Positions 1-64,000 of a stretch of 64,000 bases of DNA are shown here, piece after piece. Each line of letters opens with the position of its first letter. The stretch's first letter is position 1. The notes below the pieces were generated by a model. It was not told the DNA's origin and made no database searches. It saw nothing but the letters and a program-made list of their open reading frames with translations. The stretch comes from Clostridia bacterium. GTDB taxonomy: Bacteria; Bacillota; Clostridia; Oscillospirales; Acutalibacteraceae. The translations under genes were made by a program, and so were the position numbers. The stretch is from contig JAFXFF010000044.1 of assembly GCA_017520705.1 (NCBI GenBank), positions 60,108 to 124,107 on the forward strand, in the 5' to 3' direction.

Positions 1-603
1 GGGATGGTCATATTTTTCAGGCGCTCCCGCACTTTTTTGAGATACGCCTTATCCACCCGATCCGCCATATAGCAGATGCACACGTCGGTGGCAGAGATCC
101 GCCCCACCGGAATCACTTCCATCGTGAGGGCGGGATCCCGCAGACGGCGGCGGATCAGGGCGGCATTAAACACCAGCGTCTCCACCAGCCCATCCCGACT
201 GCCGCGGAGCACACGGTCGGTCTCCGGCTCCTCTACGCCACGGACGGGATAGGTACGGGCATCGATGAGGATGACCCGATCCAGCCCCTCCATCACCAGC
301 GCCGTGGTGCCCGACAGCACCGACGTGACCACCTTGTCCAGGTCGGCAGTGATCTCCACCTCGGTATAGGTGATGTACCGGGTGACGAACTCGTCGGCAG
401 AGGCGATGCCGTTCACCTTATCGGGGGTGAGGTTGGTGAGATACTGGAGCATCCGCGCCAGCACCTCGTCCTTGGTAAAGCCATCTACAAAGAACATGGT
501 CGCCAGCCGTCCGCCGATGGATACGGGACGGCTCATCAGGTCAAAGCTGGCGTCCACCCGTAGCTTACGGGACAGACGGTCAATGGTTTCGGTATAGGTC
601 ATA
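1..603 (-). CDS. Spore germination protein, GerA/SpoVAF family (N-terminal part; C-terminus lies outside the window)
   Basis: Reverse-strand translation from ATG at 601-603 (RBS GGAGTG upstream) gives MTYTETIDRLSRKL... with the GerA-family motif VEEPETDRVLRGSRDGLVETLVFNAALIRRRL. No stop within the window, so it is absent from the ORF track. Confidence 0.6.
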
Positions 604-659
604 CGCACACACTCCTTTGATGCTAATCAAGGATAGTATGCGAAAATTTGTCAAAAATA

Positions 660-1493
660 TCAGTCGGTCAGTGCAATAAAGGCCGCCAGACTGCCTCGGT
701 CGTTGCCCGTGTGGCGATGGGACCAAAACACGTCGGGACGGCAACGGGTACACAGATCGGTGACGGTGACGTGCTCGGGCAGCACCCCCGCCTTAAGCAA
801 CCAGCGGCGGTTCACCTCCCACAGATCGATGTGGTATTTCCCGCCGCCGTTGTCGGTGCAGCAGGTGTCGTCAAACACCGCCACTTGACAAAACGCGTCG
901 TACACAGGGCTATCCACCTCAAAGCAGCAATGCCCGATGGAGGGGCCGATGCCCACCACAATATCCTCGGGACGGCATCCGTATTCCTCCCCCATCCTCT
1001 CCACCGTCACGGCGGCGATGCCGGCGGCGGTGCCCCGCCATCCGGCGTGGGAGGTAGCCACCACCCGCTTCACGGGGTCGGCAAAAAACAGCGGCACACA
1101 ATCGGCGTATTGGGTGCACAGCACCACCCCGGGCTCATTGGTGATCAGTCCGTCCACGTCGGTGTATTCTTTTTCCCGCGTCACGCCACGCCCACAATCC
1201 TCTGCGGTGACAATCTTCACGTTGGCAGTATGTGTCTGAGCGGAGATCACCACGTGATCCGCATCCACCCCGATGGCGGCGCAGAAACGGTCAAAATTCT
1301 CCCGCACCGCCATAGGATCGTCCCCGCGGGTAAAAGACAAATTCATCGAAGCGAAGATGCCCTCGCTGACACCACCCAGACGGGTGGAAAAGCCGTGGCG
1401 AACGCAGCCCAGGTCATCCAAAGCGGGAAAGGTATAATACAATAAATCTCCCACCCGGTGGGCGCACAAAGCTTCGGTTTTGGGCAACAGCAT
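660..1493 (-). CDS. pgeF: PgeF/YfiH family (DUF152) purine nucleoside phosphorylase / peptidoglycan editing factor
   Basis: 277-aa ORF with the conserved His/Cys laccase-domain pattern typical of YfiH/PgeF (…HAGWRGT…, …GPSIGHCCFEV…, …CTRCRPDVFWSHRHT…). TGA stop. Confidence 0.8.
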   Translation of the reverse strand: MLLPKTEALCAHRVGDLLYYTFPALDDLGCVRHGFSTRLGGVSEGIFASMNLSFTRGDDPMAVRENFDRFCAAIGVDADHVVISAQTHTANVKIVTAEDCGRGVTREKEYTDVDGLITNEPGVVLCTQYADCVPLFFADPVKRVVATSHAGWRGTAAGIAAVTVERMGEEYGCRPEDIVVGIGPSIGHCCFEVDSPVYDAFCQVAVFDDTCCTDNGGGKYHIDLWEVNRRWLLKAGVLPEHVTVTDLCTRCRPDVFWSHRHTGNDRGSLAAFIALTD

Positions 1494-1666
1494 AGAGACA
1501 CCTTCTTTCTATCCACATTACCTTACATTATACGAAATATTGCGACAAAACACAAGAGGAAACCAAAAAGGATTTGTGTTTTTCGCCCACAAAATTTTCC
1601 TTTACATTTGTACCATTTTCCGATATAATATTACGGATAACACGCAAACCATCCGAGAACGGAGAA

Positions 1667-2809
1667 ATGATTATGCTGCAATTTGAAGAATTGAGATTAA
1701 AACTGGAGGCTCTGCTCCCCGGTATCGAGGATCTGGCCGGCTCCATCGGCCTGGACGGTCTGCGCCGTCAGGCGGAGGAGCTGGACGCCCAGGCCTCTGC
1801 CCCCGGCTTTTGGGACAATATGGAGTTTGCCCAGAAGATGACCCAGAAGGCCGCCGGCGTCAAGAGCAAGATCGAGGCCTACGAGCGTCTGCAGAGTGAC
1901 TACGCAGACACCCTGACCCTCATCGAGCTGGCAGACGAGGCGGAGGACCTCTCCCTGCTGGAGGAGTGCCAGGAGGGCTTCGACAAGGTGCAGAAGTCGA
2001 TGGAGACCCAGCGTCTGGCCACCCTGCTTTCCGGCGAGTACGACGGCAAGAACGCCATCCTCAACTTCCAGGCGGGTACCGGCGGCACCGAGGCGCAGGA
2101 TTGGGCCCAGATGCTGTACCGTCTGTACACCCGCTGGGCGGAGCGCCACGGCTATCAGTACAATATTCTGGACTATCAGGACGGCGACGAGGCGGGCATC
2201 AAGAGTGCCTCCATCGAGATCCTCGGCGAAAACGCCTATGGCTATCTGAAGAGTGAGAACGGCGTCCACCGTTTGGTGCGCATCTCTCCCTTCGACGCCT
2301 CCGGCCGTCGCCAGACCTCCTTTGCCGCGTTGGAAGTGATTCCTATGCTGGACAACGATACCTCCGTGGAGATTCGTCCCGAGGACATCAAGATGGACGT
2401 GTTCCGTTCTTCCGGCGCCGGCGGTCAGCACATCAACAAGACCTCCTCTGCCGTGCGTCTGACCCATATCCCCACCGGCATCGTGGTGGCCTGCCAGAAC
2501 GAGCGCAGCCAGTTCCAGAACCGCGACAAGTGTATGGAAATGCTGAAGTCCAAGCTGGTGAAGATCAAGGAGCAGGAACATTTGGATAAGCTCAGCGACA
2601 TCAAGGGTGCCCAGGCGCAGATCGCGTGGGGTAGCCAGATCCGCTCCTACGTGTTTATGCCCTACACACTGGCTAAGGACACCCGCACCGGCTTTGAGAG
2701 CGGCAACATTCAGGCAGTGATGGACGGCGAGATCGACGGCTTCATCAACGCCTATCTCCAGGCCCTCGCCAACGGCACCCTGGGCAAGGCTTCCGTGGCT
2801 GAGGAGTAA
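1667..2809 (+). CDS. prfB: Peptide chain release factor 2 (continuous frame, no +1 frameshift site)
   Basis: SPF tripeptide motif (RISPFDASGRRQTSFA) and GGQ motif (SSGAGGQHINKT). RBS GGAGAA precedes ATG at 1667. sigma-A-like promoter TTTACA-17-TATAAT at ~1607-1640. TAA stop. Confidence 0.9.
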   Translation: MIMLQFEELRLKLEALLPGIEDLAGSIGLDGLRRQAEELDAQASAPGFWDNMEFAQKMTQKAAGVKSKIEAYERLQSDYADTLTLIELADEAEDLSLLEECQEGFDKVQKSMETQRLATLLSGEYDGKNAILNFQAGTGGTEAQDWAQMLYRLYTRWAERHGYQYNILDYQDGDEAGIKSASIEILGENAYGYLKSENGVHRLVRISPFDASGRRQTSFAALEVIPMLDNDTSVEIRPEDIKMDVFRSSGAGGQHINKTSSAVRLTHIPTGIVVACQNERSQFQNRDKCMEMLKSKLVKIKEQEHLDKLSDIKGAQAQIAWGSQIRSYVFMPYTLAKDTRTGFESGNIQAVMDGEIDGFINAYLQALANGTLGKASVAEE

Positions 2810-2861
2810 AAACAGTCTGAGCTATGACCCTATAAAACCGCTTACTATATTTTGAAACAAA

Positions 2862-2900
2862 CGCATCGTTGAGTTCGCTCTTCGATGCGTTTGTTTACTT
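2862..2900 (+). terminator. Rho-independent terminator after prfB
   Basis: Hairpin aaacaaacgcatcg…cgatgcgtttgttt followed by T-rich tract. Confidence 0.6.
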
Positions 2901-2966
2901 TTCATCGTAATGGCGATACAATAAAAATGCAATCGGTTGTAACACTCAACTTAGGAGGGATAAGAA

Positions 2967-4037
2967 ATGTCGATTTCCATCGCTAAAACCATTAAAACCT
3001 TGCGTGCTCGCAAAGGAATCACACAGGAAGAGCTTGCATTTCATCTTGGTGTGACCTCGCAAGCAATTTCTAAGTGGGAACGCGACGAAGGCTATCCGGA
3101 CATCACCATGTTGCCTCTAATCGCCAATTTCTTTGAAATTAGTACCGACGAATTGCTCGGTGTCAATGTTGCCAAAAAATCGGAAGCAATCAGGACGATT
3201 GTCGCCAACGCCAACGCTTTTTATCATCATGGCGACCTAAACAATGCACAGCGCGTGTTGGAAGACGGACTAACGGAATATCCAAACGCACACCGTCTGC
3301 TTTTAGAGCTCATTCAACTTAAGTACGAACTGCCGTATGCAAGTCGCATCGAAAAAGAAGCCGTAATCTCTTCATCAATCGTCACACTTGAACGCATTTT
3401 GGAGGAAAGCAACGATAGCTTAATCCGCAATTTTGCGACAACACTTCTGATTCGTCACTATAAAAATCAAGGTGACCGTCAAAAAGCACTGGAACTCGCT
3501 AAAAAGCAAGCAGTTATGAATGCATCCAGTACCATTTTACTATGTGATCTAACCGAGGGAGAGGAGCGTCTTCAGCATATTCAGCAGGCTATCCGCTTCA
3601 CTCTCGAAGAATTGAACGGACTCTTTTCTCGACTGGGCGACTATACAGACAACAACGGCTATACACTTGAAGAAAAGATCGCCATCCGCCAACTCGGTAT
3701 TTGCGTGAACGAAGCGGTGCTCGGTAACGAAGCGCACATTGGTTTTGGATGGAACTATTGGAAACGCTGTGAAACAATCGCACAAGGCTATATCATGAAA
3801 GACGATATTGACAACGCGATGATGTGGCTTGAGAAAGCCGCTGCCATCGCTCGCGCACACGACTCACTTCCCGAGCAAAGCAGCTATACCGTCCTCCCAC
3901 TCAAAGGATGCGTGTTTGATCACGCCAAAACCACCAAAAACTACCAAAGCAGTGAAAGCGAACAATTCATAAAACGCTTACAAAACGATGTATATGACAC
4001 TCTCCGAAACGATCCGAGATTTCAAAACTTAACGTAA
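2967..4037 (+). CDS. XRE-family HTH transcriptional regulator with C-terminal TPR-like domain (RNPP-like architecture)
   Basis: N-terminal HTH_3 (GITQEELAFHLGVTSQAISKWERDEGYPDITMLPLIANFFEISTDELLG) followed by ~280 aa of helical repeats. RBS AGGAGGG precedes the ATG. Confidence 0.7.
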   Translation: MSISIAKTIKTLRARKGITQEELAFHLGVTSQAISKWERDEGYPDITMLPLIANFFEISTDELLGVNVAKKSEAIRTIVANANAFYHHGDLNNAQRVLEDGLTEYPNAHRLLLELIQLKYELPYASRIEKEAVISSSIVTLERILEESNDSLIRNFATTLLIRHYKNQGDRQKALELAKKQAVMNASSTILLCDLTEGEERLQHIQQAIRFTLEELNGLFSRLGDYTDNNGYTLEEKIAIRQLGICVNEAVLGNEAHIGFGWNYWKRCETIAQGYIMKDDIDNAMMWLEKAAAIARAHDSLPEQSSYTVLPLKGCVFDHAKTTKNYQSSESEQFIKRLQNDVYDTLRNDPRFQNLT

Positions 4038-4039
4038 AC

Positions 4040-4210
4040 ATCCAATAGCCACCGTAGGTGGCGTGGCTTCCCCTTGAGGGGAAGCTGGCACGGCGCAAGC
4101 CGTGACTGATGAGGTGTTCCGCGGAGCGGCTATATCCAATCAATGCGTCCCGCACCACCTCATCCACCGCCTTCGGCGGTCCCCCTTCCCCTCAAGGGGA
4201 AGGCTAACAA
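4040..4210. repeat. Mosaic palindromic intergenic repeat element (copy A of a family)
   Basis: Hairpins cttcccc-ttga-ggggaag and ccttcccc-tcaa-ggggaagg. Shares modules with copies at 27.9, 31.9, 35.7, 37.3, 44.4 and 48.0 kb. Confidence 0.6.
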
Positions 4211-4237
4211 ACCCGTACGAATCTACACATAAAAAAA

Positions 4238-4268
4238 CGGTGACCCGATCGGGTCACCGTTTTTTCTA
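4238..4268. terminator. Bidirectional intrinsic terminator
   Basis: aaaaaaacggtgacccgatcgggtcaccgttttttc: perfect hairpin flanked by A- and T-tracts. Confidence 0.7.
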
Positions 4269-4448
4269 TTAGTTCTGTCTTCTCACAATGCGGTATTCGT
4301 CACGGACGCGGAAATAGGGGCAGCGATTGTGTCCCGAGGCAAGAAACCGCTCATACTCGTCCATATCCAGATTCATCATACACGCGTAGGTGTCGGTCTC
4401 CTCGTCATAGTCGAAGTAATCGCACTCTTCACAGCGGATATCCTGCAT
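4269..4448 (-). CDS. Small Cys-rich protein (~59 aa), translationally coupled to the upstream glycosyltransferase
   Basis: MQDIRCEECDYFDYDEETDTYAC…HNRCPYFRV (two CxxC-like pairs). ATG lies 2 nt after the GT stop, preceded by GAGGAGG. TAA stop. Confidence 0.5.
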   Translation of the reverse strand: MQDIRCEECDYFDYDEETDTYACMMNLDMDEYERFLASGHNRCPYFRVRDEYRIVRRQN

Positions 4449-4449
4449 A

Positions 4450-5391
4450 TTAGTCCTCCTCATCGTAGGAGAGATACTCCTTCGCCACGTAGATGGGACG
4501 GTGCTTGCCCTGAATATAAATGCGGGCAATGTACTCGCCGATGATACCGAGAATGATCATTTGGATACCGCCAATGAGCAGAATGGACGCAATGATGGTG
4601 GCATAGCCGGGGAAGGCGATCTCAAAGAACAGTCTTTGAATCACCACCACCACCATATAGATGAGGGACAGGAAGGACATCACCGCACCGATGCCGGTGG
4701 CGATCTTCAGCGGGAAGGTGGTATAGGAGATGATACCGTCCAGCGCGTATTTCAGCAGCTTCCAGAAGGACCAGTTGGTGGTACCGGCATGACGCTCCTG
4801 CGCCACGTAGGGGATGAAATGGGTGTTGAAACCCACCCAAGAGAAAATACCCTTGGAGAAGCGGTAGCACTCCTGAACGCTGAGGATGGCGTCCGCTACC
4901 GTGCGGCGGAAGGTACGGAAATCGCTGGCGCCCTCGTGGAGGTTGACGTCACACACCTTGTCCATCAGACGGTAAAAGCGCTTTTTGCACCAAGAGGTGA
5001 ATTTGCCCTCAATGCGATTCTCCTGATAGGCCGCTACCGAATCAAAATCGGGATTGTTGTCCAAAAACTCCACCATCTCGACAACAATGTCGGGGCTCTG
5101 CTGCAGATCGGCGTCCAGCAGGGTGACGTAATCGCCGCAGGATTTCTGCAGGCCGGCATACATGGCCGCCTCCTTGCCAAAATTGCGTGACAAGTTCACC
5201 AGCTTTACAGGGCAGAGATGCCGCTCGTAGAGCGCCTTCAGCGCCTTCCAGGTGCCGTCACGGCTGCCGTCGTTGACAAAGATGAGTTCGTAGGACTCCA
5301 CCTTACCCTCAAAGGCTTTGACGCATACTTCCTGCAGGGGACCTACGTTAAGTTCTTCGTTAAAGCAGGGGATGACCACCGATAATTTCAT
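4450..5391 (-). CDS. GT2 family polyprenyl-phosphate glycosyltransferase (GtrB/CsbB/ArnC-like) with C-terminal TM helices
   Basis: MKLSVVIPCFNEE…FVNDGSRDGT…LDADLQ motifs plus two C-terminal hydrophobic helices. RBS AAGGAGGG. Confidence 0.8.
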   Translation of the reverse strand: MKLSVVIPCFNEELNVGPLQEVCVKAFEGKVESYELIFVNDGSRDGTWKALKALYERHLCPVKLVNLSRNFGKEAAMYAGLQKSCGDYVTLLDADLQQSPDIVVEMVEFLDNNPDFDSVAAYQENRIEGKFTSWCKKRFYRLMDKVCDVNLHEGASDFRTFRRTVADAILSVQECYRFSKGIFSWVGFNTHFIPYVAQERHAGTTNWSFWKLLKYALDGIISYTTFPLKIATGIGAVMSFLSLIYMVVVVIQRLFFEIAFPGYATIIASILLIGGIQMIILGIIGEYIARIYIQGKHRPIYVAKEYLSYDEED

Positions 5392-5533
5392 TTCCTTTTC
5401 CCTCCTTGGGGTGTATATCTGAATCATTATAGCAAATTCTCTCCCATTTGGCAAGGGGCATCTGTAAAAAGAGCGATTTCTCCTTCGTTATTGCTTTTTC
5501 CCGACGCCTGTGCTACAATGGGCGTGAAAGGAT

Positions 5534-6523
5534 GTGAACCGAATGAAATGTAAAAAGTGGTTAGCCCTCTTACTGACCATCCTGCTGGTATTCTGCGCCA
5601 CCTCTTGCCGCACCGATACCTCCGATCACCGTGACGAGGATTCGGGCTCCTCCACCGCCTCCATCTACAACCAGGTCGCCGACGGTCCTTTGCTGTATCA
5701 GGTAACCGATACGGACGGAGACGTGGTGTGGTTGTTCGGTTCCATTCACGTAGGCAAAAACGAGTTTTATCCTCTGCCGGATTATGTTCTCGACGCATTA
5801 AAGCAATCCGACGGCTTGGCTGTCGAATTTGACATCTTAGCCTTTGAAGCCGACATAACGGCGCAAAGCCGCGCCATAACCCATATGAGGTATACCGACG
5901 GAAGCACCATAGCCGACCATCTATCCCCGGACGTATACGAGCAAGCGGTACAAGCGCTGAAAGAGAAAGGGCTCTACTCCCCCCTCTACCACCAATATAA
6001 ACCTGTGATGTGGTCCTCCATGATCGACTCTTCTTTGATGGATCCCAATGCTGCTGCCTTGGGCGTGGATCGCTATATGATCCAATTTGCCAAGGAACTG
6101 GGGTTACCGGTTTTGGACGTGGAATCGGCCGAGGCGCAATACCGCATGATGGGCTCCTTCTCCGACGCATTGCAGGAATTGTTGCTCAAGACCTCTCTTG
6201 CCGGAGGGCAAAGCGCGGATGCCTACCGTCGCCAAGTGGAAGAGCTGATGGATCTGTGGATCAGCGGCAACGCCAAAGCGTTGCGCAGGGAGCTCAGCAC
6301 CAAGAGCACGTTCTTCCTTCCGAAACAAGAAAAACAACTGTACAAAGAGTATACCAACAAAATGTACGCCGAACGGGATGATGGCATGACCGCCTTTGTG
6401 AAGCAGGCGCTGGATGAGGGCGAAGAGCTGTTTGTCTGCGTCGGCGCTGCCCATATCGTGGGCAAGGGCGCCATCATCGACCAATTGCTGGCCGATGGGT
6501 ATATCGTCGAATTGGTAAACTGA
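5534..6523 (+). CDS. TraB/GumN family lipoprotein
   Basis: Signal peptide with lipobox (LVFCATSC). WLFGSIHVG…ERD…GAAHIVG pattern typical of TraB/GumN. Alternative ATG start at 5543. Confidence 0.7.
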   Translation: MNRMKCKKWLALLLTILLVFCATSCRTDTSDHRDEDSGSSTASIYNQVADGPLLYQVTDTDGDVVWLFGSIHVGKNEFYPLPDYVLDALKQSDGLAVEFDILAFEADITAQSRAITHMRYTDGSTIADHLSPDVYEQAVQALKEKGLYSPLYHQYKPVMWSSMIDSSLMDPNAAALGVDRYMIQFAKELGLPVLDVESAEAQYRMMGSFSDALQELLLKTSLAGGQSADAYRRQVEELMDLWISGNAKALRRELSTKSTFFLPKQEKQLYKEYTNKMYAERDDGMTAFVKQALDEGEELFVCVGAAHIVGKGAIIDQLLADGYIVELVN

Positions 6524-6552
6524 AGCCTAGGGTGAGCAGTAAAAGAAGCCTG

Positions 6553-6590
6553 TTTCCGCATGGGAAACAGGCTTCTTTTTTTAATGCTTA
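6553..6590. terminator. Bidirectional terminator between convergent genes
   Basis: gaagcctgtttcc-gcatg-ggaaacaggcttc followed by T7. Confidence 0.7.
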
Positions 6591-8192
6591 TCAGCGGCTC
6601 TTCTTCTTAAGCAGCAGGATCACAACGGCAGCAGCGGCCACAACGCCGACGCCAACACCGACAACCACTCCCACGGGGAAGGGCTTATCGGGGGTGGCGG
6701 AAGTATCCTCGTCCTTCTCGGGGGTAGCCGTAGGAGGAGCAAGGGTCGCGGTGGCAGTGGCAGCGGGCTCGGTCGGCGCATCGGTGGCCGAGGGCGCCTC
6801 AATGGAGGGGGTACCCGTGCCGATGGGATCGGTGGGAACGGTGGTAGCGGGCGCATCGGTGGGAGCCACCGTGGGATCATCGACAACCGGAGCGGTAGTG
6901 ATCACGTCTACAGGCTTGCCGGTGGTGGTGGGAGCCACTACGGAAGCGGTGGTAGAGGGCTCGGTCTTCTGGGTAACGGTAGGCTTAAAGACCGAACCGG
7001 AAGTGGGCTTCTGGGTGGTGGAAGCCGGCTTCTGAGTGGTGGAAGTGGTGGTCGCCTTAGTCGTAGTGGTAGTGGTGGTAGTGGGAACCTCCTTGGGGCT
7101 GTAGCGGGGAGGCTCCACCTCCACGTCATCGGTGGCAGTCACCTTGCGGGAGGAGGCGTACACCGTGGTGTTGGGGGTGGCGTGGTAGCCTTCCTCGCTG
7201 AAGTTGGCGTGCCAAGTACCCTTAGACTTCAGGTTGTGGACGCCGTTGGCGTCGTAACGGGTGATGATGACCTCGTTGCCGCGGATGAGGAACACGCTGA
7301 GGGTCAGCGCGGTATCAGCCTTGGGATCGTTACTGGAGTTGTAACCCACGTAGCCCGCGTTCATATAGGTGAAGTTGATGGTCTCGGTCTCCACCTCGTA
7401 CTTGGTGCCGTGAGCCACCTGCATTTTGTCACCCTTCTTCAGATAGATGGCAGAGCTGCCCAGGAAATCGTCGTAGCCGCTGGAATGGTTGTGACCGAAC
7501 AGATAGATGATGTTCAGGCCCTTGGCACCGCCCTCGTTGAGCACGTCCACCAGCTGATAGCCCTGAGAGCCGGAACCGTCCTTCAGGGTGCGGTTGCCCC
7601 AGTGCAGAGGAATGTGGTTGACCACAAAGATGGGTTTCTTCCAATTAGCAGCAGCCTTGGCATCCAAATAAGCCTTCAGCTCGGCGGCGGCCTTTTTGGT
7701 CTCGCTGGAGGTGTTACCCCACTCGCCGTACTGATCCTCGGGAATCAAGTACAGACCGTACTCACCGGTGGCGGGATCGTTGTTACCGTTGGGGGACAGA
7801 CCGGGGGTAGAGGCCAGATCGTGATTACCCTGAGCGAAGATAATGTTCTCGCCGACGATGGGCTCGAACACTTCCTTAATCGCCTTGATAGACTGCTTGT
7901 TCTGATTGATGGAAGACGGATCGGTGTAGCTACCACTGGCATTCAGGTCGCCGGCAAACAGCACGCCATCCGCGGTCTTCAGGCCGTGATTTTCTAAGGT
8001 GGCTACCAGATTTTGCAGAGTTTTCTTACCGGAAGCCACGCCGCTTTTGTCCTGAAAATCGGAAAAGGCGATGAGGATGGTATCCTCCTCGGTTGCTTCA
8101 ATGCCCTCTGCCGTAGCAGGGACAGCGATGGTAGATACCGCCAGGGTCACCAGCAGTACCGCACAGAGTAATAGGGCCAATACGCGTTTCAT
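6591..8192 (-). CDS. Secreted, membrane-anchored calcineurin-like metallophosphoesterase with Thr/Pro-rich stalk (paralog 1)
   Basis: Signal peptide; GDxx…GNHD…GHNH metallophosphatase motifs; ~150-aa T/P-rich linker; C-terminal TM plus KKKSR tail. Confidence 0.75.
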   Translation of the reverse strand: MKRVLALLLCAVLLVTLAVSTIAVPATAEGIEATEEDTILIAFSDFQDKSGVASGKKTLQNLVATLENHGLKTADGVLFAGDLNASGSYTDPSSINQNKQSIKAIKEVFEPIVGENIIFAQGNHDLASTPGLSPNGNNDPATGEYGLYLIPEDQYGEWGNTSSETKKAAAELKAYLDAKAAANWKKPIFVVNHIPLHWGNRTLKDGSGSQGYQLVDVLNEGGAKGLNIIYLFGHNHSSGYDDFLGSSAIYLKKGDKMQVAHGTKYEVETETINFTYMNAGYVGYNSSNDPKADTALTLSVFLIRGNEVIITRYDANGVHNLKSKGTWHANFSEEGYHATPNTTVYASSRKVTATDDVEVEPPRYSPKEVPTTTTTTTTKATTTSTTQKPASTTQKPTSGSVFKPTVTQKTEPSTTASVVAPTTTGKPVDVITTAPVVDDPTVAPTDAPATTVPTDPIGTGTPSIEAPSATDAPTEPAATATATLAPPTATPEKDEDTSATPDKPFPVGVVVGVGVGVVAAAAVVILLLKKKSR

Positions 8193-8213
8193 AGTATTTC
8201 CTCCGTTTTTATT

Positions 8214-9692
8214 TTATTTTTTGCGTTTGTACACCCATACAAACACAATAAAGCCAATGATCAGAATGGCACCGCCGCCAATGCCAAAGATGAGACCGAG
8301 GGGGGATTTTTTGGGGGCAGTGTCGGTCTCCTCCTCCCCACTCTGCTCAGGAGCAGAGGTATCCTCTCCCCCCTCCTCCGGCATCACGCAGTCATGCTCG
8401 ATAACCGTCCGGGAGGGGTCGGTGACCGTCGCCGAAACGGTGGGGTCGGGTACAGCCGATGTATCGGTGGTGGTTAGAGAAGGTACAGTAGATGTATCGG
8501 TTTGCAGGGTAGAAGTCGGCTTTTTGGTGGCCGTGGTGGTAGCGGAGGGCTCGGTGACCTCCGGCTCGTCCGGCTCTTCCTCCTCGATCGGGCTGTAGCG
8601 GGGGGACTCCACCTCCACGTCGTCGGTGGCGGTCACCTTGCGGGAGGAGGCGTATCGCGTCGTGTTGGGAGCGGCGTGATAGCCTTCCTTACTGTACTTA
8701 TCGATCCACTTGCCGGGGGATTTCAGATCGTGGACACCAAACTTGTTTTTGGTAAAGTTGATCTCCTCATCGTAGCGGGTGATGATCACCTCATCGCCGC
8801 GAACAAGAAACACACTCATAGTCAGAGCGCAATCTACCGCCGAATCGGGAGAGTTGACATATCCGATGTAACCGGCATTCATATAGGTGAAGTTGAGGGT
8901 GTAGGTGGTATGCTGGATCTTTTGCGCCGTCTCAGGTTCGCTGACGCACACCTCCATTTGGTCGCCCTTTTTGAGATAAACCGCCGCATTTCCTAAGAAA
9001 TCGTCGTAGCCACTGCCGTGGTTGTGTCCATACAGATAGATGATGTTTAGACCTTTAGCGCCTGCCTCATTGAGCACCTTAACCAGCAATTCGGCGTGGG
9101 CGCCCACGCCCTGCTCAATGGTGCGGTTGCCCCAATGCAGGGGGATGTGGTTGAGCACGAAAATCGGCTTGGTCCAACCGCTCTGCACCTTGGCATCCAA
9201 GTAGGCCTTCAGCTCGTCTGCCGCCTGCTTGGTGGTGTCGTAGGTGTAGGGGTAATTAAACTCCATACGCTGATTCTCATTGATGACAAACACGCCGTAT
9301 TTGCCCGAGGCGGGATCGTTGTTGCCATCCTTGGCCAAGCCTACGGTGTCTACGTGGTCGTGATTGCCCTGGGTAAAGATCATATTGTCGCCCACAATGG
9401 GTTGAAATACCTTTTTCAGTGCAACGATCCCCTCGGAGCTGGTGTTGGTCTCGCGCTTTTGAGGGGTATAATCGCCTACAAGGAAGGCGCCGTCAGCGCG
9501 GGTAAGACCGTGGAGTGACAAGATGTTCAGCAAATTCTCCACACGAGAGGTATCGTTACCACCCACCTGAAAATCCGATCCTGCCAGCAGGATCACGTCC
9601 TCCTCAGTGGCTACCACCTGCTCGGCAGACACCGCAGGAACGGCGGACAAAAACAAAAGCAAGGTGAGTGACAGGGTCAAAATCCGTTTCAT
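8214..9692 (-). CDS. Secreted, membrane-anchored calcineurin-like metallophosphoesterase (paralog 2)
   Basis: About 55% identical to the neighbouring gene over the catalytic domain (FTQGNHD…IPLHWGNRT…YGHNHGSGYDDFLG). Signal peptide; S/T/E-rich linker; C-terminal TM plus KRKK. Confidence 0.75.
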   Translation of the reverse strand: MKRILTLSLTLLLFLSAVPAVSAEQVVATEEDVILLAGSDFQVGGNDTSRVENLLNILSLHGLTRADGAFLVGDYTPQKRETNTSSEGIVALKKVFQPIVGDNMIFTQGNHDHVDTVGLAKDGNNDPASGKYGVFVINENQRMEFNYPYTYDTTKQAADELKAYLDAKVQSGWTKPIFVLNHIPLHWGNRTIEQGVGAHAELLVKVLNEAGAKGLNIIYLYGHNHGSGYDDFLGNAAVYLKKGDQMEVCVSEPETAQKIQHTTYTLNFTYMNAGYIGYVNSPDSAVDCALTMSVFLVRGDEVIITRYDEEINFTKNKFGVHDLKSPGKWIDKYSKEGYHAAPNTTRYASSRKVTATDDVEVESPRYSPIEEEEPDEPEVTEPSATTTATKKPTSTLQTDTSTVPSLTTTDTSAVPDPTVSATVTDPSRTVIEHDCVMPEEGGEDTSAPEQSGEEETDTAPKKSPLGLIFGIGGGAILIIGFIVFVWVYKRKK

Positions 9693-10048
9693 TTTTGTCC
9701 CTCCTCAATAAGAGCAATTTCAATGCCGACCACACCGTAACGTGCTTGCTTTTCGGCGGAATAATACACATTCATATCCTCAGGAGAGGCGGTGGACAGT
9801 TCTTCCGGCAAATAGCCGCATTGATCCAACGGCAGGGCGGCGTACAACGCCGCGAAATCGGGAAAGCGGTGAAGCGCCGTCACCGTGGCGGTGAGGGTTT
9901 GCGTGGGATTCTCGGTGTGAACAAACACCAAGGTGTCCCCCACCCCAATTTGGCTTCGCTTTTCGTCGTATAGGCGCAGCTCAATGGTTTTGAGGCCCTC
10001 AGCAATCATCGCAAACGGTTGGGGTTGCAAATTCAGGGTATGAATCAT
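9689..10048 (-). CDS. ASCH domain protein
   Basis: ~119 aa, MIHTLNLQPQPFAMIAEGLKTIELRLYDEKR… (ASCH/PUA-like beta-barrel signature). Stop overlaps the start of the phosphoesterase gene (ATGA). Confidence 0.65.
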   Translation of the reverse strand: MIHTLNLQPQPFAMIAEGLKTIELRLYDEKRSQIGVGDTLVFVHTENPTQTLTATVTALHRFPDFAALYAALPLDQCGYLPEELSTASPEDMNVYYSAEKQARYGVVGIEIALIEEGQK

Positions 10049-10133
10049 CCACTTCACCTCATTTTTATCAGTATAGCACACAAAGAATGGAAAGTAAAGA
10101 AAAAAGCCGCTGTTTTTACAGCGGCTTTTGAGG

Positions 10134-11111
10134 TTATTCGCTCTCGGAATGATCCAGGGTGATGTGGATATTGCCGGTATCGGTGGTGATTTCGCACAGG
10201 CCACCGGAGGGAGCAGTATGCGGCAGACGCACATTGCCCGTATCGGTGTGGGTGACAAACACCTTTTGCGTAAGGAGCGTACCCAACACGTCACCCGTGT
10301 CGGTGGTAATTTTCATCGAACCGGCATCGCAGGCGTCAAAGGAAACATCGCCGGTGTCGCGCTCGATGAAAAGGGCGTCGTCAACAAGGAGATCCCGCAT
10401 AAGGATGTCGCCTGTCGTGCCGACAGAGGTGAAATTGCGGCAACGAACACCCTTCACCGCCGTTTTACCTGTAGTCACCGACAAGCGCAGGTCATCGGTA
10501 CTCACGTTCTTAACGGAGATGTCTCCCGTGGATACCGATACATCCAACGAGCCTGCACTAAAGGCCTTCAGTCCGACGTCGCCGGTGGTAGCGCGAATCT
10601 TGGCAGTTCCAACTACTCCGGCAAAAGAGAAGATGTCGCCGGTAGTCACTTTGACGTCCATACTGTCAAAGGTGTAGTAGATGGGAAAATAGACGTCGCC
10701 GGTGGTGGCACGAACGGTCAGATCGCCATATTCTCCTGCAGGAAGATAGACGGTGATAGTGGAGGATTCAAAGCCAATGCCGACGTAGTGATACCACTTA
10801 TGGGATCTCGTTGCCTTGATGACAAGAGTATTGTCCTCTACGGTAACCGTATGTTGGAAGTTGACGTCCTCGTGGCAGACCACCGAGACGGAATCGTCTT
10901 CCGTAGGGACGAATTCGATATCGGCGGTATTCGCCTTGATGGAGATGTGACGGAAGGAATCGGTCACCGCGTGGGTATTGGTCTCATATTCGCGGGTGGA
11001 AAGCTTCTTGAAATCCCAATCGAGCTTGGTCATCACGACCGCAAACAGGATGCAGCCTGCCAATAAGAGAACGGTGGCAATCAGCAACCACACCTTCGTG
11101 CTCTTTTTCAT
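10134..11111 (-). CDS. DUF4097 family putative adhesin / beta-helix protein
   Basis: N-terminal TM followed by repeated TTGD[IV] beta-helix repeats (TTGDVY, TTGDIF, TTGDVG, STGDIS…). Confidence 0.75.
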   Translation of the reverse strand: MKKSTKVWLLIATVLLLAGCILFAVVMTKLDWDFKKLSTREYETNTHAVTDSFRHISIKANTADIEFVPTEDDSVSVVCHEDVNFQHTVTVEDNTLVIKATRSHKWYHYVGIGFESSTITVYLPAGEYGDLTVRATTGDVYFPIYYTFDSMDVKVTTGDIFSFAGVVGTAKIRATTGDVGLKAFSAGSLDVSVSTGDISVKNVSTDDLRLSVTTGKTAVKGVRCRNFTSVGTTGDILMRDLLVDDALFIERDTGDVSFDACDAGSMKITTDTGDVLGTLLTQKVFVTHTDTGNVRLPHTAPSGGLCEITTDTGNIHITLDHSESE

Positions 11112-11716
11112 TGTGCCTCCCCCTTTCTCATACACGCCTTTTTGATGGCGAGGACAATCTTTTGAGTCAGTCGTGCGGCACCCTTGGACGCCGCCTTACA
11201 GCCATAGAAAGCGAAGATGGCGAGGCCGCCGCAGACAAGAGCAGCGGCAAGGACAGCCAGCCCCGAGGGAACGTAGCCGCCGATGGCGAAGCCGATGCCA
11301 CCCACCGGACCGATAACAGCGCAGGCCGCCAGCGACACAAACACCGCCCAGAGAGACACGATCACCGACCACAGCACCGCATACAGCGACAGCACCACCG
11401 CAAAGGCGGCGATCAGCCGCGACAGCCAGATGGGAGACCCGAGAATCAGCAGGACAATCGTCAGTGCGGACATAGGCCTGCGCGAGCGAATACGCACCTT
11501 GATCAATTCCGGGAAGGGGTATTCGTCTACCACCTGCAGGACAATATCGTTCACCGATCCCACGGAGGCCACCGCCTCCTCCTCGGTGAGGCCCTCCTCC
11601 ATACGGTCATCGATCTGCTCGCTGTAAAACTCGATACGCCCGTCAATTTCCTCCTGCGGTAAGCCGGACAGCCCCTGCCGCAGATCGGAAAGAAATTCCT
11701 GTTTACGCATGCTCAT
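11108..11716 (-). CDS. DUF1700 (HAAS) membrane protein
   Basis: MRKQEFLSDLRQGLSGLPQEEIDGRIEFYSEQIDD… N-terminal domain followed by multi-TM Gly-rich region. The canonical PadR-DUF1700-DUF4097 triad. Confidence 0.7.
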   Translation of the reverse strand: MSMRKQEFLSDLRQGLSGLPQEEIDGRIEFYSEQIDDRMEEGLTEEEAVASVGSVNDIVLQVVDEYPFPELIKVRIRSRRPMSALTIVLLILGSPIWLSRLIAAFAVVLSLYAVLWSVIVSLWAVFVSLAACAVIGPVGGIGFAIGGYVPSGLAVLAAALVCGGLAIFAFYGCKAASKGAARLTQKIVLAIKKACMRKGEAQ

Positions 11717-12023
11717 CACCCTCCCTACTGACAAACTGATAAATAGACATCATCTCTGCCCACTCACTCTTAAACTCCTCGATACGGCGGCATCCCGCAG
11801 CGGTAATGCGGTAATATTTCCGCAGGCGGCCGTCGTGCGCCGCGGTGCGGACGGTGAGCATCTCTGCCCCCTCCAACCGCTTGAGAATGGTGTATAACGT
11901 GGACTCGGACAGTTCCATATACGGCTTCATATCCTTGATGATCTTATAGCCGTAGGAGTCTTCGCTCTTGATGGCGGCCAGCACACATACGTCCAAAAGG
12001 CCGCGCTTGAGTTGAACATCCAT
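11703..12023 (-). CDS. PadR family transcriptional regulator
   Basis: LLDVCVLAAI…SYGYKIIKDM…STLYTILKRLE winged-HTH PadR signature. Confidence 0.85.
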   Translation of the reverse strand: MDVQLKRGLLDVCVLAAIKSEDSYGYKIIKDMKPYMELSESTLYTILKRLEGAEMLTVRTAAHDGRLRKYYRITAAGCRRIEEFKSEWAEMMSIYQFVSREGDEHA

Positions 12024-12249
12024 CCAATACCTCCTCTCGTGTAATACATCGTATCACGAGGTATTAGATTTGTCAAGGGGAAAAGGGGGGAAATTGTGAA
12101 AATTTCGTAATTTTGTTTCACAAAATGGAGACGATTTTTTTGAAACAGAAAAAACCGTTAAAAAAATAACCACTTTCGGTCAAAAAAGCGAAAAAAGGTT
12201 GACAACGGCACTAAAAAAGTTTATGTTCTATAATGTATAGTTATATAAT

Positions 12250-12600
12250 TTGGGATATTATACCCAATTCTATGGGAGGTTGGGCGTCTTGACCGAAAAG
12301 GAACTGCGAAAACTGAACCGATACCAGCTTTTGGAGCTGCTGATGATGCAAACGGAGCAAAACCAGCAGCTCAGGCAGGAGATCGAGCATCTGCGAGAAC
12401 AGCAAATGCGGCTGGAGGAGATGGGCTCGGTGGCAGAGGCATCCCTGCTGCTGAACGGTGTATTTGAGGCGGCGCAAAAGGCTGCCGACGACTATTTGAG
12501 CGAGGCGCGCAACCGTGCACAACGGATCGTAGAGCGTGCCCGTCTGGAGGCGGAGTTATTCAATGAAACGGCAACTGTGGAAACCAAGGACGAAACCTAA
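12250..12600 (+). CDS. Small coiled-coil protein (hypothetical); true start probably TTG ~12280-12290
   Basis: Heptad-rich sequence (LRQEIEHLREQQMRLEE). RBS GGGAGG at ~12272. 3' end overlaps the signal peptidase gene. Confidence 0.35.
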   Translation: MGYYTQFYGRLGVLTEKELRKLNRYQLLELLMMQTEQNQQLRQEIEHLREQQMRLEEMGSVAEASLLLNGVFEAAQKAADDYLSEARNRAQRIVERARLEAELFNETATVETKDET

Positions 12601-13183
12601 GCACACCACCACGGTATCGGACACCCCGGAGCCGGAGGCGTTGCAGCAGGAACTCAAACGGGAACGAAACAAACGCCGATTCCGTAAGCTTTTGCGCAGT
12701 ACGGTCAGCGCTCTCATCGTGGCGGCAGCGGTGGCGGCCATCATCGCCACCATGATCCTGCCGGTATTGCAAATTGCCGGTACCAGTATGGAGCCGACCC
12801 TCTACGACGGGGACATCGTTCTGCTGGTCAAAACCGACAAACTGAAGACCGGTGACCTATGCGCCTTCTATTACTCCAACAAGATACTGATCAAACGGGT
12901 CATCGCGACCCCCGGCGACTACATCTGGATCGAGTCTGACGGCACCGTATTTCTCAACGGAGAAAAATTGGACGAGCCGTATCTCACCGTCAAAGCGCTG
13001 GGCGAATGCGACGTAGAATTCCCTTATCAAGTGCCTGAAAACCACTTCTTTATGATGGGGGATCAACGGGAAACCTCGGTGGACAGCCGCAGCAGCGTCA
13101 TCGGCTGTATCCCCGAAGATCAGGTGATCGGTAAGATACTGTGTAAATTCTGGCCCCTATCCCAATTTAACTGGATGGCATAA
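12563..13183 (+). CDS. lepB: Signal peptidase I (catalytic Ser/Lys retained), immediately upstream of the pilus genes
   Basis: TM helix; GTSMEPTL (Ser box); KRVIATPGD (Lys box); GDQRETSVDSR box E. Confidence 0.8.
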   Translation: MKRQLWKPRTKPKHTTTVSDTPEPEALQQELKRERNKRRFRKLLRSTVSALIVAAAVAAIIATMILPVLQIAGTSMEPTLYDGDIVLLVKTDKLKTGDLCAFYYSNKILIKRVIATPGDYIWIESDGTVFLNGEKLDEPYLTVKALGECDVEFPYQVPENHFFMMGDQRETSVDSRSSVIGCIPEDQVIGKILCKFWPLSQFNWMA

Positions 13184-13213
13184 AGTGTTTTAATATCCCA
13201 ACCGCGAGAGGAG

Positions 13214-16200
13214 GTGGAAGGCTTGCCGGAACAGTTAACGCAATACATATCCCAACTGAATAAGAGCAATTCCCGCCGTGCAGGCCTCCGCCAGGCGCTG
13301 TTCGCCCTCTCTCTGGTGGCGATACTCATCGTGTTCTGGTGTCTCAAACTGACCGGTATTACGATGGCCGGCGAAGCCTTCTGCGGCAAAGAAGAACACG
13401 TCCACACAGCCGAGTGTACGCAAACGGGATGTGCATTGGAAGAACATATCCACGACCCCACCTGCTACAGCAACGTCCAAATTGACGTAGAGACCGCCGA
13501 TGACTGGGAGCAGACGCTGGCCGGCATCACCCGCGGCGAGACCACGGCAGAGAACGTGGTGGCGGTAGCCACATCCCAACTGGGGTATCGGGAAAGTACG
13601 CAAAACTTCCAAGTGGACGCGAACGGTGTCCGACGGGGCATCACCCGCTACGGACAATGGTACGGCAACCCCTACGGCGACTGGTCGGCCATGTTTGCCT
13701 CCTTCTGCCTGCACTATGCCGGGGTGACCGACCTGCCTGCCAATGCAGGCGCCGAATCCATGCGACTGGAATGGGCAGAGGACGGCCTGTATCGGGCCGC
13801 GGCCCATTACGCACCGCAGGTAGGCGACCTGCTATTCCTCACCGAAAACGGCAGCACCGCCAACGCGGTGGCAATCATCACCGCTGTGAGTGACAGCGGC
13901 ATCACGGTGATACAAGGTGACGTGGAAGATGCCGTCAGCGAGGTAACCTATCCCCTCGACAGCACGCCTATTCTGGGGTACGGCACCGTGCCTGAACAAT
14001 CGGAGCTGACGGTGCTGGCCACCACACCTGACGGTGCCACCGTGGTGGCGCGTACCACCGCCTATTCAGCCGGTATGCTGACGCAGGGAAACAGCTTCGT
14101 CATCTACACCGTCAGCGGCGGCAACTATTACGCCATCGACGGCAGCGGCAACGCGGTGCCTGTGTACATAGAAAACGGCAACATTTTTGCGGATGTGGCA
14201 GATCCCAACACGCTGCTGTGGAATTTCACCGCCAACGGCTCCTCCTACGTTATCCGAAACGTAGGCACGGGGCGTCATCTCCACCCCTTCTACAACAGCA
14301 ATACCGATAACGGCGTCACCACCTCCGGCGGATGGACCACCTCGGTGGTCACCTCCGGCAACGGCGTCAAATTCCGCGCCTCTGCCTATGCCCGCCTAAA
14401 TGCGAGCGGCGGCAATTTCGTGATGACCCGTAACGAACAGGAGGGCACCGTATTCCAGTTTGGTGTGGTCAACAACCGCACCGTCTGGCTGGACGGTACC
14501 TGCGGAGGGATTATGAGCTTGGGCGGCTCCCCCAACACACCCTATACGGTGCTGCAGGGTGACGTCGTGAAACTTCCCACCGAATGGAAATCTCCTGACA
14601 AATACGCATACAAGCTGCGCGGCTGGTACGACGTGACCAACAACCGCTACTATCTGCCCGGTGCAGAGGTGACGGTCACCGACCATATGGTATTCTACGC
14701 CGATTGGACAGCAGAAACCTACGACGTGGGCCAATTCAATTCCCACGTAGCGGAAACCACCAGCACCAACCAGTTTGTCACTGTCCGTATGTTTGACTAC
14801 GGGCCTCTGTTCAACCTCTTATCCACACGAGCCAACGTCACGGTAAACAGCAGCGGACACACCGAGACCTGGAACCTCTTGACCTCCGGAAACAATCCCT
14901 ACAACGGAGATCCTACGCTGAACTTCATCTTCCGTGACTGGGACCGCGGCAACGAGGATATCTCCTATCCCAACGGCACCAATGCGGCTAACAACCCCAC
15001 CGACGCCGGCAGCGTGTATCCGGGACTGTATACGGATAACTTGGGCAGCCTGCTCTTCGACCCCGAATTGCAGGTCCTCGGCAAACAGTATTTGGGTGAG
15101 GGCGATCATCTATTCCAGCTCTGTGTGGATCCCAACGATCCCAATTACGGCTATTACTACTACGATTCCCAGCGCAACGCGGCATCGTATAACCAAAGCG
15201 ACGGACGCTTCTATGTCTACGACTATCTGGAGTGCACCCGCGACTCGCTGAACAACGGTTATGCAGACTTTTTGCCACTGAACTCTCCCTACGCCAATAC
15301 CAATGGCAAGCTCATCCCCACCTACCAATACGGAGGTGTCAACGGTGAATACGACGGTGTGACCCACTATTCGTACGACAGTAAGTACAACACCAACGGC
15401 AACAACACCGACCACGTGGGCGCCAACTACTGGTATGGTATGAGCGTAGACATTCAGTTCTATCTCCCCCACGTCCCCGGTACGATACTGGAAAACGGTC
15501 GATACGGCAACCAGGACCTCTACGGCGGCGATATGCACTTCCATTTCGCCGGCGACGACGACGTATGGGTGCTGGTGGACGGCAAAATGGTGCTGGACCT
15601 GGGCGGTATCCACGGTGTCGAGAACGGCGATATCAACTTCTCCACCGGCGTGGTCACCGTCAACGGCAGGGTGAATACGGCATTGTCCAACACCCTCAAG
15701 AGCATCTAGCCCGGCGAGCACACACTGACCCTCTACTATCTGGAACGCGGTAGTTCCAAATCCAACTGCGCTTTCCGTTTCAATTTGGCGCCCCGATTCA
15801 GCCTCGCCCTTCAAAAAGAGGACGTGCTGACCCGCCACCTGCTCAACGGTGCCCAGTTCTCGGTCTTCACCGACAAAGCCTGCACCCAACCGGCCACCCT
15901 GTGGACCAGCCAGCAGGCCTACTACGCCAACGAGGATCCCAACCACGTATTTACCGTTGTAAACGGTAAAGCCGATATGTGGGGACTCATCGCTGGCGAG
16001 ACCTATTACATCGTGGAGACCAAGCCGCCCGACGCCACCGGCTACATCGGAGCGGACGGCATTATCTGCCTGACCATCGACAAAAACGGTATCGCCTCCT
16101 ACTCGGTGGAGGTGAGGGAGAACGCTGACGGCGAACTTTCGCCCGGTTTCACGGTCCACGGTGTGAAAATTGATGAGGAAACCCAGCAAGCCTTCCTCAT

Positions 16201-17509
16201 CGCCACTAACGCGCCCGAGACCATCACCGAAGCCACCAGCGTGACAGTGAACAAGATCTGGGACGACGACAAGGATCACTCCGCCGATTACATCACGGTG
16301 TATTTGACGGTGACCGACCCCGACGGGACGGTGCGCCGCATCCGTGAAGTGATCCTCAGCGCGGAGAACAACTGGCAGTATACGTGGGAAAACCTTCCCA
16401 AGACCGACGCCGACGGCAACATCGTCCAATACGGCGTCAGCGAATCCACCGTTCCCGGCTACGTGAGTCGGGTTGAGATCACAGAAGGACCGCCGGGAGG
16501 TGACAGCTCCGACGGTGAAGGTAGTGGTCCCGGAGATGTGACAGCGGTGGGGAGCTTCCAAAACGGCCAAACCTATCTGCTGAGCACCAGATTCGGCTGG
16601 CTGACCGCCAACAACAATCAGTTGGGACTGGTCACCAATCAGCAGACTGCCGCCGGCTCCGACAGCGCCCTGTGGGTGGCAACGGTTAACGGTGACGGCA
16701 CCGTCACCCTGACCAACAAACGAGGACAAACCCTCTATTACGACAACTACACCTTCAAGGCAGGCTCCTCACCGGGAACCTACAAAAACCTCCGCTTTGC
16801 GGACAACCGTCTATACTGCTATATCAATCACGGCGGGTGGAGCGAGACGCAATATCCCATTGACGACGACAACGTCCCCAGTAACCTGACCTACAACCAC
16901 GTGTTGTATACCACCAACAACAGTGCACAAGCCCTGGTGATCACACCGCAGGCTCTGGGCGGCAGTCCGCCGGAACCCGAGCCTGAGCCGCCTCCCGACA
17001 GCGGCGGAGGTGACAAACACTTCCAGATCACCAACACGCCGGCAGGCCAGGCCGTCACCTCCCTTACCGTCCATAAGATATGGGATGTAGGCGACCTGGG
17101 AGATGCCTCGCTGTACGAGAAGCTGGTGGTACAAATCCGTCTGCTGGCTAACGGCGTGGACGCCGGCCTTACAGGTCAGCTCAGCCTCAAGAACGGATGG
17201 GTCTACACCTTCCAGGATCTGCCACTATACGACAGTGGCGGTCAAATGGTGGTGTACACCGTGGAGGAACAATTCATCTCGGAGGATTGGATCGTGCACT
17301 ACGGCAACGTCATCTCCTCCGGCGGAAGCAGCCCCACCTACACGGTCAACGTGACCAACACGTACCGAACAGGGGGGCCCATGTTGCCGGCCACCGGCAC
17401 GGCGGCACGTCTGTACTTTGTACTGTGCGGAGCGAGCATCATGCTCGGAACGCTGGTATACGGATTTGCATTGAGGCGTAAGCGTAAGCGAGAAAGGAGG
17501 TTAGAGTAG
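13214..17509 (+). CDS. Giant LPXTG pilus tip adhesin (CHAP/NlpC-like, fibro-slime/PA14-like, beta-trefoil-like, 2x CnaB), interrupted by an in-frame TAG at 15707-15709. Possible pseudogene, phase-off allele or readthrough.
   Basis: Track ORFs 13214..15709 and 15785..17509 are in the same frame; the translation reads …NTLKSI*PGEHTLTLYYLERGSSKSNCAFRFNLAPRF… uninterrupted except for TAG. C-terminus is LPATG + TM + RRKRKRERR. Probable start TTG 13223 after GAGGAGG. Confidence 0.75.
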
Positions 17510-17601
17510 CCTTCTGATCGCGGCAAAACTTGCGCCGTGAATGCAGATCTTAAGTAAACTGTAAACCAAAAAATTTTTAAATTCAGAAAGGAAGAAAACT
17601 C

Positions 17602-19104
17602 ATGAAAAAGATCGTTACTCTGTTACTGGTCCTGGCACTCACCCTGAGCCTGTCCTGCGCGGTTTCTGCCGCTGAGGTCGGTTCCATTACCATCAACAAC
17701 ATTGCCGCCGACACCACCTACGAGATCTACCAGCTGTTGGATCTGGAGAGCTATGACAGCGTCTCCGGTGCCTACTCCTACAAGGTAAACAGTGCCTGGA
17801 CCGCCTACTTCGACACCGCCGAGGCGCAGGCCTACATCACTGTGGATGCCGCCGGCTATGTGACCTGGGTGGCCGGTGAGGACGATGCCACCGTGGCCGC
17901 CTTCGCACAGAAGGCTTTGGCCTATGCCGAGGCCCACAGCATTGCCCCCGTTAAGTCCTCTCAGAATCCCGGCGATTTCGCCATCACCGGTACCACCGGC
18001 GTGTTCTCCGATCTGCCTCTGGGCTACTATCTGGTAGACTCCACCGCCGGCGCCCTGTGCGGCCTGACCACCACCGACCCCGACGCCGCCATCAACGCTA
18101 AGAACGGCGTGCCCACCATCGACAAGCAGGCGCAGGAAGATCTGAGCGGCATGTGGGGCGACCACAACACCGCCGACATCGGCCAGATCGTCAACTTCAT
18201 GACCATCATCCACGCTGCCCCCGGTGCCCAGAACTACGTGATGCACGATACCATGTCTGCCGGTCTGACCTTTGTGCAGGATACCGCCAACGACCGCGGC
18301 GTCACTCAGGTCGTACATATCAACAGCCTGGGTGTGGAAACTGTTCTGACCCCCGGCATCGACTACACCGTCAACGATGCCCCCTCCGATAGCTGTACCT
18401 TTGAAGTGGCTCTGACCGAAAGCTTCATCGGCACCCTGAAGGCCAACGACCGCATCATCACCTACTACAACGCCATGCTGAACCGTCACGCCATCGCCGC
18501 CGGCGATGGTAACCCCAACGAGAGCTGGCTGGAGTACGGCGAAGAGAAGTACACCACCCACGATCAGACCAAGACCTACACTTTCTCCATTGACATTGTT
18601 AAGACCGATTCCTCCAACAAGCTGATCGACGGCGCTAAGTTCAAGATCTACGACGCCGCCACCGACGGCAACGAGATCAAGGTCGTGCCCCTGAAGGAGG
18701 CCGACGACGTGACTCCCGTGCTGGATGCCAACGGCAACCCCGTCTATCGCCGTGCCCGTGCCGACGAGGAAGGTGTGGAGATCGAGGTCGTCGACGGTAA
18801 GGTGACCGTGGTGGGCTTTGACAATGGTGTCTACTATCTGGAGGAGACCGCTGCCCCCGCCGGTTACAACAAGCTGACCGCCCGTAAGGAGTTCACCATC
18901 GCCGACGCCAACCTGGATTCCGTCTTCAGCGGCGGCATCTACTCCACCGGTTCCGGCGTGCACGTGGTCAACAAGACCGGTACCATGCTGCCTGAGACCG
19001 GCGGCGTGGGCACTGTCATCTTCGTAGTGCTGGGTACCCTGGCCGTGCTGGGTGCCGGCGTGCTGCTGGTGACCAAGAAGAGAATGGCTATGATCCAGGA
19101 GTAA
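17602..19104 (+). CDS. Major pilin (SpaA-like) with E-box and LPETG sorting signal
   Basis: Signal peptide; E-box YYLEETAAPAGYNKL; LPETGG + TM + KKR tail. Confidence 0.85.
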   Translation: MKKIVTLLLVLALTLSLSCAVSAAEVGSITINNIAADTTYEIYQLLDLESYDSVSGAYSYKVNSAWTAYFDTAEAQAYITVDAAGYVTWVAGEDDATVAAFAQKALAYAEAHSIAPVKSSQNPGDFAITGTTGVFSDLPLGYYLVDSTAGALCGLTTTDPDAAINAKNGVPTIDKQAQEDLSGMWGDHNTADIGQIVNFMTIIHAAPGAQNYVMHDTMSAGLTFVQDTANDRGVTQVVHINSLGVETVLTPGIDYTVNDAPSDSCTFEVALTESFIGTLKANDRIITYYNAMLNRHAIAAGDGNPNESWLEYGEEKYTTHDQTKTYTFSIDIVKTDSSNKLIDGAKFKIYDAATDGNEIKVVPLKEADDVTPVLDANGNPVYRRARADEEGVEIEVVDGKVTVVGFDNGVYYLEETAAPAGYNKLTARKEFTIADANLDSVFSGGIYSTGSGVHVVNKTGTMLPETGGVGTVIFVVLGTLAVLGAGVLLVTKKRMAMIQE

Positions 19105-19215
19105 TCTTAGTCTCTTGTCCATTTTCTCGCTGACTAATTAATCGATATCCCCGGCGGAGGTATCCGCCTCCGCCGGGGATAGAGTTAAGTATTCCACAAC
19201 ATCAGGGGGAAGCCT

Positions 19216-20052
19216 ATGCTGAGCAAAAAAGCGACAATCCTATTGCTGGTCTTCTTTTTCATAGGTTTGTCCGTGCTGTTGTATCCCAGCATCAGCAGCT
19301 ACTGGAACTCCAAGACCCAGAGTGAGGCCATTGTAGACTACGAGGAGATGCTGGCCAACTACAAGCCGGAGGACCGCACCGCCCTCTTTGAAGCCGCCGA
19401 CGCCTACAATCAAAAGCTGGCGGCACTATTCCAGCCCCTGCAGGAGTATGGGGCACTATCCGAGGAATACTGGAAAACGCTGGACGTCACCGGAACGGGC
19501 ATGATGGGGTACATCACCATACCCAAAATCAGTCAAGAGCTGCCCGTCTACCACGGCACCTCAGATGCGGTGCTGGGTAAATCGGTGGGCCATCTGCAGG
19601 GCTCCAGCCTGCCGGTGGGCGGTGTCAGCACCCACAGCGTGGTATCCGCCCATCGCGGACTGCCCTCGGCGGTGCTGTTTACCCACCTGGATCGCATGGA
19701 GGTGGGCGACACCTTTTCCTTCACCATCCTGGACCGCACCTTTACCTATGAGGTGGATCAGATCCGCATCGTGGAGCCGGACGACACCAATCTGCTCCGC
19801 TTAGAGACGGGCAAGGACTACTGCACCCTGCTGACCTGCACCCCCTACGGTATCAACACCCAGCGTCTGCTGGTACGAGGTCACCAGATCGACGCCAGCC
19901 AAAAGAGCAATCTCTACATCGCCAATGAAGCCTATCGGGTGGACACCCTCATCGTCACACCCTTGGTGGCGCTGCCCATCATTTTGGCCCTGCTCATCTA
20001 CGTGATGCTGGCCCCCGTCAAGAAAGAACAGTTAGGAGAGGATACGCTATGA
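19216..20052 (+). CDS. srtC: Class C (pilus-polymerising) sortase
   Basis: N-terminal TM; HRGLP (His); TLLTCTPYG (Cys); LLVRGH (Arg); C-terminal TM lid/anchor. Confidence 0.9.
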   Translation: MLSKKATILLLVFFFIGLSVLLYPSISSYWNSKTQSEAIVDYEEMLANYKPEDRTALFEAADAYNQKLAALFQPLQEYGALSEEYWKTLDVTGTGMMGYITIPKISQELPVYHGTSDAVLGKSVGHLQGSSLPVGGVSTHSVVSAHRGLPSAVLFTHLDRMEVGDTFSFTILDRTFTYEVDQIRIVEPDDTNLLRLETGKDYCTLLTCTPYGINTQRLLVRGHQIDASQKSNLYIANEAYRVDTLIVTPLVALPIILALLIYVMLAPVKKEQLGEDTL

Positions 20053-20954
20053 CAAAACGAATACTTGCGTGTGTGCTGGCGGTATTCTGCCTGCTGATGC
20101 CTCTGTCGGTGCAGGCGGAGGAATTGAACACCGAGCAGCTGTGCAATCTGACGCTGGAATATTCCCACGAGGGGGTGGCCTTTGCCGATGTGGAAGTGGC
20201 TATCTATCGGGTGGCAGAAGCGCATACGGACGGCTCCTACGACCTCATCGCGCCCTATGACGCATACTCCGTCAACATCCACGGCATCACCTCCCAAAAG
20301 GAATGGCAGGACGTGGCGGCTACCTTAACCGCCTATATTACCGCCAACGGGGTCGAACCCACCGCGAGCGGAGTCACCGACAAGGCGGGCGAGGTGGTTT
20401 TGAGCGACTTGCCCGTAGGATTGTACCTCGTACAAGGTGCCCGTGCCGAAAATGAAAAGGGCACCTACGTATTCCGCGAGTTTATGATCTACCTGCCCAC
20501 GCCTGCAGAGGACGGCACCTACCAATACGATCTGCGTGCGAAGCCCAAATGCCACCAGTACACCCCCACCGAAAACTATCGGGTGGTGAAACTGTGGAAG
20601 GACACGGGTAGCGCCCTGCGCCCCGATGAGGTGGTGGTGGACATCTACAAGAACGGTGCGCTCCACGAGACGGTGTCGCTGAATGGAAACAACGGCTGGA
20701 GCTATGAATGGACCGACAAGGAACAAGCGCGGTGGCAGGTGACAGAGCGGGACGTGCCGGAGGGCTATCAGGTATCCGTCACCAACCACGAGACGGTATT
20801 TACCATCACCAACGCAAACCCCGACGCTCCTCCCCCGCCACCCGCTACGGGGGACAGCTTCCCTTGGCTGATGTGGGTTGTGATCGTATGTCTGGTGGGC
20901 TTTGCGCTGGTGCTGGTGGCTCTGTGGGGACGACGATATGAAAAGACGAAATAA
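20049..20954 (+). CDS. Minor/basal pilin with CnaB-type domain and non-canonical PPATG sorting signal
   Basis: Signal peptide; YRVVKLWKD… CnaB fold; PPPPATGDSFPW + TM + GRRYEKTK. Confidence 0.7.
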   Translation: MTKRILACVLAVFCLLMPLSVQAEELNTEQLCNLTLEYSHEGVAFADVEVAIYRVAEAHTDGSYDLIAPYDAYSVNIHGITSQKEWQDVAATLTAYITANGVEPTASGVTDKAGEVVLSDLPVGLYLVQGARAENEKGTYVFREFMIYLPTPAEDGTYQYDLRAKPKCHQYTPTENYRVVKLWKDTGSALRPDEVVVDIYKNGALHETVSLNGNNGWSYEWTDKEQARWQVTERDVPEGYQVSVTNHETVFTITNANPDAPPPPPATGDSFPWLMWVVIVCLVGFALVLVALWGRRYEKTK

Positions 20955-21501
20955 GTGGATACTGTGGGCGGGTGTAGCCCTCATTGCCGTCAGCCTGTGT
21001 GCGGCGGCGGTGTTCGGCCTGCTCCAGCGACGCGGCGAGCGACAGGCGGCGGACATCGCACGGCAAATCGAGGCGGCACTGCCGCCCCGCACCGTGGGCG
21101 CGGAAGAGGCCTACAGCGTGATGCAGATGCCTGCCCTGAGCATTGAGGGCGAGGACTTTGTGGGGCTGGTGGAGATCCCCGCCTACGGGGTCACGCTGCC
21201 CCTCTGTGACGAGTGGCAGCCTACCCAGCTGAACCGCTATCCCTGCCGCTTTTGGGGTACGGCGTATGACGGCAGTCTCATCATCGGCGGCGGTGCCAAA
21301 CAGTTTGCCTGCCTCGGGCAGATACAAAACGGCGACGAGGTGCGGGTGACGGATATGCAAGGGGCGGTGTTCACCTACACCGTGACCCGTATCCGCCGTA
21401 CCGACCACGCGGATGCAAAGACACTTAAAAATGAAGCGTCACTCACGCTGTTTGCGCGGGACGGAGCCAATATGGAGTATATTATAGTAGAATGTATGTA
21501 A
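20938..21501 (+). CDS. Sortase-fold protein lacking the His-Cys-Arg catalytic triad (degenerate sortase paralog)
   Basis: N-terminal TM. Aligns block-by-block with the srtC product (LVEIPAYGVTLPL ~ ITIPKISQELPVY; FTYTVTRIRR ~ FTYEVDQIRI), but HRG becomes GGGAKQ, TLLTC becomes TLFARD, and the protein ends before the Arg. Confidence 0.55.
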   Translation: MKRRNKWILWAGVALIAVSLCAAAVFGLLQRRGERQAADIARQIEAALPPRTVGAEEAYSVMQMPALSIEGEDFVGLVEIPAYGVTLPLCDEWQPTQLNRYPCRFWGTAYDGSLIIGGGAKQFACLGQIQNGDEVRVTDMQGAVFTYTVTRIRRTDHADAKTLKNEASLTLFARDGANMEYIIVECM

Positions 21502-21502
21502 A

Positions 21503-21542
21503 AAAATAACCGCAACCTCTGTGAGGTTGCGGTTATTTTTCG
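21503..21542 (+). terminator. Intrinsic terminator ending the pilus operon
   Basis: aaaaaaataaccgcaacctc-tgtg-aggttgcggttatttttcg. Confidence 0.75.
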
Positions 21543-21754
21543 TGTAGGAATCATCGCGCATCTTCCTCACGCCACGCAAAAAGGGTCGGCCGGGATAGAC
21601 GCCGAGAGATGCTGGACGGTCAAAACCCTTAGTTTGCGCTATGCGCAAACTAAGGGGGCAAGTCCATACCTCCCGAGCCAAGTAAAAAGACCCGCCATAA
21701 TGTGGCGGGTCTTTTTACTTGGGAATAACGAACAGGTTTAATAGAATGCCAAAA

Positions 21755-21892
21755 GACGGGGTGCATCTCACTTTTAGGTGGGGTGCCTTTTTGCTTTTCC
21801 CGGGGTGCAAATGAGGTGCAACCCGAAAACCGGGTGAGGTGCATCCTCCTCCGGGTGGGGTGCAAACCACACCCCGGGGTGCAACTTAGAAC
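21755..21892. repeat. Cluster of ~7 GGGGTGCA(A) heptamer/octamer repeats
   Basis: ggggtgcatc / ggggtgcc / ggggtgcaaatgaggtgcaa / gggtgaggtgcatc / ggggtgcaaac / ggggtgcaac within 140 bp. Confidence 0.6.
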
Positions 21893-22362
21893 GAAGCCTC
21901 ATAATAATAGAAATTTCCACAGATGTGCTCTGTATAATACCGATTATCCCCATTGGGTTCTTGACACTCAAATCCATTTCCGGAAGGAGTCAACGCACTG
22001 GCAGACGACGGTGCGCACCACACAGCAGCCATATCGTTTTCCGAGGTATAATAGAAACCTACATAAGAGGTACCCGAACCTACACCAGCACCACCACAGG
22101 AAAAGTCAACAACCGTTTCGTCTGCATCGATTTCTTTGATAAAGCCTTTATTCTCATATGCAGAAAAGTCTCCAGCTTCAATTGCCTTCAGCAGTTCTTC
22201 CTCATTCTCACTCACGAAATCAAAAACCTCGTCTTTATCGGCGCTATCATCCCCTGTTGCGACAAGGAAAAGGAAAAAAGCACCACCCAAGATATCCGAG
22301 CACCCAGACAGAGAAAACACCATAATTACAGCCAAAAGCAGGGCTAATCCTTTTTTTAGCAT
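21886..22362 (-). CDS. Lipoprotein of unknown function
   Basis: MLKKGLALLLAVIMVFSLSGCS lipobox; Cys/Tyr-rich C-terminus. Confidence 0.55.
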   Translation of the reverse strand: MLKKGLALLLAVIMVFSLSGCSDILGGAFFLFLVATGDDSADKDEVFDFVSENEEELLKAIEAGDFSAYENKGFIKEIDADETVVDFSCGGAGVGSGTSYVGFYYTSENDMAAVWCAPSSASALTPSGNGFECQEPNGDNRYYTEHICGNFYYYEASF

Positions 22363-22366
22363 ATTC

Positions 22367-22948
22367 TCACTCCCGTCCCAGCAGCAGCGCATATTGGTTA
22401 GACAAAACTTTTGACAAAACGCAGAACACCGCAGACATTACCACACCACACCACACCAGCGGTGATGACATCGCAATCCCACCTGCATAGTGGATCGTCG
22501 CCCAAACATATCCCAAAAGCGTGATTCCTAAGGTTGCAAGGCAGGAACAGACAGAAAAAATCTTTCGATTTTTATACACCCGGAGGAAAAACCAGTTTGC
22601 CAGAGACAAGAGGTATCCGGTTGCAGGAACAATCAGCGCCACTGCCCACAATCCGTTGGTATTTCCTGTAGGGGTACTACCTTCTAAAATTACACCCAGC
22701 GTAATAATGGCAAAGGAAACGAATAGCATTACCGATTGTAGGACAGACGCTTTCCAATCACTCACACGACGCAGCTTCACAGTATTCGGTTTTTCTTCAA
22801 AACTTTGGCATGTCTCACGCATCTGATCATATATTTTGCGGCAACTCTCACATGCGTCAAGATGCTCGGCTACAAGTCTTGCACTTTCTTCCGAACAACA
22901 TTCATCCACGTATAGGGGCAGCAGATCCATTATTACATTGCAGTCCAT
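22367..22948 (-). CDS. Anti-sigma factor, zf-HC2 type, with TM domain
   Basis: MDCNVIMDLLPLYVDECCSEESARLVAEHLDACESCRKIY (HxxxCxxC zinc motif) followed by 4 predicted TM helices. Confidence 0.75.
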   Translation of the reverse strand: MDCNVIMDLLPLYVDECCSEESARLVAEHLDACESCRKIYDQMRETCQSFEEKPNTVKLRRVSDWKASVLQSVMLFVSFAIITLGVILEGSTPTGNTNGLWAVALIVPATGYLLSLANWFFLRVYKNRKIFSVCSCLATLGITLLGYVWATIHYAGGIAMSSPLVWCGVVMSAVFCVLSKVLSNQYALLLGRE

Positions 22949-22949
22949 A

Positions 22950-23414
22950 TTATCGACCCAATCCTTCCATAATTTTTTGTTTGGCACGGTAGTAAGTAAC
23001 ACGAGCCCAGCTTTCACTTTTTCCAAACATCGCACTGATATCTTTCAACGATAGGCCGCCAAAAACAGAAAGCATAAAAACTTCTTTGTATGGCTCTTCC
23101 AAGGCGTGCAGGAGGGAAAAGGCTCTGCCGGCAAGTTCCTTTTCCTCGAAAAGCTCGGCAATGTCAGGTGTGCTATCCGCAGATATTGGCTGTGAAATTG
23201 GCTGATTTCTTTTCTGTTCGTTGAACCAAGCAAAGTATGTATTTTTTGCAATTTGGCACAGCCATAATGCTACTTTTTCTTCGTTTCTCAGAGCTGATAA
23301 GTTCATATACGCACGAAAAAAGGTTTCCTGCGTTAGTTCCTCTGCCAAAGATACATCACCGCATAGTTTCATCAAAAAACGAAAAACGAATTGATCGTTC
23401 TCTCGGAACACCAT
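22950..23414 (-). CDS. ECF (sigma-70 family) RNA polymerase sigma factor
   Basis: Region 2 (FRFLMKLCGDVSLAEELTQETFFRAY) and region 4 (GGLSLKDISAMFGKSESWARVTYYRAKQKI). Stop abuts the anti-sigma start. Confidence 0.8.
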   Translation of the reverse strand: MVFRENDQFVFRFLMKLCGDVSLAEELTQETFFRAYMNLSALRNEEKVALWLCQIAKNTYFAWFNEQKRNQPISQPISADSTPDIAELFEEKELAGRAFSLLHALEEPYKEVFMLSVFGGLSLKDISAMFGKSESWARVTYYRAKQKIMEGLGR

Positions 23415-23550
23415 TTCAAAGTCCAGCACACCCTCACCACCTTTCACTTATTAGATTGGGAAATAGTAAAAACGTTACAATTATTATACAGACACCAGCG
23501 TGATTTTTCAAATATGTTGCGAAATAAGTTCTATACTGTTGATCCGTCGA

Positions 23551-23690
23551 ACTAACCCATTAGCTACACACAAGTCTCTTTCGTTACACGCAGACCCTAT
23601 TCGCTACACGGAGAGCACTATTGGTTACACGGAGACCCCTATTAGTTACACGGCGACTTCAATTCGTTACACGGCTAAATAGGGGTAATT
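23551..23690. repeat. Six tandem ~21-bp iteron-like direct repeats (core GTTACACGGnGA…CTATT)
   Basis: tagcTACACacaagtctcttt / cgtTACACgcagaccctatt / cgcTACACggagagcactatt / ggtTACACggagacccctatt / agtTACACggcgacttcaatt / cgtTACACggctaaatagggg. Confidence 0.8.
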
Positions 23691-23821
23691 TCAAAGAAAT
23701 ACACATTCCAAAACAGCCGATTTCTATAAATGTTCTTTTTTATATAAAATATGTGTATTTTCGCTGTTGTTTTGAATATAAAAAGTTCCCGTCTAACTCT
23801 ATCAAAGTTAGACGGGAAATG

Positions 23822-23906
23822 TGGTGCGAGGGAGGGGACTTGAACCCCCACGCCATTTGACACACGCACCTCAAACGTGCCTGTCTGCCGATTCCAGCAC
23901 CCTCGC
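23822..23906 (-). tRNA. tRNA-Leu (anticodon GAG), type II with long variable arm, CCA encoded
   Basis: Reverse complement GCGAGGG-TG-CTGGAATCGGCAGA-…CACGT-TTGAGGT-GCGTG-…-GGGGGTTCAAGTCCCCT-CCCTCGC-A-CCA. 7-bp acceptor stem, T-loop TTCAAGT, anticodon loop TT-GAG-GT, discriminator A73 (Leu-type). Confidence 0.75.
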
Positions 23907-24057
23907 ATATAACAGCGCTTATTATACCACCTCCTTTTCCCCGTGTCAATGCTTTTCCAGCCTTTTCCGATTAAAAATCGAACGAAAGTCTTGACAATTT
24001 TTCGACAATCCAGCATAATAGTAATGATATTATTGAATGAATGCGAGGTGTTTCCTA

Positions 24058-24695
24058 TGGCAAAGGATTCTACCATCTCCCTGCAAGTGATTCGACGTCT
24101 GCCCCGCTACTACCGCTTCCTATACGATCTGAAGGAAAACGGCATCACCCGTATCTCCTCCCGCGAGTTGGCTCAGCGTATGCGGCTGACCGCCTCTCAG
24201 ATCCGTCAGGATCTCAACTGCTTCGGCGGATTCGGTCAGCAGGGCTACGGCTATTTGGTGGACCAGCTGTACGACGAGATCGGACACATCCTGGGTATGG
24301 ATCAGCTAACCAAAACCATCCTGCTGGGTGTGGGCAATTTAGGTACGGCTGTGGGCAACCACATTGACTTCAAATCCCGCGGATTTAATTTGATCGGTCT
24401 TTTTGACGACAACCCCGAGCTGGTGGGTGACACCCGTGCAGATATGGTCATCCGCTCCACCGACGAGATAGAGGAGTTTTGCCGCAGAGAGAAACCCGAG
24501 ATGGCGGTGCTGTGCATCCCAAAGGAGGCGGCTCCCCGTCTGGTGGAGGTGCTGGTGGGTTGTGGTGTCAAGGGTTTTTGGAATTTCTCCCACTACGACA
24601 TCCTACACGACTATCCCGACGTCATTGTGGAGAACGTACATATGGGTGACAGCCTGATGACCCTCTCCTATCATATGGTGCAAGAAGAAAATTAA
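24058..24695 (+). CDS. rex: Redox-sensing transcriptional repressor Rex
   Basis: VIRRLPRYYRFL…NGITRISSRELAQRM… winged helix + Rossmann GVGNLGTAV NADH-binding motif. Confidence 0.9.
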
Positions 24696-24765
24696 GCGAT
24701 ACGGCGTGTGCGATGCACACGCCGTATATTTTTGGCCCTCGTTCACAGACTATGGGCGAGGTGAT

Positions 24766-25000
24766 GAATATGAGCGAAGAAAAACGGCCTCTCCCCTATC
24801 CGGAGGATAGCGAGATACCCGTCCACCCCGTTCCCGGCGAGCCCATCGACGTATGGGATCAGATCAACAAATACGGCACCTACGAGGTGCAGGACACCAC
24901 CGACACCGACAACGTGTTCCCGTGCATTGGATATGAGGGTAGCTGGAAAGCCTGCTTAGACCTGCCGCAGACAAGCAAAAGGAAAGATCCCAAGCCGTGA
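24766..25000 (+). CDS. Small hypothetical protein (~77 aa)
   Basis: ORF with RBS GGCGAGGTG before ATGAATATG; hairpin terminator at ~24985-25015 follows. Confidence 0.3.
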
Positions 25001-25020
25001 GGCTTGGGATCTTTTGTGTG

Positions 25021-25809
25021 TTATTTCACTCGCTTCATGAAATCCAAGGAGAGGTTGCCCCACTGGCAGGCGCCGGGGAGCCAACCTGCCATAGCGTTGC
25101 CGTGTTCACCCTCGGGGAACAGGTGCAGCTCCGCATAGCGGCCGGCGGCGGCCATGGCCTTAGTCAGGCGAATGGAGTGCTCAAAGGGCACCAGCGTATC
25201 GGGGATGGTGTGCCACATAAAGATGGGGGCGGTTTTGTCGCTGACGTGCTTCTCCAAGGAGAGGGTGTCCAACACCTCTTGGGAGGCATCTTCGCCCAGA
25301 ATATGCCGAAACGAATCCTGGTGGCCGGCGTCGGGGTCGGCGCAGGTGACGGGATAGCCGAGAATGGCACCCGTCAGGCGGGAATCGGTGGTAGGGGCGG
25401 TGGGCAGATACTGATTCACGATATCGTCAAACACCGCCACACAGCCACACAGGTGGCCACCGGCGGAGAAGCCGACACCAAATACGCGGTTGGGGTCAAC
25501 GCCCCACTCGGCGGCGTGGGCACGGACGGATTTGACCGCCATCTGGGCGTCCAGCATGGGGGCGGGATGGGCATAGGGACGGACACGGTAGTAGACGATG
25601 AAGGCGTTGTAGCCGTTGTCGTAGTAGAACTGCGCCACGGGGTCGCACTCCCACTCGCCGTGGATGCAATAGCCGCCACCGGGGTAGACGATCATAGCGG
25701 GATGCACCTCGCCATCCTCGTGGAGGTAGGCGGTCATCTTATTCTCAAAGGGGATGTTTTCGTCATACAGAGGGATGTCGTTCTCCCAGATTTTCAACTC
25801 TTTGATCAT
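25021..25809 (-). CDS. Alpha/beta hydrolase (esterase/lipase fold-3)
   Basis: HGGG-like oxyanion region (VYPGGGY) and nucleophile elbow GFSAGG; later Asp/His. Confidence 0.75.
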   Translation of the reverse strand: MIKELKIWENDIPLYDENIPFENKMTAYLHEDGEVHPAMIVYPGGGYCIHGEWECDPVAQFYYDNGYNAFIVYYRVRPYAHPAPMLDAQMAVKSVRAHAAEWGVDPNRVFGVGFSAGGHLCGCVAVFDDIVNQYLPTAPTTDSRLTGAILGYPVTCADPDAGHQDSFRHILGEDASQEVLDTLSLEKHVSDKTAPIFMWHTIPDTLVPFEHSIRLTKAMAAAGRYAELHLFPEGEHGNAMAGWLPGACQWGNLSLDFMKRVK

Positions 25810-25821
25810 TGTCAGCACTCC

Positions 25822-27243
25822 TTATTCATCGTATCCGAAAAAGTCGTCCACCGACTTTCCGTAATGTTTGGCTAAATCCTCATCGGTGGGATAGGTGATA
25901 ATCTCGTTTATGTAAGGGTCGAGCAACGGCAACACGTGCTCTTCGGTCTCCTTGACCGAGATGGAAGCGTCCATATCAATGGCGGTGCCGTTCGCAAACA
26001 CCAACACGTAAGATCCGCGCTCCACCAATTCGTCGAAGTCATTTATGCGGCCTTCGATGTAATACACCTGCTCCACGTCCTCGTAGGCATAGGTGACGGG
26101 GTTGAGCAGCGGAAACTTGGCGGCGTCATCCCACACCATACGGTCGGCGTAAAAACGAGGAGCGGCGGCCACAAACACGAAACCGAAGAACAGCACCGCC
26201 ACCGTACACAACGTAGCCAACACAGTGGCGACACCATTGACCACTTTACCGGTGGCTAAGCGGTCGATGCGGGCGATACACTCAGCATCGCCGCGGAACA
26301 CCAACGGAATAAACCGCCGCCGCAAAGCCACCGAGCCAAAAACCGCAGAGAGCAGGGGCAGAATGAACAGAAACACCCAGTCCAAGGGGTAATAGGCGGC
26401 TCCCTGCCCCAAAATGAGATAGGTAACGCCGGCAATCAGCCATTCCGCCGCCAACACCGCCAAATAGCAGAACAGGGCGGTGACCAGAAGCAGCTTGCCC
26501 TCCTCCTTACCGTCGGTATAGGTCATAGCCCGTACGAAACCCATACACTCCGCCGGTGCGGGCCGATAGGTCACCGCGGCGGGGGTGTCGAGAAACGCCA
26601 GCAAGCGCTCCTCATAAGGAAGCAAATTACCCTTTAGCAGACGTTTGGTGTACAATTTCCTTGCCTTTTCCAAATTGCCCTGCAAAAAAGCGGTGTAACC
26701 ATTGTTGTTGGTGAAGCTGGCCAGCGAGACAAACTGCTCGTAATAGGCTTCCCATACCGCCCAAAAACCGTCCACCAGCTCAGGGTCGGTGGGCACGTCG
26801 CTCTCCTTGATGTTGGCGCAGCGTAAAATAACACGGCGTTTTTCCGCCAGCATCGCATCGTAGGCCGTCTCATCCAGCGCCAACGCCTCCACAGCGGGGA
26901 GATATTCCTCCACCATCCCCGCCAACACGGCAAAGCAGGCGTTCATCCGCTCGCCGCTCTCGATCATCGGAAAGTAGGTACAGCGGAAATCGTCGTGGCG
27001 CACGATCTCGTAGAGATGCAAGCACAGAGGGCGATTTTTCTGGGGGTATAAGCGGACAAACAAGGTGCTTTTGGGGCACAGACCGATCCCCTTGATGGTG
27101 TAGACAAATTCGATTTTAGACAGGCGGGTCTCGATGGTGAACAGCACCGCCTTTTTGGCTTCGGCAACGTAGGTATCCAGAGCGTCAAGGCGCTTGCCGA
27201 AATCCTCCGTTGCCTGAGCACAGGCTATCAGCATTTCTTTCAT
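25822..27243 (-). CDS. Hypothetical membrane protein (cytoplasmic N-domain + 4-6 TM + C-terminal domain)
   Basis: 473-aa ORF with hydrophobic segments at ~aa 240-330; no recognisable family motif. Confidence 0.45.
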   Translation of the reverse strand: MKEMLIACAQATEDFGKRLDALDTYVAEAKKAVLFTIETRLSKIEFVYTIKGIGLCPKSTLFVRLYPQKNRPLCLHLYEIVRHDDFRCTYFPMIESGERMNACFAVLAGMVEEYLPAVEALALDETAYDAMLAEKRRVILRCANIKESDVPTDPELVDGFWAVWEAYYEQFVSLASFTNNNGYTAFLQGNLEKARKLYTKRLLKGNLLPYEERLLAFLDTPAAVTYRPAPAECMGFVRAMTYTDGKEEGKLLLVTALFCYLAVLAAEWLIAGVTYLILGQGAAYYPLDWVFLFILPLLSAVFGSVALRRRFIPLVFRGDAECIARIDRLATGKVVNGVATVLATLCTVAVLFFGFVFVAAAPRFYADRMVWDDAAKFPLLNPVTYAYEDVEQVYYIEGRINDFDELVERGSYVLVFANGTAIDMDASISVKETEEHVLPLLDPYINEIITYPTDEDLAKHYGKSVDDFFGYDE

Positions 27244-27259
27244 AGAGGTGACACCGCCT

Positions 27260-27922
27260 TTACATTTTTCTCAGCAGATCGCTTAAATCGGTCAGGCGGG
27301 AAACGGTGACAAAATCGCCGTCGTGATAGTAGCCACGGGCACGGCGGAGGAGGTGCTCTGCCATCATTTGGCGATAGGGTCTCCCCTCCTCGGCGGTGAA
27401 AAAGCCGCCGTAGATAGCCACCTCGTCCTCGCAAGGCGGGGCGGCGGTGTACTCTGCCGCCATCACGGGATAGAGGTGACGGCCGTCGGTGATGAGGTGC
27501 TCCTCCAAAACGGAGAAACCGTGGGTAAGCAACCAGCGGCGCAGGTCTTCGGCACGGGTCATAGGCTGCAAAATCAGGCGGATGCCCTCATTCTGCACCC
27601 ACGGTGCGGCCTCCAAGATGGCGGCGATGGTCTCGCCGCCCATACCGGCGATGGCGATATCCTCTACCTCTTCGGCGGACACGGTGGAAAGGCCGTCGCC
27701 GAGGCGTAAAGCGATTTCACTTGTCAGGTCATTTTCCGTGACGGTACGGTGTGCGGCGTCCAAAGGCCCCTCCCCGATGTCCGAGGCGATGGCCGAGGGA
27801 CACACACCCGCCTGCACCAAGTAAACGGGCAGATAGGCGTGGTCGGTGCCGATGTCCGCCAGGCGGCTGCCCTGCCGCACCAAAGCGGCTACGGCGGACA
27901 GACGTTTATCTAACGTAATCAT
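27260..27922 (-). CDS. trmK: tRNA (adenine22-N1)-methyltransferase TrmK
   Basis: MITLDKRLSAVAALV…LADIGTDHAYLP…ASDIGEGPL… matches YqfN/TrmK. RBS GGAGG. Confidence 0.8.
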   Translation of the reverse strand: MITLDKRLSAVAALVRQGSRLADIGTDHAYLPVYLVQAGVCPSAIASDIGEGPLDAAHRTVTENDLTSEIALRLGDGLSTVSAEEVEDIAIAGMGGETIAAILEAAPWVQNEGIRLILQPMTRAEDLRRWLLTHGFSVLEEHLITDGRHLYPVMAAEYTAAPPCEDEVAIYGGFFTAEEGRPYRQMMAEHLLRRARGYYHDGDFVTVSRLTDLSDLLRKM

Positions 27923-27944
27923 AGTTTCCTCCAAGCCGACTGCG

Positions 27945-28025
27945 TCGGCTAAACTCCCTCCGTCACGCCTACGGCGTGCCACCTCCCTCAAGAGGGAGGC
28001 TGACGAGGGTCATGCGTAATGATAA
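27945..28025. repeat. Palindromic intergenic repeat element (copy B)
   Basis: aaactccctccgtcacgcctacggcgtgccacctccctcaagagggagg: nested hairpins (gtcacgcc…ggcgtg-c; cctccctc-aag-agggagg). Confidence 0.6.
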
Positions 28026-28062
28026 ACCCGGTGGAGGACATACCTCCACCGGGTTTTTAGCA

Positions 28063-28260
28063 TCAATTGCCGAAGTGCTTGTTCAGCTTAGCCACCAGAT
28101 CGTCCACAGACACGCCGTGCACGGCGCAGGCCTGCTCCAGATTCTCGCTACGGGCGCCGGGGCAACCCAGACAGTGCATACCCATCTCCAGGAAGTAAGG
28201 AGCGGTGGTGGGATCGGCATCCAAAATGTTGCCGATGATGCTGGTCTTAGTGATAATCAT
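28063..28260 (-). CDS. DUF1858 domain protein
   Basis: MIITKTSIIGNILDADPTTAPYFLEMGMHCLGCPGARSENLEQA… (CLGC motif, DUF1858/hybrid-cluster-protein-associated). Confidence 0.55.
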   Translation of the reverse strand: MIITKTSIIGNILDADPTTAPYFLEMGMHCLGCPGARSENLEQACAVHGVSVDDLVAKLNKHFGN

Positions 28261-28327
28261 AGTAAAAACTCCTTTCATTTGGTTACAAGGTTATTATATC
28301 GCAGTGCATACGAAATTGCAATTGGAA

Positions 28328-31300
28328 TTAGTTGGCGTTTTTCTCCACAGCCAAGGTGACCACCTCACCGTTGATATTCCACTCCTTGACGTAGCCGGCG
28401 GTCTCGCCCACGGTCAGGGCGGTGGCCATCACGTCGGAGCCGATGGACTCCCAGTTGCGACCCACCAACTTCTCCACGCTCTCGTTGCCGGTGACGTAGA
28501 CGGAGATGGTATCCATCACCTCGAAGCCGGCCTCTTTACGCATGGTCTGCAGCTTGCTGACCACCTCGCGGACAAAGCCCTCCTCAATGAGTTCGGGAGT
28601 CAAGCGAGTGTCGATGGCCACGGTGATGCCACGGTCGGAGACGGTGTAATAACCCTCGGTCTAGGTGGTCTCGATGAGCAGATCCTCGGTAGCCAGTGTC
28701 ACGTCGCCGCTCGCCAAATTCAGGGTGATAGCACCCTTCTCATTGAGCTCGGCCATGGTGGCATTGCCGTCCAGCTCGGTGAGGGCGGTGCGGATCTCGT
28801 TCAACTGCTTACCATACTTGGGGCCGACGGTCTTGAGCTGAGGCTTGAAGGAGTAGCTCATAAAGGCGGCGGCGTCGGTGATAAACTCCACCGACTTGAT
28901 ATTCAGCTCGTCGGCGATGATGGCGGTGCAGAACTCGTCCAAGGAGCCGTCCATCTGGACGTACATCTTGCCCAAGGGCTGACGATTCTTGCAGGCGGCG
29001 CCGTTACGGGCGGCACGACCCTGCACCACGATCTGCAGAACGCTGTCCATAGCGGTCTCGAGGGCGGTGTCGATGTAAGCCTCATTGACCTCAGGATAGG
29101 CGCACAGATGGACGCTGACAGGAGCGGTGGGATCGTTCTCACACACCAGATTGCGGTAGATATCCTCCGCCATGAAGGGAATCATGGGAGCGGATGCCTT
29201 GGCCACCGTCACCAGAGCGGTGTACAGGGTCATATAGGCGTTGATCTTATCCTGAGGCATATCCTTGCCCCAGAAGCGCTCACGGCTACGGCGGACGTAC
29301 CAATTACTCAGCTCGTCCACGAAGTCCTGCAACACGCGAGAAGCCTCAGGGATGCGGTAGTTGGCCAGATGATCGTCCACCGCTTTCACGCAGGAATTGA
29401 GACGAGACAAAAGCCACTTATCCATCACGGACAATTTGTCGTATTCCAGGCTGTACTTGGTGGCATCGAAGCCGTCAATGTTGGCGTACAGCACGAAGAA
29501 GGCGTAGGTGTTCCACAGAGTGCCGAGGAACTTGCGCTGGCACTCCTGCACCGCCTTACCCGAGAAGCGGTTGGGCAGCCAGGGAGCGGAGTTGGAATAG
29601 AAGTACCAACGGATGGCGTCGGCGCCGTAGGTCTCCAGCGCCTCGAAGGGATCCACGGCGTTGCCCTTGGACTTACTCATCTTCTGGCCGTCGGCATCCT
29701 GCACGTGACCCAAGACGAGGACGTTCTTATAGGGTGCCTTATTGAACAGCAGGGTGGAAATCGCCAGCAGAGAATAGAACCAACCACGGGTCTGGTCCAC
29801 GCCCTCGGAGATGAAATCGGCGGGGAACTGCTTAGCAAAGACATCCTGATTCTCGAAGGGATAGTGATGCTGGGCGAAGGGCATAGCGCCGGAGTCGAAC
29901 CAGCAGTCGATGACCTCGGGCACACGCTTCATCACGCCGCCGCAATCGGGGCAACGCAGGGTGACCGCGTCGATGAAGGGACGGTGCAACTCCACGTCCT
30001 CGGGACAGTCGATGGCCATCGATTTCAACTCTTCACGGCTGCCGATGGCGTGCTGACAGCCGCAGGAGCACTCCCAAATATTGAGAGGTGTACCCCAATA
30101 GCGGTTACGGCTGATACCCCAATCCTGCACGTTCTCCAGCCAGTCGCCGAAGCGACCCTTGCCGATGGATTCGGGGATCCAGTTGACGGTGTTGTTGTTG
30201 CGGATGAGATCCTCCCGCACGGCGGTCATCTTGATAAACCAAGACTCACGGGCGTAGTAGATCAGAGGCGTGTCGCAACGCCAGCAGAAGGGATAATCGT
30301 GCTCAAACTTAGGCGCATCGAACAGCTGACCGCGGGAGTCCAGATCCACCAAAATCTTGGGGTCGGCGTCCTTGACGAACAGGCCGGCGAAGGGGGTGTC
30401 CTCGGTCATATGACCGGCGCCGTCCACCAACTGCACGAAGGGCAGGTCGTACTTACGACCAACCTGGGCGTCGTCCTCGCCGAAGGCGGGAGCGATATGC
30501 ACGATACCGGTACCATCGGTCATGGTGACGTAGCCGTCGCAGGTGATGTAGAAGCCGTCCTTCTTCTGCTTGTCGGCCAGCGCCTTGGCACAATCGTAGA
30601 GGGGCTCGTAGGCCTTGCGCTCCAGGTCGCGGCCCACGTAGGTCTCCAGCACCTCGTAGGCGGGAGTGTCCTCGGTAGCCAGCTTGCCCAGCACGCGGTC
30701 CAGCAGAGCCTCGGCCATATAGTAGGTGTAGCCGTCAGCGGCCTTTACCTTGCAATAGGTCTCGTCGGGGTTGACGCACAGCGCCACGTTGGAAGGCAGG
30801 GTCCAAGGGGTGGTGGTCCAAGCGAGGAAATAGGCGTCCTCGTCGGCCACCTTAAAGCGTACCACGGCGGAGCGCTCCTTGACGCACTTGTAGCCCTGAG
30901 CCACCTCGTGGCTGGACAGAGGGGTGCCGCAACGGGGGCAATAGGGAACGATCTTAAAGCCCTTGTACAGCAACTGCTTGTCCCAGATCTGGCGCAGGGC
31001 CCACCACTCGGACTCAATGTAATCGTCGTGATAGGTGACGTAGGGATCGTTCATATCCACCCAGAAGCCAACGGTGCCGGAGAAGCCTTCCCACATGCCC
31101 TTGTACTTCCAGACGCTCTCTTTACACTTCTCGATGAAAGGCTCCAGACCGTATTTCTCGATCTGCTCCTTGCCGTCCAGACCCAGCTGCTTCTCCACCT
31201 CCAGCTCGACGGGGAGACCGTGGGTATCCCAGCCCGCCTTACGGGGAACCATCTGGCCCTTCATGGTGCGGTAGCGGGGAACCATATCCTTGATAACACG

Positions 31301-31483
31301 GGTCAACACGTGGCCGATATGGGGCTTACCATTGGCCGTGGGAGGGCCGTCGTAGAAGGTGTAGGTCTCCCCTTCCTTGCTCTGCTCCAAGGACTGCTCG
31401 AAGACCTTATTCTCAGTCCAGAACTGCAGCACCTCGCGCTCACGCTGTACAAAATCCATATTGGTCGATACTTTCTTGTACAT
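28328..31483 (-). CDS. ileS: Isoleucine--tRNA ligase, type 2, interrupted by an in-frame TAG at 28661-28663
   Basis: HIGH (PTANGKPHIGHVLTRV) and KMSKS motifs. Track ORFs 31540..28661 and 28621..28328 are in the same frame, and conserved C-terminal sequence continues: …EDLLIETT*TEGYYTVSDRGITVAIDTRLTPELIEEGFVRE…. Start ATG 31483 after GGAGGT. Confidence 0.9.
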
Positions 31484-31775
31484 CTCAATACCTCCAAACA
31501 ATAAAAAATCCCCCGTCCCGCAAAACAGGACGAAGGTCAAACTTCGCTATACCACCTATTTGCACGTACCATCATACGCCGCCCCGCTAACGGTGGGCAA
31601 CCGTCCGCGCCTAATAGGAAACATCCGTTCAGCCGGCAACTCCCGAGGGATATTCACGCAGGCTCTCTCCGTCGGGCTTACACCCTCCCCGACTCGCTGT
31701 GGGATATACCCCTGCGCTACTGACTCGTTCACTGTTTTTAATTATCATACAATATAATAGCGGATAGCGGAGGAA
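31484..31775 (-). promoter_or_regulatory. Candidate T-box leader with terminator/antiterminator upstream of ileS
   Basis: Leader strand shows promoter TTGACA…TATTAT, AGAGAG (AG-box), T-box-like AATAGGTGGTATAGCG, and intrinsic terminator tcgtcc-tgttttgcg-ggacgggggATTTTTTATT just before the RBS. Confidence 0.5.
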
Positions 31776-31799
31776 TTGTCAAGAGGGAAACGAAAAAGT

Positions 31800-32060
31800 A
31801 GGACGGGAGGGCACAGAGGTCCTCCCCTACGTTCTCGGTGCGGGGGGTGTAGGGGCGAACTGTGTTCGCCCGAGGCGGGACGATGTGGGCATCGTCCCCT
31901 ACGGGGTCTATCCAAGGTTGGTGCGGGCAGACTGATGAGGTGGTCGCAGAGCGTCGGATATTTAACGATAATCCAAAAGCCTTCGGCAACACTTCATCCG
32001 CCTCGTTTCACTCGGCACCTTCCCCTCAAGGGGAAGGCTTGATCCTACCGCTGCCGTGGT
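31800..32060. repeat. Mosaic palindromic intergenic repeat element (copy C)
   Basis: caccttcccctcaaggggaaggct module nearly identical to the 4.15-4.20 kb copy; ggtcctcccctacg… and catcgtcccctacgg modules also seen at 44.4 kb. Confidence 0.6.
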
Positions 32061-32179
32061 GCGTGGACAGCAAGAGAAAAAGAGAAAGCCTCCGCAGACG
32101 CCGTCTGCGGAGGCTTTTGTTAGTTATTATGTGTCACACAAGAGAACGGTTTTGTTGTGTCTTATTGATCGACAACATA

Positions 32180-33280
32180 TTACACCCAGTCGTTGAGATA
32201 GTCCATATAGGCTTCTTCGTCATAAGAATCTAACCAGAACATATAACTACCACATTCAGATAACTCCAGAATTTCATCAGCTGACAAAACTGCGGCATAG
32301 CCATAGTGAGAAAGCGATCCATCCGATTTTTTCGTACCATAAGCCGCAGAAAGCACATACGAAAGAACAGCTTTTTCATTCTTTTCTAAATCCTCTTTCC
32401 AACGCCCTTCCAAAGGGATCGGTTCAATATCGCTGAACTTTGCCAAAGCTTCCACCGCTTCATCTGCACGAGCATTCCAATAGGCCAACTTAAAATCATG
32501 TTGTCTACTATCGTACTGCGACCGTAAAGAACGATAGGTTTCGCCTGCACTCCATTTGAGGCCGGCGGCTTCATATTCTCCCCAGGCTAACTGCACCTCC
32601 TCCGCCAATTTTACCATTTCATCGCTTTGCAAAAGTGCATCGACCGCTTCGTTAAGGTCCTCCACTAACTTTTGATTATATTTGGGGTTGATGGCAACCA
32701 ATACGGCATATACGGCATCGGTATCTTTGTATTGCTCCATAGCTTGCTTCAACAGCGGAGATATTTCTCCCGGCTTAAACAATCCTATAGGCATTTGGTC
32801 CAGAGTATCATCGTCGATAGCTTCAACCCCGGTAATCAGCAGTTTATCTGTGGGCGCAGTGGTCGACGTAGTCGTCTTGGACGGCTCGGTCTTGCCGGTG
32901 GTGGGGGCTTGGGTAGCGGTGGGCTTGGACGGGGCGGGTGCTGTAGTCGTGGGTGCGGTGGTGGGCGGGGTTACGATGCCGCCGTCGGTGGTGGGTGCGG
33001 GTGCGGTGGTATTTACAGTAGTTGTCGTGGTGGTGGTGGCCTCACCCTCGGTGGGGATATGGGTGGTCGTGGTGGTGGCTCCGCCGTCGGAAATCGGCGG
33101 GGTCTCGCGGAAGGCGTCACTCTTAAACAGAGCAAAACTGGCCAGCGACACCAGCGCCACAGAACCGACGGACACGGTGGTACGGGCTATAACCTGTTTT
33201 TTCTTCTTCTGTTCAGCTACATAACGATTGCGGCGCTCTAACAAACGGTTGGTCAAATCATCGTAATTCTTCATACACAA
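32180..33280 (-). CDS. Putative anti-sigma factor: cytoplasmic N-terminus, single TM, Thr/Pro-rich stalk, extracellular domain of unknown function
   Basis: Start overlaps the upstream ECF sigma stop (ATGA…). Architecture and genomic coupling only; no named domain recognised. Confidence 0.5.
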   Translation of the reverse strand: MCMKNYDDLTNRLLERRNRYVAEQKKKKQVIARTTVSVGSVALVSLASFALFKSDAFRETPPISDGGATTTTTHIPTEGEATTTTTTTVNTTAPAPTTDGGIVTPPTTAPTTTAPAPSKPTATQAPTTGKTEPSKTTTSTTAPTDKLLITGVEAIDDDTLDQMPIGLFKPGEISPLLKQAMEQYKDTDAVYAVLVAINPKYNQKLVEDLNEAVDALLQSDEMVKLAEEVQLAWGEYEAAGLKWSAGETYRSLRSQYDSRQHDFKLAYWNARADEAVEALAKFSDIEPIPLEGRWKEDLEKNEKAVLSYVLSAAYGTKKSDGSLSHYGYAAVLSADEILELSECGSYMFWLDSYDEEAYMDYLNDWV

Positions 33281-33821
33281 AGCCCTCCTTTTCCAGCTCT
33301 GATCTTAAGGCGTTTTTGGCGCGGAAAACCAAGTTCTTCATTTGGCGGGACGTCTTACCCATCACGGCGGCTGTCTCGGCGTGGGACAGATCCTCAAAAT
33401 AGAGCAACCAAAGCACCTGCCGATACTCGGTATGCAACCGGTTCAAGGCTTGGTGCAAGACAATTTTTTGCTCCTCGACAAGATAATTTTGTTCCAAATC
33501 GAAACGATCGCCGGCCGTGCCCTCTAACTCGTTCAACGAGATATCCGCTCGCTTTTGGCGGCGGAGATAATCGATAGCAACGTGACGACCGATGGTATAC
33601 AGCCACGTTTTGAATGAATAGGCAGAACGGTACTTCGGCTTTTTCGTGATGAGTTTGAAAAGCGTCTCCTCCATCAGCTCCTCGGCAGTAGAGAAATCGT
33701 TCACAATACCGCAAAGATAGAGGGTCAGTCCGTCACTGTACTCCCGCACGATTTCCGCTAAACCCGTATCGTCGCCGTCAAGGAAACGGCGGTAGCTACT
33801 GGCACCGTTGTCCATTGACAT
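33258..33821 (-). CDS. ECF sigma factor (copy 1 of tandem duplicate)
   Basis: Regions 2 and 4 (EELMEETLFKLITKKPKY…; LYFEDLSHAETAAVMGKTSRQMKNLVFRAKNALR). Confidence 0.8.
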   Translation of the reverse strand: MSMDNGASSYRRFLDGDDTGLAEIVREYSDGLTLYLCGIVNDFSTAEELMEETLFKLITKKPKYRSAYSFKTWLYTIGRHVAIDYLRRQKRADISLNELEGTAGDRFDLEQNYLVEEQKIVLHQALNRLHTEYRQVLWLLYFEDLSHAETAAVMGKTSRQMKNLVFRAKNALRSELEKEGFVYEELR

Positions 33822-33971
33822 GCTCCTTTCCGAAAGGTAATTTTTACCCTTTCACTTATTAAACGATTGAGAACGGAAAAGGTCTCAGCAACAGTATAAA
33901 ATAATTTGGAGAAAAATGCAAGAAAAGGCGAAAGCCTCCGCAGACGGTGTCTGCGGAGGCTAGTTTATCTA

Positions 33972-34955
33972 TCACTCGTCAACATTGTAACCACTATCAT
34001 TATACACATCGTTGATTGTGTCGGGCGAATCCAACCAGAACATATATGTGCCTCGCTCTGCCAACTCATTGATTGCATCGGCAGACAGAACGGCGGAGTA
34101 GAAATACGATGCACGATACGAATACATATGCAATGTCAAAACAATAGGCGACACCTCGTCAGAGGGTTTCGAGTACGCATCGGCAACCAGATCGAACAAC
34201 TCCGTTTCGCTTAACTTTGCCAAAGCATCCACCTCTAAATTTGCAAGGTTTATACCGTATTCGACTTTAAAATTGGTAACACGATTATGATACTCACCCC
34301 ACTTTTCTTGCTCAGCGAGCTGCACCATTTCATCAGTCGCTTTGAACTCTTCAACCGCTTTGTTCATTTCATCCATAGCAGAAGCCTGATCAAAGCGAGG
34401 GCACACAGCAACCAAAACGGCATAGATGGCGTTGGCATCTTTGTTTTTCTCCATCGCTTCTTTCAAAAGCGGTGAAATCTCACCATATCTAAACTTAGGT
34501 GACTCGTCACCAAAACAATCTGCACCATAGTCATCCGGCTCATCTCCGGTAATGAGCAGTTTGGTCGGAGCAGTTGTAGTGGCGGTCGTCTTGGGCGGCT
34601 CCGTCTTACTCGGGGCGGTGGTGGGAACGGTGGTGGCGGTGGTGGTGGGTGCCACCACGCCGCCGTCGGTGGTGGGTGCGGGTACGGTGGTATTTACAGT
34701 AGTTGTCGTGGTGTCCTCCCCCTCGGTGGGGATATGGGTGGTCGTGGTGGTGGCTCCGCCGTCGGAAATCGGCGGGGTCTCGCGGAATGCGTCGCTCCGC
34801 AGCAGGGCGATACCGGCCAGCGACACCAGCGCCACCGAGCCCACCGAGGCGGTGACGCGGGTGACAAGCTGCTTTTTCTTCCGCTGTGCGATCACGTATT
34901 GCTCTCGCCGCGCAAACACGCTGTCGGCGATCTCTCTATAGCTCTTCATAAACAA
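33972..34955 (-). CDS. Putative anti-sigma factor (paralog of 32180..33280)
   Basis: Same architecture; the N-terminal ~110 aa are near-identical to the paralog (…VGSVALVSLA…LRSDAFRETPPISDGGATTTTTHIPTEGE…). Confidence 0.5.
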   Translation of the reverse strand: MFMKSYREIADSVFARREQYVIAQRKKKQLVTRVTASVGSVALVSLAGIALLRSDAFRETPPISDGGATTTTTHIPTEGEDTTTTTVNTTVPAPTTDGGVVAPTTTATTVPTTAPSKTEPPKTTATTTAPTKLLITGDEPDDYGADCFGDESPKFRYGEISPLLKEAMEKNKDANAIYAVLVAVCPRFDQASAMDEMNKAVEEFKATDEMVQLAEQEKWGEYHNRVTNFKVEYGINLANLEVDALAKLSETELFDLVADAYSKPSDEVSPIVLTLHMYSYRASYFYSAVLSADAINELAERGTYMFWLDSPDTINDVYNDSGYNVDE

Positions 34956-35535
34956 AATTCTCCTTTTCCAATTGTGTCTTGAGCGCCTGCTTTGCCCGAT
35001 ACACCAAATTCTCGATCTGGCGGCGGCTCTTATTCATCGCCACCGCCGCATCGGCATTGCTGAAGCCGTCAAAATAGGTCAGGTACAGCACTTGGCGATA
35101 GTCCTCTCTCAGCTTACGCAGGGCTCTGTGCAGGGCGATCTTCTGCTCCTCTCGCAAACAGGAACGCTCCACGCTTTCCTCCTCCACGAGGCAGTGCTCC
35201 AGGTCGTCAATGGGGGTATCGGCCATCCGCTTGTGATGGCGGAGGTAATCCATCACTACATTGCGGCCGATGGTATACAGCCAGGTCTTGAACGCGTATT
35301 TTTCTGTGAATTTCGGCTTTTTGGTTACGATTTTAACGAAGGTCTCCTCCATCAATTCTTCCGCAACGAAAATGTTGTTCACATAGCCGTTCAGGTAGAG
35401 GATCAAGCCGTCTTTGTAATCGCGTATGATCTCAACAATGCCCTCGTCGTCACCATCGAGGAAACGGCGGTAGCTACTTGCACCGTTATCCATGGACTGC
35501 CTCCTTTCCGAAAGGTAGTGTGATTGCCCTTTCAC
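34936..35535 (-). CDS. ECF sigma factor (copy 2 of tandem duplicate)
   Basis: Paralogous to 33258..33821 (MSMDNGASSYRRFLDGDD… identical N-terminus). Ends with a bona fide TAG stop. Confidence 0.8.
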   Translation of the reverse strand: MKGQSHYLSERRQSMDNGASSYRRFLDGDDEGIVEIIRDYKDGLILYLNGYVNNIFVAEELMEETFVKIVTKKPKFTEKYAFKTWLYTIGRNVVMDYLRHHKRMADTPIDDLEHCLVEEESVERSCLREEQKIALHRALRKLREDYRQVLYLTYFDGFSNADAAVAMNKSRRQIENLVYRAKQALKTQLEKENFVYEEL

Positions 35536-35619
35536 CTATTAAACGGATGGGATGGGAAAATCTCTCAGTTACAGTGTAAAAGATTTCGGGGAAAGATGCA
35601 AGAGGAAGATTGGGCGGCG

Positions 35620-35810
35620 GGACGGGATATAGGGGCGAACTGTGCGTCAAGCCTCCCTCCCCGAGGGAGGTGGATTTTTCTGTGGCAACAGCCGCAGAAA
35701 AAGACGGAGGGAGTTTTCCTCTCGCCGCCTAACGGCGGCAACTCCCTCAGTCCTCGCTAACGCTCGGACAGCTCCCTCAAAGAGGGAGCCTATTGCTCTA
35801 TCCCACTTTG
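35620..35810. repeat. Mosaic palindromic intergenic repeat element (copy D)
   Basis: cctccccgagggagg, ctccctcagtcctcgctaacgctcggacagctccctcaaagagggagc hairpins. Confidence 0.55.
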
Positions 35811-36060
35811 ATGCAAGACAAAAAAGGAAAACCGCCTGACAGGGGATGTCAGGCGGTTTCCTTTTGTTAGAGGGGTGTTTTGAGGAGGATGTACCCAAGG
35901 TATGTAGGCGTTCGGGTGCGGCTCCCTACCGCCCTCTTGAGTACAAGCTCAGTATAACGGGTAAATTTGAACTTTCCGTGACCAAAAGATGAATACTCCG
36001 TAAGGAATTTGTGAATTCGCGGCAAAAATAAAAAATTTTACGAAAAATCCAAACAAATGT

Positions 36061-36090
36061 TTGACTTTGCCGAACATATGTGCTATACTA
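36061..36090 (+). promoter_or_regulatory. lexA promoter (TTGACT / TATACT) with embedded SOS (Cheo) box CGAACATATGTGCT
   Basis: The box sits between -35 and -10; it matches the Gram-positive consensus CGAACATATGTTCG at 12 of 14 positions. Confidence 0.6.
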
Positions 36091-36132
36091 TGGCCAAGAG
36101 TAGTAAAATACTGCGATTTTGGGAGGTTTTCG

Positions 36133-36721
36133 AATGAAACCGTTGAACGAAAAGCAACAAAAAGTATTGGCCTTTGTGAAAGAGCGACTGGGCGACGGCA
36201 TCCCCCCCTCTGTGCGGGAGATCTGTGACGCCTGCGGCATCAAGTCCACCTCCACCGTCCACGCCTACCTCAAGCGTCTGGAGGAGGAGGGATACATTGA
36301 CCGTATGGACGGCCTCAACCGCGCCATCCGTCTGCCGGGAGAGAGCGTCACCCGTGTGCCTCTGCTGGGTAAGGTCACTGCCGGTCTGCCCATTCTGGCG
36401 ATTGAAGAGGTGGAGGACTACGTCCCCTTCTCCGGCGGCAGTCAGTATCAGGCGGGCGAGCTATTTGCCCTGCGGGTCAGCGGTACCAGTATGATCAATG
36501 CCGGCATCCTCGACCGGGACGTGGTGATCGTGCGCCGCACCAATACCGCCCAGAACGGCGACGTGGTGGTGGCCCTCATCGGCGACGAGGCCACCGTCAA
36601 GCGCATCTATATGGAGTCCGACCACATCCGTCTGCAGCCCGAAAATCCCGAGTTCGAGCCCATCATCGTCAAAGAGGCCATCGTGCTGGGCAAGGTCATC
36701 TCGCTGGTGCGGTATTTCTGA
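36133..36721 (+). CDS. lexA: LexA repressor
   Basis: N-terminal wHTH; Ala-Gly cleavage site (VTAGLPILA); S24 peptidase Ser (GTSMI) and Lys (TVKRI). Confidence 0.9.
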
Positions 36722-37164
36722 TGAGTATGTACAAGTATTTGATCAGCGCCTGCCTGTGCGGTGAGAATTGCCGCTACGACGGGGGCAGCTTTGACTATCC
36801 CGCCCTACGCAAGCTGGCGGAGGAGGGAGTGGCCCTCCCCTATTGCCCCGAGCACTGCGGCGGCCTGCCTATCCCGCGCAAACCCTGCGAGATCGTGGGC
36901 GACAAGGTGTTGGCGGCGGATGGCACCGACTGCACCGCGGAGTATACTCGCGGCGCCGAGGGCGCACTGGCGCTGTGTAAAGAGCACGGCATCACCGCCG
37001 CCATCCTCAAGGAGAGCAGCCCCAGCTGCGGCAGCACCCGCATCTATGACGGCACCCACACGGGGGTGAAGATTCCCGGGATGGGATTGGCGGCGCGGCT
37101 GCTCAGCGAGAACGGCGTGACGCTATACAGCGAAAAGGCGCTGCCGGAAGAGATTGGAAAATAA
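36721..37164 (+). CDS. DUF523 (YbbK/TudS-like) protein
   Basis: LISACLCGENCRYDGG…SPSCGS Cys pattern typical of DUF523 [4Fe-4S] proteins. Overlaps the lexA stop. Confidence 0.65.
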   Translation: MSMYKYLISACLCGENCRYDGGSFDYPALRKLAEEGVALPYCPEHCGGLPIPRKPCEIVGDKVLAADGTDCTAEYTRGAEGALALCKEHGITAAILKESSPSCGSTRIYDGTHTGVKIPGMGLAARLLSENGVTLYSEKALPEEIGK

Positions 37165-37254
37165 AAAAGGCTGAGCACCCGGCGGACTTTACATGCCGAC
37201 GATACCACCGCCAAAAGCGGCAGCAATGCTCAACCCATAGTTATGATAACACAA

Positions 37255-37395
37255 ATAAGCTGTCGCGTCAAGCGACAATCCCTCCGTCACGGCTATCGCC
37301 GTGCCACCTCCCTTTACACAAAGGAGGCACGCCGCCTGCGACGGCTATATGTGCGGCGGGAGCAAGCCCCCGCCCTACAAGCGTGATTGTAGGAT
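37255..37395. repeat. Palindromic intergenic repeat element (copy E)
   Basis: aatccctccgtcacggctatcgccgtgccacctccc: same module as copy B with compensatory changes in the hairpin stem. Confidence 0.6.
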
Positions 37396-37451
37396 ACGTA
37401 AAAACAGCGGTCCGTACCGATGGTACGGACCGCTTTGTTTGTTTTGTACGA

Positions 37452-39266
37452 TTACGCGAGGGTGTACTTCTCCTTGTAGCCCGCGTAGGCGTGCTGGAAG
37501 TCCACGTCGGTACGCTTGATATCCTGCAAATAGTGGTGGGTGTCAAAGGCGTTGTGCTCTACCTCGATGACAGCAACCGCTACGTTGGAGCAATGGTCGG
37601 ACACACGCTCAAAGTTGGTGAGCATATCCGCCAGAACAAAGCCCATCTCGATGCTACACTCGCCCTGACGCAGACGGCGGACGTGATTGCTGCGAATGCC
37701 GGTAATCAAGCCGTCGATGACCTGCTCCAAAGGCTCAACCTGTCGAGCCATGGTAATGTCGTTTTCAGAATAGGCACGGTTGGTGATCTCCAGGATCTCG
37801 CGAATAGCGGCAGACAGAACGCCCAGCTCCTTCTTCGCCTCATCAGTGAAGGACAGACCCTTTTCGTGCATTTCGACGGCACAATCCTTAAGATTCAGGG
37901 CGTGGTCACCCAAACGCTCGAAATTGCCAATGGCGTGGAGCATCTTGGACACCACCTGAGAGTCCTTTTCGGACAGGGCGCTGGAGGACAGCTTGACCAG
38001 ATAGGTGCCCAGCTTGTCCTCAGCGTCATCCAGCTGATGCTCGATGTCCCGCATGGGCTCGATCTTCTTCTCGTCGAATTTCTCCAATAGTTCCAGAGAG
38101 GTGAGCACGTTGCGATACGCCAGGCTGCACATACCGATGCTGGCGTGATTGCTCTCGGACACCGCCACGGAGGGAGAATTGAACAGACGCTCGTCCAGGA
38201 ACAGGCCCTTCTTCTCCTCGGTGGCCTCCTCCTTGTCGCGAACGACCAAGCAAGCCAATTTCTCCATCTGCTTGCCGAAGGGCAGCAGCAAGGCGGCAGT
38301 CAGCACATTGAAGATGGAGTGGACCACCGCCACAGCAAAGGCGCTGGCGCTCTCATCCGCATGCAGGAAGGTGTAGATCGCGCTCTGATCGGAAAGGAAG
38401 GAATTGAACAGCATAAACGCCGGCAGCCACACCACCGTACCGATGAGGTTCATAGCAAAGTGCAGGATCACCACCCGCTTGGCGTTGCGGTTGGTGCCGA
38501 TAGAGGAAAGCAGCGAGGTGACACAGGTGCCGATATTGGCACCCATCACCAGCGGAATCGCCATATAGTTGGTGATGACGCCGTTCATGGCAAAGGTCTG
38601 CACGATACCGATGGTAGCGGCAGAAGACTGGATCACACCGGTGAAAACCGTGCTGATGAGCAACAGGATCAAAGGATTGCTGTAACGAGTCAACAGCGCC
38701 TTGAACTCTTCCAACTCGGAGAGGGGGCTGACACCCATATCCATCAGCTCCATACCGTAGATCAGAATGGCAAAGCCGATGAGGATGGTGCCGATGCTCT
38801 TGCGCTGATCCTTCTTGGACATCATCACCATCACGGTGCCGATGAGCGCCAACACGGGAGCAAAATTTTCCGGTTTGAGCATCAGGATGCCGATATTGTT
38901 GCTCTCGATGCCGGACATAGAGAGGATCCAGGAGGTGAAGGTGGTACCGATATTAGCGCCATAGATAACGTACAAGGTCTGAGACATGGTCATCAGGCCG
39001 GAGTTGACCAGACCCACCATCATCACGGTGGTGGCGGAAGAGGACTGCACCGCAATGGTGATCGCCGCACCGAGGAGGATGCTGACAACGGGATTGGTCG
39101 TCGCCTTTTTCAGCGTACGCTCCAGCTTACCGCCGGACATCTTCTCCAGATTACCGGACATCACGTTCATGCCGAACATAAAAAATACCAGACCGATAAT
39201 CAGACCAATCACAACAGAAAGCCAATAAGCAGGCGTCGTCTGCGCTATGCTCGTTATTTCAGGCAT
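37452..39266 (-). CDS. Na/Pi cotransporter family protein with C-terminal PhoU-like domains
   Basis: Multi-TM N-terminal half with duplicated GANIGTT/GANIGTC motifs; C-terminal PhoU-like helical repeats. Confidence 0.8.
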   Translation of the reverse strand: MPEITSIAQTTPAYWLSVVIGLIIGLVFFMFGMNVMSGNLEKMSGGKLERTLKKATTNPVVSILLGAAITIAVQSSSATTVMMVGLVNSGLMTMSQTLYVIYGANIGTTFTSWILSMSGIESNNIGILMLKPENFAPVLALIGTVMVMMSKKDQRKSIGTILIGFAILIYGMELMDMGVSPLSELEEFKALLTRYSNPLILLLISTVFTGVIQSSAATIGIVQTFAMNGVITNYMAIPLVMGANIGTCVTSLLSSIGTNRNAKRVVILHFAMNLIGTVVWLPAFMLFNSFLSDQSAIYTFLHADESASAFAVAVVHSIFNVLTAALLLPFGKQMEKLACLVVRDKEEATEEKKGLFLDERLFNSPSVAVSESNHASIGMCSLAYRNVLTSLELLEKFDEKKIEPMRDIEHQLDDAEDKLGTYLVKLSSSALSEKDSQVVSKMLHAIGNFERLGDHALNLKDCAVEMHEKGLSFTDEAKKELGVLSAAIREILEITNRAYSENDITMARQVEPLEQVIDGLITGIRSNHVRRLRQGECSIEMGFVLADMLTNFERVSDHCSNVAVAVIEVEHNAFDTHHYLQDIKRTDVDFQHAYAGYKEKYTLA

Positions 39267-39556
39267 TTTTAAATCATCCTTTCGTTTTCATAACAAATGG
39301 GTGAAATATTTCAATCGGAACGGATCCGTTATTGTTTTTGGGCAGGAGTTTCCGAACTACCCCAGTATCAATGAAATTATAGCATACGCATCGTCAAATT
39401 TCAATATTCACACGGCAAAAACTACCTCGTCAAATATGATAAAGAAACTTCCACAATTTGAGGGATTTTGGATAATTTTTGAGGACGGTACTTGTCAATC
39501 GTCGTGAGGGTGTGATACAATAAAAACGATATAATGGGAAAGGAAGTGCTTCCCTG

Positions 39557-42013
39557 ATGGCATTGGCGCTGTACGATTTGACCTGCGAATATCAAAAAGA
39601 AGCCATGGGCGTGCATCGGCAAAACGCCGTATTCGGCTGGAAGATGACCTCCCGGCAAGGCGCCGCCCAAACCGCCTATCGCACCCAAGTGACGGATGAG
39701 CACGGCACATTGGTGTGGGATAGCGGAAAAACAGCGTCCCGCCGCCAATACGGCATCGAGATGGACAGCCAAACCCCAATGAAACCGATGTCGGAATATA
39801 CCTTTCGGGTGATGGTATGGGATGAGAAGGATGAGCCCTCCGCGTGGGCAGAGTCCCGCTTTGTCACCGGAGTGTTTCGGGTGCACCAATGGGCGGGGCA
39901 ATGGTTCCGCATCTGGTGGCACGGGACGGTGCATTTCTACCGCCACGAATTCGAGGTGGCGGACAAGCCTATCCGCTATGCCTATGCCTACGTGGCCTCG
40001 CTGGGGGACAAAGCCAACTCCCACGTGGCCTATCTCAACGGCAAACGACTGGAAGAAGGCATCCTCTTTCCCGGCGCGACGGAGTATTTTCGGGCGCTGT
40101 ACACCTGCGTGGACGTAAAAGCCCTGCTGAAACGCGGCAGGAATGCCGTGGGATTGGTGATCACCAAAACCTCCTCCATGGTGATGAAGATCGCCTACGA
40201 GGACGGCGAGGTGCAATACGTAGCCTCCGCGCGGGATACCTGGGCCTGCGGCGTGCAGGGGCCCTATAAGATAGGGTACTCGGAGGAGCATATGCAGCAC
40301 GGCAAATACGAGGAATACGACGCCCGCAAGGAATGGGGCGACTGGACCAGCCCCGGCTTTGACGACAGCGGATGGGAACGGGGGAAGCACACCCTGGTCA
40401 TCGATATCGGGCCCCTCTTTTTGCAACCCCAATACTGCCAAGCGAAGGTACAAGCCCGTCACCGCCCCATGCGCATCCTGCGGCACGAGGATCGGTGGTT
40501 TGTGGACTTTGGGGTGAATATGGCGGGATTCGTCTCCCTGCGGCTGCAAGGAAAACCCGGACAAACGGTGGAAATCCGGTTTGCCGAAAAATGCAACGAG
40601 CAGGGCGACGGCGGTATCTTTTCCTCTTGGAGACACCCCTATCTCAAATACACCTTTTCCACCGACGGGGTGGAGGAATATACCCCCTCCTTTATGTATA
40701 CGGGATTCCGCTACGTGGAGATCTACGGCTATGAGGGCGAGATCACCGAAGGCAGCATCACCGCCGTATCCATCCACAGCGACGTGCTGAACGCGTCCCG
40801 CTTCTCCTGCTCGGATCCGATGCTGGAGCGGCTCAGCGAGGTGGCGCGGCGCAGCTTTCTATCCAACATGGTGAACATCCCCACCGACTGTCCCGAGCGG
40901 GAGCGGCGGGGATGGACCGCCGACGCCTATGCGGTATGCGAGGCGGAATGCGTGAACTTCAACACCCTGACCTTCTACCGTCAATGGCTGGAAAGTATGC
41001 GGGATTGCCAGCGGGGAAACGGATGGATCCCCGTGGAGCTGCCCCTCTCCTCCGACGACTGCATCGACGTGAACTGGCCGGCGGCGGCGGTGCTGGTGCC
41101 GTACGACTTGTATATCCAATACGGTGACCAAAGCCTGATCGAAGAATTCTACCCGATGATGTGCCGATGGGTGGAGCTGCTGGAGAATATCTGCGACGAG
41201 GAATACACGCAGTGCGACGCATTTATGAGCTATAAGGACTGGCTCTGCGGAGAACCTGCCGGCTCCGGATTCTTGGCTACGGCCTATTTCTATCGCTGTG
41301 CCGATCTGCTGGCGCGGATGGCCGCTATTTTGGAGAAAAAGGACGACGCTAAGCGGTACGAAACGCTGGCAGCCGCTATCCGAGACAGCATTCAGCGCCG
41401 CTATCTGCACGTGGACGGGGATGCGGTGTGGTACGATACGGGCAGTCAGAGCGCCAACGCTCACGCCCTATATTTCGGCATCTGCCCTGCTGAGCTGCGG
41501 CAGGCAGTGACCGCTTCCCTGGTGCGGGATATCGAAGAGAAAGGTGCCTCCACCACCGGATTTATGGGCACCATGTGCCTGATGCCCGCCCTCTCCCAAA
41601 ACGGACGGGCGGACGTGGCCTACGGATTGCTGAAAAATCCCCATATGGGCGGCTGGATCTACCTGCTGGAGCAGTGTGATGCCACCACCTTCCCCGAACA
41701 CTACAACGGCGGCGGTTCCCAGAACCACGCCTTCCTCGGCAGTTCGCCGGGGCTGTGGATCTACAAGTATCTGGTGGGCATCTCCCCTGCCGCCCCCGGC
41801 TATGAACGGGTGCGGATCGCACCCTATATCCCTGCGGATATGGAATGGGCCGCCGCCACCGTGGACACACTGTACGGGCCCGTCTCTGCCGCATGGCGGA
41901 AGACGGAAGGCGGATGCGCGCTCACCGTATCTCTGCCGCCCAACGTCAGCGGTAAAATCGAATGGAACGGACAGGAATACGACGTAAAGGCGGGCAACTA
42001 TACATTCAAATAA
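39557..42013 (+). CDS. Alpha-L-rhamnosidase (GH78)
   Basis: 818 aa; central (alpha/alpha)6 motifs (IPTDCPERERRGWTADA…), bacterial rhamnosidase N/C beta domains. Promoter TTGTCA…TGATACAAT upstream. Confidence 0.75.
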   Translation: MALALYDLTCEYQKEAMGVHRQNAVFGWKMTSRQGAAQTAYRTQVTDEHGTLVWDSGKTASRRQYGIEMDSQTPMKPMSEYTFRVMVWDEKDEPSAWAESRFVTGVFRVHQWAGQWFRIWWHGTVHFYRHEFEVADKPIRYAYAYVASLGDKANSHVAYLNGKRLEEGILFPGATEYFRALYTCVDVKALLKRGRNAVGLVITKTSSMVMKIAYEDGEVQYVASARDTWACGVQGPYKIGYSEEHMQHGKYEEYDARKEWGDWTSPGFDDSGWERGKHTLVIDIGPLFLQPQYCQAKVQARHRPMRILRHEDRWFVDFGVNMAGFVSLRLQGKPGQTVEIRFAEKCNEQGDGGIFSSWRHPYLKYTFSTDGVEEYTPSFMYTGFRYVEIYGYEGEITEGSITAVSIHSDVLNASRFSCSDPMLERLSEVARRSFLSNMVNIPTDCPERERRGWTADAYAVCEAECVNFNTLTFYRQWLESMRDCQRGNGWIPVELPLSSDDCIDVNWPAAAVLVPYDLYIQYGDQSLIEEFYPMMCRWVELLENICDEEYTQCDAFMSYKDWLCGEPAGSGFLATAYFYRCADLLARMAAILEKKDDAKRYETLAAAIRDSIQRRYLHVDGDAVWYDTGSQSANAHALYFGICPAELRQAVTASLVRDIEEKGASTTGFMGTMCLMPALSQNGRADVAYGLLKNPHMGGWIYLLEQCDATTFPEHYNGGGSQNHAFLGSSPGLWIYKYLVGISPAAPGYERVRIAPYIPADMEWAAATVDTLYGPVSAAWRKTEGGCALTVSLPPNVSGKIEWNGQEYDVKAGNYTFK

Positions 42014-42066
42014 GCATAAAAATGAGGGTCGGAGCCATGGCTCCGACCCTCTTGTGTTTTATGGAA

Positions 42067-44130
42067 TCAGTCCGCGTTGGCACGGGCGGCAATCACCTTA
42101 TCCGCCACCGGCTTGGGAGCCTCTTCGTAGCGCTCGAAAGCCAGGGAGAAATAGCCACGGCCCTGAGTGGTGGAACGCAGCATCACCGCGTAATCGCCCA
42201 GCTCGCCCTGAGGCACCTCGGCCTCGATGCAGGTCAGCTCGTCCTCGGCGGGGTTCATACCCAGCACGCGGCCACGGCGCTTATTGATGTCGCCCATAAT
42301 GTCGCCGGTATTATCCGAAGGCACATAGACGGCCAGGTGCATCACGGGCTCCAGCAGGATGGGATTGGCCTTGGAAATACCGTCCTTATAGGCCAGAGAA
42401 GCGGCGGTCTTGAACGCCATTTCAGAGGAGTCGACGGGGTGATAGGAACCGTCCACCAGAGTGGCCTTGACGCCAACCAGAGGATAACCGGCCAGCACGC
42501 CCTCTTTGGAGCAATCCTGCAGACCCTTCTCCACGGCGGGGAAGTAGTTCTTGGGCACGGCGCCGCCGAACACCTTCTCCTCAAAGACCAGCTCGTCGCC
42601 CTCCCAGGGCTCGAACTCGATCCACACGTCGCCAAACTGGCCGTGGCCGCCGGACTGCTTCTTATGGCGGCCCTGCACCTTAACCTTGCAACGGATGGTC
42701 TCGCGATAGGCAACCTCAGGCTCGGACAACGTGACCTCGGCGCCGAACTTGGCCTTCAGACGGGATACGATGATATCCAGATGCTGCTCACCCATACCGG
42801 AGAGGATCAGCTCGCCGGTCTCGGTGTTCTTTTCCACCTTGATGGTGGGATCCTCTTCCGCCAGACGAGCCAGACCGGTGGCAACCTTCTCCTCGTCGCC
42901 CTTCTTGGTGGTGTTGACCGCGCGGGACAGGCAGGGGGAATCGAAGGGAACGCCGGGCAGAGTCACGGGGCAGCTGGGGGCGCACAGAGTGTCGCCGGTG
43001 CCGGTGTTGACCAGCTTGGCCACGGCACCGATGTCGCCGGCGCCGATGAAGGGTGCTTCCTCCTGCTTCTTGCCGCGGACGTAGAACAGCTTGCCCAGAC
43101 GCTCGCTCTCACCGGTGCGGGTGTTCAGCAGCGCCATATCCGGCACGATCTTGCCGCGGATGACCTTGAAGTAAACCAGTTTGCCCACGAAGGGATCGAC
43201 CACGGTCTTGAAGACGGTGGCAACGGCGGGGGCGTTCTCGTCCACCTCCAGCTCAATGGGATCGCCATTGGCGTCGGTGCCGGTCTCGCCGGCCACAGAC
43301 TCAGCCCAAGGCGCCAGCCACAGCAGACCGGTCAGCAACTGATCGATGGCCTCCAACTCCTGCGCAGAACCGCAGAAGACGGGAGCGATCTCGCCGCGAC
43401 GGACACCGGAGGCAATACCCTGGATCAGCTCGTCGGGAGTGAACTCCTCACCGGCGAAATACTTCTCCATCAGCTCCTCGCTGGTCTCGGCAACCGCCTC
43501 GTTCATAGCGGTGCGCAGGCCCTCCAAACGGTGACCCATATCGGGGATGGGAACCTGCTTGGCCTTACCGTTCTCGTAAGTATAAGCGCGGTACTCCAGC
43601 AGGTTGACGTAGCACTGCACCTTGTGATCCACCACGTGGGGAACCACCATGGGACAGACCATAGGACCGAACTTGCCCTTCAGGTCCTCGAACACTTTAT
43701 AGAAATCCGCGCTCTCGCGGTCCAGCTTGTTCACAAAGAAGATGGTGGCGATGCCCTTCTTCTGGGCCGCGGCAAACGCCTTCTCGGCGCCGACGGTGAG
43801 ACCGCTCTTGCCCGATACGACGATGACCGAGCTACCGGCAGCGCGAATACCCTCGCGCAGGCCACCCACAAAATCAAACAGACCGGGAGTATCCAAGATG
43901 TTCAGCTTGGTGCTCTTCCACTCCACGGGAACGAGGGAGGTGGAAACGGACACCTTGCGGCGGATCTCCTCGGGGTCGAAGTCACTGACGGTGTTGCCAT
44001 CCGCGATCTTACCCAGACGGTCAGCCTGATACGCCAGGTAGTACATCGCCTCGACGAGACTGGTCTTACCCGAGCCGGCATGACCCGTCAGAGCCACGTT
44101 ACGGATGGTCTTTGCATTGTAGTTTTTCAT
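42067..44130 (-). CDS. Elongation factor G paralog (EF-G2-type translational GTPase)
   Basis: G1 AHAGSGKTS, G3 DTPG, G4 NKLD; domains II-V conserved. 687 aa. Confidence 0.8.
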   Translation of the reverse strand: MKNYNAKTIRNVALTGHAGSGKTSLVEAMYYLAYQADRLGKIADGNTVSDFDPEEIRRKVSVSTSLVPVEWKSTKLNILDTPGLFDFVGGLREGIRAAGSSVIVVSGKSGLTVGAEKAFAAAQKKGIATIFFVNKLDRESADFYKVFEDLKGKFGPMVCPMVVPHVVDHKVQCYVNLLEYRAYTYENGKAKQVPIPDMGHRLEGLRTAMNEAVAETSEELMEKYFAGEEFTPDELIQGIASGVRRGEIAPVFCGSAQELEAIDQLLTGLLWLAPWAESVAGETGTDANGDPIELEVDENAPAVATVFKTVVDPFVGKLVYFKVIRGKIVPDMALLNTRTGESERLGKLFYVRGKKQEEAPFIGAGDIGAVAKLVNTGTGDTLCAPSCPVTLPGVPFDSPCLSRAVNTTKKGDEEKVATGLARLAEEDPTIKVEKNTETGELILSGMGEQHLDIIVSRLKAKFGAEVTLSEPEVAYRETIRCKVKVQGRHKKQSGGHGQFGDVWIEFEPWEGDELVFEEKVFGGAVPKNYFPAVEKGLQDCSKEGVLAGYPLVGVKATLVDGSYHPVDSSEMAFKTAASLAYKDGISKANPILLEPVMHLAVYVPSDNTGDIMGDINKRRGRVLGMNPAEDELTCIEAEVPQGELGDYAVMLRSTTQGRGYFSLAFERYEEAPKPVADKVIAARANAD

Positions 44131-44329
44131 GAATGCACGCCCTTTCTCATAACCCTCCCCCACCCTTTGGCTATTTTCCATAGCAAAACGGCGGGAAATA
44201 GGATATTTTGCACAAAAAAATCAAACAAACTCCGTTTGTTTTATACGATTATACTGCATTAAAATAAATTTGACAACACCTTTTTGTGAAATTTTTGAAA
44301 AAAGTGTGGTTTTATTTTAGGTAATTGCA

Positions 44330-44420
44330 TCGACACCCGTGACGGACGCCGGGAGTGAGCAAAGCGGGAACACTGTGGACATCGTCCCCTGCGGAGTGGA
44401 TTTGAGGTCGTGTGTGCGAT
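44330..44420. repeat. Palindromic intergenic repeat fragment (copy F)
   Basis: …gggaacactgtggacatcgtcccctgcgg… matches …ggcgaactgtgttcgccc…gggcatcgtcccctacgg at 31.86-31.90 kb. Confidence 0.45.
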
Positions 44421-44488
44421 CGGGGTATCAAAAACGACGACGAAAAATTGTGCATTTCGACAATTTTTGAAAAATCACGAAATCCCTA

Positions 44489-44517
44489 TTGACGGTCACG
44501 TGACCGTGTGATATAAT
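44489..44517 (+). promoter_or_regulatory. Promoter of DUF1836-nfeD-floT operon with perfect 12-bp palindrome GGTCACGTGACC in the spacer
   Basis: TTGACG (44489-94), GGTCACGTGACC (44494-505), TGATATAAT (44509-17). Confidence 0.55.
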
Positions 44518-44545
44518 CAAATCAACCTGATAAGGAGGTGGCACA

Positions 44546-45097
44546 ATGGCTACTACACTTCCGGGGACAACGATCGAAGTCTCCGATATCCACAAGGGCG
44601 TTTCGCGGCAGCTGTTTGACGGCATCTTTGCCGCCGGCGGTATCACGCTCGCTCAGGTGTCGGTGATGACCGGTCTGGAGCCCTATCGCATCCAGAACTG
44701 GGTCAAGCGCGGCTTTGTGTCCTCACCCCAGCATCGCCAATACAGCAAAAACCAGTTTGCCCGCATCGTCATCATCCATATGCTGTGCGAATCTCTGCAA
44801 CTGGATCGTATCTGCGAACTACTCTCCTACATCAACGGCAATCTGCACGACGAAAGCGACGATGTCATCGGTGACAGCGAGCTGTACCACCGCTACACCG
44901 ATATGATCGCCGAAACCGGCGGAACCATCAGTCACGAGGCCATCCGTCAAGCGGCAAAGGCGGCGGCCGCCGACTATGCGGAGCCCCTCCCTGGTGCCCG
45001 CCAACGACTGGAAAAGACCCTGCAGGTCATGGCCTATGCCCACTACGCCGCCATTGCGCGGCATACCGCAGACGAAACACTGTCACACCTGCTGTAA
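44546..45097 (+). CDS. DUF1836 domain protein
   Basis: 183 aa. Conserved synteny: DUF1836 precedes nfeD-flotillin in Firmicutes. Confidence 0.5.
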   Translation: MATTLPGTTIEVSDIHKGVSRQLFDGIFAAGGITLAQVSVMTGLEPYRIQNWVKRGFVSSPQHRQYSKNQFARIVIIHMLCESLQLDRICELLSYINGNLHDESDDVIGDSELYHRYTDMIAETGGTISHEAIRQAAKAAAADYAEPLPGARQRLEKTLQVMAYAHYAAIARHTADETLSHLL

Positions 45098-45124
45098 TCA
45101 GCAGAATATAGAGGAGGTAAGAAT

Positions 45125-45787
45125 ATGTTAGCTTGGTGGGACTCTCTGAGTCTGATCTCTCAAATCTTTGCCTGCATCGCCATCCCCACCACCTTAGTGC
45201 TGGCCATCCAGACGGTGCTGATGCTCATCGGCCTGGACGGTGACGGTGCCGGCGATATAGACGGCGACCTCTCCCTCGACCACGACATAGGTGATCCGGA
45301 CGCGGGAGCGGATATCGATATGGCCGACGGCATCTTCGGTGAAGACGTGCCTATGGGCGATCCCGACCCCTCCGGTCTGGACGGTCTGCGCATCTTCTCG
45401 GTGCGGGGCATCATCGCTTTCTTGGTCGTCTTCGGCTGGGTAGGCCTCGTCATGGACAGCGCAGGAGCACAGCTGTGGCTCTCCCTGCCGGTGTCCACGG
45501 TATGCGGCATCGCCACCATGGTGCTTATAGCACTGCTGCTGCGTGCGGTGATGGGCCTACGCAACAACGGCAACATCAACAACCGCAACGCCATCGGCAC
45601 GGCAGGCCGCGTGTATCTCACCGTGCCCGCATCCCGCAGCGGCGAGGGCAAGGTGAACGTGCTGCTGCAAGGCTCCTACGTGGAGCGCGATGCTGTCACC
45701 GACGAGGAAACTCCCCTCCCCACCGGCTCTGAGGTCGTGGTGGTAGGTGTCAGCGGCCAGACCACCCTGGTGGTCAAGAAAAAATAA
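45125..45787 (+). CDS. NfeD-like membrane protein
   Basis: TM helices flanking an acidic insert; C-terminal OB-fold-like beta domain (GRVYLTV…GKVNVLLQGSYVERDA…GSEVVVVGVSGQTTLVVK). Confidence 0.65.
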   Translation: MLAWWDSLSLISQIFACIAIPTTLVLAIQTVLMLIGLDGDGAGDIDGDLSLDHDIGDPDAGADIDMADGIFGEDVPMGDPDPSGLDGLRIFSVRGIIAFLVVFGWVGLVMDSAGAQLWLSLPVSTVCGIATMVLIALLLRAVMGLRNNGNINNRNAIGTAGRVYLTVPASRSGEGKVNVLLQGSYVERDAVTDEETPLPTGSEVVVVGVSGQTTLVVKKK

Positions 45788-45876
45788 GCCATTCCCATTC
45801 CGCATCGGCGGAATGGTTCGCAATTCCCCTGTCCGTACATAAACTGTGTTTTGAATTTATTAGGAGGTATGTATTT

Positions 45877-47259
45877 ATGGGTCCCGGTACTGTATTTTTG
45901 ATCATCGCCATTGTGTTAGTCGTTGTGTCCTTTCTCATCTGGGTGTGCTCACGCTATAAGAAGTGCCCCTCGGATAAGATCATGGTGGTCTACGGCTCCA
46001 TCGGCAAAAACAAGGACGGCACCAACCGCAGTGCCAAGTGCATCCACGGCGGCGCCGAGTTCGTGATCCCCGTATTCCAGTCCTATGCGTTCCTCGATCT
46101 GACCCCCATCTCCATTCAGGTGGACCTGAAGAACGCCCTGTCCCGTCAGAACATCCGTATCGACGTGCCCTCCCGCTTCACGGTGGGTATCTCCACCGAG
46201 CCGGGCGTGATGCAGAACGCCGCCGAGCGTCTGCTGGGCCTGCAGCTCTCTGAGATCCAGGAGCTGTCCAAGGACATTATCTTCGGTCAGCTGCGTCTGA
46301 TCATCGCCACCATGGACATTGAGGAGATCAACACCGACCGTGATAAGTTCCTCGCCGCGGTCAGCAGCAACGTGGAGACCGAGCTGAAAAAGATCGGTCT
46401 GCGACTCATCAACGTGAACGTCACCGATATCTGCGACGAATCCGGCTACATCGCCGCTCTGGGTAAAGAGGCGGCGGCTAAGGCCATCAACGACGCCAAG
46501 AAGAGCGTGGCCGAGCAGGAGCGTGACGGCTCCATCGGTGAAGCCAACGCCCATATGGATCAGCGTATCAAAGTGTCCGAGGCGGACTCCATCGCCATTC
46601 AGGGTGAAAACGAAGCCAAGATGAAGATCGCTATGTCCGACGCCGCTCTGAAAGAGAAAGAGGCCGAGGCTCTGAAGATCGCCACCACCGCCGAGAAGAT
46701 TCAGGCCGCTAAGGCTCTGGAGGAATCCTACGCCGCCGAGCGTGCCGCCGAAGAGGCTCGCCGCTCCAAGGAGCAGGCCACGCTGGAAGCGGACATCATC
46801 GTGCAGGCTGAGGCCAAAAAGCGCGAAATGGAGTTGGAAGCCGAAGCCGAGGCCGAGCAGATCCGTCGCAAGGCCAAGGGTGAGGCGGATGCTATCTATG
46901 CCAAAATGGAAGCGGAAGCCCGCGGTATGGAAGAGATCCTGAAAAAGCAGGCGGCCGGCTTTGCCGAGATCGTCAAGTCCGCCGGCGGCGACCCCGAGGC
47001 CGCCCTCAAGTTGCTCATCGCCGACAAGCTGGAAGAGCTGATGCGCGTACAGGTGGAGGCCGTTAAGAACATCAAGATCGACAAGGTCACCGTGTGGGAC
47101 AACGGTCAGAGCGCGGACGGCAAAAACGCCACCGCCGGCTTTATCTCCGGCATGATGAAGTCGGTGCCCCCTCTGGAGGAGGTCTTCTCCATGGCGGGTA
47201 TGCAACTGCCCGAAATTCTCGGCAAGAAAGCGGAGGCTCCCCTACCCGCCGCCGAGTAA
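45877..47259 (+). CDS. floT: Flotillin (SPFH/band-7 family, FloT-like)
   Basis: N-terminal TM; SPFH domain; long EA-rich coiled coil (AEEARRSKEQATLEADIIVQAEAKKREMELEAEAEAEQIRRKAKGEADA). Confidence 0.85.
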   Translation: MGPGTVFLIIAIVLVVVSFLIWVCSRYKKCPSDKIMVVYGSIGKNKDGTNRSAKCIHGGAEFVIPVFQSYAFLDLTPISIQVDLKNALSRQNIRIDVPSRFTVGISTEPGVMQNAAERLLGLQLSEIQELSKDIIFGQLRLIIATMDIEEINTDRDKFLAAVSSNVETELKKIGLRLINVNVTDICDESGYIAALGKEAAAKAINDAKKSVAEQERDGSIGEANAHMDQRIKVSEADSIAIQGENEAKMKIAMSDAALKEKEAEALKIATTAEKIQAAKALEESYAAERAAEEARRSKEQATLEADIIVQAEAKKREMELEAEAEAEQIRRKAKGEADAIYAKMEAEARGMEEILKKQAAGFAEIVKSAGGDPEAALKLLIADKLEELMRVQVEAVKNIKIDKVTVWDNGQSADGKNATAGFISGMMKSVPPLEEVFSMAGMQLPEILGKKAEAPLPAAE

Positions 47260-47270
47260 GGTGATACATA

Positions 47271-47750
47271 ATGAAACCCTTTAAAAAGACGCTTCTCTAT
47301 TTCATCTACAATGAATTGGCTTTCTTTGCGGGCGGTATCCTCGGCGGTTTTCTCGGATTGGCGTTACACCTCATCTTAGGCAACCGCGCCGACCGCACCC
47401 TGCTGTACGGCGTGACGACTGCGCTGGTTATCTGCGCCGCGCTGTTTCTCCTGATGCTGCGAGATGCCTATGAAGAACGGCAATTCCCGCTGAAGAAAGC
47501 GTGCCTCGCCATCCTTCCCGTTTTTATGCTCCGTTGGCTGGTGGTCTTTCTCAGCAAAGGCGACCAAGGCTTCCTGCTGTGCGGCAGTGCGTCGATGTTC
47601 ACCGACGGCGAGACCGTAGCCGCAGTGCTCATCACCCTTATTTGCTTTGATCTGCTCATCCATCTGCCTGCTATGTTGCTGGGCGGTTGGTGGGGATGCC
47701 GCCGACATAGGATGGAGACGGAAGCGCTGACAACGTCAAAGGATACATAA
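47271..47750 (+). CDS. Hypothetical small membrane protein
   Basis: 159-aa ORF, 4 hydrophobic helices; hairpin terminator at 47752-47798 follows. Confidence 0.4.
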   Translation: MKPFKKTLLYFIYNELAFFAGGILGGFLGLALHLILGNRADRTLLYGVTTALVICAALFLLMLRDAYEERQFPLKKACLAILPVFMLRWLVVFLSKGDQGFLLCGSASMFTDGETVAAVLITLICFDLLIHLPAMLLGGWWGCRRHRMETEALTTSKDT

Positions 47751-47814
47751 AAACAACCTCCTGCAACGGACGGAAGAGCCGTTGCAGGAGGTTTTGTTAT
47801 GCCACAGCAGCGAC

Positions 47815-48175
47815 GCCAGAGGCGACGGAACGGGAGACCCGTCCCCTACGGGTTCACAACAGGGTGGTGCGATGTCTTGCGAATCGCTCGCAGTGTAGAA
47901 ACTCCCTCCGTCATCGCCTGCGGCGATGCCACCTCGCTCGCCGCGAAGCGGCCCCCTTTTGTCTGCTCTGCAGACATTTCCCCCGCAACGCGGGGGAATC
48001 TGCCCTCAAGAGAGAGGCTTACGGGGGTGGTGCGTAACAATGACAATCCCTCCGTCGGCTGACGCCGACACCCTCGCTCGCCGCGAAGCGGCCCCCCTTT
48101 GTCTGCTGTGCAGACATTTCCCCCGCTAAACGGGGGAATCACCTTTACACAAGGGAGGCGCGCCGCTGACGCGGC
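47815..48175. repeat. Large mosaic palindromic repeat element (copy G) containing a ~120-bp internal tandem duplication
   Basis: Two copies of …ccctccgtc[hairpin]c(c)acc(c)tcgctcgccgcgaagcggccccc(c)ttttgtctgctSTgcagacatttcccccgc(t)aaacgcgggggaatc…. Multiple short perfect palindromes. Confidence 0.65.
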
Positions 48176-48338
48176 TAAAGCACCCTATTCGGACAAAGTG
48201 CGAAAAAGCCGCCGTGACGGGAAGCCGTCTCCTCGCCCCGAAACAAATTATCGAAAAACGATATAAATATATTGACAAACAATAAAAGCTTTGATATTAT
48301 TGAAACAGTAAAATGTACAGAAAGGCAGGGCTGTATCC

Positions 48339-48806
48339 ATGAAAAGAAACAACATACGCATATGGTGTTTAGGGCTATGTTTGCTCTGCTGTGCCGTTCT
48401 GCTGGCTGGATGCCCCGGTTTATCTGACTGGGCATACCATCTACCCAATGCATACTCCATCGTTCGCGCCAACAACGTGGATATACGCTTGATTAAGGAA
48501 AATGACACAGGAACAGGCGGAACCACCGTTGTAGAATCGCACATAAAAGCTTTCTGTTACAACGCGTCTTTTATCGGTCTTCAAAGAGTCCCCGTAGATG
48601 ATGCAGGTGAGTTCAATGCGAATGACTATGCAGATGAGGACTTGGAATACTACCTCATAGATGCTTTCAAAGATGAGGTGCTCGGCCCATACACTTGTGA
48701 GGAGTATGCGATTCAATGTCAAGAACACAACGTCGGCGATCTGTGCGAATGGATCGGCACCGATACCAAACCCAGTGGAGAAGAACACGAGAAGCATTTG
48801 TACTAA
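48339..48806 (+). CDS. Lipoprotein of unknown function
   Basis: Signal peptide + lipobox LLAGC; Cys-rich mature part; hairpin terminator 48808-48845. Confidence 0.5.
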   Translation: MKRNNIRIWCLGLCLLCCAVLLAGCPGLSDWAYHLPNAYSIVRANNVDIRLIKENDTGTGGTTVVESHIKAFCYNASFIGLQRVPVDDAGEFNANDYADEDLEYYLIDAFKDEVLGPYTCEEYAIQCQEHNVGDLCEWIGTDTKPSGEEHEKHLY

Positions 48807-48852
48807 GCAAAAAAGGCCACCCGTGATGGGTGGCCTTTTTCTGTTATTCGAA

Positions 48853-49770
48853 TTACAGGTCAGAGAACAGGTCGGCGTTGTACTCGCCGGCGTCGATGAG
48901 CTCCTTGAAGCTGGCGACCACCAGAGGCTTATCCTCGGCGTAGGTGACGCCGAACCACTTATCGGGGGTGGGCAGCACCTTGACGGACACCTTGCCCGCC
49001 TTCAGCAGATCGCCGATGTGACCGGGCAGCAGGTACTCTGCCTTCAGCTCATTGCCCTCGATGCCCTGCAGGAAGGTGACGAAGTCGGCCTCCAGCATAG
49101 GCAGATAAGCGGGGGTCAGACCCCAGAAGTTCATGGACACGGCGCCGTCGGCATCCAGAATCTTGTCGCCGGCAGCGGCACCACCGTCGGCGGTCTTGAC
49201 GATGTCGGAGGTCTCCACCACGTCGGTGAGGTAGTTGTCGGCATTGACCTGGCACACGCCACGGGTAACGCCGCCGTTGTCGGACAGGGTGTTCTTCAGC
49301 TGGAAGCCGGCCATACAGAAGTTGGTGTCCTTGGCCTCGTTGATCAGGAACTCGTGCAGCTCCTTAAACGCCACCTTGCCGTAATAATCGTCGGCGTTGA
49401 TGACCACGAAGGGCTCGGTGAGCAGATCCTTAGCCGCCAGCACCGCCTGACCGGTGCCCCAAGGCTTGCCGCGACCCTCGGGAACGGAAAAGCCCTCGGG
49501 CAGGGCGTCCAAAGCCTGGAAAGCGTAGCCCACCTCCACGTCGTGAGCGGCGCAGATCTTCTCAATGCGGTTGCCGATGATCTCGCGGAAGTCCGCCTCA
49601 ATGTCCTTACGGATGATGAAGACGATCTTGTTAAAGCCGGCCTTGATGGCGTCGTGGATGGAATAATCCATAATGATCTCGCCGTTGGGGCCAACGGGGG
49701 CCAACTGCTTAATGCCGCCGCCGAAGCGAGAGCCGATACCGGCCGCCATAATCAGAAGAGTAGTTTTCAT
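48853..49770 (-). CDS. Sugar-1-phosphate nucleotidylyltransferase family protein (non-GalT), cotranscribed downstream of galK
   Basis: N-terminal IMAAGIGSRFGGGIKQL nucleotide-binding loop and VINADDYY; no HxHxQ HIT motif. Confidence 0.55.
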   Translation of the reverse strand: MKTTLLIMAAGIGSRFGGGIKQLAPVGPNGEIIMDYSIHDAIKAGFNKIVFIIRKDIEADFREIIGNRIEKICAAHDVEVGYAFQALDALPEGFSVPEGRGKPWGTGQAVLAAKDLLTEPFVVINADDYYGKVAFKELHEFLINEAKDTNFCMAGFQLKNTLSDNGGVTRGVCQVNADNYLTDVVETSDIVKTADGGAAAGDKILDADGAVSMNFWGLTPAYLPMLEADFVTFLQGIEGNELKAEYLLPGHIGDLLKAGKVSVKVLPTPDKWFGVTYAEDKPLVVASFKELIDAGEYNADLFSDL

Positions 49771-49796
49771 AGTGCATATCTCCTTTTCAATTAAAA

Positions 49797-51080
49797 TCAG
49801 TTGAGTTTATCTACGCAGACGCCGCCGTAGGGACGGATGTTCAGCACGTGGCAAGAGCCCTCACCGAACACCTGCTCGATGGTGGACTTGAAGGTGTCCA
49901 GCATATCCAAGGGGACGAAATTCTGGGTGGTGCCGCCGAAGCCGCCGCCGTGGACACGCCAAGCGCCGCGGCCCTCCAGCAGGCGGTGAGCCAGAGCCAA
50001 AGCCAGAGCCATACTCTGCTCGCGGACGTCGTGAACGGCGTAGACGTTCTGCAAATACTGGAAAGAGGAGTTACCGGAGGCGATGATGAGCTTTTTGAAA
50101 CCCTCGAAGTCGCCTGCCTTCAGCGCCGCCACCTGCTCCACCACGCGGTCATTCTCCTGCAGGAAGTGGATGGCACGCAGAACGGCGCGGTCGCCGTGTT
50201 CCTTACGCAGAGCGGTGATATTAGCCAGCAGAGTCTCCATATTGGTCTGGCGCAGGACCGGCACACCCAGCGAGGCGGCCACCGCCTTCATCTCGCCGGG
50301 GACGGCGGCGTACTCGTGGGTCAGGTCGGCGTGGTCGCCGCCCACATCCACGATGCACAACGCGTGACCGGTAGCGGCAAAGTCCACGTCCACCTTCTCG
50401 ATGATGGGGTTGGCGGGATCGGCGAAGTCGATGGTGATGATATTACCCACAGAGGAGGCCATCTGGTCCATCAGGCCGCAGGGCTTGCCGAAATACACGT
50501 TCTCGGTGTACTGGGCGATCTGAGCGATCTCCACGGCGCTGACCTTGCCCTCATTGTACAAATGGTTGAGGATAACGCCGATGAGCACCTCGAAGGCGGC
50601 AGAGGAGGAAAGGCCGCTACCCTTGAGCACGTTGGAGGTGGCGTAGGCGTCGAAGCCGTCGATGGCGTAGTCCAGATCGGCAAAGCGGGCGGCGGTGCCG
50701 CGAATGAGAGCGGCAGAGCCGTTCTTCTCCTCCTCCACAGGGAGCAATTCGGAAATGTCCACCTCAATGATGGGATAACCCTCGGACTGCATACGGATGC
50801 CGCCATCGGTGGGGCGCACCACGGCGATGACGTCCAGATTGACCGAACCCGCCAGCACACGGCCAAAGTTGTGGTCGGTGTGGTTGCCGCCGATCTCGGT
50901 GCGACCGGGGGCGGAGAACAAAAGCAGATCTCCCTCACCGCCGAAGGTGGCGGCAAAGCCCTCTACCGCGGCGGCGTAGCGATCGCGCTGGGCAGGCACC
51001 TGTGCCTCGCCGTAAAGCGCGGCGAAAGCGGCGTCGTAACCGCCCGAGCGAATCGTATCCAGCAAGATTTGAGCAGACAT
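49797..51080 (-). CDS. galK: Galactokinase
   Basis: GRTEIGGNHTDHNFG (galactokinase signature), GHMP ATP loop GSGLSSSAA. Confidence 0.9.
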   Translation of the reverse strand: MSAQILLDTIRSGGYDAAFAALYGEAQVPAQRDRYAAAVEGFAATFGGEGDLLLFSAPGRTEIGGNHTDHNFGRVLAGSVNLDVIAVVRPTDGGIRMQSEGYPIIEVDISELLPVEEEKNGSAALIRGTAARFADLDYAIDGFDAYATSNVLKGSGLSSSAAFEVLIGVILNHLYNEGKVSAVEIAQIAQYTENVYFGKPCGLMDQMASSVGNIITIDFADPANPIIEKVDVDFAATGHALCIVDVGGDHADLTHEYAAVPGEMKAVAASLGVPVLRQTNMETLLANITALRKEHGDRAVLRAIHFLQENDRVVEQVAALKAGDFEGFKKLIIASGNSSFQYLQNVYAVHDVREQSMALALALAHRLLEGRGAWRVHGGGFGGTTQNFVPLDMLDTFKSTIEQVFGEGSCHVLNIRPYGGVCVDKLN

Positions 51081-51221
51081 AATGTTACCTCCTCAGAGTT
51101 TTCTACTCTCATTATAATGCCTGCGCAGCAAAAGTGCAACAATTTTATTTCGGCATTTGTATGGACAAATGTTGCATCATGTGCTATACTGATCTCAGCA
51201 AGCCGTAAAGGAGGGGCACGA

Positions 51222-52046
51222 ATGGCACAAGAACGGTACCAATTCCGAGATACACTGAAGGAAAACGCAGGTCTGTCGGTATACAACACCGGCTACGAGC
51301 AATGCGCCAGCGGGCACATTTGGGGCCCTGCCCTGCGCGACCATTACCTCATCCACTACGTGGTGTCGGGAAGCGGCACTCTGCGATGCAATCAGCAGAC
51401 CTACACCGTGGGACCGGGGATGCTGTTCATCATCTTTCCCTCTCAGGTGGCCAGTTATCAGGCAGACGTCCACGACCCGTGGCAATACAACTGGGTGGGC
51501 TTTAACGGCACCGATGCCCGACGGCTGGTGAAGCTGACGGGGCTGAGCAAGGAGCAGCCCGTGTGGACCAGCGACGACCCTGAGGAGACCTGTGCCCTGC
51601 TGCGCGGTATCGCGGACGCCAGCGACAACACCGCCGCCGCCGATGCGGAGATGGTAGGGCGACTGTATCTGTTTTTGGCGCACCTGATCCACCGCAACCG
51701 CCGCCGCACTATGGGGGACACGCACCAAACCTACGTAGACAATGCGCTGCGGTACATCCAGTATAACTACGCCAGCAACATCGGTGTGGCGGATATCGCC
51801 CGCTACGTGGGCATCAGCCGCAGTCAGCTGTATCGCGCCTTTTTGCAGGATTTCGGGGTATCTCCCCACGCCTATCTGCAGACCTATCGCATCAACGAGG
51901 CCTGCAGTCTGCTCCGCGACCCCGCCTATTCGGTGACGGAGGTGGCGGGCTCGGTGGGATTCAACGATCCCTTGTATTTTTCCCGCGTATTCAAGTCCAT
52001 CAAGGGGATCACCCCATCCGACTATCAGAAAAACCGTAAACAGTGA
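51222..52046 (+). CDS. AraC family transcriptional regulator, divergent from galK
   Basis: Cupin-like N-domain + C-terminal 2xHTH (IADIARYVGISRSQLYRAF…; VTEVAGSVGFNDPLYFSRVFK). Confidence 0.85.
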   Translation: MAQERYQFRDTLKENAGLSVYNTGYEQCASGHIWGPALRDHYLIHYVVSGSGTLRCNQQTYTVGPGMLFIIFPSQVASYQADVHDPWQYNWVGFNGTDARRLVKLTGLSKEQPVWTSDDPEETCALLRGIADASDNTAAADAEMVGRLYLFLAHLIHRNRRRTMGDTHQTYVDNALRYIQYNYASNIGVADIARYVGISRSQLYRAFLQDFGVSPHAYLQTYRINEACSLLRDPAYSVTEVAGSVGFNDPLYFSRVFKSIKGITPSDYQKNRKQ

Positions 52047-52081
52047 GAAAAGCGGTGTGCCGAGGCACACCGCTTTTTCTT

Positions 52082-52789
52082 TCAGTCCGCTTTCTGCAAT
52101 TCTTCCCGCAGGCGGCGGATGATGCGCTTTTCCAAACGGGAGATGTAGGATTGGGAAATGCCCAAACGGTCCGCCACCTCCTTTTGGGTGTGCTCCTGCT
52201 CACCGCAGATGCCAAAACGCAGGCGCATAATCTGCTGCTCCCGCGGCGGCAAACGCCTCACACAGCAGAGAAGCTGCTGGCGCTCTGCCTCCGATTCCAA
52301 TTCGCGGTGTACCGTGTCGGCGTCACTGCCCAGCACGTCGGAGAGGAGCAGCTCGTTGCCGTCCCAATCCACATTGAGCGGCTCGTCGATGGAAATTTCG
52401 CTCCGCTTCTGGGCATTTTTACGCAGGTACATCAGAATCTCGTTCTCGATACAGCGAGAAGAGTAGGTGGCGAGCTTAATGTTTCTGCCGGGGCAGAAGG
52501 TGCGTACCGCCTTGATAAGGCCGATGGTGCCGATGGAGATCAGGTCCTCCAACCCCACGCCTGAGCTCTCAAACTTGCGGGCGATATACACCACCAGACG
52601 CAAATTGCGGGTGATGAGAGTATCCCGCGCCGATTCATCCCCTTCCTCCAGGCGCGCTAACACCGCCCGCTCCTCCTCGGCGGTGAGGGGCGGCGGCAGC
52701 ACCTCCGTTCCGTTGATGTAATGAATGGAATTGCGGCCCAATAGCCGCCTCCACAGCCGCCGCAAGCGGCCGATCAGCCTGTAAAGCAT
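52082..52789 (-). CDS. sigE: Sporulation sigma factor sigma-E (pro-sigma-E)
   Basis: Pro-sequence with …[16 protein letters not shown]…; [38 protein letters not shown] region 2. Confidence 0.85.
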
Positions 52790-52806
52790 CTTGACTTGTC
52801 ACCCTT

Positions 52807-53646
52807 TCATTCCGCATATTCTCCCAGTTCGCTGCCCATCAGGCCGCTGTATTCACCGCGGCCTAAGCGGTCACACACCGCCACGTAACATTCCGGCAGA
52901 CGGCGCTCCCCATCGCGGCGCAGCACCACAGCCGAATCGGTCAAAAACGCCGGAAGCAGGCCGCTGCCACCCAGTGTATCGTAGGGCACCAGCCGCCACC
53001 CCTTTTCCGCCGGCATCTCCTCCACAGAGGGCGGCACCGGCAACAGCTCCTCTGCCACGCCACGTTCCACCACCAGAACGGGACGACCCGAAAAGGGCTC
53101 TGTGAGGTGATTGCCGCTATCGTAGAGGCAGGGGAAGGTGACGCTGCTACCCTCGTGGGTCAGCCGTACCCGAAACAGATGCTCTGTAGGCGCGCGGCGG
53201 CGGAGAAGCTGCTCCGATAGCCACAACAGACCGTAGCACACCACTGTGAGCGCCACCAACAAAAGAGGCGGCACGGAATAGTAAACCACGCCGTTAAACA
53301 CGTAGAAGCCCTGCGGCGCCAAAAAGAAATAGAAAGCACCGCACAAGCCTGCCAAACCTGCAGAAAGGGCGAAGAGCAGCAGCACCCGTCGCCCCCAATC
53401 CTGCCACGAACGACGGCGAAAGGCCACCGTCACCATCAGCGCCGCCGCGCACAGACGGATAAGGAGGGACAGCCACACCGACAGCGGGGGCAAAAAAAGC
53501 ACGAGGCAGGACAAAGCCCCCACCAAGGCTCCCACCGCCAATCGCCAGGACTTAGCGCCGCCGCCCATGGCGCGGCGCACCCCCAACAGGAGCAGAAAAT
53601 CGATCCACCAATTCAGCGCCAGCAGAATGTCTATGTAAATCACCAT
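52807..53646 (-). CDS. spoIIGA: Sigma-E processing peptidase SpoIIGA
   Basis: MVIYIDILLALNWWIDFLLLL… 5 TM; C-terminal aspartic protease motif YDSGN. Confidence 0.8.
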   Translation of the reverse strand: MVIYIDILLALNWWIDFLLLLGVRRAMGGGAKSWRLAVGALVGALSCLVLFLPPLSVWLSLLIRLCAAALMVTVAFRRRSWQDWGRRVLLLFALSAGLAGLCGAFYFFLAPQGFYVFNGVVYYSVPPLLLVALTVVCYGLLWLSEQLLRRRAPTEHLFRVRLTHEGSSVTFPCLYDSGNHLTEPFSGRPVLVVERGVAEELLPVPPSVEEMPAEKGWRLVPYDTLGGSGLLPAFLTDSAVVLRRDGERRLPECYVAVCDRLGRGEYSGLMGSELGEYAE

Positions 53647-53817
53647 ACGCTCACTTCCCTTACCCCGTCATTATACCGCGACGGCACCGCCGATTTTTGC
53701 CGAAACGGGGCGGAGAAGAAAAAAGGGACAAGCGGGTTGTTTTCTTTTCGGGAATGTGGTATACTGGCAGGGTAAATCCTGCACTCTGTCGGTTATACTA
53801 TGGCAGAGGTGAGAGGT

Positions 53818-54246
53818 ATGACAGAAAAAGCGGCGCCCTGTGTGCTGTGGTCGTGGGTGCTGGTGTCGCTGACGGCGGCAGTGCCGCTGACCGCCCTATT
53901 GGCAGTGGCGACAAGTTACCTGCCCCCTGTATGGCGGTGGACGCTGTGGGCGGCCTGGGGCGGCGTTCTGCTCCTGTTTGGATGCGTGTATCTCCCTTTG
54001 CGGCGGCGCAATCTACGCTATGCTCTCACCGAGGACGGCATCGAAGTCACGGGAGGCGTGCTGATCTTCACCACGCGGCGCATCCGCCGCGAGGCGGTGC
54101 GGCAGGTCACCATCCTGCAGGGACCCATCGAACGGCGATGCCACACCGCATTTCTGCTGGTAAGCGGTACCGGCGGCTATCTACTGGCAGAGGGGCTTCC
54201 CGTGGCCCGGGCCGAGGACTGGTGCCGCCGTCTGTATACCCGATGA
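53818..54246 (+). CDS. YdbS-like bacterial PH-domain (bPH_2) membrane protein
   Basis: 2 TM + PH-like domain. RBS GAGGTGAGAGG. Overlaps the next gene (ATGA). Confidence 0.6.
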   Translation: MTEKAAPCVLWSWVLVSLTAAVPLTALLAVATSYLPPVWRWTLWAAWGGVLLLFGCVYLPLRRRNLRYALTEDGIEVTGGVLIFTTRRIRREAVRQVTILQGPIERRCHTAFLLVSGTGGYLLAEGLPVARAEDWCRRLYTR

Positions 54247-55643
54247 AGGCGCGGTGGGAACACCCGGCGGCCATTCCCGGGCATATCCCCTACTATTACC
54301 TGCTTTTGTTATTGCCCCTATTGCGTGGGGTACGGTATGTTCGCCTGCCCAACGGATTTCCCCGTTGGTTGCGAGGCACTTGGTTTGACGAGGCAGTCAT
54401 CGCCTCTCTGCTGGTGCTTTCCGCCGTGGCGTGGAGCAAGCGCACCTACGACGTAAACGAGCACCGTCTGCGGCTGTGCCGCGGCATCTTTTGGCAACGC
54501 ACCACCCGCATCCCCCTGCGATGGGTGACCACCCTGACGGTGGAGCGCCCCCTATGGCTGAGGCTGTTGCGGGCGGCACGGGTCAGTGCTGACACCGACG
54601 GCGGAAACCACCGTCTGGCAGACGTGCGGCTGACGGTGTGGCGGCGGCAGGCGGCACTGTTTTTGCCCGATTCGGAGCGCGGGGTGTATCTCCGTGCCAA
54701 GACGTGGCGCATGGTGCTGCTGAGTCTGCTCTCCTCCGACTCTTTCGGTGGGGTGCTGCTGCTGACGGCGGCGGTGCGGCAAAGCAGTGTTCTGCTGGGC
54801 GAAAGCATCCGGAATACCGTCATGGATAACTTAGAGGCGGCGGCGGACGCCATGGCGGCCATCCCCCGTACCGCCGCCCTGCTCATCCTCGTCCTCGCCG
54901 TCGGATGGCTGACGGGAACGGTGCGGCACCTGCTGAGGCATCTGCCCTTTGCCCTCTGCCGCCGGGAGGACACCCTGACGGTGTATATGGGTACCATCAC
55001 CAAGCGCATCCACTGCTGTGCGGTGGGGGCGGTGAACTATATCGATATTCGCCAGACGTTGGCGGCGCATATCCTGCGGCTGTACACCGTGTACATCAAC
55101 TGCACCGGCTACGGCAAGGATAAAAACACCCTGGCGGTGGTGATCCCACCCTGCCGCCGATTCCGAGAGGAATGGCAATTGCTGTTTCCCCATTTGCGGC
55201 CCTGCACCGTCACCCTACGACCCGCCAAGAGGGCATGGCTGCGGTATCTGCGATTGCCGCTGCTCCTGCTCCTGCTGTTGCCCATTGCCGGGCAGGCGGC
55301 GGGATGGGCATTCCCTGTTTGGCGGGAATTGGCGGTGTATCTGTCCATTTTAGCGGTGCTCCCCTGCCTATGGCTGGGGGCGGTGCGTATGGTAGCCTAC
55401 CACGTGACGGGTGTGGGATACCAAGAGGGGCAATACAGCCTATGCTATGCCCATCGGCTGACCCTACACCGGGTAACGGTGCCCGCCGAAAAGGTGGCGG
55501 CGGTGCACATCCGTAGGTCCCTATGGCAACGCCGACGGGGCGTGTGCGATCTATGGGTCTACAGCCATCACGAATTCCGCCGCCCCCACAAGGTGCGGCA
55601 TCTAAAATACGACGAAGTGAAACAACTGCTAAAGGAAGTGTGA
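54243..55643 (+). CDS. YdbT-like membrane protein with repeated bPH_2 domains
   Basis: Three TM/PH-domain repeats; Arg/Trp-rich. The track ORF 53697.. carries a spurious N-terminal extension. Confidence 0.6.
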   Translation: MKARWEHPAAIPGHIPYYYLLLLLPLLRGVRYVRLPNGFPRWLRGTWFDEAVIASLLVLSAVAWSKRTYDVNEHRLRLCRGIFWQRTTRIPLRWVTTLTVERPLWLRLLRAARVSADTDGGNHRLADVRLTVWRRQAALFLPDSERGVYLRAKTWRMVLLSLLSSDSFGGVLLLTAAVRQSSVLLGESIRNTVMDNLEAAADAMAAIPRTAALLILVLAVGWLTGTVRHLLRHLPFALCRREDTLTVYMGTITKRIHCCAVGAVNYIDIRQTLAAHILRLYTVYINCTGYGKDKNTLAVVIPPCRRFREEWQLLFPHLRPCTVTLRPAKRAWLRYLRLPLLLLLLLPIAGQAAGWAFPVWRELAVYLSILAVLPCLWLGAVRMVAYHVTGVGYQEGQYSLCYAHRLTLHRVTVPAEKVAAVHIRRSLWQRRRGVCDLWVYSHHEFRRPHKVRHLKYDEVKQLLKEV

Positions 55644-55647
55644 AACG

Positions 55648-56457
55648 ATGGAAACCATCCGCACCGATGAACTGGTGGCCCGCCAACTGGAGGTGGACCT
55701 CGCCACCGCCGCCGCCCTCATTATGGAGGGACGCATCTGGATCGGCAACGTGCCCGCAGAGAAGCCCGGCTCTCCCCTGCCCGCCGACACGGTAGTGACC
55801 TGCCGCGAGAAGGCGAAAAAATACGCCAGCCGCTCCGGTTACAAGCTGGAGAAGGCGTTGGCGCATTTCGGCATCGACCCCGCCCACCGCATTGTGTGCG
55901 ACATCGGCGCCAGCAACGGCGGCTTCACCGATTGCCTGCTGCAAAACGGCGCACAGCGGGTGTTTGCGGTGGACGTGGCGTACGGTATCTTGGACTATAA
56001 GCTGCGCATTGACGAGCGGGTGACCGTTTTGGAGCGCACCAACGCCCGCAACCTCACCCTGGAGCAGTTGGGCGGCACCGTCTGCGATATGGTGACGGTG
56101 GACGTGTCCTTTATCTCCCTCAAGAAGATCTATCCCGCCATCCATCGGGTGCTCAAAGAGGGCGGCGAGGTGGTGACGCTGATCAAGCCCCAGTTTGAGG
56201 CCAAGCAGAAGGAGCTGGGCAAAAACGGCATTCTCCGCGACCCTGCGGCGACACTGCCGCCTCTGATGGCGGAGCTGTTCCAGTCGGCGGCGGAGAACGG
56301 GCTGACGGTGCTGGGGCTGACGGTATCCCCCATCCACGGCACCAACGGCAACGTGGAGTATCTGGCCCACTATCGGCACACCGCACCCTCTGAAGAGGAG
56401 ATGGCGGCCTATCCTGACACGGTAGAGGCTGTGATGGGGTTACAGCCGGACGTGTGA
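55648..56457 (+). CDS. tlyA: TlyA family rRNA 2'-O-methyltransferase
   Basis: S4 domain N-terminus + FtsJ fold (VCDIGASNGGFTDCLL; DVSFISL). Confidence 0.85.
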   Translation: METIRTDELVARQLEVDLATAAALIMEGRIWIGNVPAEKPGSPLPADTVVTCREKAKKYASRSGYKLEKALAHFGIDPAHRIVCDIGASNGGFTDCLLQNGAQRVFAVDVAYGILDYKLRIDERVTVLERTNARNLTLEQLGGTVCDMVTVDVSFISLKKIYPAIHRVLKEGGEVVTLIKPQFEAKQKELGKNGILRDPAATLPPLMAELFQSAAENGLTVLGLTVSPIHGTNGNVEYLAHYRHTAPSEEEMAAYPDTVEAVMGLQPDV

Positions 56458-56536
56458 GTCCCTTCCATCACCACCGAAAAAAGAATGTTCTAAACAAGCC
56501 TAAAAGAGCCTCGGCGTCTGCCGAGGCTCTTTTGAA

Positions 56537-58432
56537 TTATTTCCGTTTGTTTTTTCGAAGAACCAGCAGAAGGATAACTAACGCAAGAATCACTGTCACC
56601 GCAACAGCTACCGCAACCACCATACCGGTACGGTCGTTCCCCCGATTCGTCCCGCCAACCTCTTTCTCAGTTGTTTCGAGAGGGGGGGACATAGCGATTG
56701 CGTCGGTTTGAGTGGGTATCATTTCGCCCTCTGTTACCGTAGAAGAAGGCACAGATACGGTCGTCGAAATCGTCGTAGAGAACTTAGCCGTCGTAGTGGT
56801 AGTCGTGGATTTGATGGTAGACTGTTTAGAAGCGGTCGGTTTCGCAGCGCGGTAGTTATACGTCCAATCGGCTTCCAGAAAAGACTCATTATTCTTCGTA
56901 AACGCAAAGATATCTTTTCGTTGCGTTTGGCTACCCGCATAGTACACCTTTGCCAGCGCGGTACACCCCTCAAACACACCCGCATACAAAAGGCGAAGAG
57001 AAGCAGGAATCACAATCGACGTCATGCGAATACAACCGGAAAAAGCGCCTTCGCTGATCGCATCTACCCCATCCGGGACAACGACTTGCGTCAGCGAGGT
57101 ACAGTCCTGAAATAAATTGCCGGCAATGGATGTGAGTCGATCACTTAAGGTAACTTGATTCAATTGCGTGCACCCTTTAAAACAGGAGGAGCCGATAGAG
57201 GTAACGCTGTTGGGGATGGTGATTGAAGCGAGTGCGGCGCAGTTGGCAAAAGCCTCGGTTCCAATGCTTGTGACACCATCGGGAATGATGACCGAGGTGA
57301 GCCCGGAACAATTCACAAACGTTCTCCACGCGATAGTGGTAACCTTCCTCGGGATGGTAACGGAGGCGAGCGAAGTACAATTGGCAAAAGCCCCCTCATA
57401 GATGGTGGTGACGCTGTCCGGGATACTCAGCGAAGTCAAAGCGGAACAACCGGAAAAGGCGGCGCTACCAATATCGGTGACGCCCTCGCTAATGGCAACA
57501 TCGGACAAAGAGGCACACCCCATAAAGCAACGAGAACCAATACAGACAACGCTACCGGGAATCGTCACCGAGGTCAGAGAAGAACAATCCTGAAACGCTC
57601 TGTCCCCTATATAGGTAACACCTTTGCCAAACACGACCGAAGACAACCGTCCACATTCCAAAAAAGATTCATCTCCGACTCGACTCACACTGTCAGGAAA
57701 CGTGACAGAGGACAAAGACGCACAACCCAGAAACGCTTCGTCCGTTATGGTGGTAACCCCCTCCCCGATGGTGACGGAGGTCAGCGCTTTACAACGTGAA
57801 AACGTCAACCAACCGATGGTTTTCACACTGCCGGGGATAGTAACCGAGGTCAACCCATCACGACCCTGGAACGCCCTCTCCGCAATGGATAGCGTACCCT
57901 CTTTGATGTTGACAGCTCCGGAGACGGAGGTCGCTACAGAAATCAAGTGGCGTCCCATATACACAACATCCTCGCCGTAATTCTCCACATAGGCGGTTTT
58001 GCCAAATGCGTCGCGCCCAATGGTTATGGCGTGGTCGGGAAGGGTGATAGAGGCCAAATTGCTACAGCCGATGAAGGCGCCCTCTCCAATGGCGGTGACA
58101 CTATCAGGGATGGTAATTGAGGTCAGGCCGGTACAACCAATAAACGTGTTGCTGGTAATGGTGGTAACGGTGTTGGGGATGGTGATCGAAGTGATTTCGG
58201 TTTGACCATAAAAGGCTTGATTACAAATCTCGGTGACCGGATAGCCTTCGATGGTAGCAGGAATGACCACATCACCGGACATACCATCCTTACAGCCTCG
58301 AATCGACACCTGCTCCTGGTAAATGATATAGCTTAGTCCTTGAGGGGTTACATCCACGGCAAAAACGCTTACGGGAAACAGGGTCAGCGCAAACAATAAC
58401 GTCAAAAATACAGACGCATACTTTTTCTTCAT
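56537..58432 (-). CDS. BspA-type leucine-rich repeat (LRR_5) surface protein with C-terminal TM anchor
   Basis: About 17 repeats of …LTSVTIP.SV..IG..AF..C..L…; Thr-rich stalk; TM + RKNKRK. Confidence 0.75.
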   Translation of the reverse strand: MKKKYASVFLTLLFALTLFPVSVFAVDVTPQGLSYIIYQEQVSIRGCKDGMSGDVVIPATIEGYPVTEICNQAFYGQTEITSITIPNTVTTITSNTFIGCTGLTSITIPDSVTAIGEGAFIGCSNLASITLPDHAITIGRDAFGKTAYVENYGEDVVYMGRHLISVATSVSGAVNIKEGTLSIAERAFQGRDGLTSVTIPGSVKTIGWLTFSRCKALTSVTIGEGVTTITDEAFLGCASLSSVTFPDSVSRVGDESFLECGRLSSVVFGKGVTYIGDRAFQDCSSLTSVTIPGSVVCIGSRCFMGCASLSDVAISEGVTDIGSAAFSGCSALTSLSIPDSVTTIYEGAFANCTSLASVTIPRKVTTIAWRTFVNCSGLTSVIIPDGVTSIGTEAFANCAALASITIPNSVTSIGSSCFKGCTQLNQVTLSDRLTSIAGNLFQDCTSLTQVVVPDGVDAISEGAFSGCIRMTSIVIPASLRLLYAGVFEGCTALAKVYYAGSQTQRKDIFAFTKNNESFLEADWTYNYRAAKPTASKQSTIKSTTTTTTAKFSTTISTTVSVPSSTVTEGEMIPTQTDAIAMSPPLETTEKEVGGTNRGNDRTGMVVAVAVAVTVILALVILLLVLRKNKRK

Positions 58433-58465
58433 CTTATATCCTCCTAAAGCCGCCAAAAAACCGGG

Positions 58466-61400
58466 TTATCCTTCTGCGGCGGCGGTGATGACGCGCTGTA
58501 CCAAATCAGACTCCTCTTGTGTCAGCCAAATCAGTTTGCCGTCATCCCGCAGAAGCGCAGTGTGATCCGAAGTGACGTAATACGTGTGTTTCCCCAGATT
58601 GATCGCTCCCTCAAACAGAAAAGCGCGATTGACAGAGGTGGCATCTACCCACCGGTTCTCTTTATCCCACTGCTCCCACAACAGCCACAGTTCCTCCATA
58701 TCCTCATCATCTCGAAGGAATTTGCGCCATCTCTCAACCGCTTTGTCGGGATACTCGGTAAGCTGATTAAAGACGGCGGCATAGTAATTCTCGGGAATGG
58801 TTGCCCTCACGTACGATTCCATATGAGTGACAAACACCAAATCCACCTTTGCGATGCCCGAAAATAACCACCAGTTGGCGATACCGGTATCCCCTACAGC
58901 GGGGGTATATACATCCAAGCCCACACGAAGCTTTGAGTCTTCGTAAGTGTAAGAAACCACGTACGGGGTGTCGGAACCGCTAACGGTCGTGTAACAGGTT
59001 AGAAGAACCGCATTATCTGCGAAGAATGCATCGTTAAAGCAGTCGAAATCGCTGATCTTCCACCGCTCTGCCGTTCCCGCTTTTTGATAGTACGTGAGGA
59101 ACTCCACCAATGCGGCGCGATTATTGAACCGCTTGATCGACGCAGTTCCAAAAATCATCTCCCGCTCTTCTTCGCTGATGCCCGTCTCCACCGTATGGGT
59201 GATCCCCACGTCCACAGTGTGGGTGTACAAGATGAAAGAACTGCCGTCTGCTCCTACCAAAAGCATCCGATTGGCACCGGTGGTCGTATTCTTCTGATAT
59301 ACGCAGGCCATATTGCCCAAGAGGTTGATCTCCGGTCGCAAAGAGGTATAATCATACGTCGTTCCCATCACGTAGGGAATGGGAACACCGATGGCCTTAC
59401 CCTTATAATCCGTAAACATTAAGGAGGCGCCGCTGCCGTGATTATCCGTGACCAATCGCACCGTGTAATCGTTCAACCGCTCTCCGGGCGAGCCCGAAGA
59501 GAGGATTTCCTCACCGGTTTGGATATTGTAGAATCGGTGTTGTTTATAGACGTATGCGCTGAAATAATCGTTGTGAAGAGAGTTATCCTCCGCCGAGGAA
59601 TACCATTCCAACTCCCAACCCAAATCCACTTCTTCCATCTTAGGGGAATCCGTACGATAATCGACGGTATACGTTCCGGTGAACGTTTGGTAAGTGAGAT
59701 CGTTGGAACTGGAGGGGATATCGGAGCCGGTATAGCCATAGCTTTCCATCTTCAGATAGCATTTCCCTCGGTTAAAACCATATATCGTGATATAGGCTCC
59801 GCCACCGACGGTGCCCATAGTCAATTGCTGACGCTGACTGCCATCCGTTCGGTATATAAACAACTTTTCTCTATTTACAGACATATGCTTTTTCACGCTG
59901 AAGATCCATGCGCCCGCAATATCGAAAGATAACACGTCGTCGTCGCCGTCTATCAAACGGACATCACTGCCATCGTCACGGCAGGAATACAGATTGTGTC
60001 CCTTCAAGTAAAAAATTCTGCCATCCTTTACCCGCAAATTGGAACAGCCCAAAAAGTCCGTAATCTTTTTTAGGGCATTGGGAGCAGACGGGTCCTTAAC
60101 GGTCAAATCTCGACGATACAAGACCTTTTCGTTGGGCTGTACAAAATAGTAATAATTCCCGTCCACACAGGTGGCAATATCCGTTGAGGGCGCCGTTAAC
60201 GAAGGAGTAGACGGCTTCGTGGTGGGGGTGGTGGGCTTGGTGGTGCCGGTGGTGGGATCGGAGGGCTCGTCGTCGGGGCCGCCCATCAGATCCGCATCCG
60301 CCCACTTTCGATCGATGGCGTAAATGGCGGTGCCGTCATACCAACCGTCGTAATAGATCGTGGCGGAATAGCCCACAGCCGGAGCACTGCCCGGAAGCAA
60401 AATGCCGGTGTACACCTTCACCCGCGGACCCAATTTCGAGTCGCTATCGGTGACTTCCAGCACGAGATAGCCGCCTTCTTTGCTCCACTCCACCACCGTG
60501 CCGGTGACCGAGGCGGCGATGGCGTCCTCGCCGGGGTTGCCCTCGCACAGATAGTAATCCAACTGTTCGCTCTCTTCGGCGGTCAGATCGGCGATCTGCT
60601 CGCCATTGTAGAGCTGCTTTTTGTCGGGACTGAGGTAATAGTTCTTTGCGCCGTCGAAGGAGAAATTGGCGATGGCGGCAAAACCGGTATCCACCCCACC
60701 TTCTGCGCTATACCATTCCAGACCCTCCACCAAAGGCAGTAGGGTTTCACGGCTATCCTCGGAGAGGCTGTAATAACCGATGAATGCAACGTCCTCGTCA
60801 CCACCTACGGTGATGGGGTGGCTGTAAGTTGCCCAGTAATTTTCCGTGGGGATGCGATAACGAATCACCGCACGATAGGCGGTGGCGCCCTTGATCTCGG
60901 CGAGAGGCACCTCCGCCAGCATAAACCAATGACCGGTGGCAAAATCCACGTGGGAGGGTTCGTAAACGTCCACCTGAACGGTGACCAACTCGGTGCCGTT
61001 GTACATCACGGCGGCAATCTTAGGCTTCAACGAACCGCTGCTGTCCCGATGATATACGGCAAGCAACATCCTATCTGTAAAGAAAGCGTCGTCGTAACCG
61101 CTCACCAGTTCGGCCTTGCTCTCGATAATGTAATCGTCAAGAAATGCATCCAGCTCAGCTCGGGAAGTAATGGGGATAATGGGGCGGTCTTTATCGCTGT
61201 AATTACCGGTGCGATATTGGTACTGATTATACAACGTATTGCGCTGTTCCTCCGTCATCTGCACCTGCCCTGCGGCAAAGGTAACGGGAGCCGTAAAAGA
61301 CACGGCGTGAATTTTGTCCTTGCGCTCAAACACAGCGCCGTCTTTCAGCGTATAGTCGCCAAAGGACATCTGCTCATAGCTCATCAGAGAGCCACCTTTA

Positions 61401-62758
61401 CCGATACGTAAGGTCAGGCCGGTCAGATCGCCGTCAAACAACAAGGTCATGGCGTCGTCAGGGAAGGTCATGGTGACGGTATCCTCCCCCATCTCATAGG
61501 TGCCCTCCAACAGCATGGCGGAGGACAACGCGCTGTTGGTATAAGTACAACGGTTACCGCCGATCTCCAACGTTACCTGTGCGTAGGGCTGCTGGACATG
61601 GGTAAACACCGCATACTGCGGCTCGGCGTCGGGATCGTCATCCGTATCGGTGACGGCGGGTTTATCCGTATCATCCGACTTAGGGTCGGTGAGCAGGCAG
61701 ACGCCGGCCACGGTGGACACCAGCAGAGCGGCGACGATGATCCAGATGGTGGGTTTCTTATAAGACAGTACCGACTTGACGCGGCTCTTGACTGACGTCT
61801 CGCCAAAGGCGAGAGGACAGGCGGACACCAGGCGGCGGGGGGCACTGCAGGCCAGCAGCGCCTCGGAATACGCCTTGCGGTCGGCGGCGGGCATATCCCG
61901 CACCACCCGCTCGTCGCAGGCGGCCTCGATATCGCGGCAAAGGAAGATATAGGCCACCCACATCAAAGGGTTAAACCAATACACCGTCAGCAGCACAAAG
62001 CCCAGAGGCTTCCACCAATGGTCGCGGCGGTGGAGGTGGGCCTGCTCATGGGCCACCACGCTGGCTCGGGCGGTGGCATTTAAGTCAGAGGGCAGGTAGA
62101 TGCGAGGGCGGAACACACCCAGGATAAAGGGGCTGCGCAGATGATCGCACTGCCACAGATTATCCGACAGATGAGCCGCCTCCCCCACCTGACGGCGCAA
62201 GCGGAGGGTGGTGAACACGGCATAGGCCGCCAGCAGCACGATACCCGCCAGCCACACGTAGGTGGCGACGGTGAGAGCAATCTGCCACGGGTCAACGCTT
62301 GCCTCGGTGGTAGCGGTAGATACCGACGCATCGGGGGTGGGGGTCACCACGGGAGCATCCGCCACGGGAGGCGTCACCACGGGGGTATCCGTCGCGGGAG
62401 GTATCACCACGGGAGGTGTCACCACGGGGGTGTCCGTCACGGGAGGCGTCACCACGGGGGTGTCCGTCACGGGAGGCGTCACCACTGGGGTATCGGGGGC
62501 GCTATTCTCAACGGGCGGCGTATCGGGAGCGGGAGCCGGCGCCGGAACGGACACCGCGGGGGTGTCGGGCATCAGGCTCAGGCTGCTCTCGATGGTGAAG
62601 GGGCACAGCAGACGCACCGCCACCAGCGCCCACAAAAGAACGTGGATCCAACGGGGTGCCTTATGAAACACCAAACGGAGCAGCAACACAGCCACCACCA
62701 GGATACCGGCGGTGAGGCTCATATTCAGCAAATGCAGAAAGACGTTCTCCATAATCAC
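58466..62758 (-). CDS. M56-family (BlaR1/MecR1-like) signal-transducing metalloprotease fused to a ~1000-aa uncharacterised extracellular region
   Basis: BlaR1-type N-terminus; HEQAHLHRRD zinc motif; P/T/V-rich 10-aa repeat insert between TM1 and TM2 (30-bp DNA tandem repeats ~62300-62520); large C-terminal ectodomain without PBP motifs. Start overlaps the blaI stop. Confidence 0.75.
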   Translation of the reverse strand: MIMENVFLHLLNMSLTAGILVVAVLLLRLVFHKAPRWIHVLLWALVAVRLLCPFTIESSLSLMPDTPAVSVPAPAPAPDTPPVENSAPDTPVVTPPVTDTPVVTPPVTDTPVVTPPVVIPPATDTPVVTPPVADAPVVTPTPDASVSTATTEASVDPWQIALTVATYVWLAGIVLLAAYAVFTTLRLRRQVGEAAHLSDNLWQCDHLRSPFILGVFRPRIYLPSDLNATARASVVAHEQAHLHRRDHWWKPLGFVLLTVYWFNPLMWVAYIFLCRDIEAACDERVVRDMPAADRKAYSEALLACSAPRRLVSACPLAFGETSVKSRVKSVLSYKKPTIWIIVAALLVSTVAGVCLLTDPKSDDTDKPAVTDTDDDPDAEPQYAVFTHVQQPYAQVTLEIGGNRCTYTNSALSSAMLLEGTYEMGEDTVTMTFPDDAMTLLFDGDLTGLTLRIGKGGSLMSYEQMSFGDYTLKDGAVFERKDKIHAVSFTAPVTFAAGQVQMTEEQRNTLYNQYQYRTGNYSDKDRPIIPITSRAELDAFLDDYIIESKAELVSGYDDAFFTDRMLLAVYHRDSSGSLKPKIAAVMYNGTELVTVQVDVYEPSHVDFATGHWFMLAEVPLAEIKGATAYRAVIRYRIPTENYWATYSHPITVGGDEDVAFIGYYSLSEDSRETLLPLVEGLEWYSAEGGVDTGFAAIANFSFDGAKNYYLSPDKKQLYNGEQIADLTAEESEQLDYYLCEGNPGEDAIAASVTGTVVEWSKEGGYLVLEVTDSDSKLGPRVKVYTGILLPGSAPAVGYSATIYYDGWYDGTAIYAIDRKWADADLMGGPDDEPSDPTTGTTKPTTPTTKPSTPSLTAPSTDIATCVDGNYYYFVQPNEKVLYRRDLTVKDPSAPNALKKITDFLGCSNLRVKDGRIFYLKGHNLYSCRDDGSDVRLIDGDDDVLSFDIAGAWIFSVKKHMSVNREKLFIYRTDGSQRQQLTMGTVGGGAYITIYGFNRGKCYLKMESYGYTGSDIPSSSNDLTYQTFTGTYTVDYRTDSPKMEEVDLGWELEWYSSAEDNSLHNDYFSAYVYKQHRFYNIQTGEEILSSGSPGERLNDYTVRLVTDNHGSGASLMFTDYKGKAIGVPIPYVMGTTYDYTSLRPEINLLGNMACVYQKNTTTGANRMLLVGADGSSFILYTHTVDVGITHTVETGISEEEREMIFGTASIKRFNNRAALVEFLTYYQKAGTAERWKISDFDCFNDAFFADNAVLLTCYTTVSGSDTPYVVSYTYEDSKLRVGLDVYTPAVGDTGIANWWLFSGIAKVDLVFVTHMESYVRATIPENYYAAVFNQLTEYPDKAVERWRKFLRDDEDMEELWLLWEQWDKENRWVDATSVNRAFLFEGAINLGKHTYYVTSDHTALLRDDGKLIWLTQEESDLVQRVITAAAEG

Positions 62759-63108
62759 ACCTCCTCGATGAGGCGGCGAATCTCTGCCACCTCGTCCTCG
62801 GTCAGGGGTTTACAGGCGGCAAAGGCCGCCAAAAAGGCGGGCAACGAGCCGCCGAAGGATTCCTCCACGAACTGCTGGCTGCGGCGGGCGTAAAACTCGT
62901 CGCGGGAGATGAGTGCGGTCACCTGTCCCCCTTCGTTGCGGAACAGGCCACGGTCCGACAGCCGCTTCAGCACGGTATAGGTGGTGGTGCGCTTCCATTC
63001 CAGCTCGGCCTCGCACAGCTGCACCAAGCGCTGGGTGGAAAGGGGCTGGTTGGCCCAGATGATGTCCGCAAAGCGGGACTCCACCACGCCTAAGCTCAAT
63101 TCGTTCAT
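62755..63108 (-). CDS. blaI: BlaI/MecI/CopY family transcriptional repressor
   Basis: MNELSLGVVESRFADIIWANQPLSTQRLVQL…TTYTVLKRLSDRG winged helix. Confidence 0.85.
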   Translation of the reverse strand: MNELSLGVVESRFADIIWANQPLSTQRLVQLCEAELEWKRTTTYTVLKRLSDRGLFRNEGGQVTALISRDEFYARRSQQFVEESFGGSLPAFLAAFAACKPLTEDEVAEIRRLIEEV

Positions 63109-63252
63109 ATAAAGCACCTCTCTCTCGTCATGTCTACACCTTGTCGACAATTTAAGTCTACACGACGTAGACAAATTTGTCAAGGGGGTTGCGGAAATTT
63201 TTTGAAAAAGATAAAAAAGCCGAGCAACGGCAAGCGTTGCTCGGCTTTTCGA

Positions 63253-64000
63253 TTAAGGCTTGGTGATGGTAACAGCGGTGATACGAGGCGGCAGTGAGGG
63301 CATCACCATGTCCTCGTAGGTGACTACGTATTCCTCCCCTACCAGAGGGTCCAGCTCGATATCCCCCAGATTGACCCACACGCCCTGAATAAACTGATCC
63401 ACATCGTAGCTCTCCATCAGCATAGAGCGGCCCTCCACCCGTGTTACCTTACCGGTGAAGGAAAGTTCGGTGTCCTTATGGATGACAGAAGCATCGGAGG
63501 TTTTCTCCACATAGGATTCCAACACGGTGACACCCTCCATATCCGACTTGGCAATGCCGGAGAAGAGCAGCCACTGGGTAAGGACGGTATCGCCCGACGC
63601 AGACGCATCCACGCCCAGGCGCACCGAGAGGCAGGTGCCCTCCTCGGTATAGACGTAGGACGCCACCTGAGGCGCGGGCAGGTCGATGCCGGCCTTATAA
63701 TAAGTCATAATAAGCGAATTCTTCTCGAAGAAGGCCTCGTCAAACTGCGTGAAGGTAGCCTGCTTCAGATCGGTCCAGGGGGAATCCATCATATGCTGGG
63801 ACAAAAGCACGTCCAGCTGAGGACGGGAAGTGAACACCTTGACCGGCAGGTAGTAGGGCTTGTCCGAGGCAGTGGCGTCGGTGGTGTCGGACGAGTTGTT
63901 GGGCACGTAGCCGAACATCTTGCGAATCTCGTCCTCGCTCATCCAGTTGTAGCTCTTAATGGTAAGCGTATCCCCCACCAAAGCCGTCGCGCCGCGGACA
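63253..64000 (-). CDS. Partial gene (N-terminus outside window) encoding a domain paralogous to part of the M56 protein's ectodomain
   Basis: …DEAFFEKNSLIMTYYK…TQWLLFSGIAKSDMEGVTVLESYV… versus …DAFFADNAVLLTCYTT…ANWWLFSGIAKVDLVFVTHMESYV… in the 58466..62758 product. Reading frame stays open to the window edge. Confidence 0.45.
   Translation of the reverse strand, partial: VRGATALVGDTLTIKSYNWMSEDEIRKMFGYVPNNSSDTTDATASDKPYYLPVKVFTSRPQLDVLLSQHMMDSPWTDLKQATFTQFDEAFFEKNSLIMTYYKAGIDLPAPQVASYVYTEEGTCLSVRLGVDASASGDTVLTQWLLFSGIAKSDMEGVTVLESYVEKTSDASVIHKDTELSFTGKVTRVEGRSMLMESYDVDQFIQGVWVNLGDIELDPLVGEEYVVTYEDMVMPSLPPRITAVTITKP

Follow-up and report, generated by a model that had tools for sequence, protein, structure and literature searches.

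How would an uncultured gut clostridium build a pilus from a locus that carries its own signal peptidase gene, two sortase-like genes and a tip gene broken by a stop codon? We followed up this question in the window, that is, the whole 64,000-nucleotide stretch of DNA analysed here, in which a first-pass annotation had described a sortase-dependent pilus island. Judging from the sequence, these genes very probably make up an eight-gene operon for a sortase-assembled pilus of three pilins, with a lectin tip that is truncated here and a non-catalytic factor of sortase fold.

The operon and its signal peptidase

Eight genes lie on the + strand between a promoter-like site (12199-12227) and a terminator (21502-21540), with neighbours that overlap or stand short gaps apart, and the region is predicted to be one operon. 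Their order is coiled-coil protein, signal peptidase I, tip adhesin (split), major pilin, class C sortase, basal pilin and a sortase-like gene, as follows:

12199..12227, + strand: candidate sigma-70-like promoter, TTGACA-17-TATGTT, upstream of the first gene; a consensus match only, at 10 of 12 positions in a consensus scan
12289..12600, + strand: small coiled-coil protein, 103 aa, start TTG 12289; exact match to NCBI protein MBR3779522.1
12563..13183, + strand: type I signal peptidase (S26), 206 aa; Pfam Peptidase_S26 7.3e-35, TIGR02227 130.5 bits (equivalog cutoff 47 bits)
13223..15709, + strand: tip adhesin N-terminal fragment in the tip reading frame, 828 aa, MBR3779524.1, cut off by the premature TAG; residues 2-47 TM helix, 54-81 Cys/His cluster, 88-255 NlpC/P60-CHAP-like fold (Ser155 at the Cys position, Ala215 at the His position), 270-420 beta-trefoil, 421-497 Listeria-Bacteroides/InlB-B-repeat-like, from ~500 fibro-slime/PA14, truncated
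15707..15709, + strand: in-frame TAG, where C>T at 15707 turns a Gln codon of the fibro-slime/PA14 domain into a stop; from sequence and translation
15710..17509, + strand: remaining tip reading frame (annotated ORF from TTG 15785, 574 aa, MBR3779525.1): last fibro-slime strands, SpaA-type domain, Cna_B, RicinB-like beta-trefoil, second Cna_B, then LPATG at 17384-17398, TM segment and basic tail
17602..19104, + strand: major (backbone) pilin of the SpaH/EbpB family, 500 aa; NF033902 107.7 bits (cutoff 95 bits), TIGR04226 43.7 bits, Pfam GramPos_pilinBB and SpaA
19216..20052, + strand: class C (pilin-polymerising) sortase, 278 aa, with a C-terminal TM segment; NF033745 263.3 bits (cutoff 160 bits)
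20049..20954, + strand: basal pilin, 301 aa; Pfam Cna_B 2e-11
20938..21501, + strand: triad-less sortase homologue ('pseudo-sortase'), 187 aa, MBR3779529.1; Pfam Sortase 35.9 bits (cutoff 26.6 bits)
21502..21540, + strand: intrinsic terminator, a perfect hairpin of 18 bp with its 3' arm entering a U tract; from the perfect inverted repeat and RNA folding

All the genes named in the first-pass annotation are thus present, but the eighth, between the basal pilin and the terminator, had been overlooked. The terminator placed at the operon end held up well, its hairpin folding with a dG of -26 kcal/mol (z -7.76) and none of 200 shuffles being equally stable. At the other end, a GGGAGG at 12274-12279 precedes the TTG at 12289 of the coiled-coil gene, and the start given earlier, 12250, is an alternative TTG upstream. 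This gene has a conserved counterpart of 36-50% identity at the start (5' end) of the cassette in ~18 loci, and HMM searches with its product returned only weak matches to DivIVA and ATP-synthase-stalk coiled coils, every one below cutoff. NCBI names the protein 'DNA repair protein'.

The signal peptidase gene starts within the 3' end of the coiled-coil gene, with an overlap of 38 nt. By phmmer, the closest solved structure to its product is S. aureus SpsB (4wvg, 4.8e-20); SipA (4n31) matches at 2e-13 and LepA (4k8w) at 6.6e-13. The catalytic Ser (GTSMEPTL) and Lys (LIKRVIA) motifs align with those of SpsB and, like the GDQRETSVDSR box, are retained; the Ser/Lys motifs and a GDxRxxSxDSR box are intact in 22 of 22 aligned cassette copies, and dN/dS is 0.03-0.05. 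Since Ser and Lys are present, the protein is not a pseudoenzyme of the SipA type and is predicted to be catalytically competent, in keeping with the contrast drawn earlier to streptococcal SipA/LepA, which are without catalytic Ser/Lys (PMC4049620).

The cassette is not peculiar to this genome. Proteins related to the tip number 3244 at E<=1e-10, and comparison across clostridial genomes, as the first-pass annotation had proposed, found the cassette recurring in many Oscillospirales MAGs, with the whole of it syntenic in ~25 loci among differing, unrelated flanking genes. It is therefore conserved across, and common in, uncultured gut Oscillospirales (Clostridia) metagenomes, where it is uncharacterised.

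The tip adhesin and its stop codon

The N-terminus of the tip protein is atypical: a long basic stretch leads into a hydrophobic helix of 17 residues, and this TM segment is followed by an invariant G-I-T-x-A-G-E-A-F-C-G motif. The Cys/His cluster reported near the N-terminus was recovered at residues 54-81. The next domain has the papain-like alpha+beta fold of NlpC/P60 and CHAP proteins. Both this fold and the replacement of its His had been recognised earlier, whereas the loss of the catalytic Cys had been missed: Ser155 occupies the N-terminal end of the nucleophile helix, and family-wide the Cys is replaced by Ser in 91 of 94 homologues and the His by Ala or Ser. Pfam gave neither a CHAP nor an NlpC_P60 match for this domain, and TIGR02594 matched only at E=0.01. 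Given the lack of catalytic Cys and His and of these Pfam matches, peptidase activity is unlikely.

The proposed fibro-slime/PA14 domain is probably present: TIGR02148 reaches E 1.6e-11 (44.5 bits, just short of the curated cutoff of 45), and PA14 matches 18 of 26 tip homologues at E<=0.01 (best 1.4e-6) and scores 20.2, below its cutoff of 24, on the intact homologue P0001. The fibro-slime hallmarks F-x-G-D-D-D-V-W and G-x-H-x-L-x-L-Y-Y-x-E-R-G occur in the tip, GDDDVW and YYLERG being invariant; the best fold matches of the truncated tip model included no PA14 structure. A beta-trefoil-like segment had likewise been predicted rightly, except that there are two, both of beta-trefoil fold and one on either side of the fibro-slime domain; RicinB_lectin_2 matches 10 of 26 tip homologues and is weak on P0001. 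The 3' part matches Pfam Cna_B at 3.9e-29 in two stretches, SpaA at 3.9e-7 and Gram_pos_anchor, in agreement with the two CnaB domains and LPATG anchor claimed for it. An intact tip adhesin would most likely serve as a lectin that binds glycans or the cell wall multivalently, and not as an enzyme; its lectin-type domains make the glycan- or mucus-directed adhesion suggested earlier plausible. The tip had been called unusual; HMM and fold searches do indicate a multi-lectin protein, yet its architecture, although uncharacterised, is common in Oscillospirales metagenomes.

The tip gene is not, as had been assumed, one intact ORF. The TAG at 15707-15709 divides it into ORFs of 828 and 574 aa, ~25 residues ahead of the end of the fibro-slime domain, and because this nonsense codon falls inside the domain, the encoded tip product is without the stalk and the LPATG anchor; the 828-aa fragment lacks a sorting signal, and its PA14 domain is incomplete. 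Taking the sequence as it stands, the organism could polymerise tip-less pili only.

Only one MAG consensus shows the stop codon, which may have arisen as an error of assembly or of the consensus. On that account, or if it were a minor population variant, the organism would have an intact 1428-aa tip and complete, tipped pili, an explanation to which we give serious weight, if somewhat short of even. Five other assemblies with identical flanking DNA encode the intact protein; in four near-identical metagenome contigs (L001-L004) the site reads CAG (Gln), and among 14 homologues aligned there Gln occurs in 10 and a stop in none. While the TAG of the window parts the head from the stalk and LPATG, they form one uninterrupted ORF in P0001 and in all 30 related loci examined. 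Over 24,287 positions the window and L001 disagree at just 3, and each of these three departures from the other assemblies is non-synonymous, the pattern expected of random errors, although very recent mutations fit equally well. Against an error stand the deposited NCBI MAG, which has the stop and two annotated proteins, and the nature of the change, a simple transition away from any homopolymer-type error site. Tip and ancillary pilin genes are also documented to acquire nonsense mutations in nature: in S. suis srtF clusters they affect the ancillary pilin gene and give pili of the major subunit only (PMC2797073). The S. suis case is a precedent for tip-less pili.

The eighth gene

The gene overlooked between the basal pilin and the terminator, whose product NCBI names 'sortase', encodes a protein with a TM helix at its N-terminus and the beta-barrel of a sortase. 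It passes the Pfam Sortase cutoff and reaches no NCBIfam sortase class at cutoff. Its AF2 model (helix 2-47 plus barrel, pLDDT 89.4) was matched by Foldseek to SrtA and SrtC structures, namely SrtC1 7cg9, SrtA 3rcc and C. perfringens SrtC 6ixz, at E ~1e-8 and probability 1.0. At the positions of the catalytic His, Cys and Arg, the protein has Gly119, Arg174 and Tyr181.

Might the gene simply be what is left of a second sortase in decay, with no function and adding nothing to the system? All three catalytic residues are gone, and more distant cassettes have at this position an active version (HNY / TLFTC / R), and in these the descent of the triad-less homologue from a small sortase with activity is visible. 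We nevertheless regard decay as improbable. The ORF is intact in each locus of the clade and has 232 clusters (50% identity) matching at E<=1e-30; its dN/dS of 0.14-0.19, near pilin values, indicates purifying selection; and the model is confident. Moreover, although the triad is lost completely in 176 of 176 relatives, the replacements are consistent, with Cys changed to Arg/Lys in 150 of the 176 and Arg to Tyr.

The product is most likely a membrane-anchored, non-catalytic assembly or substrate-binding factor. A more specific role can be suggested only tentatively: as a dedicated pilus-assembly factor without catalysis, it might bind a sorting signal, most likely the unusual basal xPxTG[D/E], and so time termination or hand-over to the wall. 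The motif of the basal pilin changes along with the loss of the catalytic residues of the eighth gene.

Pilus assembly and known systems

The class C sortase, the SpaH/EbpB-type major pilin, the basal pilin and their sorting signals bear out the sortase-dependent pilus island of the first-pass annotation. The major pilin has a standard signal peptide, a Lys167 in a pilin-motif-like INAKNG that would serve in linkage, an E-box YYLEETAAPAGY and LPETG; across 26 homologues, K167, K175, K334, E415, N457 and LPxTG are invariant. The triad of the class C sortase is complete in the alignment (His in SAHRG, Cys in LLTCT, Arg in QRLLVRG), and its dN/dS is 0.04-0.06. The basal pilin consists of SpaA-like and Cna_B domains, a proline-rich tail, the PPATG-D sorting motif (signal at 20838), a TM segment and a basic tail, and in related loci its motif is xP[AQK]TG[DE]. 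A housekeeping sortase for wall anchoring was not found within the window.

In their intact form all three LPXTG proteins have complete sorting signals, which would also suit separate, monomeric wall-anchored adhesins that are not polymerised. We consider such display very unlikely, as the sortase lies far over the class C (pilin-specific) cutoff, the backbone passes the SpaH/EbpB major-pilin model with an invariant pilin-motif-like Lys and E-box, and the gene order tip-major-sortase-basal is canonical for pili.

By homology to characterised Gram-positive pili, a polymerised pilus would be assembled from pilins exported by Sec, whose signal peptides the operon's own type I signal peptidase would cut off; this enzyme may be required for the tip protein especially, given the atypical N-terminus of the latter. 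The class C sortase, starting with the tip adhesin, would cleave LPETG or LPATG and attach the threonine to Lys167 in the major pilin that follows. An intact tip would then show its stacked binding modules, namely the Cys/His cluster, the non-catalytic NlpC/P60-CHAP fold, two beta-trefoils, the Listeria-Bacteroides-type repeat and fibro-slime/PA14, on a SpaA/Cna_B stalk. Deliberate read-through of the TAG (by suppressor tRNA, pyrrolysine or codon reassignment), which would still give a full-length tip, is scarcely credible: TAG is the rarest stop among the long ORFs of the window (3 of 45), but it is an ordinary stop here that ends the tip gene itself and another gene, the sole tRNA in the window is Leu-GAG, with neither a suppressor tRNA nor, as far as noticed, pyl genes there, and the site is a plain Gln codon in the near-identical contigs and a stop in 0 of 14 aligned homologues.

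A close known counterpart of such a three-pilin structure is the SpaCBA/SpaH/Ebp-type heterotrimeric pilus of Lacticaseibacillus rhamnosus GG, Corynebacterium diphtheriae and Enterococcus, with which the locus has in common a tip, a SpaH/EbpB-family major pilin (pilin-motif Lys, E-box, LPXTG), a basal pilin and a class C sortase in one operon. Beyond these it has the coiled-coil protein, the predicted active signal peptidase and the triad-less sortase; its tip of ~1430 aa carries lectin-type and dead-peptidase modules in place of a vWFA or collagen-binding head, and its basal pilin ends in xPxTG[DE] rather than LPXTG. The streptococcal FCT, PI-2 and srtF islands with SipA/LepA likewise have an S26-family gene inside the pilus operon, beside pilin genes. 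There the pseudoenzyme is the signal peptidase paralogue SipA, whereas here, in a mirror image, it would be the second sortase.

Among clostridia, the VR-10B (CnaA-FimA-FimB) locus of Clostridium perfringens likewise has genes for three pilins, a signal peptidase and a sortase, and there they share a single transcript (PMC8088525). Its sortase, unlike that of the present locus, is of class B, and its tip is the collagen-binding CnaA, without fibro-slime, beta-trefoil or CHAP-like modules; a second sortase-like gene has not been described for it. As for the tip modules themselves, the fibro-slime (TIGR02148)/PA14 domain is sited here at the tip of a sortase pilus and interrupted by a stop codon, and the CHAP-like domain is without the Cys and His of CHAP and NlpC/P60 hydrolases such as C. 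difficile Acd24020 (7cfl), B. subtilis LytE and the phage lysin Ly7917.

Layout and distribution of the pilus cassette

Taken as a whole, the island is of an ordinary kind, common in metagenomes; two of its parts, a sortase-like protein without the His-Cys-Arg triad (hereafter the pseudo-sortase) and a tip adhesin with stacked lectin-type modules, are uncharacterised and experimentally tractable. Eight closely spaced genes occupy 12199-21540 on the + strand (NCBI proteins MBR3779522 to MBR3779529; locus tag IKL13_07410).

Operon features, in window coordinates
12199-12227, + strand, sigma-70-like site (consensus scan)
12289-12600, + strand, coiled-coil protein, 103 aa (alternative TTG at 12250)
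12563-13183, + strand, S26 signal peptidase, 206 aa
13223-17509, + strand, tip-adhesin reading frame, split in the window
17602-19104, + strand, major pilin, 500 aa
19216-20052, + strand, class C sortase, 278 aa
20049-20954, + strand, basal pilin, 301 aa
20938-21501, + strand, second sortase-like gene (pseudo-sortase), 187 aa

The last of these genes had been overlooked in the first-pass annotation. The terminator placed after the operon in that annotation was borne out by RNA folding and an inverted-repeat search, which located a perfect 18-bp hairpin followed by U residues at 21502-21540 (fold energy -26 kcal/mol, z = -7.8, with none of 200 shuffles equally stable). This terminator is absent from the list returned by the consensus terminator scan.

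The individual products fit a class C sortase pilus. The major pilin exceeds the cutoff of the SpaH/EbpB model (107.7 bits vs 95) and carries an invariant Lys167 in INAKNG, an E-box (YYLEETAAPAGY) and LPETG, while the sortase is assigned to class C (263 bits vs a cutoff of 160) and the basal pilin combines a Cna_B domain with a proline-rich tail and a terminal PPATG-D, the corresponding motif in relatives being xP[AQK]TG[DE]. The signal peptidase scores well over the TIGR02227 cutoff (130.5 bits vs 47), aligns best with Staphylococcus aureus SpsB and retains the Ser (GTSMEPTL), Lys (LIKRVIA) and GDxRxxSxDSR boxes, as do all 22 aligned cassette copies; together with its strong constraint (dN/dS 0.03-0.05), this sets it apart from pseudoenzymes such as SipA/LepA, the signal-peptidase-like proteins of streptococcal pilus islands, in which Asp and Gly replace the catalytic residues (PMC4049620). 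The initial impression of a competent enzyme is therefore upheld at the level of sequence. The coiled-coil gene is kept at the head of the cassette across related loci. Its product is named 'DNA repair protein' at NCBI (MBR3779522.1), for which Pfam and NCBIfam searches gave no support; its sole matches were weak, sub-cutoff ones to DivIVA and ATP-synthase stalk coiled coils.

The full cassette, with its order conserved, was found in at least about 25 loci, and the tip family is very large, with at least 3244 of the scored candidates reaching E<=1e-10. Cassette-bearing MAGs are labelled Oscillospiraceae, Acutalibacteraceae, Faecousia, Avispirillum, 'Clostridia' and similar, and come mostly from animal gut. 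Since the genes flanking the cassette in the window were not beside it in any other species' locus examined, the conserved unit is the eight-gene cassette itself, and the upstream PadR-HAAS-DUF4097 genes and the downstream ECF sigma/anti-sigma pair were rejected as parts of the island.

The intergenic region downstream (21540-21886) contains two more perfect hairpins, at 21626-21656 and 21678-21722, and about seven copies of a GGGGTGCA/GAGGTGCA motif (21757-21886); the Rfam scan gave only sub-threshold noise there and, over 11500-24500 as a whole, tRNA-Leu alone besides such noise. The segment 22001-24000 is low in GC (0.43 vs about 0.56 elsewhere) and holds the ECF sigma/anti-sigma pair (- strand) and tRNA-Leu(GAG) at 23822-23906.

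The tip adhesin and its internal stop

The domain list first proposed for the tip proved essentially right when set against fold, HMM and alignment evidence, with two corrections: the CHAP-like fold lacks the catalytic Cys and His alike, and the protein has two trefoils rather than one.

Tip domains (residues counted from TTG 13223; the AlphaFold model covers the 828-aa fragment, mean pLDDT 81.5)
2-47, lone long helix, membrane anchor or signal (AlphaFold model)
54-81, Cys/His cluster, two C-x4-H-x-H-x3-C units (low model confidence)
88-255, NlpC/P60-CHAP fold
421-497, InlB B-repeat/Listeria-Bacteroides-like repeat (Foldseek match 7pv9; Flg_new in some homologues)
about 500-855, fibro-slime/PA14 domain
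3' of the stop, SpaA-type domain, Cna_B, weak RicinB-like segment, second Cna_B, LPATG

Directly after the helix comes G-I-T-x-A-G-E-A-F-C-G-x-x-E-H-x-H-x-x-x-C, a motif with little or no variation across 120 homologues. Three Cys/His units occur in some homologues. The motif could comprise a dedicated cleavage site and, behind it, a metal-binding cluster. Its region corresponds to window positions 13355-13465 (tip residues 45-81), for which Pfam and NCBIfam have no model. In the CHAP-like domain, replacement of the His had been recognised in the first-pass annotation and holds across the family, where Ala or Ser takes its place; loss of the nucleophile had escaped it, the catalytic Cys position being Ser155 in 91 of 94 homologues. 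Judging from these substitutions, the domain almost certainly does not work as a cysteine peptidase. The fibro-slime assignment falls just short of the TIGR02148 cutoff (44.5 bits vs 45, E 1.6e-11), 18 of 26 homologues match PA14, and neither GDDDVW nor YYLERG varies in the homologues examined. Going by its folds, the intact tip would serve as a multivalent lectin or bind cell walls. With its stack of several lectin-type modules and a dead peptidoglycan-hydrolase fold, the tip is a plausible attachment determinant for mucus, plant fibre or other microbes. The literature searched, which takes in only a minority of subscription journals and so is no proof of absence, held nothing relevant on pilus tips with fibro-slime, PA14, CHAP or beta-trefoil domains. 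Elsewhere in the window, a 1430-aa ORF (58466-62758, - strand) with Pro/Thr-rich repeats towards its N-terminal end is nearly tip-length but unrelated to the tip by BLASTP, and was rejected as a second paralogue.

In the window, the tip gene is interrupted. Translation of 13214-17512 gives a single frame broken by one stop (...TLKSI*PGEHTLTLYYLERG), a TAG at 15707-15709 that falls within the fibro-slime/PA14 domain, about 25 residues short of its end. As the sequence stands, the head has neither stalk nor LPATG and its PA14 domain is incomplete, while the stalk ORF after the stop has no signal peptide; NCBI annotates the halves as an 828-aa 'hypothetical protein' and a 574-aa 'Cna B-type domain-containing protein'. 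As a warning for annotation, a lone nonsense codon, or a consensus error, here conceals a large adhesin behind two unrelated-looking proteins. At least four other metagenome contigs encode an intact 1428-aa homologue that is 100% identical to the read-through translation, with Gln at the stop position. Among 14 aligned homologues the codon at this site is Gln in 10 and a stop in none, and the tip is a single uninterrupted ORF in all 30 related loci. Over 24,287 bases the window differs from the four otherwise identical contigs at three positions, 15707 (C>T) among them, each altering an amino acid.

Window-specific differences
11418, R106L in the HAAS-domain protein
15707, Q832* in the tip gene
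22438, M200V in the zf-HC2 anti-sigma factor

This pattern is compatible with very recent unselected mutations as well as with consensus errors. On balance we lean towards the stop being a real allele, and a MAG consensus error at 15707 is a somewhat less probable but serious contender. Recoding of TAG was rejected, because TAG is a normal stop in this organism, terminating the tip gene itself and one other gene, and the window encodes no suppressor tRNA, its sole tRNA being Leu-GAG. If the TAG is a real allele, this organism could make only tip-less pili, as documented for Streptococcus suis strains with nonsense mutations in an ancillary pilin gene (PMC2797073).

The second sortase-like gene

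The pseudo-sortase matches Pfam Sortase (35.9 bits, cutoff 26.6), and its model, in which a sortase barrel follows an N-terminal helix (pLDDT 89.4), matches crystal structures of SrtA and SrtC (E about 1e-8). Aligned with the operon's class C sortase and active relatives, it has Gly119, Arg174 and Tyr181 at the His, Cys and Arg positions. Each triad residue is likewise absent from all 176 relatives; in 150 of these, Arg or Lys stands at the Cys position, and Tyr occupies the Arg position in most. The family comprises 232 clusters at 50% identity in a profile search (E<=1e-30), and its dN/dS of 0.14-0.19 is pilin-like and far from neutral.

In more distant cassettes the gene at this position retains HNY, TLFTC and Arg, and these active counterparts pass no NCBIfam sortase-class cutoff. 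The pseudo-sortase therefore descends from an active small sortase outside the NCBIfam classes. Across the further related loci (L005-L031), a small sample, the basal-pilin motif is xP[AQK]TG[DE] where the triad is lost and LPQTG, LIQTG or IDQTG where HNY/TLFTC/R is kept, so that in these sequences loss of catalysis seems to go together with a change of sorting motif. Most plausibly, the pseudo-sortase would bind a sorting signal without cleaving it. Natural inactive or pseudo-sortases did not surface in the literature searched, which likewise takes in only a minority of subscription journals and is no proof of their absence.

Proposed assembly and comparison with known pili

Pilus assembly by class C sortases is established in Gram-positive bacteria and provides the basis for the steps proposed here. 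By homology, the pilins would be secreted and their signal peptides removed, the operon's peptidase being a natural candidate for processing the tip's atypical N-terminus. The class C sortase would then link the LPxTG threonine to Lys167 of the backbone subunit that follows, beginning with the tip and finishing with the basal pilin, before the polymer is attached to peptidoglycan.

To our knowledge, sortase pili have been studied almost solely in pathogens, lactobacilli and bifidobacteria. The present cassette is abundant in uncultured Oscillospirales of the animal gut and has no characterised member.

Among known systems, the SpaH/EbpB-type heterotrimeric pili come closest. In having an S26 gene within the operon, the cassette resembles the SipA-carrying islands of streptococci and the VR-10B locus of Clostridium perfringens (PMC8088525). 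The cassette differs from these known systems in its apparently active peptidase, dead second sortase, coiled-coil gene and tip architecture. Its pairing of a seemingly competent signal peptidase with a dead sortase, which makes the locus a natural setting in which to study how pseudoenzymes contribute to pilus assembly, is the reverse of the streptococcal arrangement.

What the first reader, a model, noticed from the sequence alone, without database searches (positions are those of the whole stretch)
15650..15800. Second in-frame TAG (15707-15709) splits the giant pilus tip adhesin inside its fibro-slime/PA14-like domain
ORFs 13214..15709 and 15785..17509 are in the same frame, and the conserved domain sequence runs straight across the stop (…NTLKSI*PGEHTLTLYYLERGSSKSNCAFRFNLAPRF…). 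Only the second part carries the CnaB domains and the LPATG sorting signal, so termination at this TAG would release an unanchored N-terminal fragment. This could be a phase-off or pseudogenised adhesin allele (surface adhesins are frequent targets of on/off switching), an error, or readthrough or suppression. It is the second conserved gene with an internal amber in 64 kb, whereas all other genes checked end in TAA or TGA except two with genuine TAG stops.
Basis: partly seen in the sequence, partly recalled or inferred. Interest (0 to 1): 0.7.

Follow-up and report, generated by a model that had tools for sequence, protein, structure and literature searches.

The report
Private nonsense SNP splits pilus adhesin
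One C-to-T change, seen only in this metagenome-assembled genome, turns a glutamine codon into a stop inside a gut bacterium's pilus-tip adhesin gene. It is an ordinary knocked-out allele or an assembly error, not a sign of an unusual genetic code.

Summary
TAG at 15707-15709 interrupts one 1428-codon gene (13223-17509) inside its fibro-slime/PA14-like domain. Only the downstream part carries the CnaB/SpaA stalk and the LPATG anchor.

The window is a GenBank MAG from a ruminant gut, annotated "Clostridia bacterium" and related to Faecousia (Oscillospiraceae). Its two fragments are MBR3779524.1 and MBR3779525.1. Near-identical contigs (99.95-99.99%) from at least 10 other assemblies of the same clone cover the whole window. 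All four that reach this site read CAG (Gln) and encode an intact 1428-aa protein.

The "other" in-frame amber is in ileS (28661-28663, minus strand). It is also a MAG-private CAG>TAG; all eight comparators read CAG.

The organism uses the standard code:
- TAG ends a sigma-factor gene where its paralog ends in TGA.
- Only 2 of 379 CAG codons are affected.
- No suppressor tRNA, recoding RNA structure or repeat tract is present.

Verdict: a recent loss-of-function point mutation or a consensus error. The tools here cannot tell which, because there are no reads. The seven private SNPs are all protein-altering and six are G:C>A:T. An amber in ileS is hard to square with viability, so a small chance of Gln-inserting amber suppression remains. 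Ordinary; low interest.

The parts
13223..15706 (+). N-terminal 828 codons of the pilus tip-adhesin gene. They hold a signal/TM segment, a Cys/His-rich motif, lectin-like repeats and the first about 3/4 of the fibro-slime/PA14-like domain. This is GenBank MBR3779524.1.
   Evidence: The exact 828-aa product is in NCBI as IKL13_07410.
15707..15709 (+). In-frame amber codon (codon 829 of 1428). The change is C>T at 15707, CAG(Gln)>TAG, and is private to this MAG.
   Evidence: All 4 near-identical comparator contigs have C here. P0001-P0006 have Q.
15710..17509 (+). In-frame remainder of the adhesin gene (599 codons plus a TAG terminator). It holds the last beta-strands of the PA14-like domain (YYLERGSS.SNC motif), SpaA and 2x Cna_B stalk domains, and the LPATG sorting signal with a hydrophobic segment and basic tail. 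PGAP called a 574-aa CDS from TTG 15785 (MBR3779525.1), which has no RBS.
12563..13183 (+). Signal peptidase I, the first gene of the pilus cluster.
   Evidence: TIGR02227, 130.7 bits.
17602..19104 (+). Major (backbone) pilin of the SpaH/EbpB family, with LPETG.
   Evidence: (NF033902, 107.7 bits).
19216..20052 (+). Class C (pilin-polymerising) sortase with the TLLTC motif.
   Evidence: (NF033745, 263 bits).
20049..20954 (+). Minor, probably basal, pilin with Cna_B and a PPATG-type sorting signal.
20938..21501 (+). Second small sortase-domain protein.
   Evidence: PF04203 on the identical product in L001.
28328..31483 (-). ileS, a type-2 isoleucyl-tRNA synthetase of 1051 codons. It carries the other MAG-private amber at codon 941 (28661-28663; G>A on the + strand at 28663, which is CAG>TAG).
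   Evidence: All 8 comparators have CAG.
31523..31741 (-). T-box leader that regulates ileS.
   Evidence: RF00230, 96.7 bits, above gathering score.

Best explanation
The TAG is a very recent single-base substitution: C>T, CAG Gln > TAG amber, at codon 829 of 1428. It lies in the tip-adhesin gene of a sortase-assembled pilus operon and is carried only by the sub-population from which this one ruminant-gut MAG was assembled.

The organism uses the standard code, so translation stops inside the PA14/fibro-slime carbohydrate-binding domain. The 828-aa product keeps the signal peptide. It lacks the last two or three core beta-strands of that domain, the SpaA/CnaB stalk and the LPATG sorting signal. 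It therefore cannot be joined by the class C sortase to the major pilin or to the cell wall. The result is an adhesin-null allele; pili, if made, would have no tip adhesin. The downstream 574-599 codons have no RBS or signal peptide and are not expected to give a functional product.

Shown: the substitution, that it is private to this MAG, the intact conspecific and orthologous genes, the standard code, and the domain layout. Inferred: the fate of the truncated protein, and that the change exists in cells and not only in the assembly. Any low-level natural readthrough of UAG by near-cognate tRNA-Gln would rebuild the wild-type protein. No specific mechanism for that is evident.
For: - The C>T at 15707 is one of only three differences from L001 and L002 over 19.7-24.3 kb, and one of one or two from the shorter L003 and L004. 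All four have C at this site.
- The whole window is covered by near-identical contigs. Only 7 positions are private to the window, among them both ambers.
- Intact 1428-aa P0001 occurs on 4 contigs. Close orthologs P0002-P0006 have Q at the site, and the position varies across 120 homologs (T/S/A/G/Q...), so no special residue is expected there.
- Orthologous loci in six related genomes are single ORFs of 1387-1460 aa ending in an LPxTG anchor.
- Standard code: TAA 28, TGA 20, TAG 2 among 50 genes. The sigma-factor gene 34936-35493(-) ends ...FVYEEL-TAG where its paralog ends ...FVYEELR-TGA. Only 2 of 379 CAG codons are TAG.
- The sequence is what was deposited. The 828-aa and 574-aa fragments are MBR3779524.1 and MBR3779525.1 on a 124,107-bp contig.
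- The stop falls between helix 223-230 and the best-predicted strand 235-246 of the modelled domain, which has pLDDT above 90 there.
- The private-SNP density (1.1e-4 per base) on a 124-kb Illumina contig is higher than typical consensus error. One nearly private SNP (22438) is confirmed in an independent assembly.
Against: - No other assembly of the same clone carries the TAG, and no reads are available, so the change may exist only in this assembly.
- The companion amber lies in T-box-regulated ileS. It should be strongly deleterious if real and unsuppressed, which casts doubt on both.
- The private SNPs look unselected: 2 nonsense of 6 G:C>A:T changes (P=0.015) and none synonymous (P=0.018).
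- Both ambers create CTAG, a tetranucleotide otherwise absent from all genes in the window.
Confidence: 0.45

Rival explanations
1. Consensus or assembly artefact. The T at 15707 and the A at 28663 are errors of this one MAG assembly, caused for example by low local coverage, damaged-cytosine reads, read 'pre-correction' or bubble resolution in a co-assembly. The cells carry CAG and an intact adhesin.
For: - Both ambers are absent from every other assembly of the same clone, from 4 and 8 contigs and at least 5 BioSamples.
- The truncated products exist in a 15-billion-protein collection only as the NCBI MAG entries.
- An amber in ileS is hard to reconcile with a viable dominant lineage.
- The private SNPs look unselected and are 6/7 G:C>A:T, a deamination-like spectrum.
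- Other assemblies of the clone also carry disruptions in the same two genes: a 1-bp deletion in ileS in ERZ27256864 and a frameshifted adhesin fragment P0123. That shows the noise level.
- The MAGs came from MEGAHIT/IDBA-UD single and co-assemblies.
Against: - Illumina consensus substitution errors are normally far rarer than 1e-4 per base on a 124-kb contig.
- One nearly private SNP is independently confirmed.
- Random errors would be about 49% synonymous or intergenic, and none is.
Confidence: 0.38
2. Tolerated ambers. This lineage carries a Gln-inserting amber suppressor, either a mutated tRNA-Gln or a tRNA(CUA) from a TAG>Gln-recoded temperate phage, or it reads UAG through unusually often. 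Both CAG>TAG changes would then be phenotypically near-silent and full-length adhesin and IleRS would still be made.
For: - Both nonsense changes are amber and both replace Gln. P is about 0.10 given two random transition nonsense hits.
- One hits ileS.
- TAG is a rare terminator here, 2 of 50 genes.
- TAG>Gln-recoded phages typically encode suppressor tRNAs, and a recoded prophage of this kind (Topaz) is documented in an Oscillospiraceae genome (bioRxiv 10.1101/2021.08.26.457843).
- T-box control would raise ileS expression if charging fell.
Against: - The window holds no suppressor tRNA, only tRNA-Leu(GAG), and no phage genes.
- CAG>TAG is the commonest nonsense transition anyway, 32% of them.
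- Natural TAG terminators remain, one of them with no backup stop within 100 codons.
Confidence: 0.08
3. Phase variation. The adhesin is switched off and on reversibly at this site.
For: Surface adhesins and sortase pili are known targets of ON/OFF switching, for example poly-G slippage in Bifidobacterium breve pilus clusters (PMC9187656, listed).
Against: - The site is a unique-sequence point substitution (AGCATC[C>T]AGCCCGG) with no homopolymer, repeat or inverted repeat.
- All other assemblies are uniformly CAG.
- Reversion would need the exact back-mutation.
Confidence: 0.03
4. Genetic-code change, pyrrolysine or programmed readthrough. TAG is a sense or recoded codon here by design.
For: Two in-frame TAGs in conserved genes within 64 kb.
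Against: - Both are private to one assembly and 0.5% of CAG codons are affected.
- TAG terminates genes.
- The aligned residue is an unconserved Gln.
- The flanks are identical to CAG-bearing relatives, so no recoding element can have evolved there. The downstream 100 nt fold no better than shuffles, z = +0.6 and +0.5.
- The window has no pyl genes or tRNA-Pyl.
- The release factor in the window is RF2, which does not bear on UAG.
Confidence: 0.01
5. Two genuine genes: a secreted N-terminal lectin and a separate anchored stalk protein, as PGAP annotated.
For: GenBank lists two CDSs, MBR3779524.1 and MBR3779525.1.
Against: - The split falls inside a single domain.
- The second CDS starts at a TTG with no RBS and no signal peptide.
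- Every homolog and conspecific is one ORF.
Confidence: 0.01

Closest known systems
Tip pilins or adhesins of sortase-assembled Gram-positive pili (SpaC of Lacticaseibacillus rhamnosus GG, RrgA of S. pneumoniae, CnaA of C. perfringens VR-10B; PMC8088525)
   Same: The operon has signal peptidase, a large LPXTG protein, a SpaH/EbpB-type major pilin, a class C sortase and a minor pilin. The protein has an N-terminal binding region followed by a CnaB/SpaA stalk and a sorting signal.
   Different: The binding module is a fibro-slime/PA14-like lectin domain with further uncharacterised N-terminal modules, not a vWFA or collagen-binding domain. In this MAG the gene is cut by an amber codon. No experimental data exist for this family.
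PA14 / fibro-slime carbohydrate-binding domains (for example the PA14 domain of Marinomonas primoryensis RTX adhesin, PDB 6M8M/6X7Z)
   Same: Best HMM matches are TIGR02148 (E 2.7e-11) and PF07691 (E 1.4e-4). The best Foldseek PDB hit is the PA14 sugar-binding domain of an RTX adhesin.
   Different: Scores are just under the curated cut-offs (43.8 vs 45 bits; 22.2 vs 24 bits). The fold match is weak (E 0.014, TM 0.2-0.3), partly because half of the model has low confidence.
Spontaneous CAG>TAG amber mutations at CCAG contexts (the classical lacI amber hotspots at 5-methylcytosine in CCAGG; recalled from Coulondre and Miller 1978, not read here)
   Same: Both private nonsense changes are C>T at the second C of CCAG and give CTAG.
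   Different: Neither site is CCWGG. No methyltransferase or methylation data are available. CCAG/CTGG are not over-represented, so there is no signature of very-short-patch repair. This is a resemblance only.
TAG>Gln recoding with suppressor tRNAs in gut phages and prophages (code 15; Borges et al., bioRxiv 10.1101/2021.08.26.457843)
   Same: In-frame TAG aligns with Gln, and the host family (Oscillospiraceae) is known to carry such prophages.
   Different: Here the TAGs are in two chromosomal host genes, number only two, are private to one assembly, and lie in a genome that terminates genes with TAG. The window has no phage genes or suppressor tRNA.

Membership tests
Sortase-assembled pilus tip adhesin (LPXTG pilin) | C-terminal cell-wall sorting signal: LPXTG, a hydrophobic stretch and a basic tail | tested here: met
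   The sequence ends LPATG-TAARLYFVLCGASIMLGTLVYGFAL-RRKRKRERRLE. PF00746 scores 21.8 bits against a cut-off of 20. The signal lies downstream of the amber codon.
Sortase-assembled pilus tip adhesin (LPXTG pilin) | Isopeptide-type stalk domains (CnaB / SpaA prealbumin-like) | tested here: met
   PF05738 Cna_B scores 101 bits over 2 stretches. PF17802 SpaA scores 30.6 bits.
Sortase-assembled pilus tip adhesin (LPXTG pilin) | Encoded next to a major pilin and a class C sortase | tested here: met
   NF033902 major pilin, 107.7 bits (17602-19104). NF033745 class C sortase, 263 bits (19216-20052).
Sortase-assembled pilus tip adhesin (LPXTG pilin) | Uninterrupted reading frame from signal peptide to sorting signal | tested here: not met
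   TAG at codon 829 in the window. The frame is intact in conspecific contigs L001-L004 and in orthologs.
Sortase-assembled pilus tip adhesin (LPXTG pilin) | Location at the pilus tip and adhesive activity | not testable with these tools
   Needs immuno-EM and binding assays. The tip role is inferred from gene order and size only.
Fibro-slime / PA14 domain | Match to the family HMM above the curated cut-off | tested here: inconclusive
   TIGR02148 scores 43.8 bits against a cut-off of 45 (E 2.7e-11), over aa 769-855 across the stop. PF07691 scores 22.2 bits against 24. Several homologs carry a precomputed PF07691 hit.
Fibro-slime / PA14 domain | PA14-like beta-sandwich fold | tested here: inconclusive
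   The AF2 model has mean pLDDT 65, with the C-terminal half at 82-96. The best Foldseek PDB hit is the PA14 domain 6M8M at E 0.014, probability 0.82.
Stop-codon reassignment (TAG>Gln, code-15-like) | Many in-frame TAGs at conserved sense positions across genes | tested here: not met
   Two of 55 genes are affected, and 2 of 379 CAG positions.
Stop-codon reassignment (TAG>Gln, code-15-like) | TAG no longer used as a terminator | tested here: not met
   TAG ends the sigma-factor gene at the same point where its paralog ends in TGA. TAG also ends the adhesin gene.
Stop-codon reassignment (TAG>Gln, code-15-like) | In-frame TAGs shared by close relatives | tested here: not met
   All near-identical contigs have CAG at both sites.
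Stop-codon reassignment (TAG>Gln, code-15-like) | Suppressor tRNA with a CUA anticodon, or loss of RF1 | not testable with these tools
   The window holds only tRNA-Leu(GAG) and prfB.
Pyrrolysine decoding | pylTSBCD genes, with TAG in methylamine methyltransferase-type genes | tested here: not met
   The window has no tRNA-Pyl and no pyl genes. The TAGs are in an adhesin and in ileS, at unconserved Gln positions.
Phase-variable surface protein (contingency locus) | Hypermutable repeat tract or invertible element at the switch site | tested here: not met
   The context AGCATC[C>T]AGCCCGG is unique sequence and the change is a substitution.
Programmed stop-codon readthrough | Conserved stop with a conserved stimulatory context or structure | tested here: not met
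   The stop is not conserved. The downstream 100 nt fold at z = +0.62 (adhesin) and +0.50 (ileS) against shuffles.

The most novel reading that the evidence does not exclude
This MAG's lineage carries a glutamine-inserting amber suppressor. One candidate source is a tRNA(CUA) brought in by a TAG>Gln-recoded temperate phage of the kind already seen in Oscillospiraceae. Host CAG>TAG mutations would then be nearly neutral and would be starting to accumulate in chromosomal genes, including ileS. That would be an early, natural step of host codon capture driven by a phage.
Probability: 0.05. Interest if true: 0.7.

Novelty: already known. Interest (0 to 1): 0.15.

Why it matters
As it stands it matters mainly for annotation. 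GenBank lists the two halves as separate proteins (MBR3779524.1 and MBR3779525.1), although they are one adhesin gene carrying a private nonsense SNP. ileS in the same MAG has the same defect. It also shows that internal stops in MAGs need read-level checks before any biological reading.

If the mutation is real, it is a natural adhesin-null variant of an uncharacterised but widespread Oscillospiraceae pilus family; more than 3000 homologs were found. Only the unlikely suppression scenario would be of broader interest.

Tried and rejected
- Exact 36-mer with Y at the SNP, searched in GTDB genome contigs and JGI metagenome contigs: no hits. The allele frequency could not be surveyed there.
- Exact look-up of the truncated 828-aa and 940-aa products in the encoding-contig index: not on record. 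The window's own versions of two proteins carrying other private SNPs were also not on record. The V>M allele at 22438 was found once, on a 1-kb contig too short to reach either TAG.
- Nanopore methylation-motif error: rejected, because the dataset is Illumina NovaSeq.
- Deaminase-toxin (5'-TC) signature: rejected by reading the contexts. The 5' neighbours of the private C>T changes are C, C, A, G, G, C.
- Very-short-patch repair drive as the cause of CTAG depletion: rejected, because CCAG/CTGG have O/E of 0.8.
- A shared 10-mer AYC[C>T]AGMCCG at both amber sites occurs only at those two sites, but it was defined after the fact. The 8-mer core occurs 8 times and is unmutated 6 times. Treated as weak.
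- RF gene in the window as a possible cause: rejected. It is prfB (RF2), unchanged, and does not read UAG.
- Downstream restart for either gene: no in-frame start with an RBS within 300 nt after the adhesin TAG.
- Structure search gave only weak PA14 matches.
Full report
**1. The observation**

The window reads ...AAG AGC ATC TAG CCC GGC GAG..., with TAG at 15707-15709. The reading frame is open for 841 codons before the TAG and 599 after it. The best start is TTG 13223, with AGGAGG 8 nt upstream. That gives a 1428-codon gene with the stop at codon 829.

The fibro-slime model TIGR02148 aligns to residues 769-855 of the joined protein, straight across the stop (E 2.7e-11, 43.8 bits, cut-off 45). 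Pfam PA14 also spans it weakly. Cna_B (2 stretches), SpaA and the LPXTG anchor are found only downstream. TTG 15785 has no Shine-Dalgarno sequence, and no other in-frame start within 300 nt has one.

**2. What the gene is**

The gene sits in a typical sortase-pilus cluster:

| Coordinates | Gene |
|---|---|
| 12563-13183 | signal peptidase I |
| 13223-17509 | the large LPATG protein |
| 17602-19104 | SpaH/EbpB-type major pilin with LPETG |
| 19216-20052 | class C sortase (TLLTC) |
| 20049-20954 | CnaB minor pilin |
| 20938-21501 | second small sortase |

A tip-adhesin role is inferred from size, gene order and the N-terminal lectin-like modules. It was not tested.

An AlphaFold model of residues 600-880 is confident only in its C-terminal half (pLDDT 82-96). 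It places the stop between a short helix and the longest, best-predicted beta-strand, GEHTLTLYYLER. The best PDB fold match is the PA14 sugar-binding domain of an RTX adhesin, but weakly (E 0.014).

**3. Where the window comes from**

The exact 828-aa N-terminal product and the 574-aa product from TTG 15785 are in NCBI. They are MBR3779524.1 ([quoted passage not shown]) and MBR3779525.1, on a 124,107-bp contig. The TAG is therefore in the deposited record.

Near-identical contigs come from ENA and Logan assemblies named XIEF21-1_SAMN158300xx and SRR125293xx. These match the ruminant gastrointestinal metagenome study of Xie et al. 2021, which used Illumina NovaSeq, PCR-free libraries, MEGAHIT and IDBA-UD, with both single-sample and co-assemblies (PMC8199421). 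The closest named genomes are Faecousia sp. and other Oscillospiraceae MAGs, at 71% amino-acid identity or less.

**4. Comparison with the same clone elsewhere**

A protein search found 3226 homologs. The best 120 are all full length (1299-1757 aa). P0001 is identical to the window's joined protein except for Q at the stop position. Six orthologous loci in related genomes are single ORFs of 1387-1460 aa ending in an LPxTG anchor.

Contigs encoding P0001 and other window proteins cover all 64 kb at 99.95-99.99% identity. Only seven positions differ from every comparator:

| Position | Effect |
|---|---|
| 11418 | L>R |
| 15707 | Q>* |
| 28663 | Q>* |
| 34427 | V>I |
| 50659 | G>D |
| 51936 | A>T |
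| 62814 | R>C |

Position 22438 (V>M) differs from four of five comparators and is shared with one independent assembly. At 15707 all four comparators have C, giving CAG.

**5. The other amber**

The second in-frame TAG is in ileS (31483..28328, minus strand), at codon 941 of 1051 (28661-28663)...LLIETT*TEGYY.... All eight comparators, from at least five BioSamples, have CAG there.

The enzyme is a type-2 IleRS and is preceded by a T-box leader. The roughly 110 residues lost align with conserved C-terminal sequence of the Priestia megaterium IleRS2 structure 8C8U. Truncation should therefore be harmful, unless the enzyme is complemented by another copy, the stop is suppressed, or the change is not real.

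**6. The genetic code**

- Among 50 genes whose boundaries were taken from independent gene calls, stops are TAA 28, TGA 20 and TAG 2.
- One TAG ends a sigma-factor gene at ...FVYEEL*, while its tandem paralog ends ...FVYEELR* with TGA. The other TAG ends the adhesin gene itself.
- Only 2 of 379 CAG codons are TAG.
- The window's only tRNA is Leu(GAG). Its release factor is RF2. Rfam finds only the T-box.
- The 100 nt after each TAG fold no better than shuffles.
- The flanks are identical to those of CAG-bearing relatives, so no dedicated recoding signal can exist.

Reassignment, pyrrolysine and programmed readthrough are rejected. Phase variation is not supported either, because the change is a substitution in unique sequence.

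**7. Chance and mutation spectrum**

Six of the seven private SNPs are G:C>A:T. In this window, random G:C>A:T changes would be 3.3% nonsense, 48% missense, 38% synonymous and 10.5% intergenic. That gives:

- P(at least 2 nonsense of 6) = 0.015
- P(all six protein-altering) = 0.018
- P(both nonsense hits are CAG>TAG) of about 0.10

These values are post hoc, and the window was picked because of the stops, so they are only suggestive.

Isolated singletons in the comparator assemblies are 7 non-synonymous, 3 synonymous and 3 intergenic, plus 2 indels. One of those indels is a 1-bp deletion in ileS (ERZ27256864). Separately, another assembly holds a frameshifted adhesin fragment, P0123. Micro-differences among assemblies of this clone therefore look largely unselected, and the same two genes are disrupted in other assemblies too.

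**8. Verdict**

The TAG is a single-base difference private to this MAG. Under the standard code it truncates the adhesin inside its binding domain and removes the stalk and the anchor. It is either a very recent loss-of-function mutation (about 0.45) or a consensus error (about 0.38).

A Gln-inserting suppressor would explain why both hits are CAG>TAG and why ileS tolerates one. TAG>Gln-recoded prophages with suppressor tRNAs are known in Oscillospiraceae. Nothing in the window supports this, so I give functionally relevant suppression or readthrough about 0.08, and the phage-borne suppressor with accumulating host ambers (my novel reading) about 0.05. This is an ordinary feature with an annotation consequence: the two GenBank CDSs are fragments of one gene.

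Noticed in passing
window 28661-28663 (-), in ileS 28328-31483: A second MAG-private CAG>TAG amber lies at codon 941 of 1051 of the type-2 isoleucyl-tRNA synthetase. All 8 comparator contigs have CAG. The lost C-terminal 110 aa are conserved with P. megaterium IleRS2 (8C8U).
   Followed up: yes
window 6527, 15706, 28661, 33960: CTAG is almost absent: 4 copies against 85 expected from a Markov model and 40+-5.6 in codon-order shuffles. The only two intragenic copies are the ones created by the two private amber SNPs (CCAG>CTAG). Related Clostridia loci L015-L028 are depleted too.
   Followed up: partly
window 11418, 15707, 28663, 34427, 50659, 51936, 62814 (and 22438): All MAG-private SNPs change the protein. 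None is synonymous or intergenic, and 6 of 7 are G:C>A:T. This looks like an unselected spectrum or a mutator or damage-like one. It remains unexplained.
   Followed up: partly
window 15704-15713 (+) and 28657-28666 (-): Both amber sites share the flanks A-Y-C-[C>T]-A-G-M-C-C-G. This 10-mer occurs nowhere else in the window. The 8-mer core CCAGMCCG occurs 6 more times unmutated. The motif was defined after the fact, so the evidence for a context-specific process is weak.
   Followed up: partly
L005 (ERZ27256864 k141_1544636), equivalent to window 30725; protein P0123: Other assemblies of the same clone also disrupt these two genes. ERZ27256864 has a 1-bp deletion in ileS, which is called there as 796 aa. 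A 1750-bp ENA contig holds a frameshifted adhesin fragment.
   Followed up: partly
window 31523-31741 (-): A T-box leader (RF00230, 96.7 bits) lies directly upstream of ileS.
   Followed up: no
window 1673-2809 (+): prfB (release factor 2) is encoded in one uninterrupted frame, so no programmed +1 frameshift is needed. In L041 (SAMN15830035) the gene calls here are fragmented: a 108-aa RF-1-domain ORF next to an unrelated 244-aa ORF.
   Followed up: no
window 32180-35493 (-): Two tandem sigma-70/anti-sigma gene pairs share 84%-identical 256-bp segments. Contig L008 carries only one pair, a recombination or deletion variant.
   Followed up: no
window about 21,800-23,450, next to tRNA-Leu(GAG) at 23822-23906 (-): A low-GC3 segment (GC3 about 0.42 against about 0.75 elsewhere) encodes a sigma factor, a zf-HC2 anti-sigma protein and a 158-aa protein. 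It lies between the pilus operon and the tRNA gene and is the most polymorphic stretch among the comparator contigs.
   Followed up: no
window 58466-62752 (-) and 62755-63108 (-): An unusually long (1428 aa) BlaR1-type M56 peptidase sensor lies next to a BlaI/Penicillinase_R repressor. By coincidence it has the same length as the adhesin, but the two are unrelated.
   Followed up: no

Follow-up and report, generated by a model that had tools for sequence, protein, structure and literature searches.

The last gene of a sortase-dependent pilus operon in a Clostridia bacterium encodes a protein that has kept the sortase fold and lost all three residues of the His-Cys-Arg triad. The family of this pseudo-sortase is large, conserved and apparently undescribed, and occurs for the most part in gut Oscillospirales MAGs. 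Sortase-dependent pili are usually described in terms of pilins and active sortases, that is, a class C polymerase and an anchoring sortase; to our knowledge, their sole known non-catalytic accessory is SipA of streptococci. A preliminary description of this DNA had proposed a triad-less sortase-fold protein at the end of the operon, and the proposal withstood both objections raised with it, namely that Cys and His might sit at shifted positions and that the gene might be a frameshifted remnant. It had also regarded such a protein as new to pilus loci. We likewise found no account of such a pseudo-sortase in the full-text literature, the coverage of which is incomplete, so that "undescribed" is provisional.

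Organization of the pilus operon

The operon was located on the forward strand of the window, i.e. the whole 64-kb stretch of DNA that was analysed (Table 1). Its genes follow an order conserved in Oscillospirales: a small ORF, a signal peptidase, a tip adhesin, a major pilin, a class C sortase (srtC), a Cna_B basal pilin and the pseudo-sortase. From the signal peptidase onwards, this order was observed in about 20 distinct loci at 35–78% identity; the signal peptidase itself is present in the operon of about 20 loci. The small coiled-coil ORF, for which Pfam returned no family above threshold, was detected by tblastn in the corresponding position of 18 loci. The tip adhesin gene is broken here by one in-frame TAG at 15707–15709; in relatives it is a single ORF of 1,428–1,537 aa. 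The triad of the class C sortase is invariant in the alignment, and no further sortase was found within the window. The stretch of the basal pilin that spans its sorting signal is exemplified by DAPPPPPATGDSFPW. The hairpin at the operon end was missed by a simple terminator scan because its stem uses part of the T-run. A search of the intergenic region downstream of the pseudo-sortase gene against Rfam gave nothing at threshold.

Table 1. Features of the pilus operon and of the pseudo-sortase, in window coordinates.
Feature	Position	Strand	Description
Small coiled-coil ORF	12250–12600	+	116 aa, ahead of signal peptidase; no family assignment
Type I signal peptidase	12536–13183	+	TIGR02227, 130.5 bits; Ser (GTSMEPT) and Lys (IKRV) motifs intact
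Tip adhesin gene	13214–17509	+	Fibro-slime-like domain and Cna_B stalk; signal LPATGT
Major (backbone) pilin, SpaH/EbpB family	17602–19104	+	NCBIfam NF033902, 107.7 bits (cut-off 95); signal LPETGG
Class C sortase (srtC)	19216–20052	+	NCBIfam class_C_sortase, 263 bits (cut-off 160); His146, Cys208, Arg217 intact
Cna_B/SpaA-type basal pilin	20049–20954	+	301 aa; Pfam Cna_B and SpaA; start overlaps srtC stop by 4 nt
Atypical sorting signal of basal pilin	20841–20855	+	P-A-T-G-D in PPPPPATGDS, followed by hydrophobic segment and RRYEKTK
Pseudo-sortase gene (triad-less sortase-fold protein)	20938–21501	+	187 aa; last gene of pilus operon
N-terminal membrane anchor of pseudo-sortase	20956–21024	+	Residues about 7–29, WILWAGVALIAVSLCAAAVFGLL, after MKRRNK; read from sequence
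Former His slot of pseudo-sortase	21286–21294	+	Gly117-Gly118-Gly119, end of strand beta4 (SLIIGGG); [AC]-G-H in sister clade
Former catalytic Cys slot of pseudo-sortase	21457–21459	+	Arg174; TLFAR where TLFTC or TLLTC is expected, end of beta7
Former catalytic Arg slot of pseudo-sortase	21478–21480	+	Tyr181, start of strand beta8; Tyr in 283/299 members
C-terminal Cys186 of pseudo-sortase	21493–21495	+	Cys in 283/299 members and in 14/14 triad-bearing relatives
Operon-end terminator hairpin	21502–21540	+	18-bp stem between A-run and U-run; fold energy -26 kcal/mol, z -7.6

The pseudo-sortase is a membrane-anchored minimal sortase barrel

The open reading frame of the pseudo-sortase was confirmed from its ATG, preceded by GGGGA, to its TAA, and its overlap with the stop of the basal pilin gene, previously estimated at about 17 nt, is exactly 17 nt. 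An identical protein is deposited at NCBI as MBR3779529.1 ("MAG: sortase [Clostridia bacterium]"), and "sortase" is the name that the public NCBI annotation gives to the pseudo-sortases. The sortase fold suggested for the product was borne out by three comparisons. Pfam Sortase PF04203 matched at 36.1 bits (cut-off 26.6) over profile positions 1–104 of 125, a hit that is absent from the precomputed annotation of many family members; BLASTP aligned the protein to the adjacent class C sortase with 26% identity over 155 aa (E = 6e-5); and hhalign of the family profile against the class C profile gave a probability of 97%. The protein has the eight-stranded beta-barrel of sortases. At the N-terminus, AF2 predicted a long helix at residues 2–47, and in all homologues a hydrophobic helix comes after an initial M-[KR]-[KR]. 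The chain stops one residue past strand beta8 with no C-terminal hydrophobic segment. The pseudo-sortase is a single-pass membrane protein, the extracellular domain of which is a minimal sortase beta-barrel.

With the class C sortases (the adjacent enzyme, Ebp SrtC and S. pneumoniae SrtC-1) the pseudo-sortase shares the superfamily fold and the location in a pilus operon, but it lacks both their triad and their C-terminal membrane anchor. It falls outside class C (20.6 bits with NCBIfam NF033745, cut-off 160) and outside class D (20.4 and 22.4 bits with NF033746 and NF058671, cut-offs 165 and 140); weak SrtD matches were obtained for 19 of 40 members, with a best E of 6e-8. Minimal sortases of classes A, D and E (L. 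rhamnosus SrtA 7cfj, L. monocytogenes SrtA 5hu4, C. perfringens SrtD 4d70 and S. coelicolor SrtE1 5cuw) are active Cys/His/Arg transpeptidases, unlike the pseudo-sortase, and its scores against these classes are far under every class cut-off.

All three catalytic positions are substituted

The HRG motif had been reported as lost, and this holds, with Gly occupying the His slot within SLIIGGG; which Gly it is depends on the alignment. Alignment to the triad-bearing sister clade indicates Gly119, and one profile alignment indicates Gly118, the alignments having taken in SrtA, Ebp SrtC and triad-bearing relatives. Family members have Ser, Thr, Ala or Gly at position 119, and no conserved His was found anywhere in the family alignment. 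The TLLTC motif was correctly recognised as degenerate, its Cys being replaced by Arg174 in TLFAR. Across the 299 members aligned, position 174 is Arg in 137, Lys in 117, Gln in 15, Glu in 12, Pro in 4 and His in 3. The claim that the protein ends before the region of the catalytic Arg was in error: strand beta8 (YIIVEC, residues 181–186) is present and pairs without gaps with ARYALRC of the triad-bearing relatives and QRLLVRG of class C sortases. Tyr181 therefore fills the Arg slot, given this ungapped register, in which Arg seven residues beyond TLFTC corresponds to Tyr seven residues beyond TLFAR, and the common C-terminal R-C. His119, Cys174 and Arg181 each occur in 14 of 14 triad-bearing relatives and in none of 32 distinct dead loci, and the canonical His/Cys arrangement was found in 0 of 299 aligned members when residues were tabulated at positions 118, 119 and 174. 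With Gly, Arg/Lys and Tyr in the slots of His, Cys and Arg, the pseudo-sortase is predicted to be incapable of sortase chemistry.

Only two cysteines, Cys103 and Cys186, are conserved in the family, and both were rejected as a substitute nucleophile. Cys103 occurs in only 79% of the members. Cys186, positioned at the distal end of beta8, is ancestral, as its conservation is just as strong in the triad-bearing sister clade. Some members have Cys at position 173 (LTLFC) or His near position 121 (GGxDH), and two (P0045 and P0054) have both; these cases are sporadic and nested within the dead clade, and a shifted His/Cys pair was rejected. We regard it as very unlikely that the pseudo-sortase is still an enzyme with a rewired site (Lys/Arg174, Asp/Asn175, Tyr181, Gln122 and Tyr110/Asp111) that acts on the basal pilin or the cell wall through another reaction. 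Strong conservation, in place of drift, at the substituted positions is what such an enzyme would show, and the same question has been raised in the SipA literature for SipA. However, the site contains no conserved Cys, Ser or Thr that could act as nucleophile, neither Cys186 nor the sporadic residues at positions 173 and 121 provide a new one, and position 174, where Arg alternates with Lys and about 10% of members have Gln, Glu or Pro, does not behave as a catalytic residue would.

The family is large and under purifying selection

A profile search with the pseudo-sortase family yielded at least 2,254 clusters of about 190 aa at E≤1e-10; the best 150 of the 2,254 clusters are mostly 185–210 aa long. 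The 299 distinct homologues have the substitutions in common and measure 174–225 aa (median 194 aa). Real sortases reach only 14–22 bits against the same profile. The substituted site is conserved at Tyr181 as well as at Gln122 (282/299), Gly117 (274/299) and Arg/Lys174 (254/299). Tyr110, Asp111, Gly117, Thr138, Gly142, Lys/Arg174 and Tyr181 are conserved in the dead clade alone; by sequence register, the residues specific to this clade would line the old substrate groove. Compared with a relative of 78% identity, the pseudo-sortase gene has a dN/dS of 0.19 (dS 0.66); the corresponding values are 0.14–0.23 for the pilins and 0.07 for srtC.

These data refute the view that the gene is a decaying or frameshifted, functionless remnant of a normal sortase, which we consider next to impossible. 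The absence of all three catalytic residues and the nonsense codon that this genome has in the operon's tip adhesin gene would fit such decay. Against it stand the number of clusters, the conserved length, the dN/dS value, the residues conserved across the 299 members and the specific conservation that the dead clade has acquired for itself; the sole apparent frameshift was encountered in the triad-bearing clade (L082).

Descent from a small triad-bearing sortase

In related operons, the same slot is occupied by a small sortase in which His, Cys and Arg are all intact (e.g. at 7754–8380 of locus L041 and 7623–8312 of locus L073). Like the pseudo-sortase, these live small sortases are encoded directly after the Cna_B basal pilin and have an N-terminal anchor and a minimal barrel; they are of similar size (200–230 aa), and Trp93, Pro102, Arg104, Gly107, Asp139, Tyr147, Leu169, Phe172 and the C-terminal R-C are common to both groups. 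A difference lies in the triad, which the live enzymes retain as His in LVI[AC]GH, Cys in TLFTC and Arg in ARxA[LV]RC; aligned to solved SrtA enzymes, they match at each of the three residues. They score below every NCBIfam class cut-off and are unclassified. In a neighbour-joining tree with class C sortases as outgroup, the dead clade and the live small sortases are sister groups. The preliminary description had viewed the pseudo-sortase as a paralog of the adjacent class C sortase; this relationship holds at the level of the superfamily, but the protein has no C-terminal anchor and is far closer to the small sortases (BLASTP E = 2e-18). The comparisons show that the dead clade descends from a small triad-bearing sortase that occupied the same operon position, right after the basal pilin gene.

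Linkage to the basal pilin and its sorting signal

In nearly all loci, the basal pilin gene lies directly upstream of the pseudo-sortase gene, and an overlap of 17 or 4 nt between the two is conserved in homologous loci. The pair occurs without the rest of the operon (L015) and apart from srtC (L016), and in one locus the pseudo-sortase gene is located next to a mere 3' stub of a pilin gene (L004). A "standalone" homologue (L004–L006) was considered as a case against pilus linkage and rejected, as the truncated 3' end of a basal pilin gene overlaps the gene by 17 nt. In a divergent subclade (L029/L030), the pseudo-sortase gene directly follows srtC and a Cna_B pilin is encoded 2 kb off; adjacency to the pilin is therefore not obligatory. 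In sister operons with LPQTGQL basal pilins, no small sortase was found within about 5.9 kb downstream, indicating that this pilus type can manage without the slot.

The C-terminal signal of the basal pilin differs with the state of its neighbour. It reads L[P/I/V]xTGQ[L/M] beside live enzymes and xPxTG[D/E][T/S] beside dead ones, with no exception among the readable loci. This link is correlative and involves essentially two clades; it therefore counts as one evolutionary event. Loss of Leu was rejected as the defining change, since L021 retains LPDTGDS, and the consistent difference is thus Asp/Glu versus Gln after TG. Nor does a charge pairing between Arg/Lys174 and the Asp/Glu that follows TG hold throughout: two loci with TGD signals have Glu174 (L029) and Gln174 (L026). 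Within about 1.1 Mb of sampled contigs, a sample biased to pilus loci, TG[D/E] signals were found almost only on the pilin adjoining the pseudo-sortase. In one locus (L037), PPNTGDD is the signal of a second small secreted protein that is not a pilin, a hint that TGD might be recognised by another (housekeeping) sortase and not by the pseudo-sortase.

Lipid II/peptidoglycan is the second substrate of sortases. The pseudo-sortase might be a retained scaffold unrelated to sorting signals, for example one that binds lipid II or peptidoglycan to place the pilus base, with xPxTGD arising as a housekeeping sortase took over anchoring. We hold this to be decidedly unlikely. The PPNTGDD protein is what a genome-wide housekeeping motif would lead one to expect, and operons without the slot altogether exist; the near confinement of TG[D/E] to the neighbouring pilin in the biased sample argues against it, however, and the tight translational coupling to the pilin would be left unexplained.

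A proposed role in pilus termination and anchoring

Chaperone, signal-binding regulator and decoy had been named as candidate roles. Two observations make them more plausible: the pairing with the basal pilin is conserved, and the pilin signal has changed in a correlated way. The reading to which we give an even chance is that the pseudo-sortase descends from a basal-pilin sortase and, no longer catalytic, has been retained to bind the pilin, as a holdase or gatekeeper that governs pilus termination and anchoring. The ancestor would have been a sortase dedicated to the basal pilin. Catalysis would then have been lost, while selection would have preserved the barrel and the remodelled groove of the former active site as a non-catalytic partner for the pilin. 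Both proteins would be produced in matched amounts through translational coupling. At the membrane, the pseudo-sortase may bind the re-coded signal, or the pilin itself; by holding the signal uncleaved, it could set the moment at which the class C sortase attaches the basal pilin to the growing shaft and that at which the pilin is passed on for anchoring.

A more specific version is put forward tentatively and is rather doubtful: here the protein would be the first pseudo-sortase, a barrel converted into a non-catalytic receptor that co-evolved with the re-coded xPxTG[D/E] signal of the basal pilin, which it would cap or present, thereby setting pilus termination and the handover to wall anchoring as opposed to membrane tethering.

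It is unlikely, in our judgement, that the partner is the class C sortase and not the pilin, be it by pairing with SrtC, by acting as an LPxTG decoy that slows polymerisation, or by shielding a membrane component from the signal peptidase of the operon. In its favour, the pseudo-sortase gene as a rule shares its operon with a single class C sortase and a single signal peptidase that is intact; srtC, the basal pilin gene and the pseudo-sortase gene are chained by overlaps of stop and start codons; and in the divergent subclade the pseudo-sortase gene directly follows srtC. Shielding from a signal peptidase has a precedent in the SafA/SrtA/LepB2 relationship of Actinomyces (PMC9282373). On the other hand, the basal pilin gene, and not srtC, is the neighbour that stays closest and is retained most persistently, as the three loci with a separated pair or a pilin stub illustrate, and the loss of catalysis tracks the basal pilin signal rather than srtC or the LPETGG signal of the major pilin.

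For the proposed role as a partner of the basal pilin, SipA may be taken by analogy as the closest precedent. SipA/LepA, encoded in the FCT pilus loci of Streptococcus pyogenes, is a signal-peptidase-like pseudoenzyme that is essential for pilus polymerisation (PMC4049620). Both proteins are membrane anchored and encoded in a pilus operon, and the concept is common to both: an enzyme fold is kept together with its peptide-binding cleft, and the catalytic residues are lost. In fold and ancestry SipA is an S26 signal peptidase, unrelated to the sortase fold, and the S26 peptidase of the present operon retains its Ser and Lys motifs, unlike the catalytically dead SipA. The pseudo-sortase has the sortase fold only and no S26 homology; it is therefore SipA-like by analogy and no member of that family.

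Implications

As pseudo-sortases are annotated as "sortase", counts of these enzymes in Oscillospirales, and predictions of sortase substrates, are inflated. A large, selected family of triad-less sortase homologues, fixed in the pilus operons of abundant gut commensals, would mean that pilus assembly has recruited a dead enzyme a second time, independently. The system comes with built-in natural controls, namely sister operons that have a live enzyme or nothing in the slot, with the basal pilin signal shifting in step. They open to direct test a long-standing question, the control of basal pilin incorporation and, hence, of pilus termination and anchoring. If the receptor reading is true, pilus assembly in Gram-positive bacteria would have a further, new level of regulation, one that is widespread in gut Oscillospirales.

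Results

The pseudo-sortase gene closes the pilus operon

The pseudo-sortase is identical to NCBI MBR3779529.1, named 'MAG: sortase [Clostridia bacterium]'. The longest mechanical ORF at its locus begins with a TTG at 20902. However, the downstream ATG fits as the start because all homologues open with M-[KR]-[KR] right before the hydrophobic helix; a GGGGA lies 8 nt 5' of this ATG. The gene shares its first 17 nt with the 3' end of the basal pilin gene, stop codon included, in agreement with the preliminary description; a 4-nt overlap of the same kind joins the basal pilin gene to srtC, the class C sortase gene upstream. Two more long near-perfect hairpins occur 3' of the operon terminator, and the intergenic region as a whole folds stably. 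In Rfam, no family matched this region at threshold, and the weak matches were terminator-like.

Features of the pilus operon and of related loci
Feature	Position	Strand	Remarks
Coiled-coil ORF	12250-12600	+	116 aa; precedes the signal peptidase gene; no signal peptide, no Pfam family
Type I signal peptidase	12536-13183	+	catalytic Ser (GTSMEPT) and Lys (IKRV) motifs kept
Tip adhesin	13214-17509	+	single in-frame TAG at 15707-15709
Class C sortase (srtC)	19216-20052	+	
Basal (Cna_B) pilin	20049-20954	+	sorting signal at 20841-20855
Pseudo-sortase	20938-21501	+	ATG start, TAA stop, 187 aa
Cys103 codon	21244-21246	+	PCRF
Cys186 codon	21493-21495	+	C-terminal V-[R/E]-C
Operon-closing hairpin	21502-21540		18-bp stem, -26 kcal/mol, z -7.6, flanking A- and U-runs
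Intergenic region	21541-21730	+	-91 kcal/mol, z -8.4
Further hairpins	~21626-21657; ~21678-21722	+	
Live small sortases (among others)	L041 7754-8380; L043 8066-8725; L045 7522-8208; L073 7623-8312; L103 7709-8299		
Live small sortase in two frames	L082 7452-8115		frames overlap
Isolated pseudo-sortase locus	L004 9712-10017		
Secreted TGD-signal protein	L037 652-1173		~166 aa; signal peptide and PPNTGDD

The pseudo-sortase has a sortase fold but no catalytic triad

The protein matched the Pfam Sortase family with 36.1 bits (cut-off 26.6) and the adjacent class C sortase by BLASTP with 26% identity over 155 aa (E 6e-5). Profile-profile comparison of its family with class C gave 97% probability. 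An AlphaFold2 model with 30 homologues as input was confident (pLDDT 88.7, pTM 0.80) and predicted a long N-terminal helix, membrane anchor included (residues 2-47), and a beta-barrel with strands at 67-69, 72-80, 85-90, 103-106, 114-118, 134-139, 143-155, 169-174, and 181-186. The top Foldseek matches of this model were sortases without exception. By fold and Pfam threshold, the protein is a member of the sortase superfamily. All NCBIfam class models remained far under their cut-offs of 140-165 bits (SrtD 22 bits, class C 21 bits). Since no class-level model matched and none of the three catalytic residues is present, the protein should be classed neither as a sortase enzyme nor as class C.

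In profile alignments to S. aureus SrtA and Ebp SrtC, SLIIGGG is opposite I-A-G-H and V-I-S-G-H-R, and LTLFARD is opposite LTLITCD. The clearest register was obtained by alignment to triad-bearing relatives. Here, LVICGHNYARHF is opposite LIIGGG--AKQF, TLFTC opposite TLFAR, and ARYALRC opposite EYIIVEC, seven residues past the Cys slot, placing Gly119, Arg174, and Tyr181 in the His, Cys, and Arg slots, respectively. The preliminary description had the protein end before the catalytic Arg region, which is wrong, as strand beta8 is present with a Tyr in the Arg slot. Its main proposal, a sortase-fold protein lacking His-Cys-Arg at the end of a pilus operon, is real and holds for an entire family, at least about 2,000 sequence clusters strong.

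H157, the sole His of the protein, is not conserved, and the only conserved cysteines of the dead family are C103 (79%) and C186 (95%). At the site of C103 the live clade described below carries a Gly, while C186 is kept in all live sister enzymes. C186 was ruled out as a substitute nucleophile because a residue common to both clades belongs to the ancestral scaffold. Two family members nested inside the dead clade, P0045 and P0054, both have LTLFC, whose Cys precedes its canonical slot by one position, and GGADH, whose His comes two to three positions after its own. Both residues probably arose by chance, and a partial reversion is possible.

The pseudo-sortase belongs to a large family under purifying selection

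A word-indexed search yielded 29 clusters, 174-199 aa in length and as low as 37% in identity. When 1.84 billion representatives were searched exhaustively with the family profile, 2,887 proteins matched at E<=1e-3; of these, 2,254 passed E<=1e-10 and 232 passed E<=1e-30. The top 150 matches were mostly 185-210 aa long, with a few shorter fragments among them. Genuine sortases reached only 14-22 bits with this profile (equivalent to E>10 in a search of 1.84 billion representatives), indicating that the profile matches form a distinct family. NCBI names its members 'sortase' or 'hypothetical protein'. The 299 distinct members compared had a median length of 194 aa and identities down to 26%. 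Among them, position 118 is mostly occupied by G (210) or A (70), position 119 mostly by S (117), T (74), A (38), or G (15), and position 174 mostly by R (137), K (117), Q (15), or E (12), while Y181 and C186 occur in 283 members each. The canonical His/Cys pair is absent from these tabulated counts.

The preliminary description had left decay and purifying selection to be told apart by dN/dS. Compared to a 78%-identical relative (locus L026), the pseudo-sortase gene had a dN/dS of 0.19 (dS 0.66), indicating purifying selection; elsewhere in the operon, values were 0.14-0.23 for the pilins and 0.07 for srtC and the signal peptidase gene. Rather than a remnant, the pseudo-sortase thus represents a large family under selection, and a functionless relic is hardly credible.

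The basal pilin is the most persistent neighbour

About 20 distinct loci, with 35-78% identity in the pseudo-sortase, share the order small coiled-coil ORF, type I signal peptidase, tip adhesin (1,270-1,540 aa), major pilin with LPETGG or LPSTGG, class C sortase, Cna_B pilin (~300-360 aa), and pseudo-sortase. Titled contigs with this operon come from animal and human gut MAGs of Oscillospiraceae, Oscillibacter, Faecousia, Acutalibacteraceae, and Ruminococcus. Typical Oscillospirales-type operons with a dead sortase were also found under the titles Collinsella sp. MAG (L016) and Bacteroides faecis (L019); mis-binning is the likely cause in both the actinobacterial and the Bacteroides bin, with horizontal transfer possible for Collinsella.

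By tblastn, the coiled-coil ORF has the same location in 18 related loci and is thus a conserved, uncharacterised operon member. The TAG in the tip adhesin gene is CAG (Gln) in the 89%-identical relative L026, and the gene is one unbroken ORF in all other loci. This codon could be a real nonsense mutation, resulting in a tip-less or defective pilus, a population variant, or a MAG assembly error. A defective pilus is therefore possible in this genome despite the intact pseudo-sortase gene.

Several loci deviate from the common order. L015 has only the pilin/pseudo-sortase pair, and in L016 this pair lies 4 kb from srtC. In L029/L030, the pseudo-sortase gene directly follows srtC, with the pilin 2 kb downstream. 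In L004-L006, the pseudo-sortase gene appears isolated and is intact; of the other pilus genes, only a ~70-codon 3' stub of the basal pilin gene remains, overlapping by 17 nt and reading …NSFVLTNVY…APLTGDT plus a membrane segment. The Cna_B pilin is therefore the most persistent neighbour. It is termed 'basal' because of its size, position, and distinct sorting signal, which point to a putative basal role.

The slot behind the basal pilin is dead, live, or absent

Using the class C sortase as bait, a scan of metagenomes yielded 80 further loci, 36 of which had at least 1.9 kb downstream of srtC. These loci fell into three groups by the slot 3' of the basal pilin. In group a, a dead family member accompanies a basal pilin signal xPxTG[D/E][T/S] (PPATGDS, PPQTGDT, SPKTGDT, and PPKTGES, among others). 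In group b, the slot holds a 200-230 aa homologue with LVI[AC]GH, TLFTC, and ARxA[LV]RC, and the pilin signal is L[P/I/V]xTGQ[L/M] (e.g., LPQTGQL, LPYTGQL, LIQTGQL, LVHTGQM). Group c has no small sortase within ~5.9 kb and the signal LPQTGQL.

Group b proteins scored 100-134 bits against the family profile. By sequence they are bona fide sortases: their His, Cys, and Arg all matched those of the solved S. mutans and B. anthracis SrtA. They reached no NCBIfam sortase class cut-off and the generic TIGR01076 only marginally, and probably form an unnamed class of basal-pilin-dedicated sortases. In L082, the gene appears split, by either an apparent frameshift or a sequencing error. H119, C174, and R181 each occurred in 14 of 14 group b proteins and in none of 32 from group a (distinct loci). 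Judged by alignment, the window protein is nearer to group b (27% identity, E 2e-18) than to its class C neighbour (E 6e-5). In a neighbour-joining tree, class C sortases branched outside a sister pair made up of one clade of dead proteins and the live small sortases, a placement that is indicative only, as the tree carries no support values.

Among readable loci, the signal split between groups a and b had no exception: the residue after TG is Asp/Glu in dead and Gln in live loci, and the Leu of LPxTG is usually lost as well in the former. As this correlation stems from two clades, it amounts to essentially one evolutionary event. The xPxTG[D/E][T/S] signal was found on the basal pilins of the window, L001, L007, L009-L038, and L048-L056, whereas major and tip pilins of operons with a dead sortase keep LPxTG[G/A/T/S]. 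Upstream of the pilus genes in L037, a secreted protein carries PPNTGDD; TGD-type signals are thus not restricted to Cna_B pilins.

Discussion

Live and dead clades share an ancestral scaffold of W93, P102, R104, G107, D139, Y147, L169, F172, R185, and C186, while Y110, D111, G117, T138, G142, K/R174, and Y181 are conserved in the dead clade only. By sequence register, several of the latter appear to map to the beta4 end, the beta7 end, the beta8 start, and the beta3-beta4 loop, which in SrtA-type enzymes make up the catalytic end of the groove for the sorting signal. A useless site should drift; the conservation of the replacement residues, among the highest in the protein, argues for some remaining role of the old groove.

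The analysis shows a triad-less sortase fold under purifying selection, in a conserved operon slot with translational coupling to the basal pilin gene. The protein descends from, or is sister to, a live small sortase of that slot, and the pilin signal has switched in parallel. We infer that the ancestor of the pseudo-sortase processed the basal pilin. Its dead descendant may still recognise this pilin, most simply via the xPxTG[D/E] signal, and would hold it without cleaving, thereby controlling the timing of the pilin's attachment to the shaft by SrtC and of its handover for anchoring. We regard a non-catalytic partner of the pilin or its signal as an even call. Against it stand the second TGD-signal protein in L037, the operons without a small-sortase slot, and the L029 arrangement with the gene directly after srtC. 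A role directed at SrtC itself is unlikely, the Cna_B pilin being the steadier companion across loci. That the protein serves as an unrelated scaffold, a housekeeping sortase having taken over the altered signal, is quite unlikely, and rewired catalysis is very unlikely in our view.

SipA of S. pyogenes is a dead enzyme that has retained its peptide cleft and is essential for pilus assembly (PMC4049620). The pseudo-sortase resembles SipA in logic, as a dead enzyme in a pilus locus, but not in ancestry: SipA of streptococcal pilus loci is a dead peptidase, whereas here the signal peptidase keeps its Ser/Lys and the sortase homologue is the dead one. Full-text searches of an incomplete literature library found no description of a triad-less sortase paralogue, a provisional result. 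Within the sortases, the family represents a branch of pseudoenzymes that occupies a defined genomic niche. The natural series of live, dead, and absent slots and the co-varying substrate signal make this finding sturdier than the preliminary description could know.
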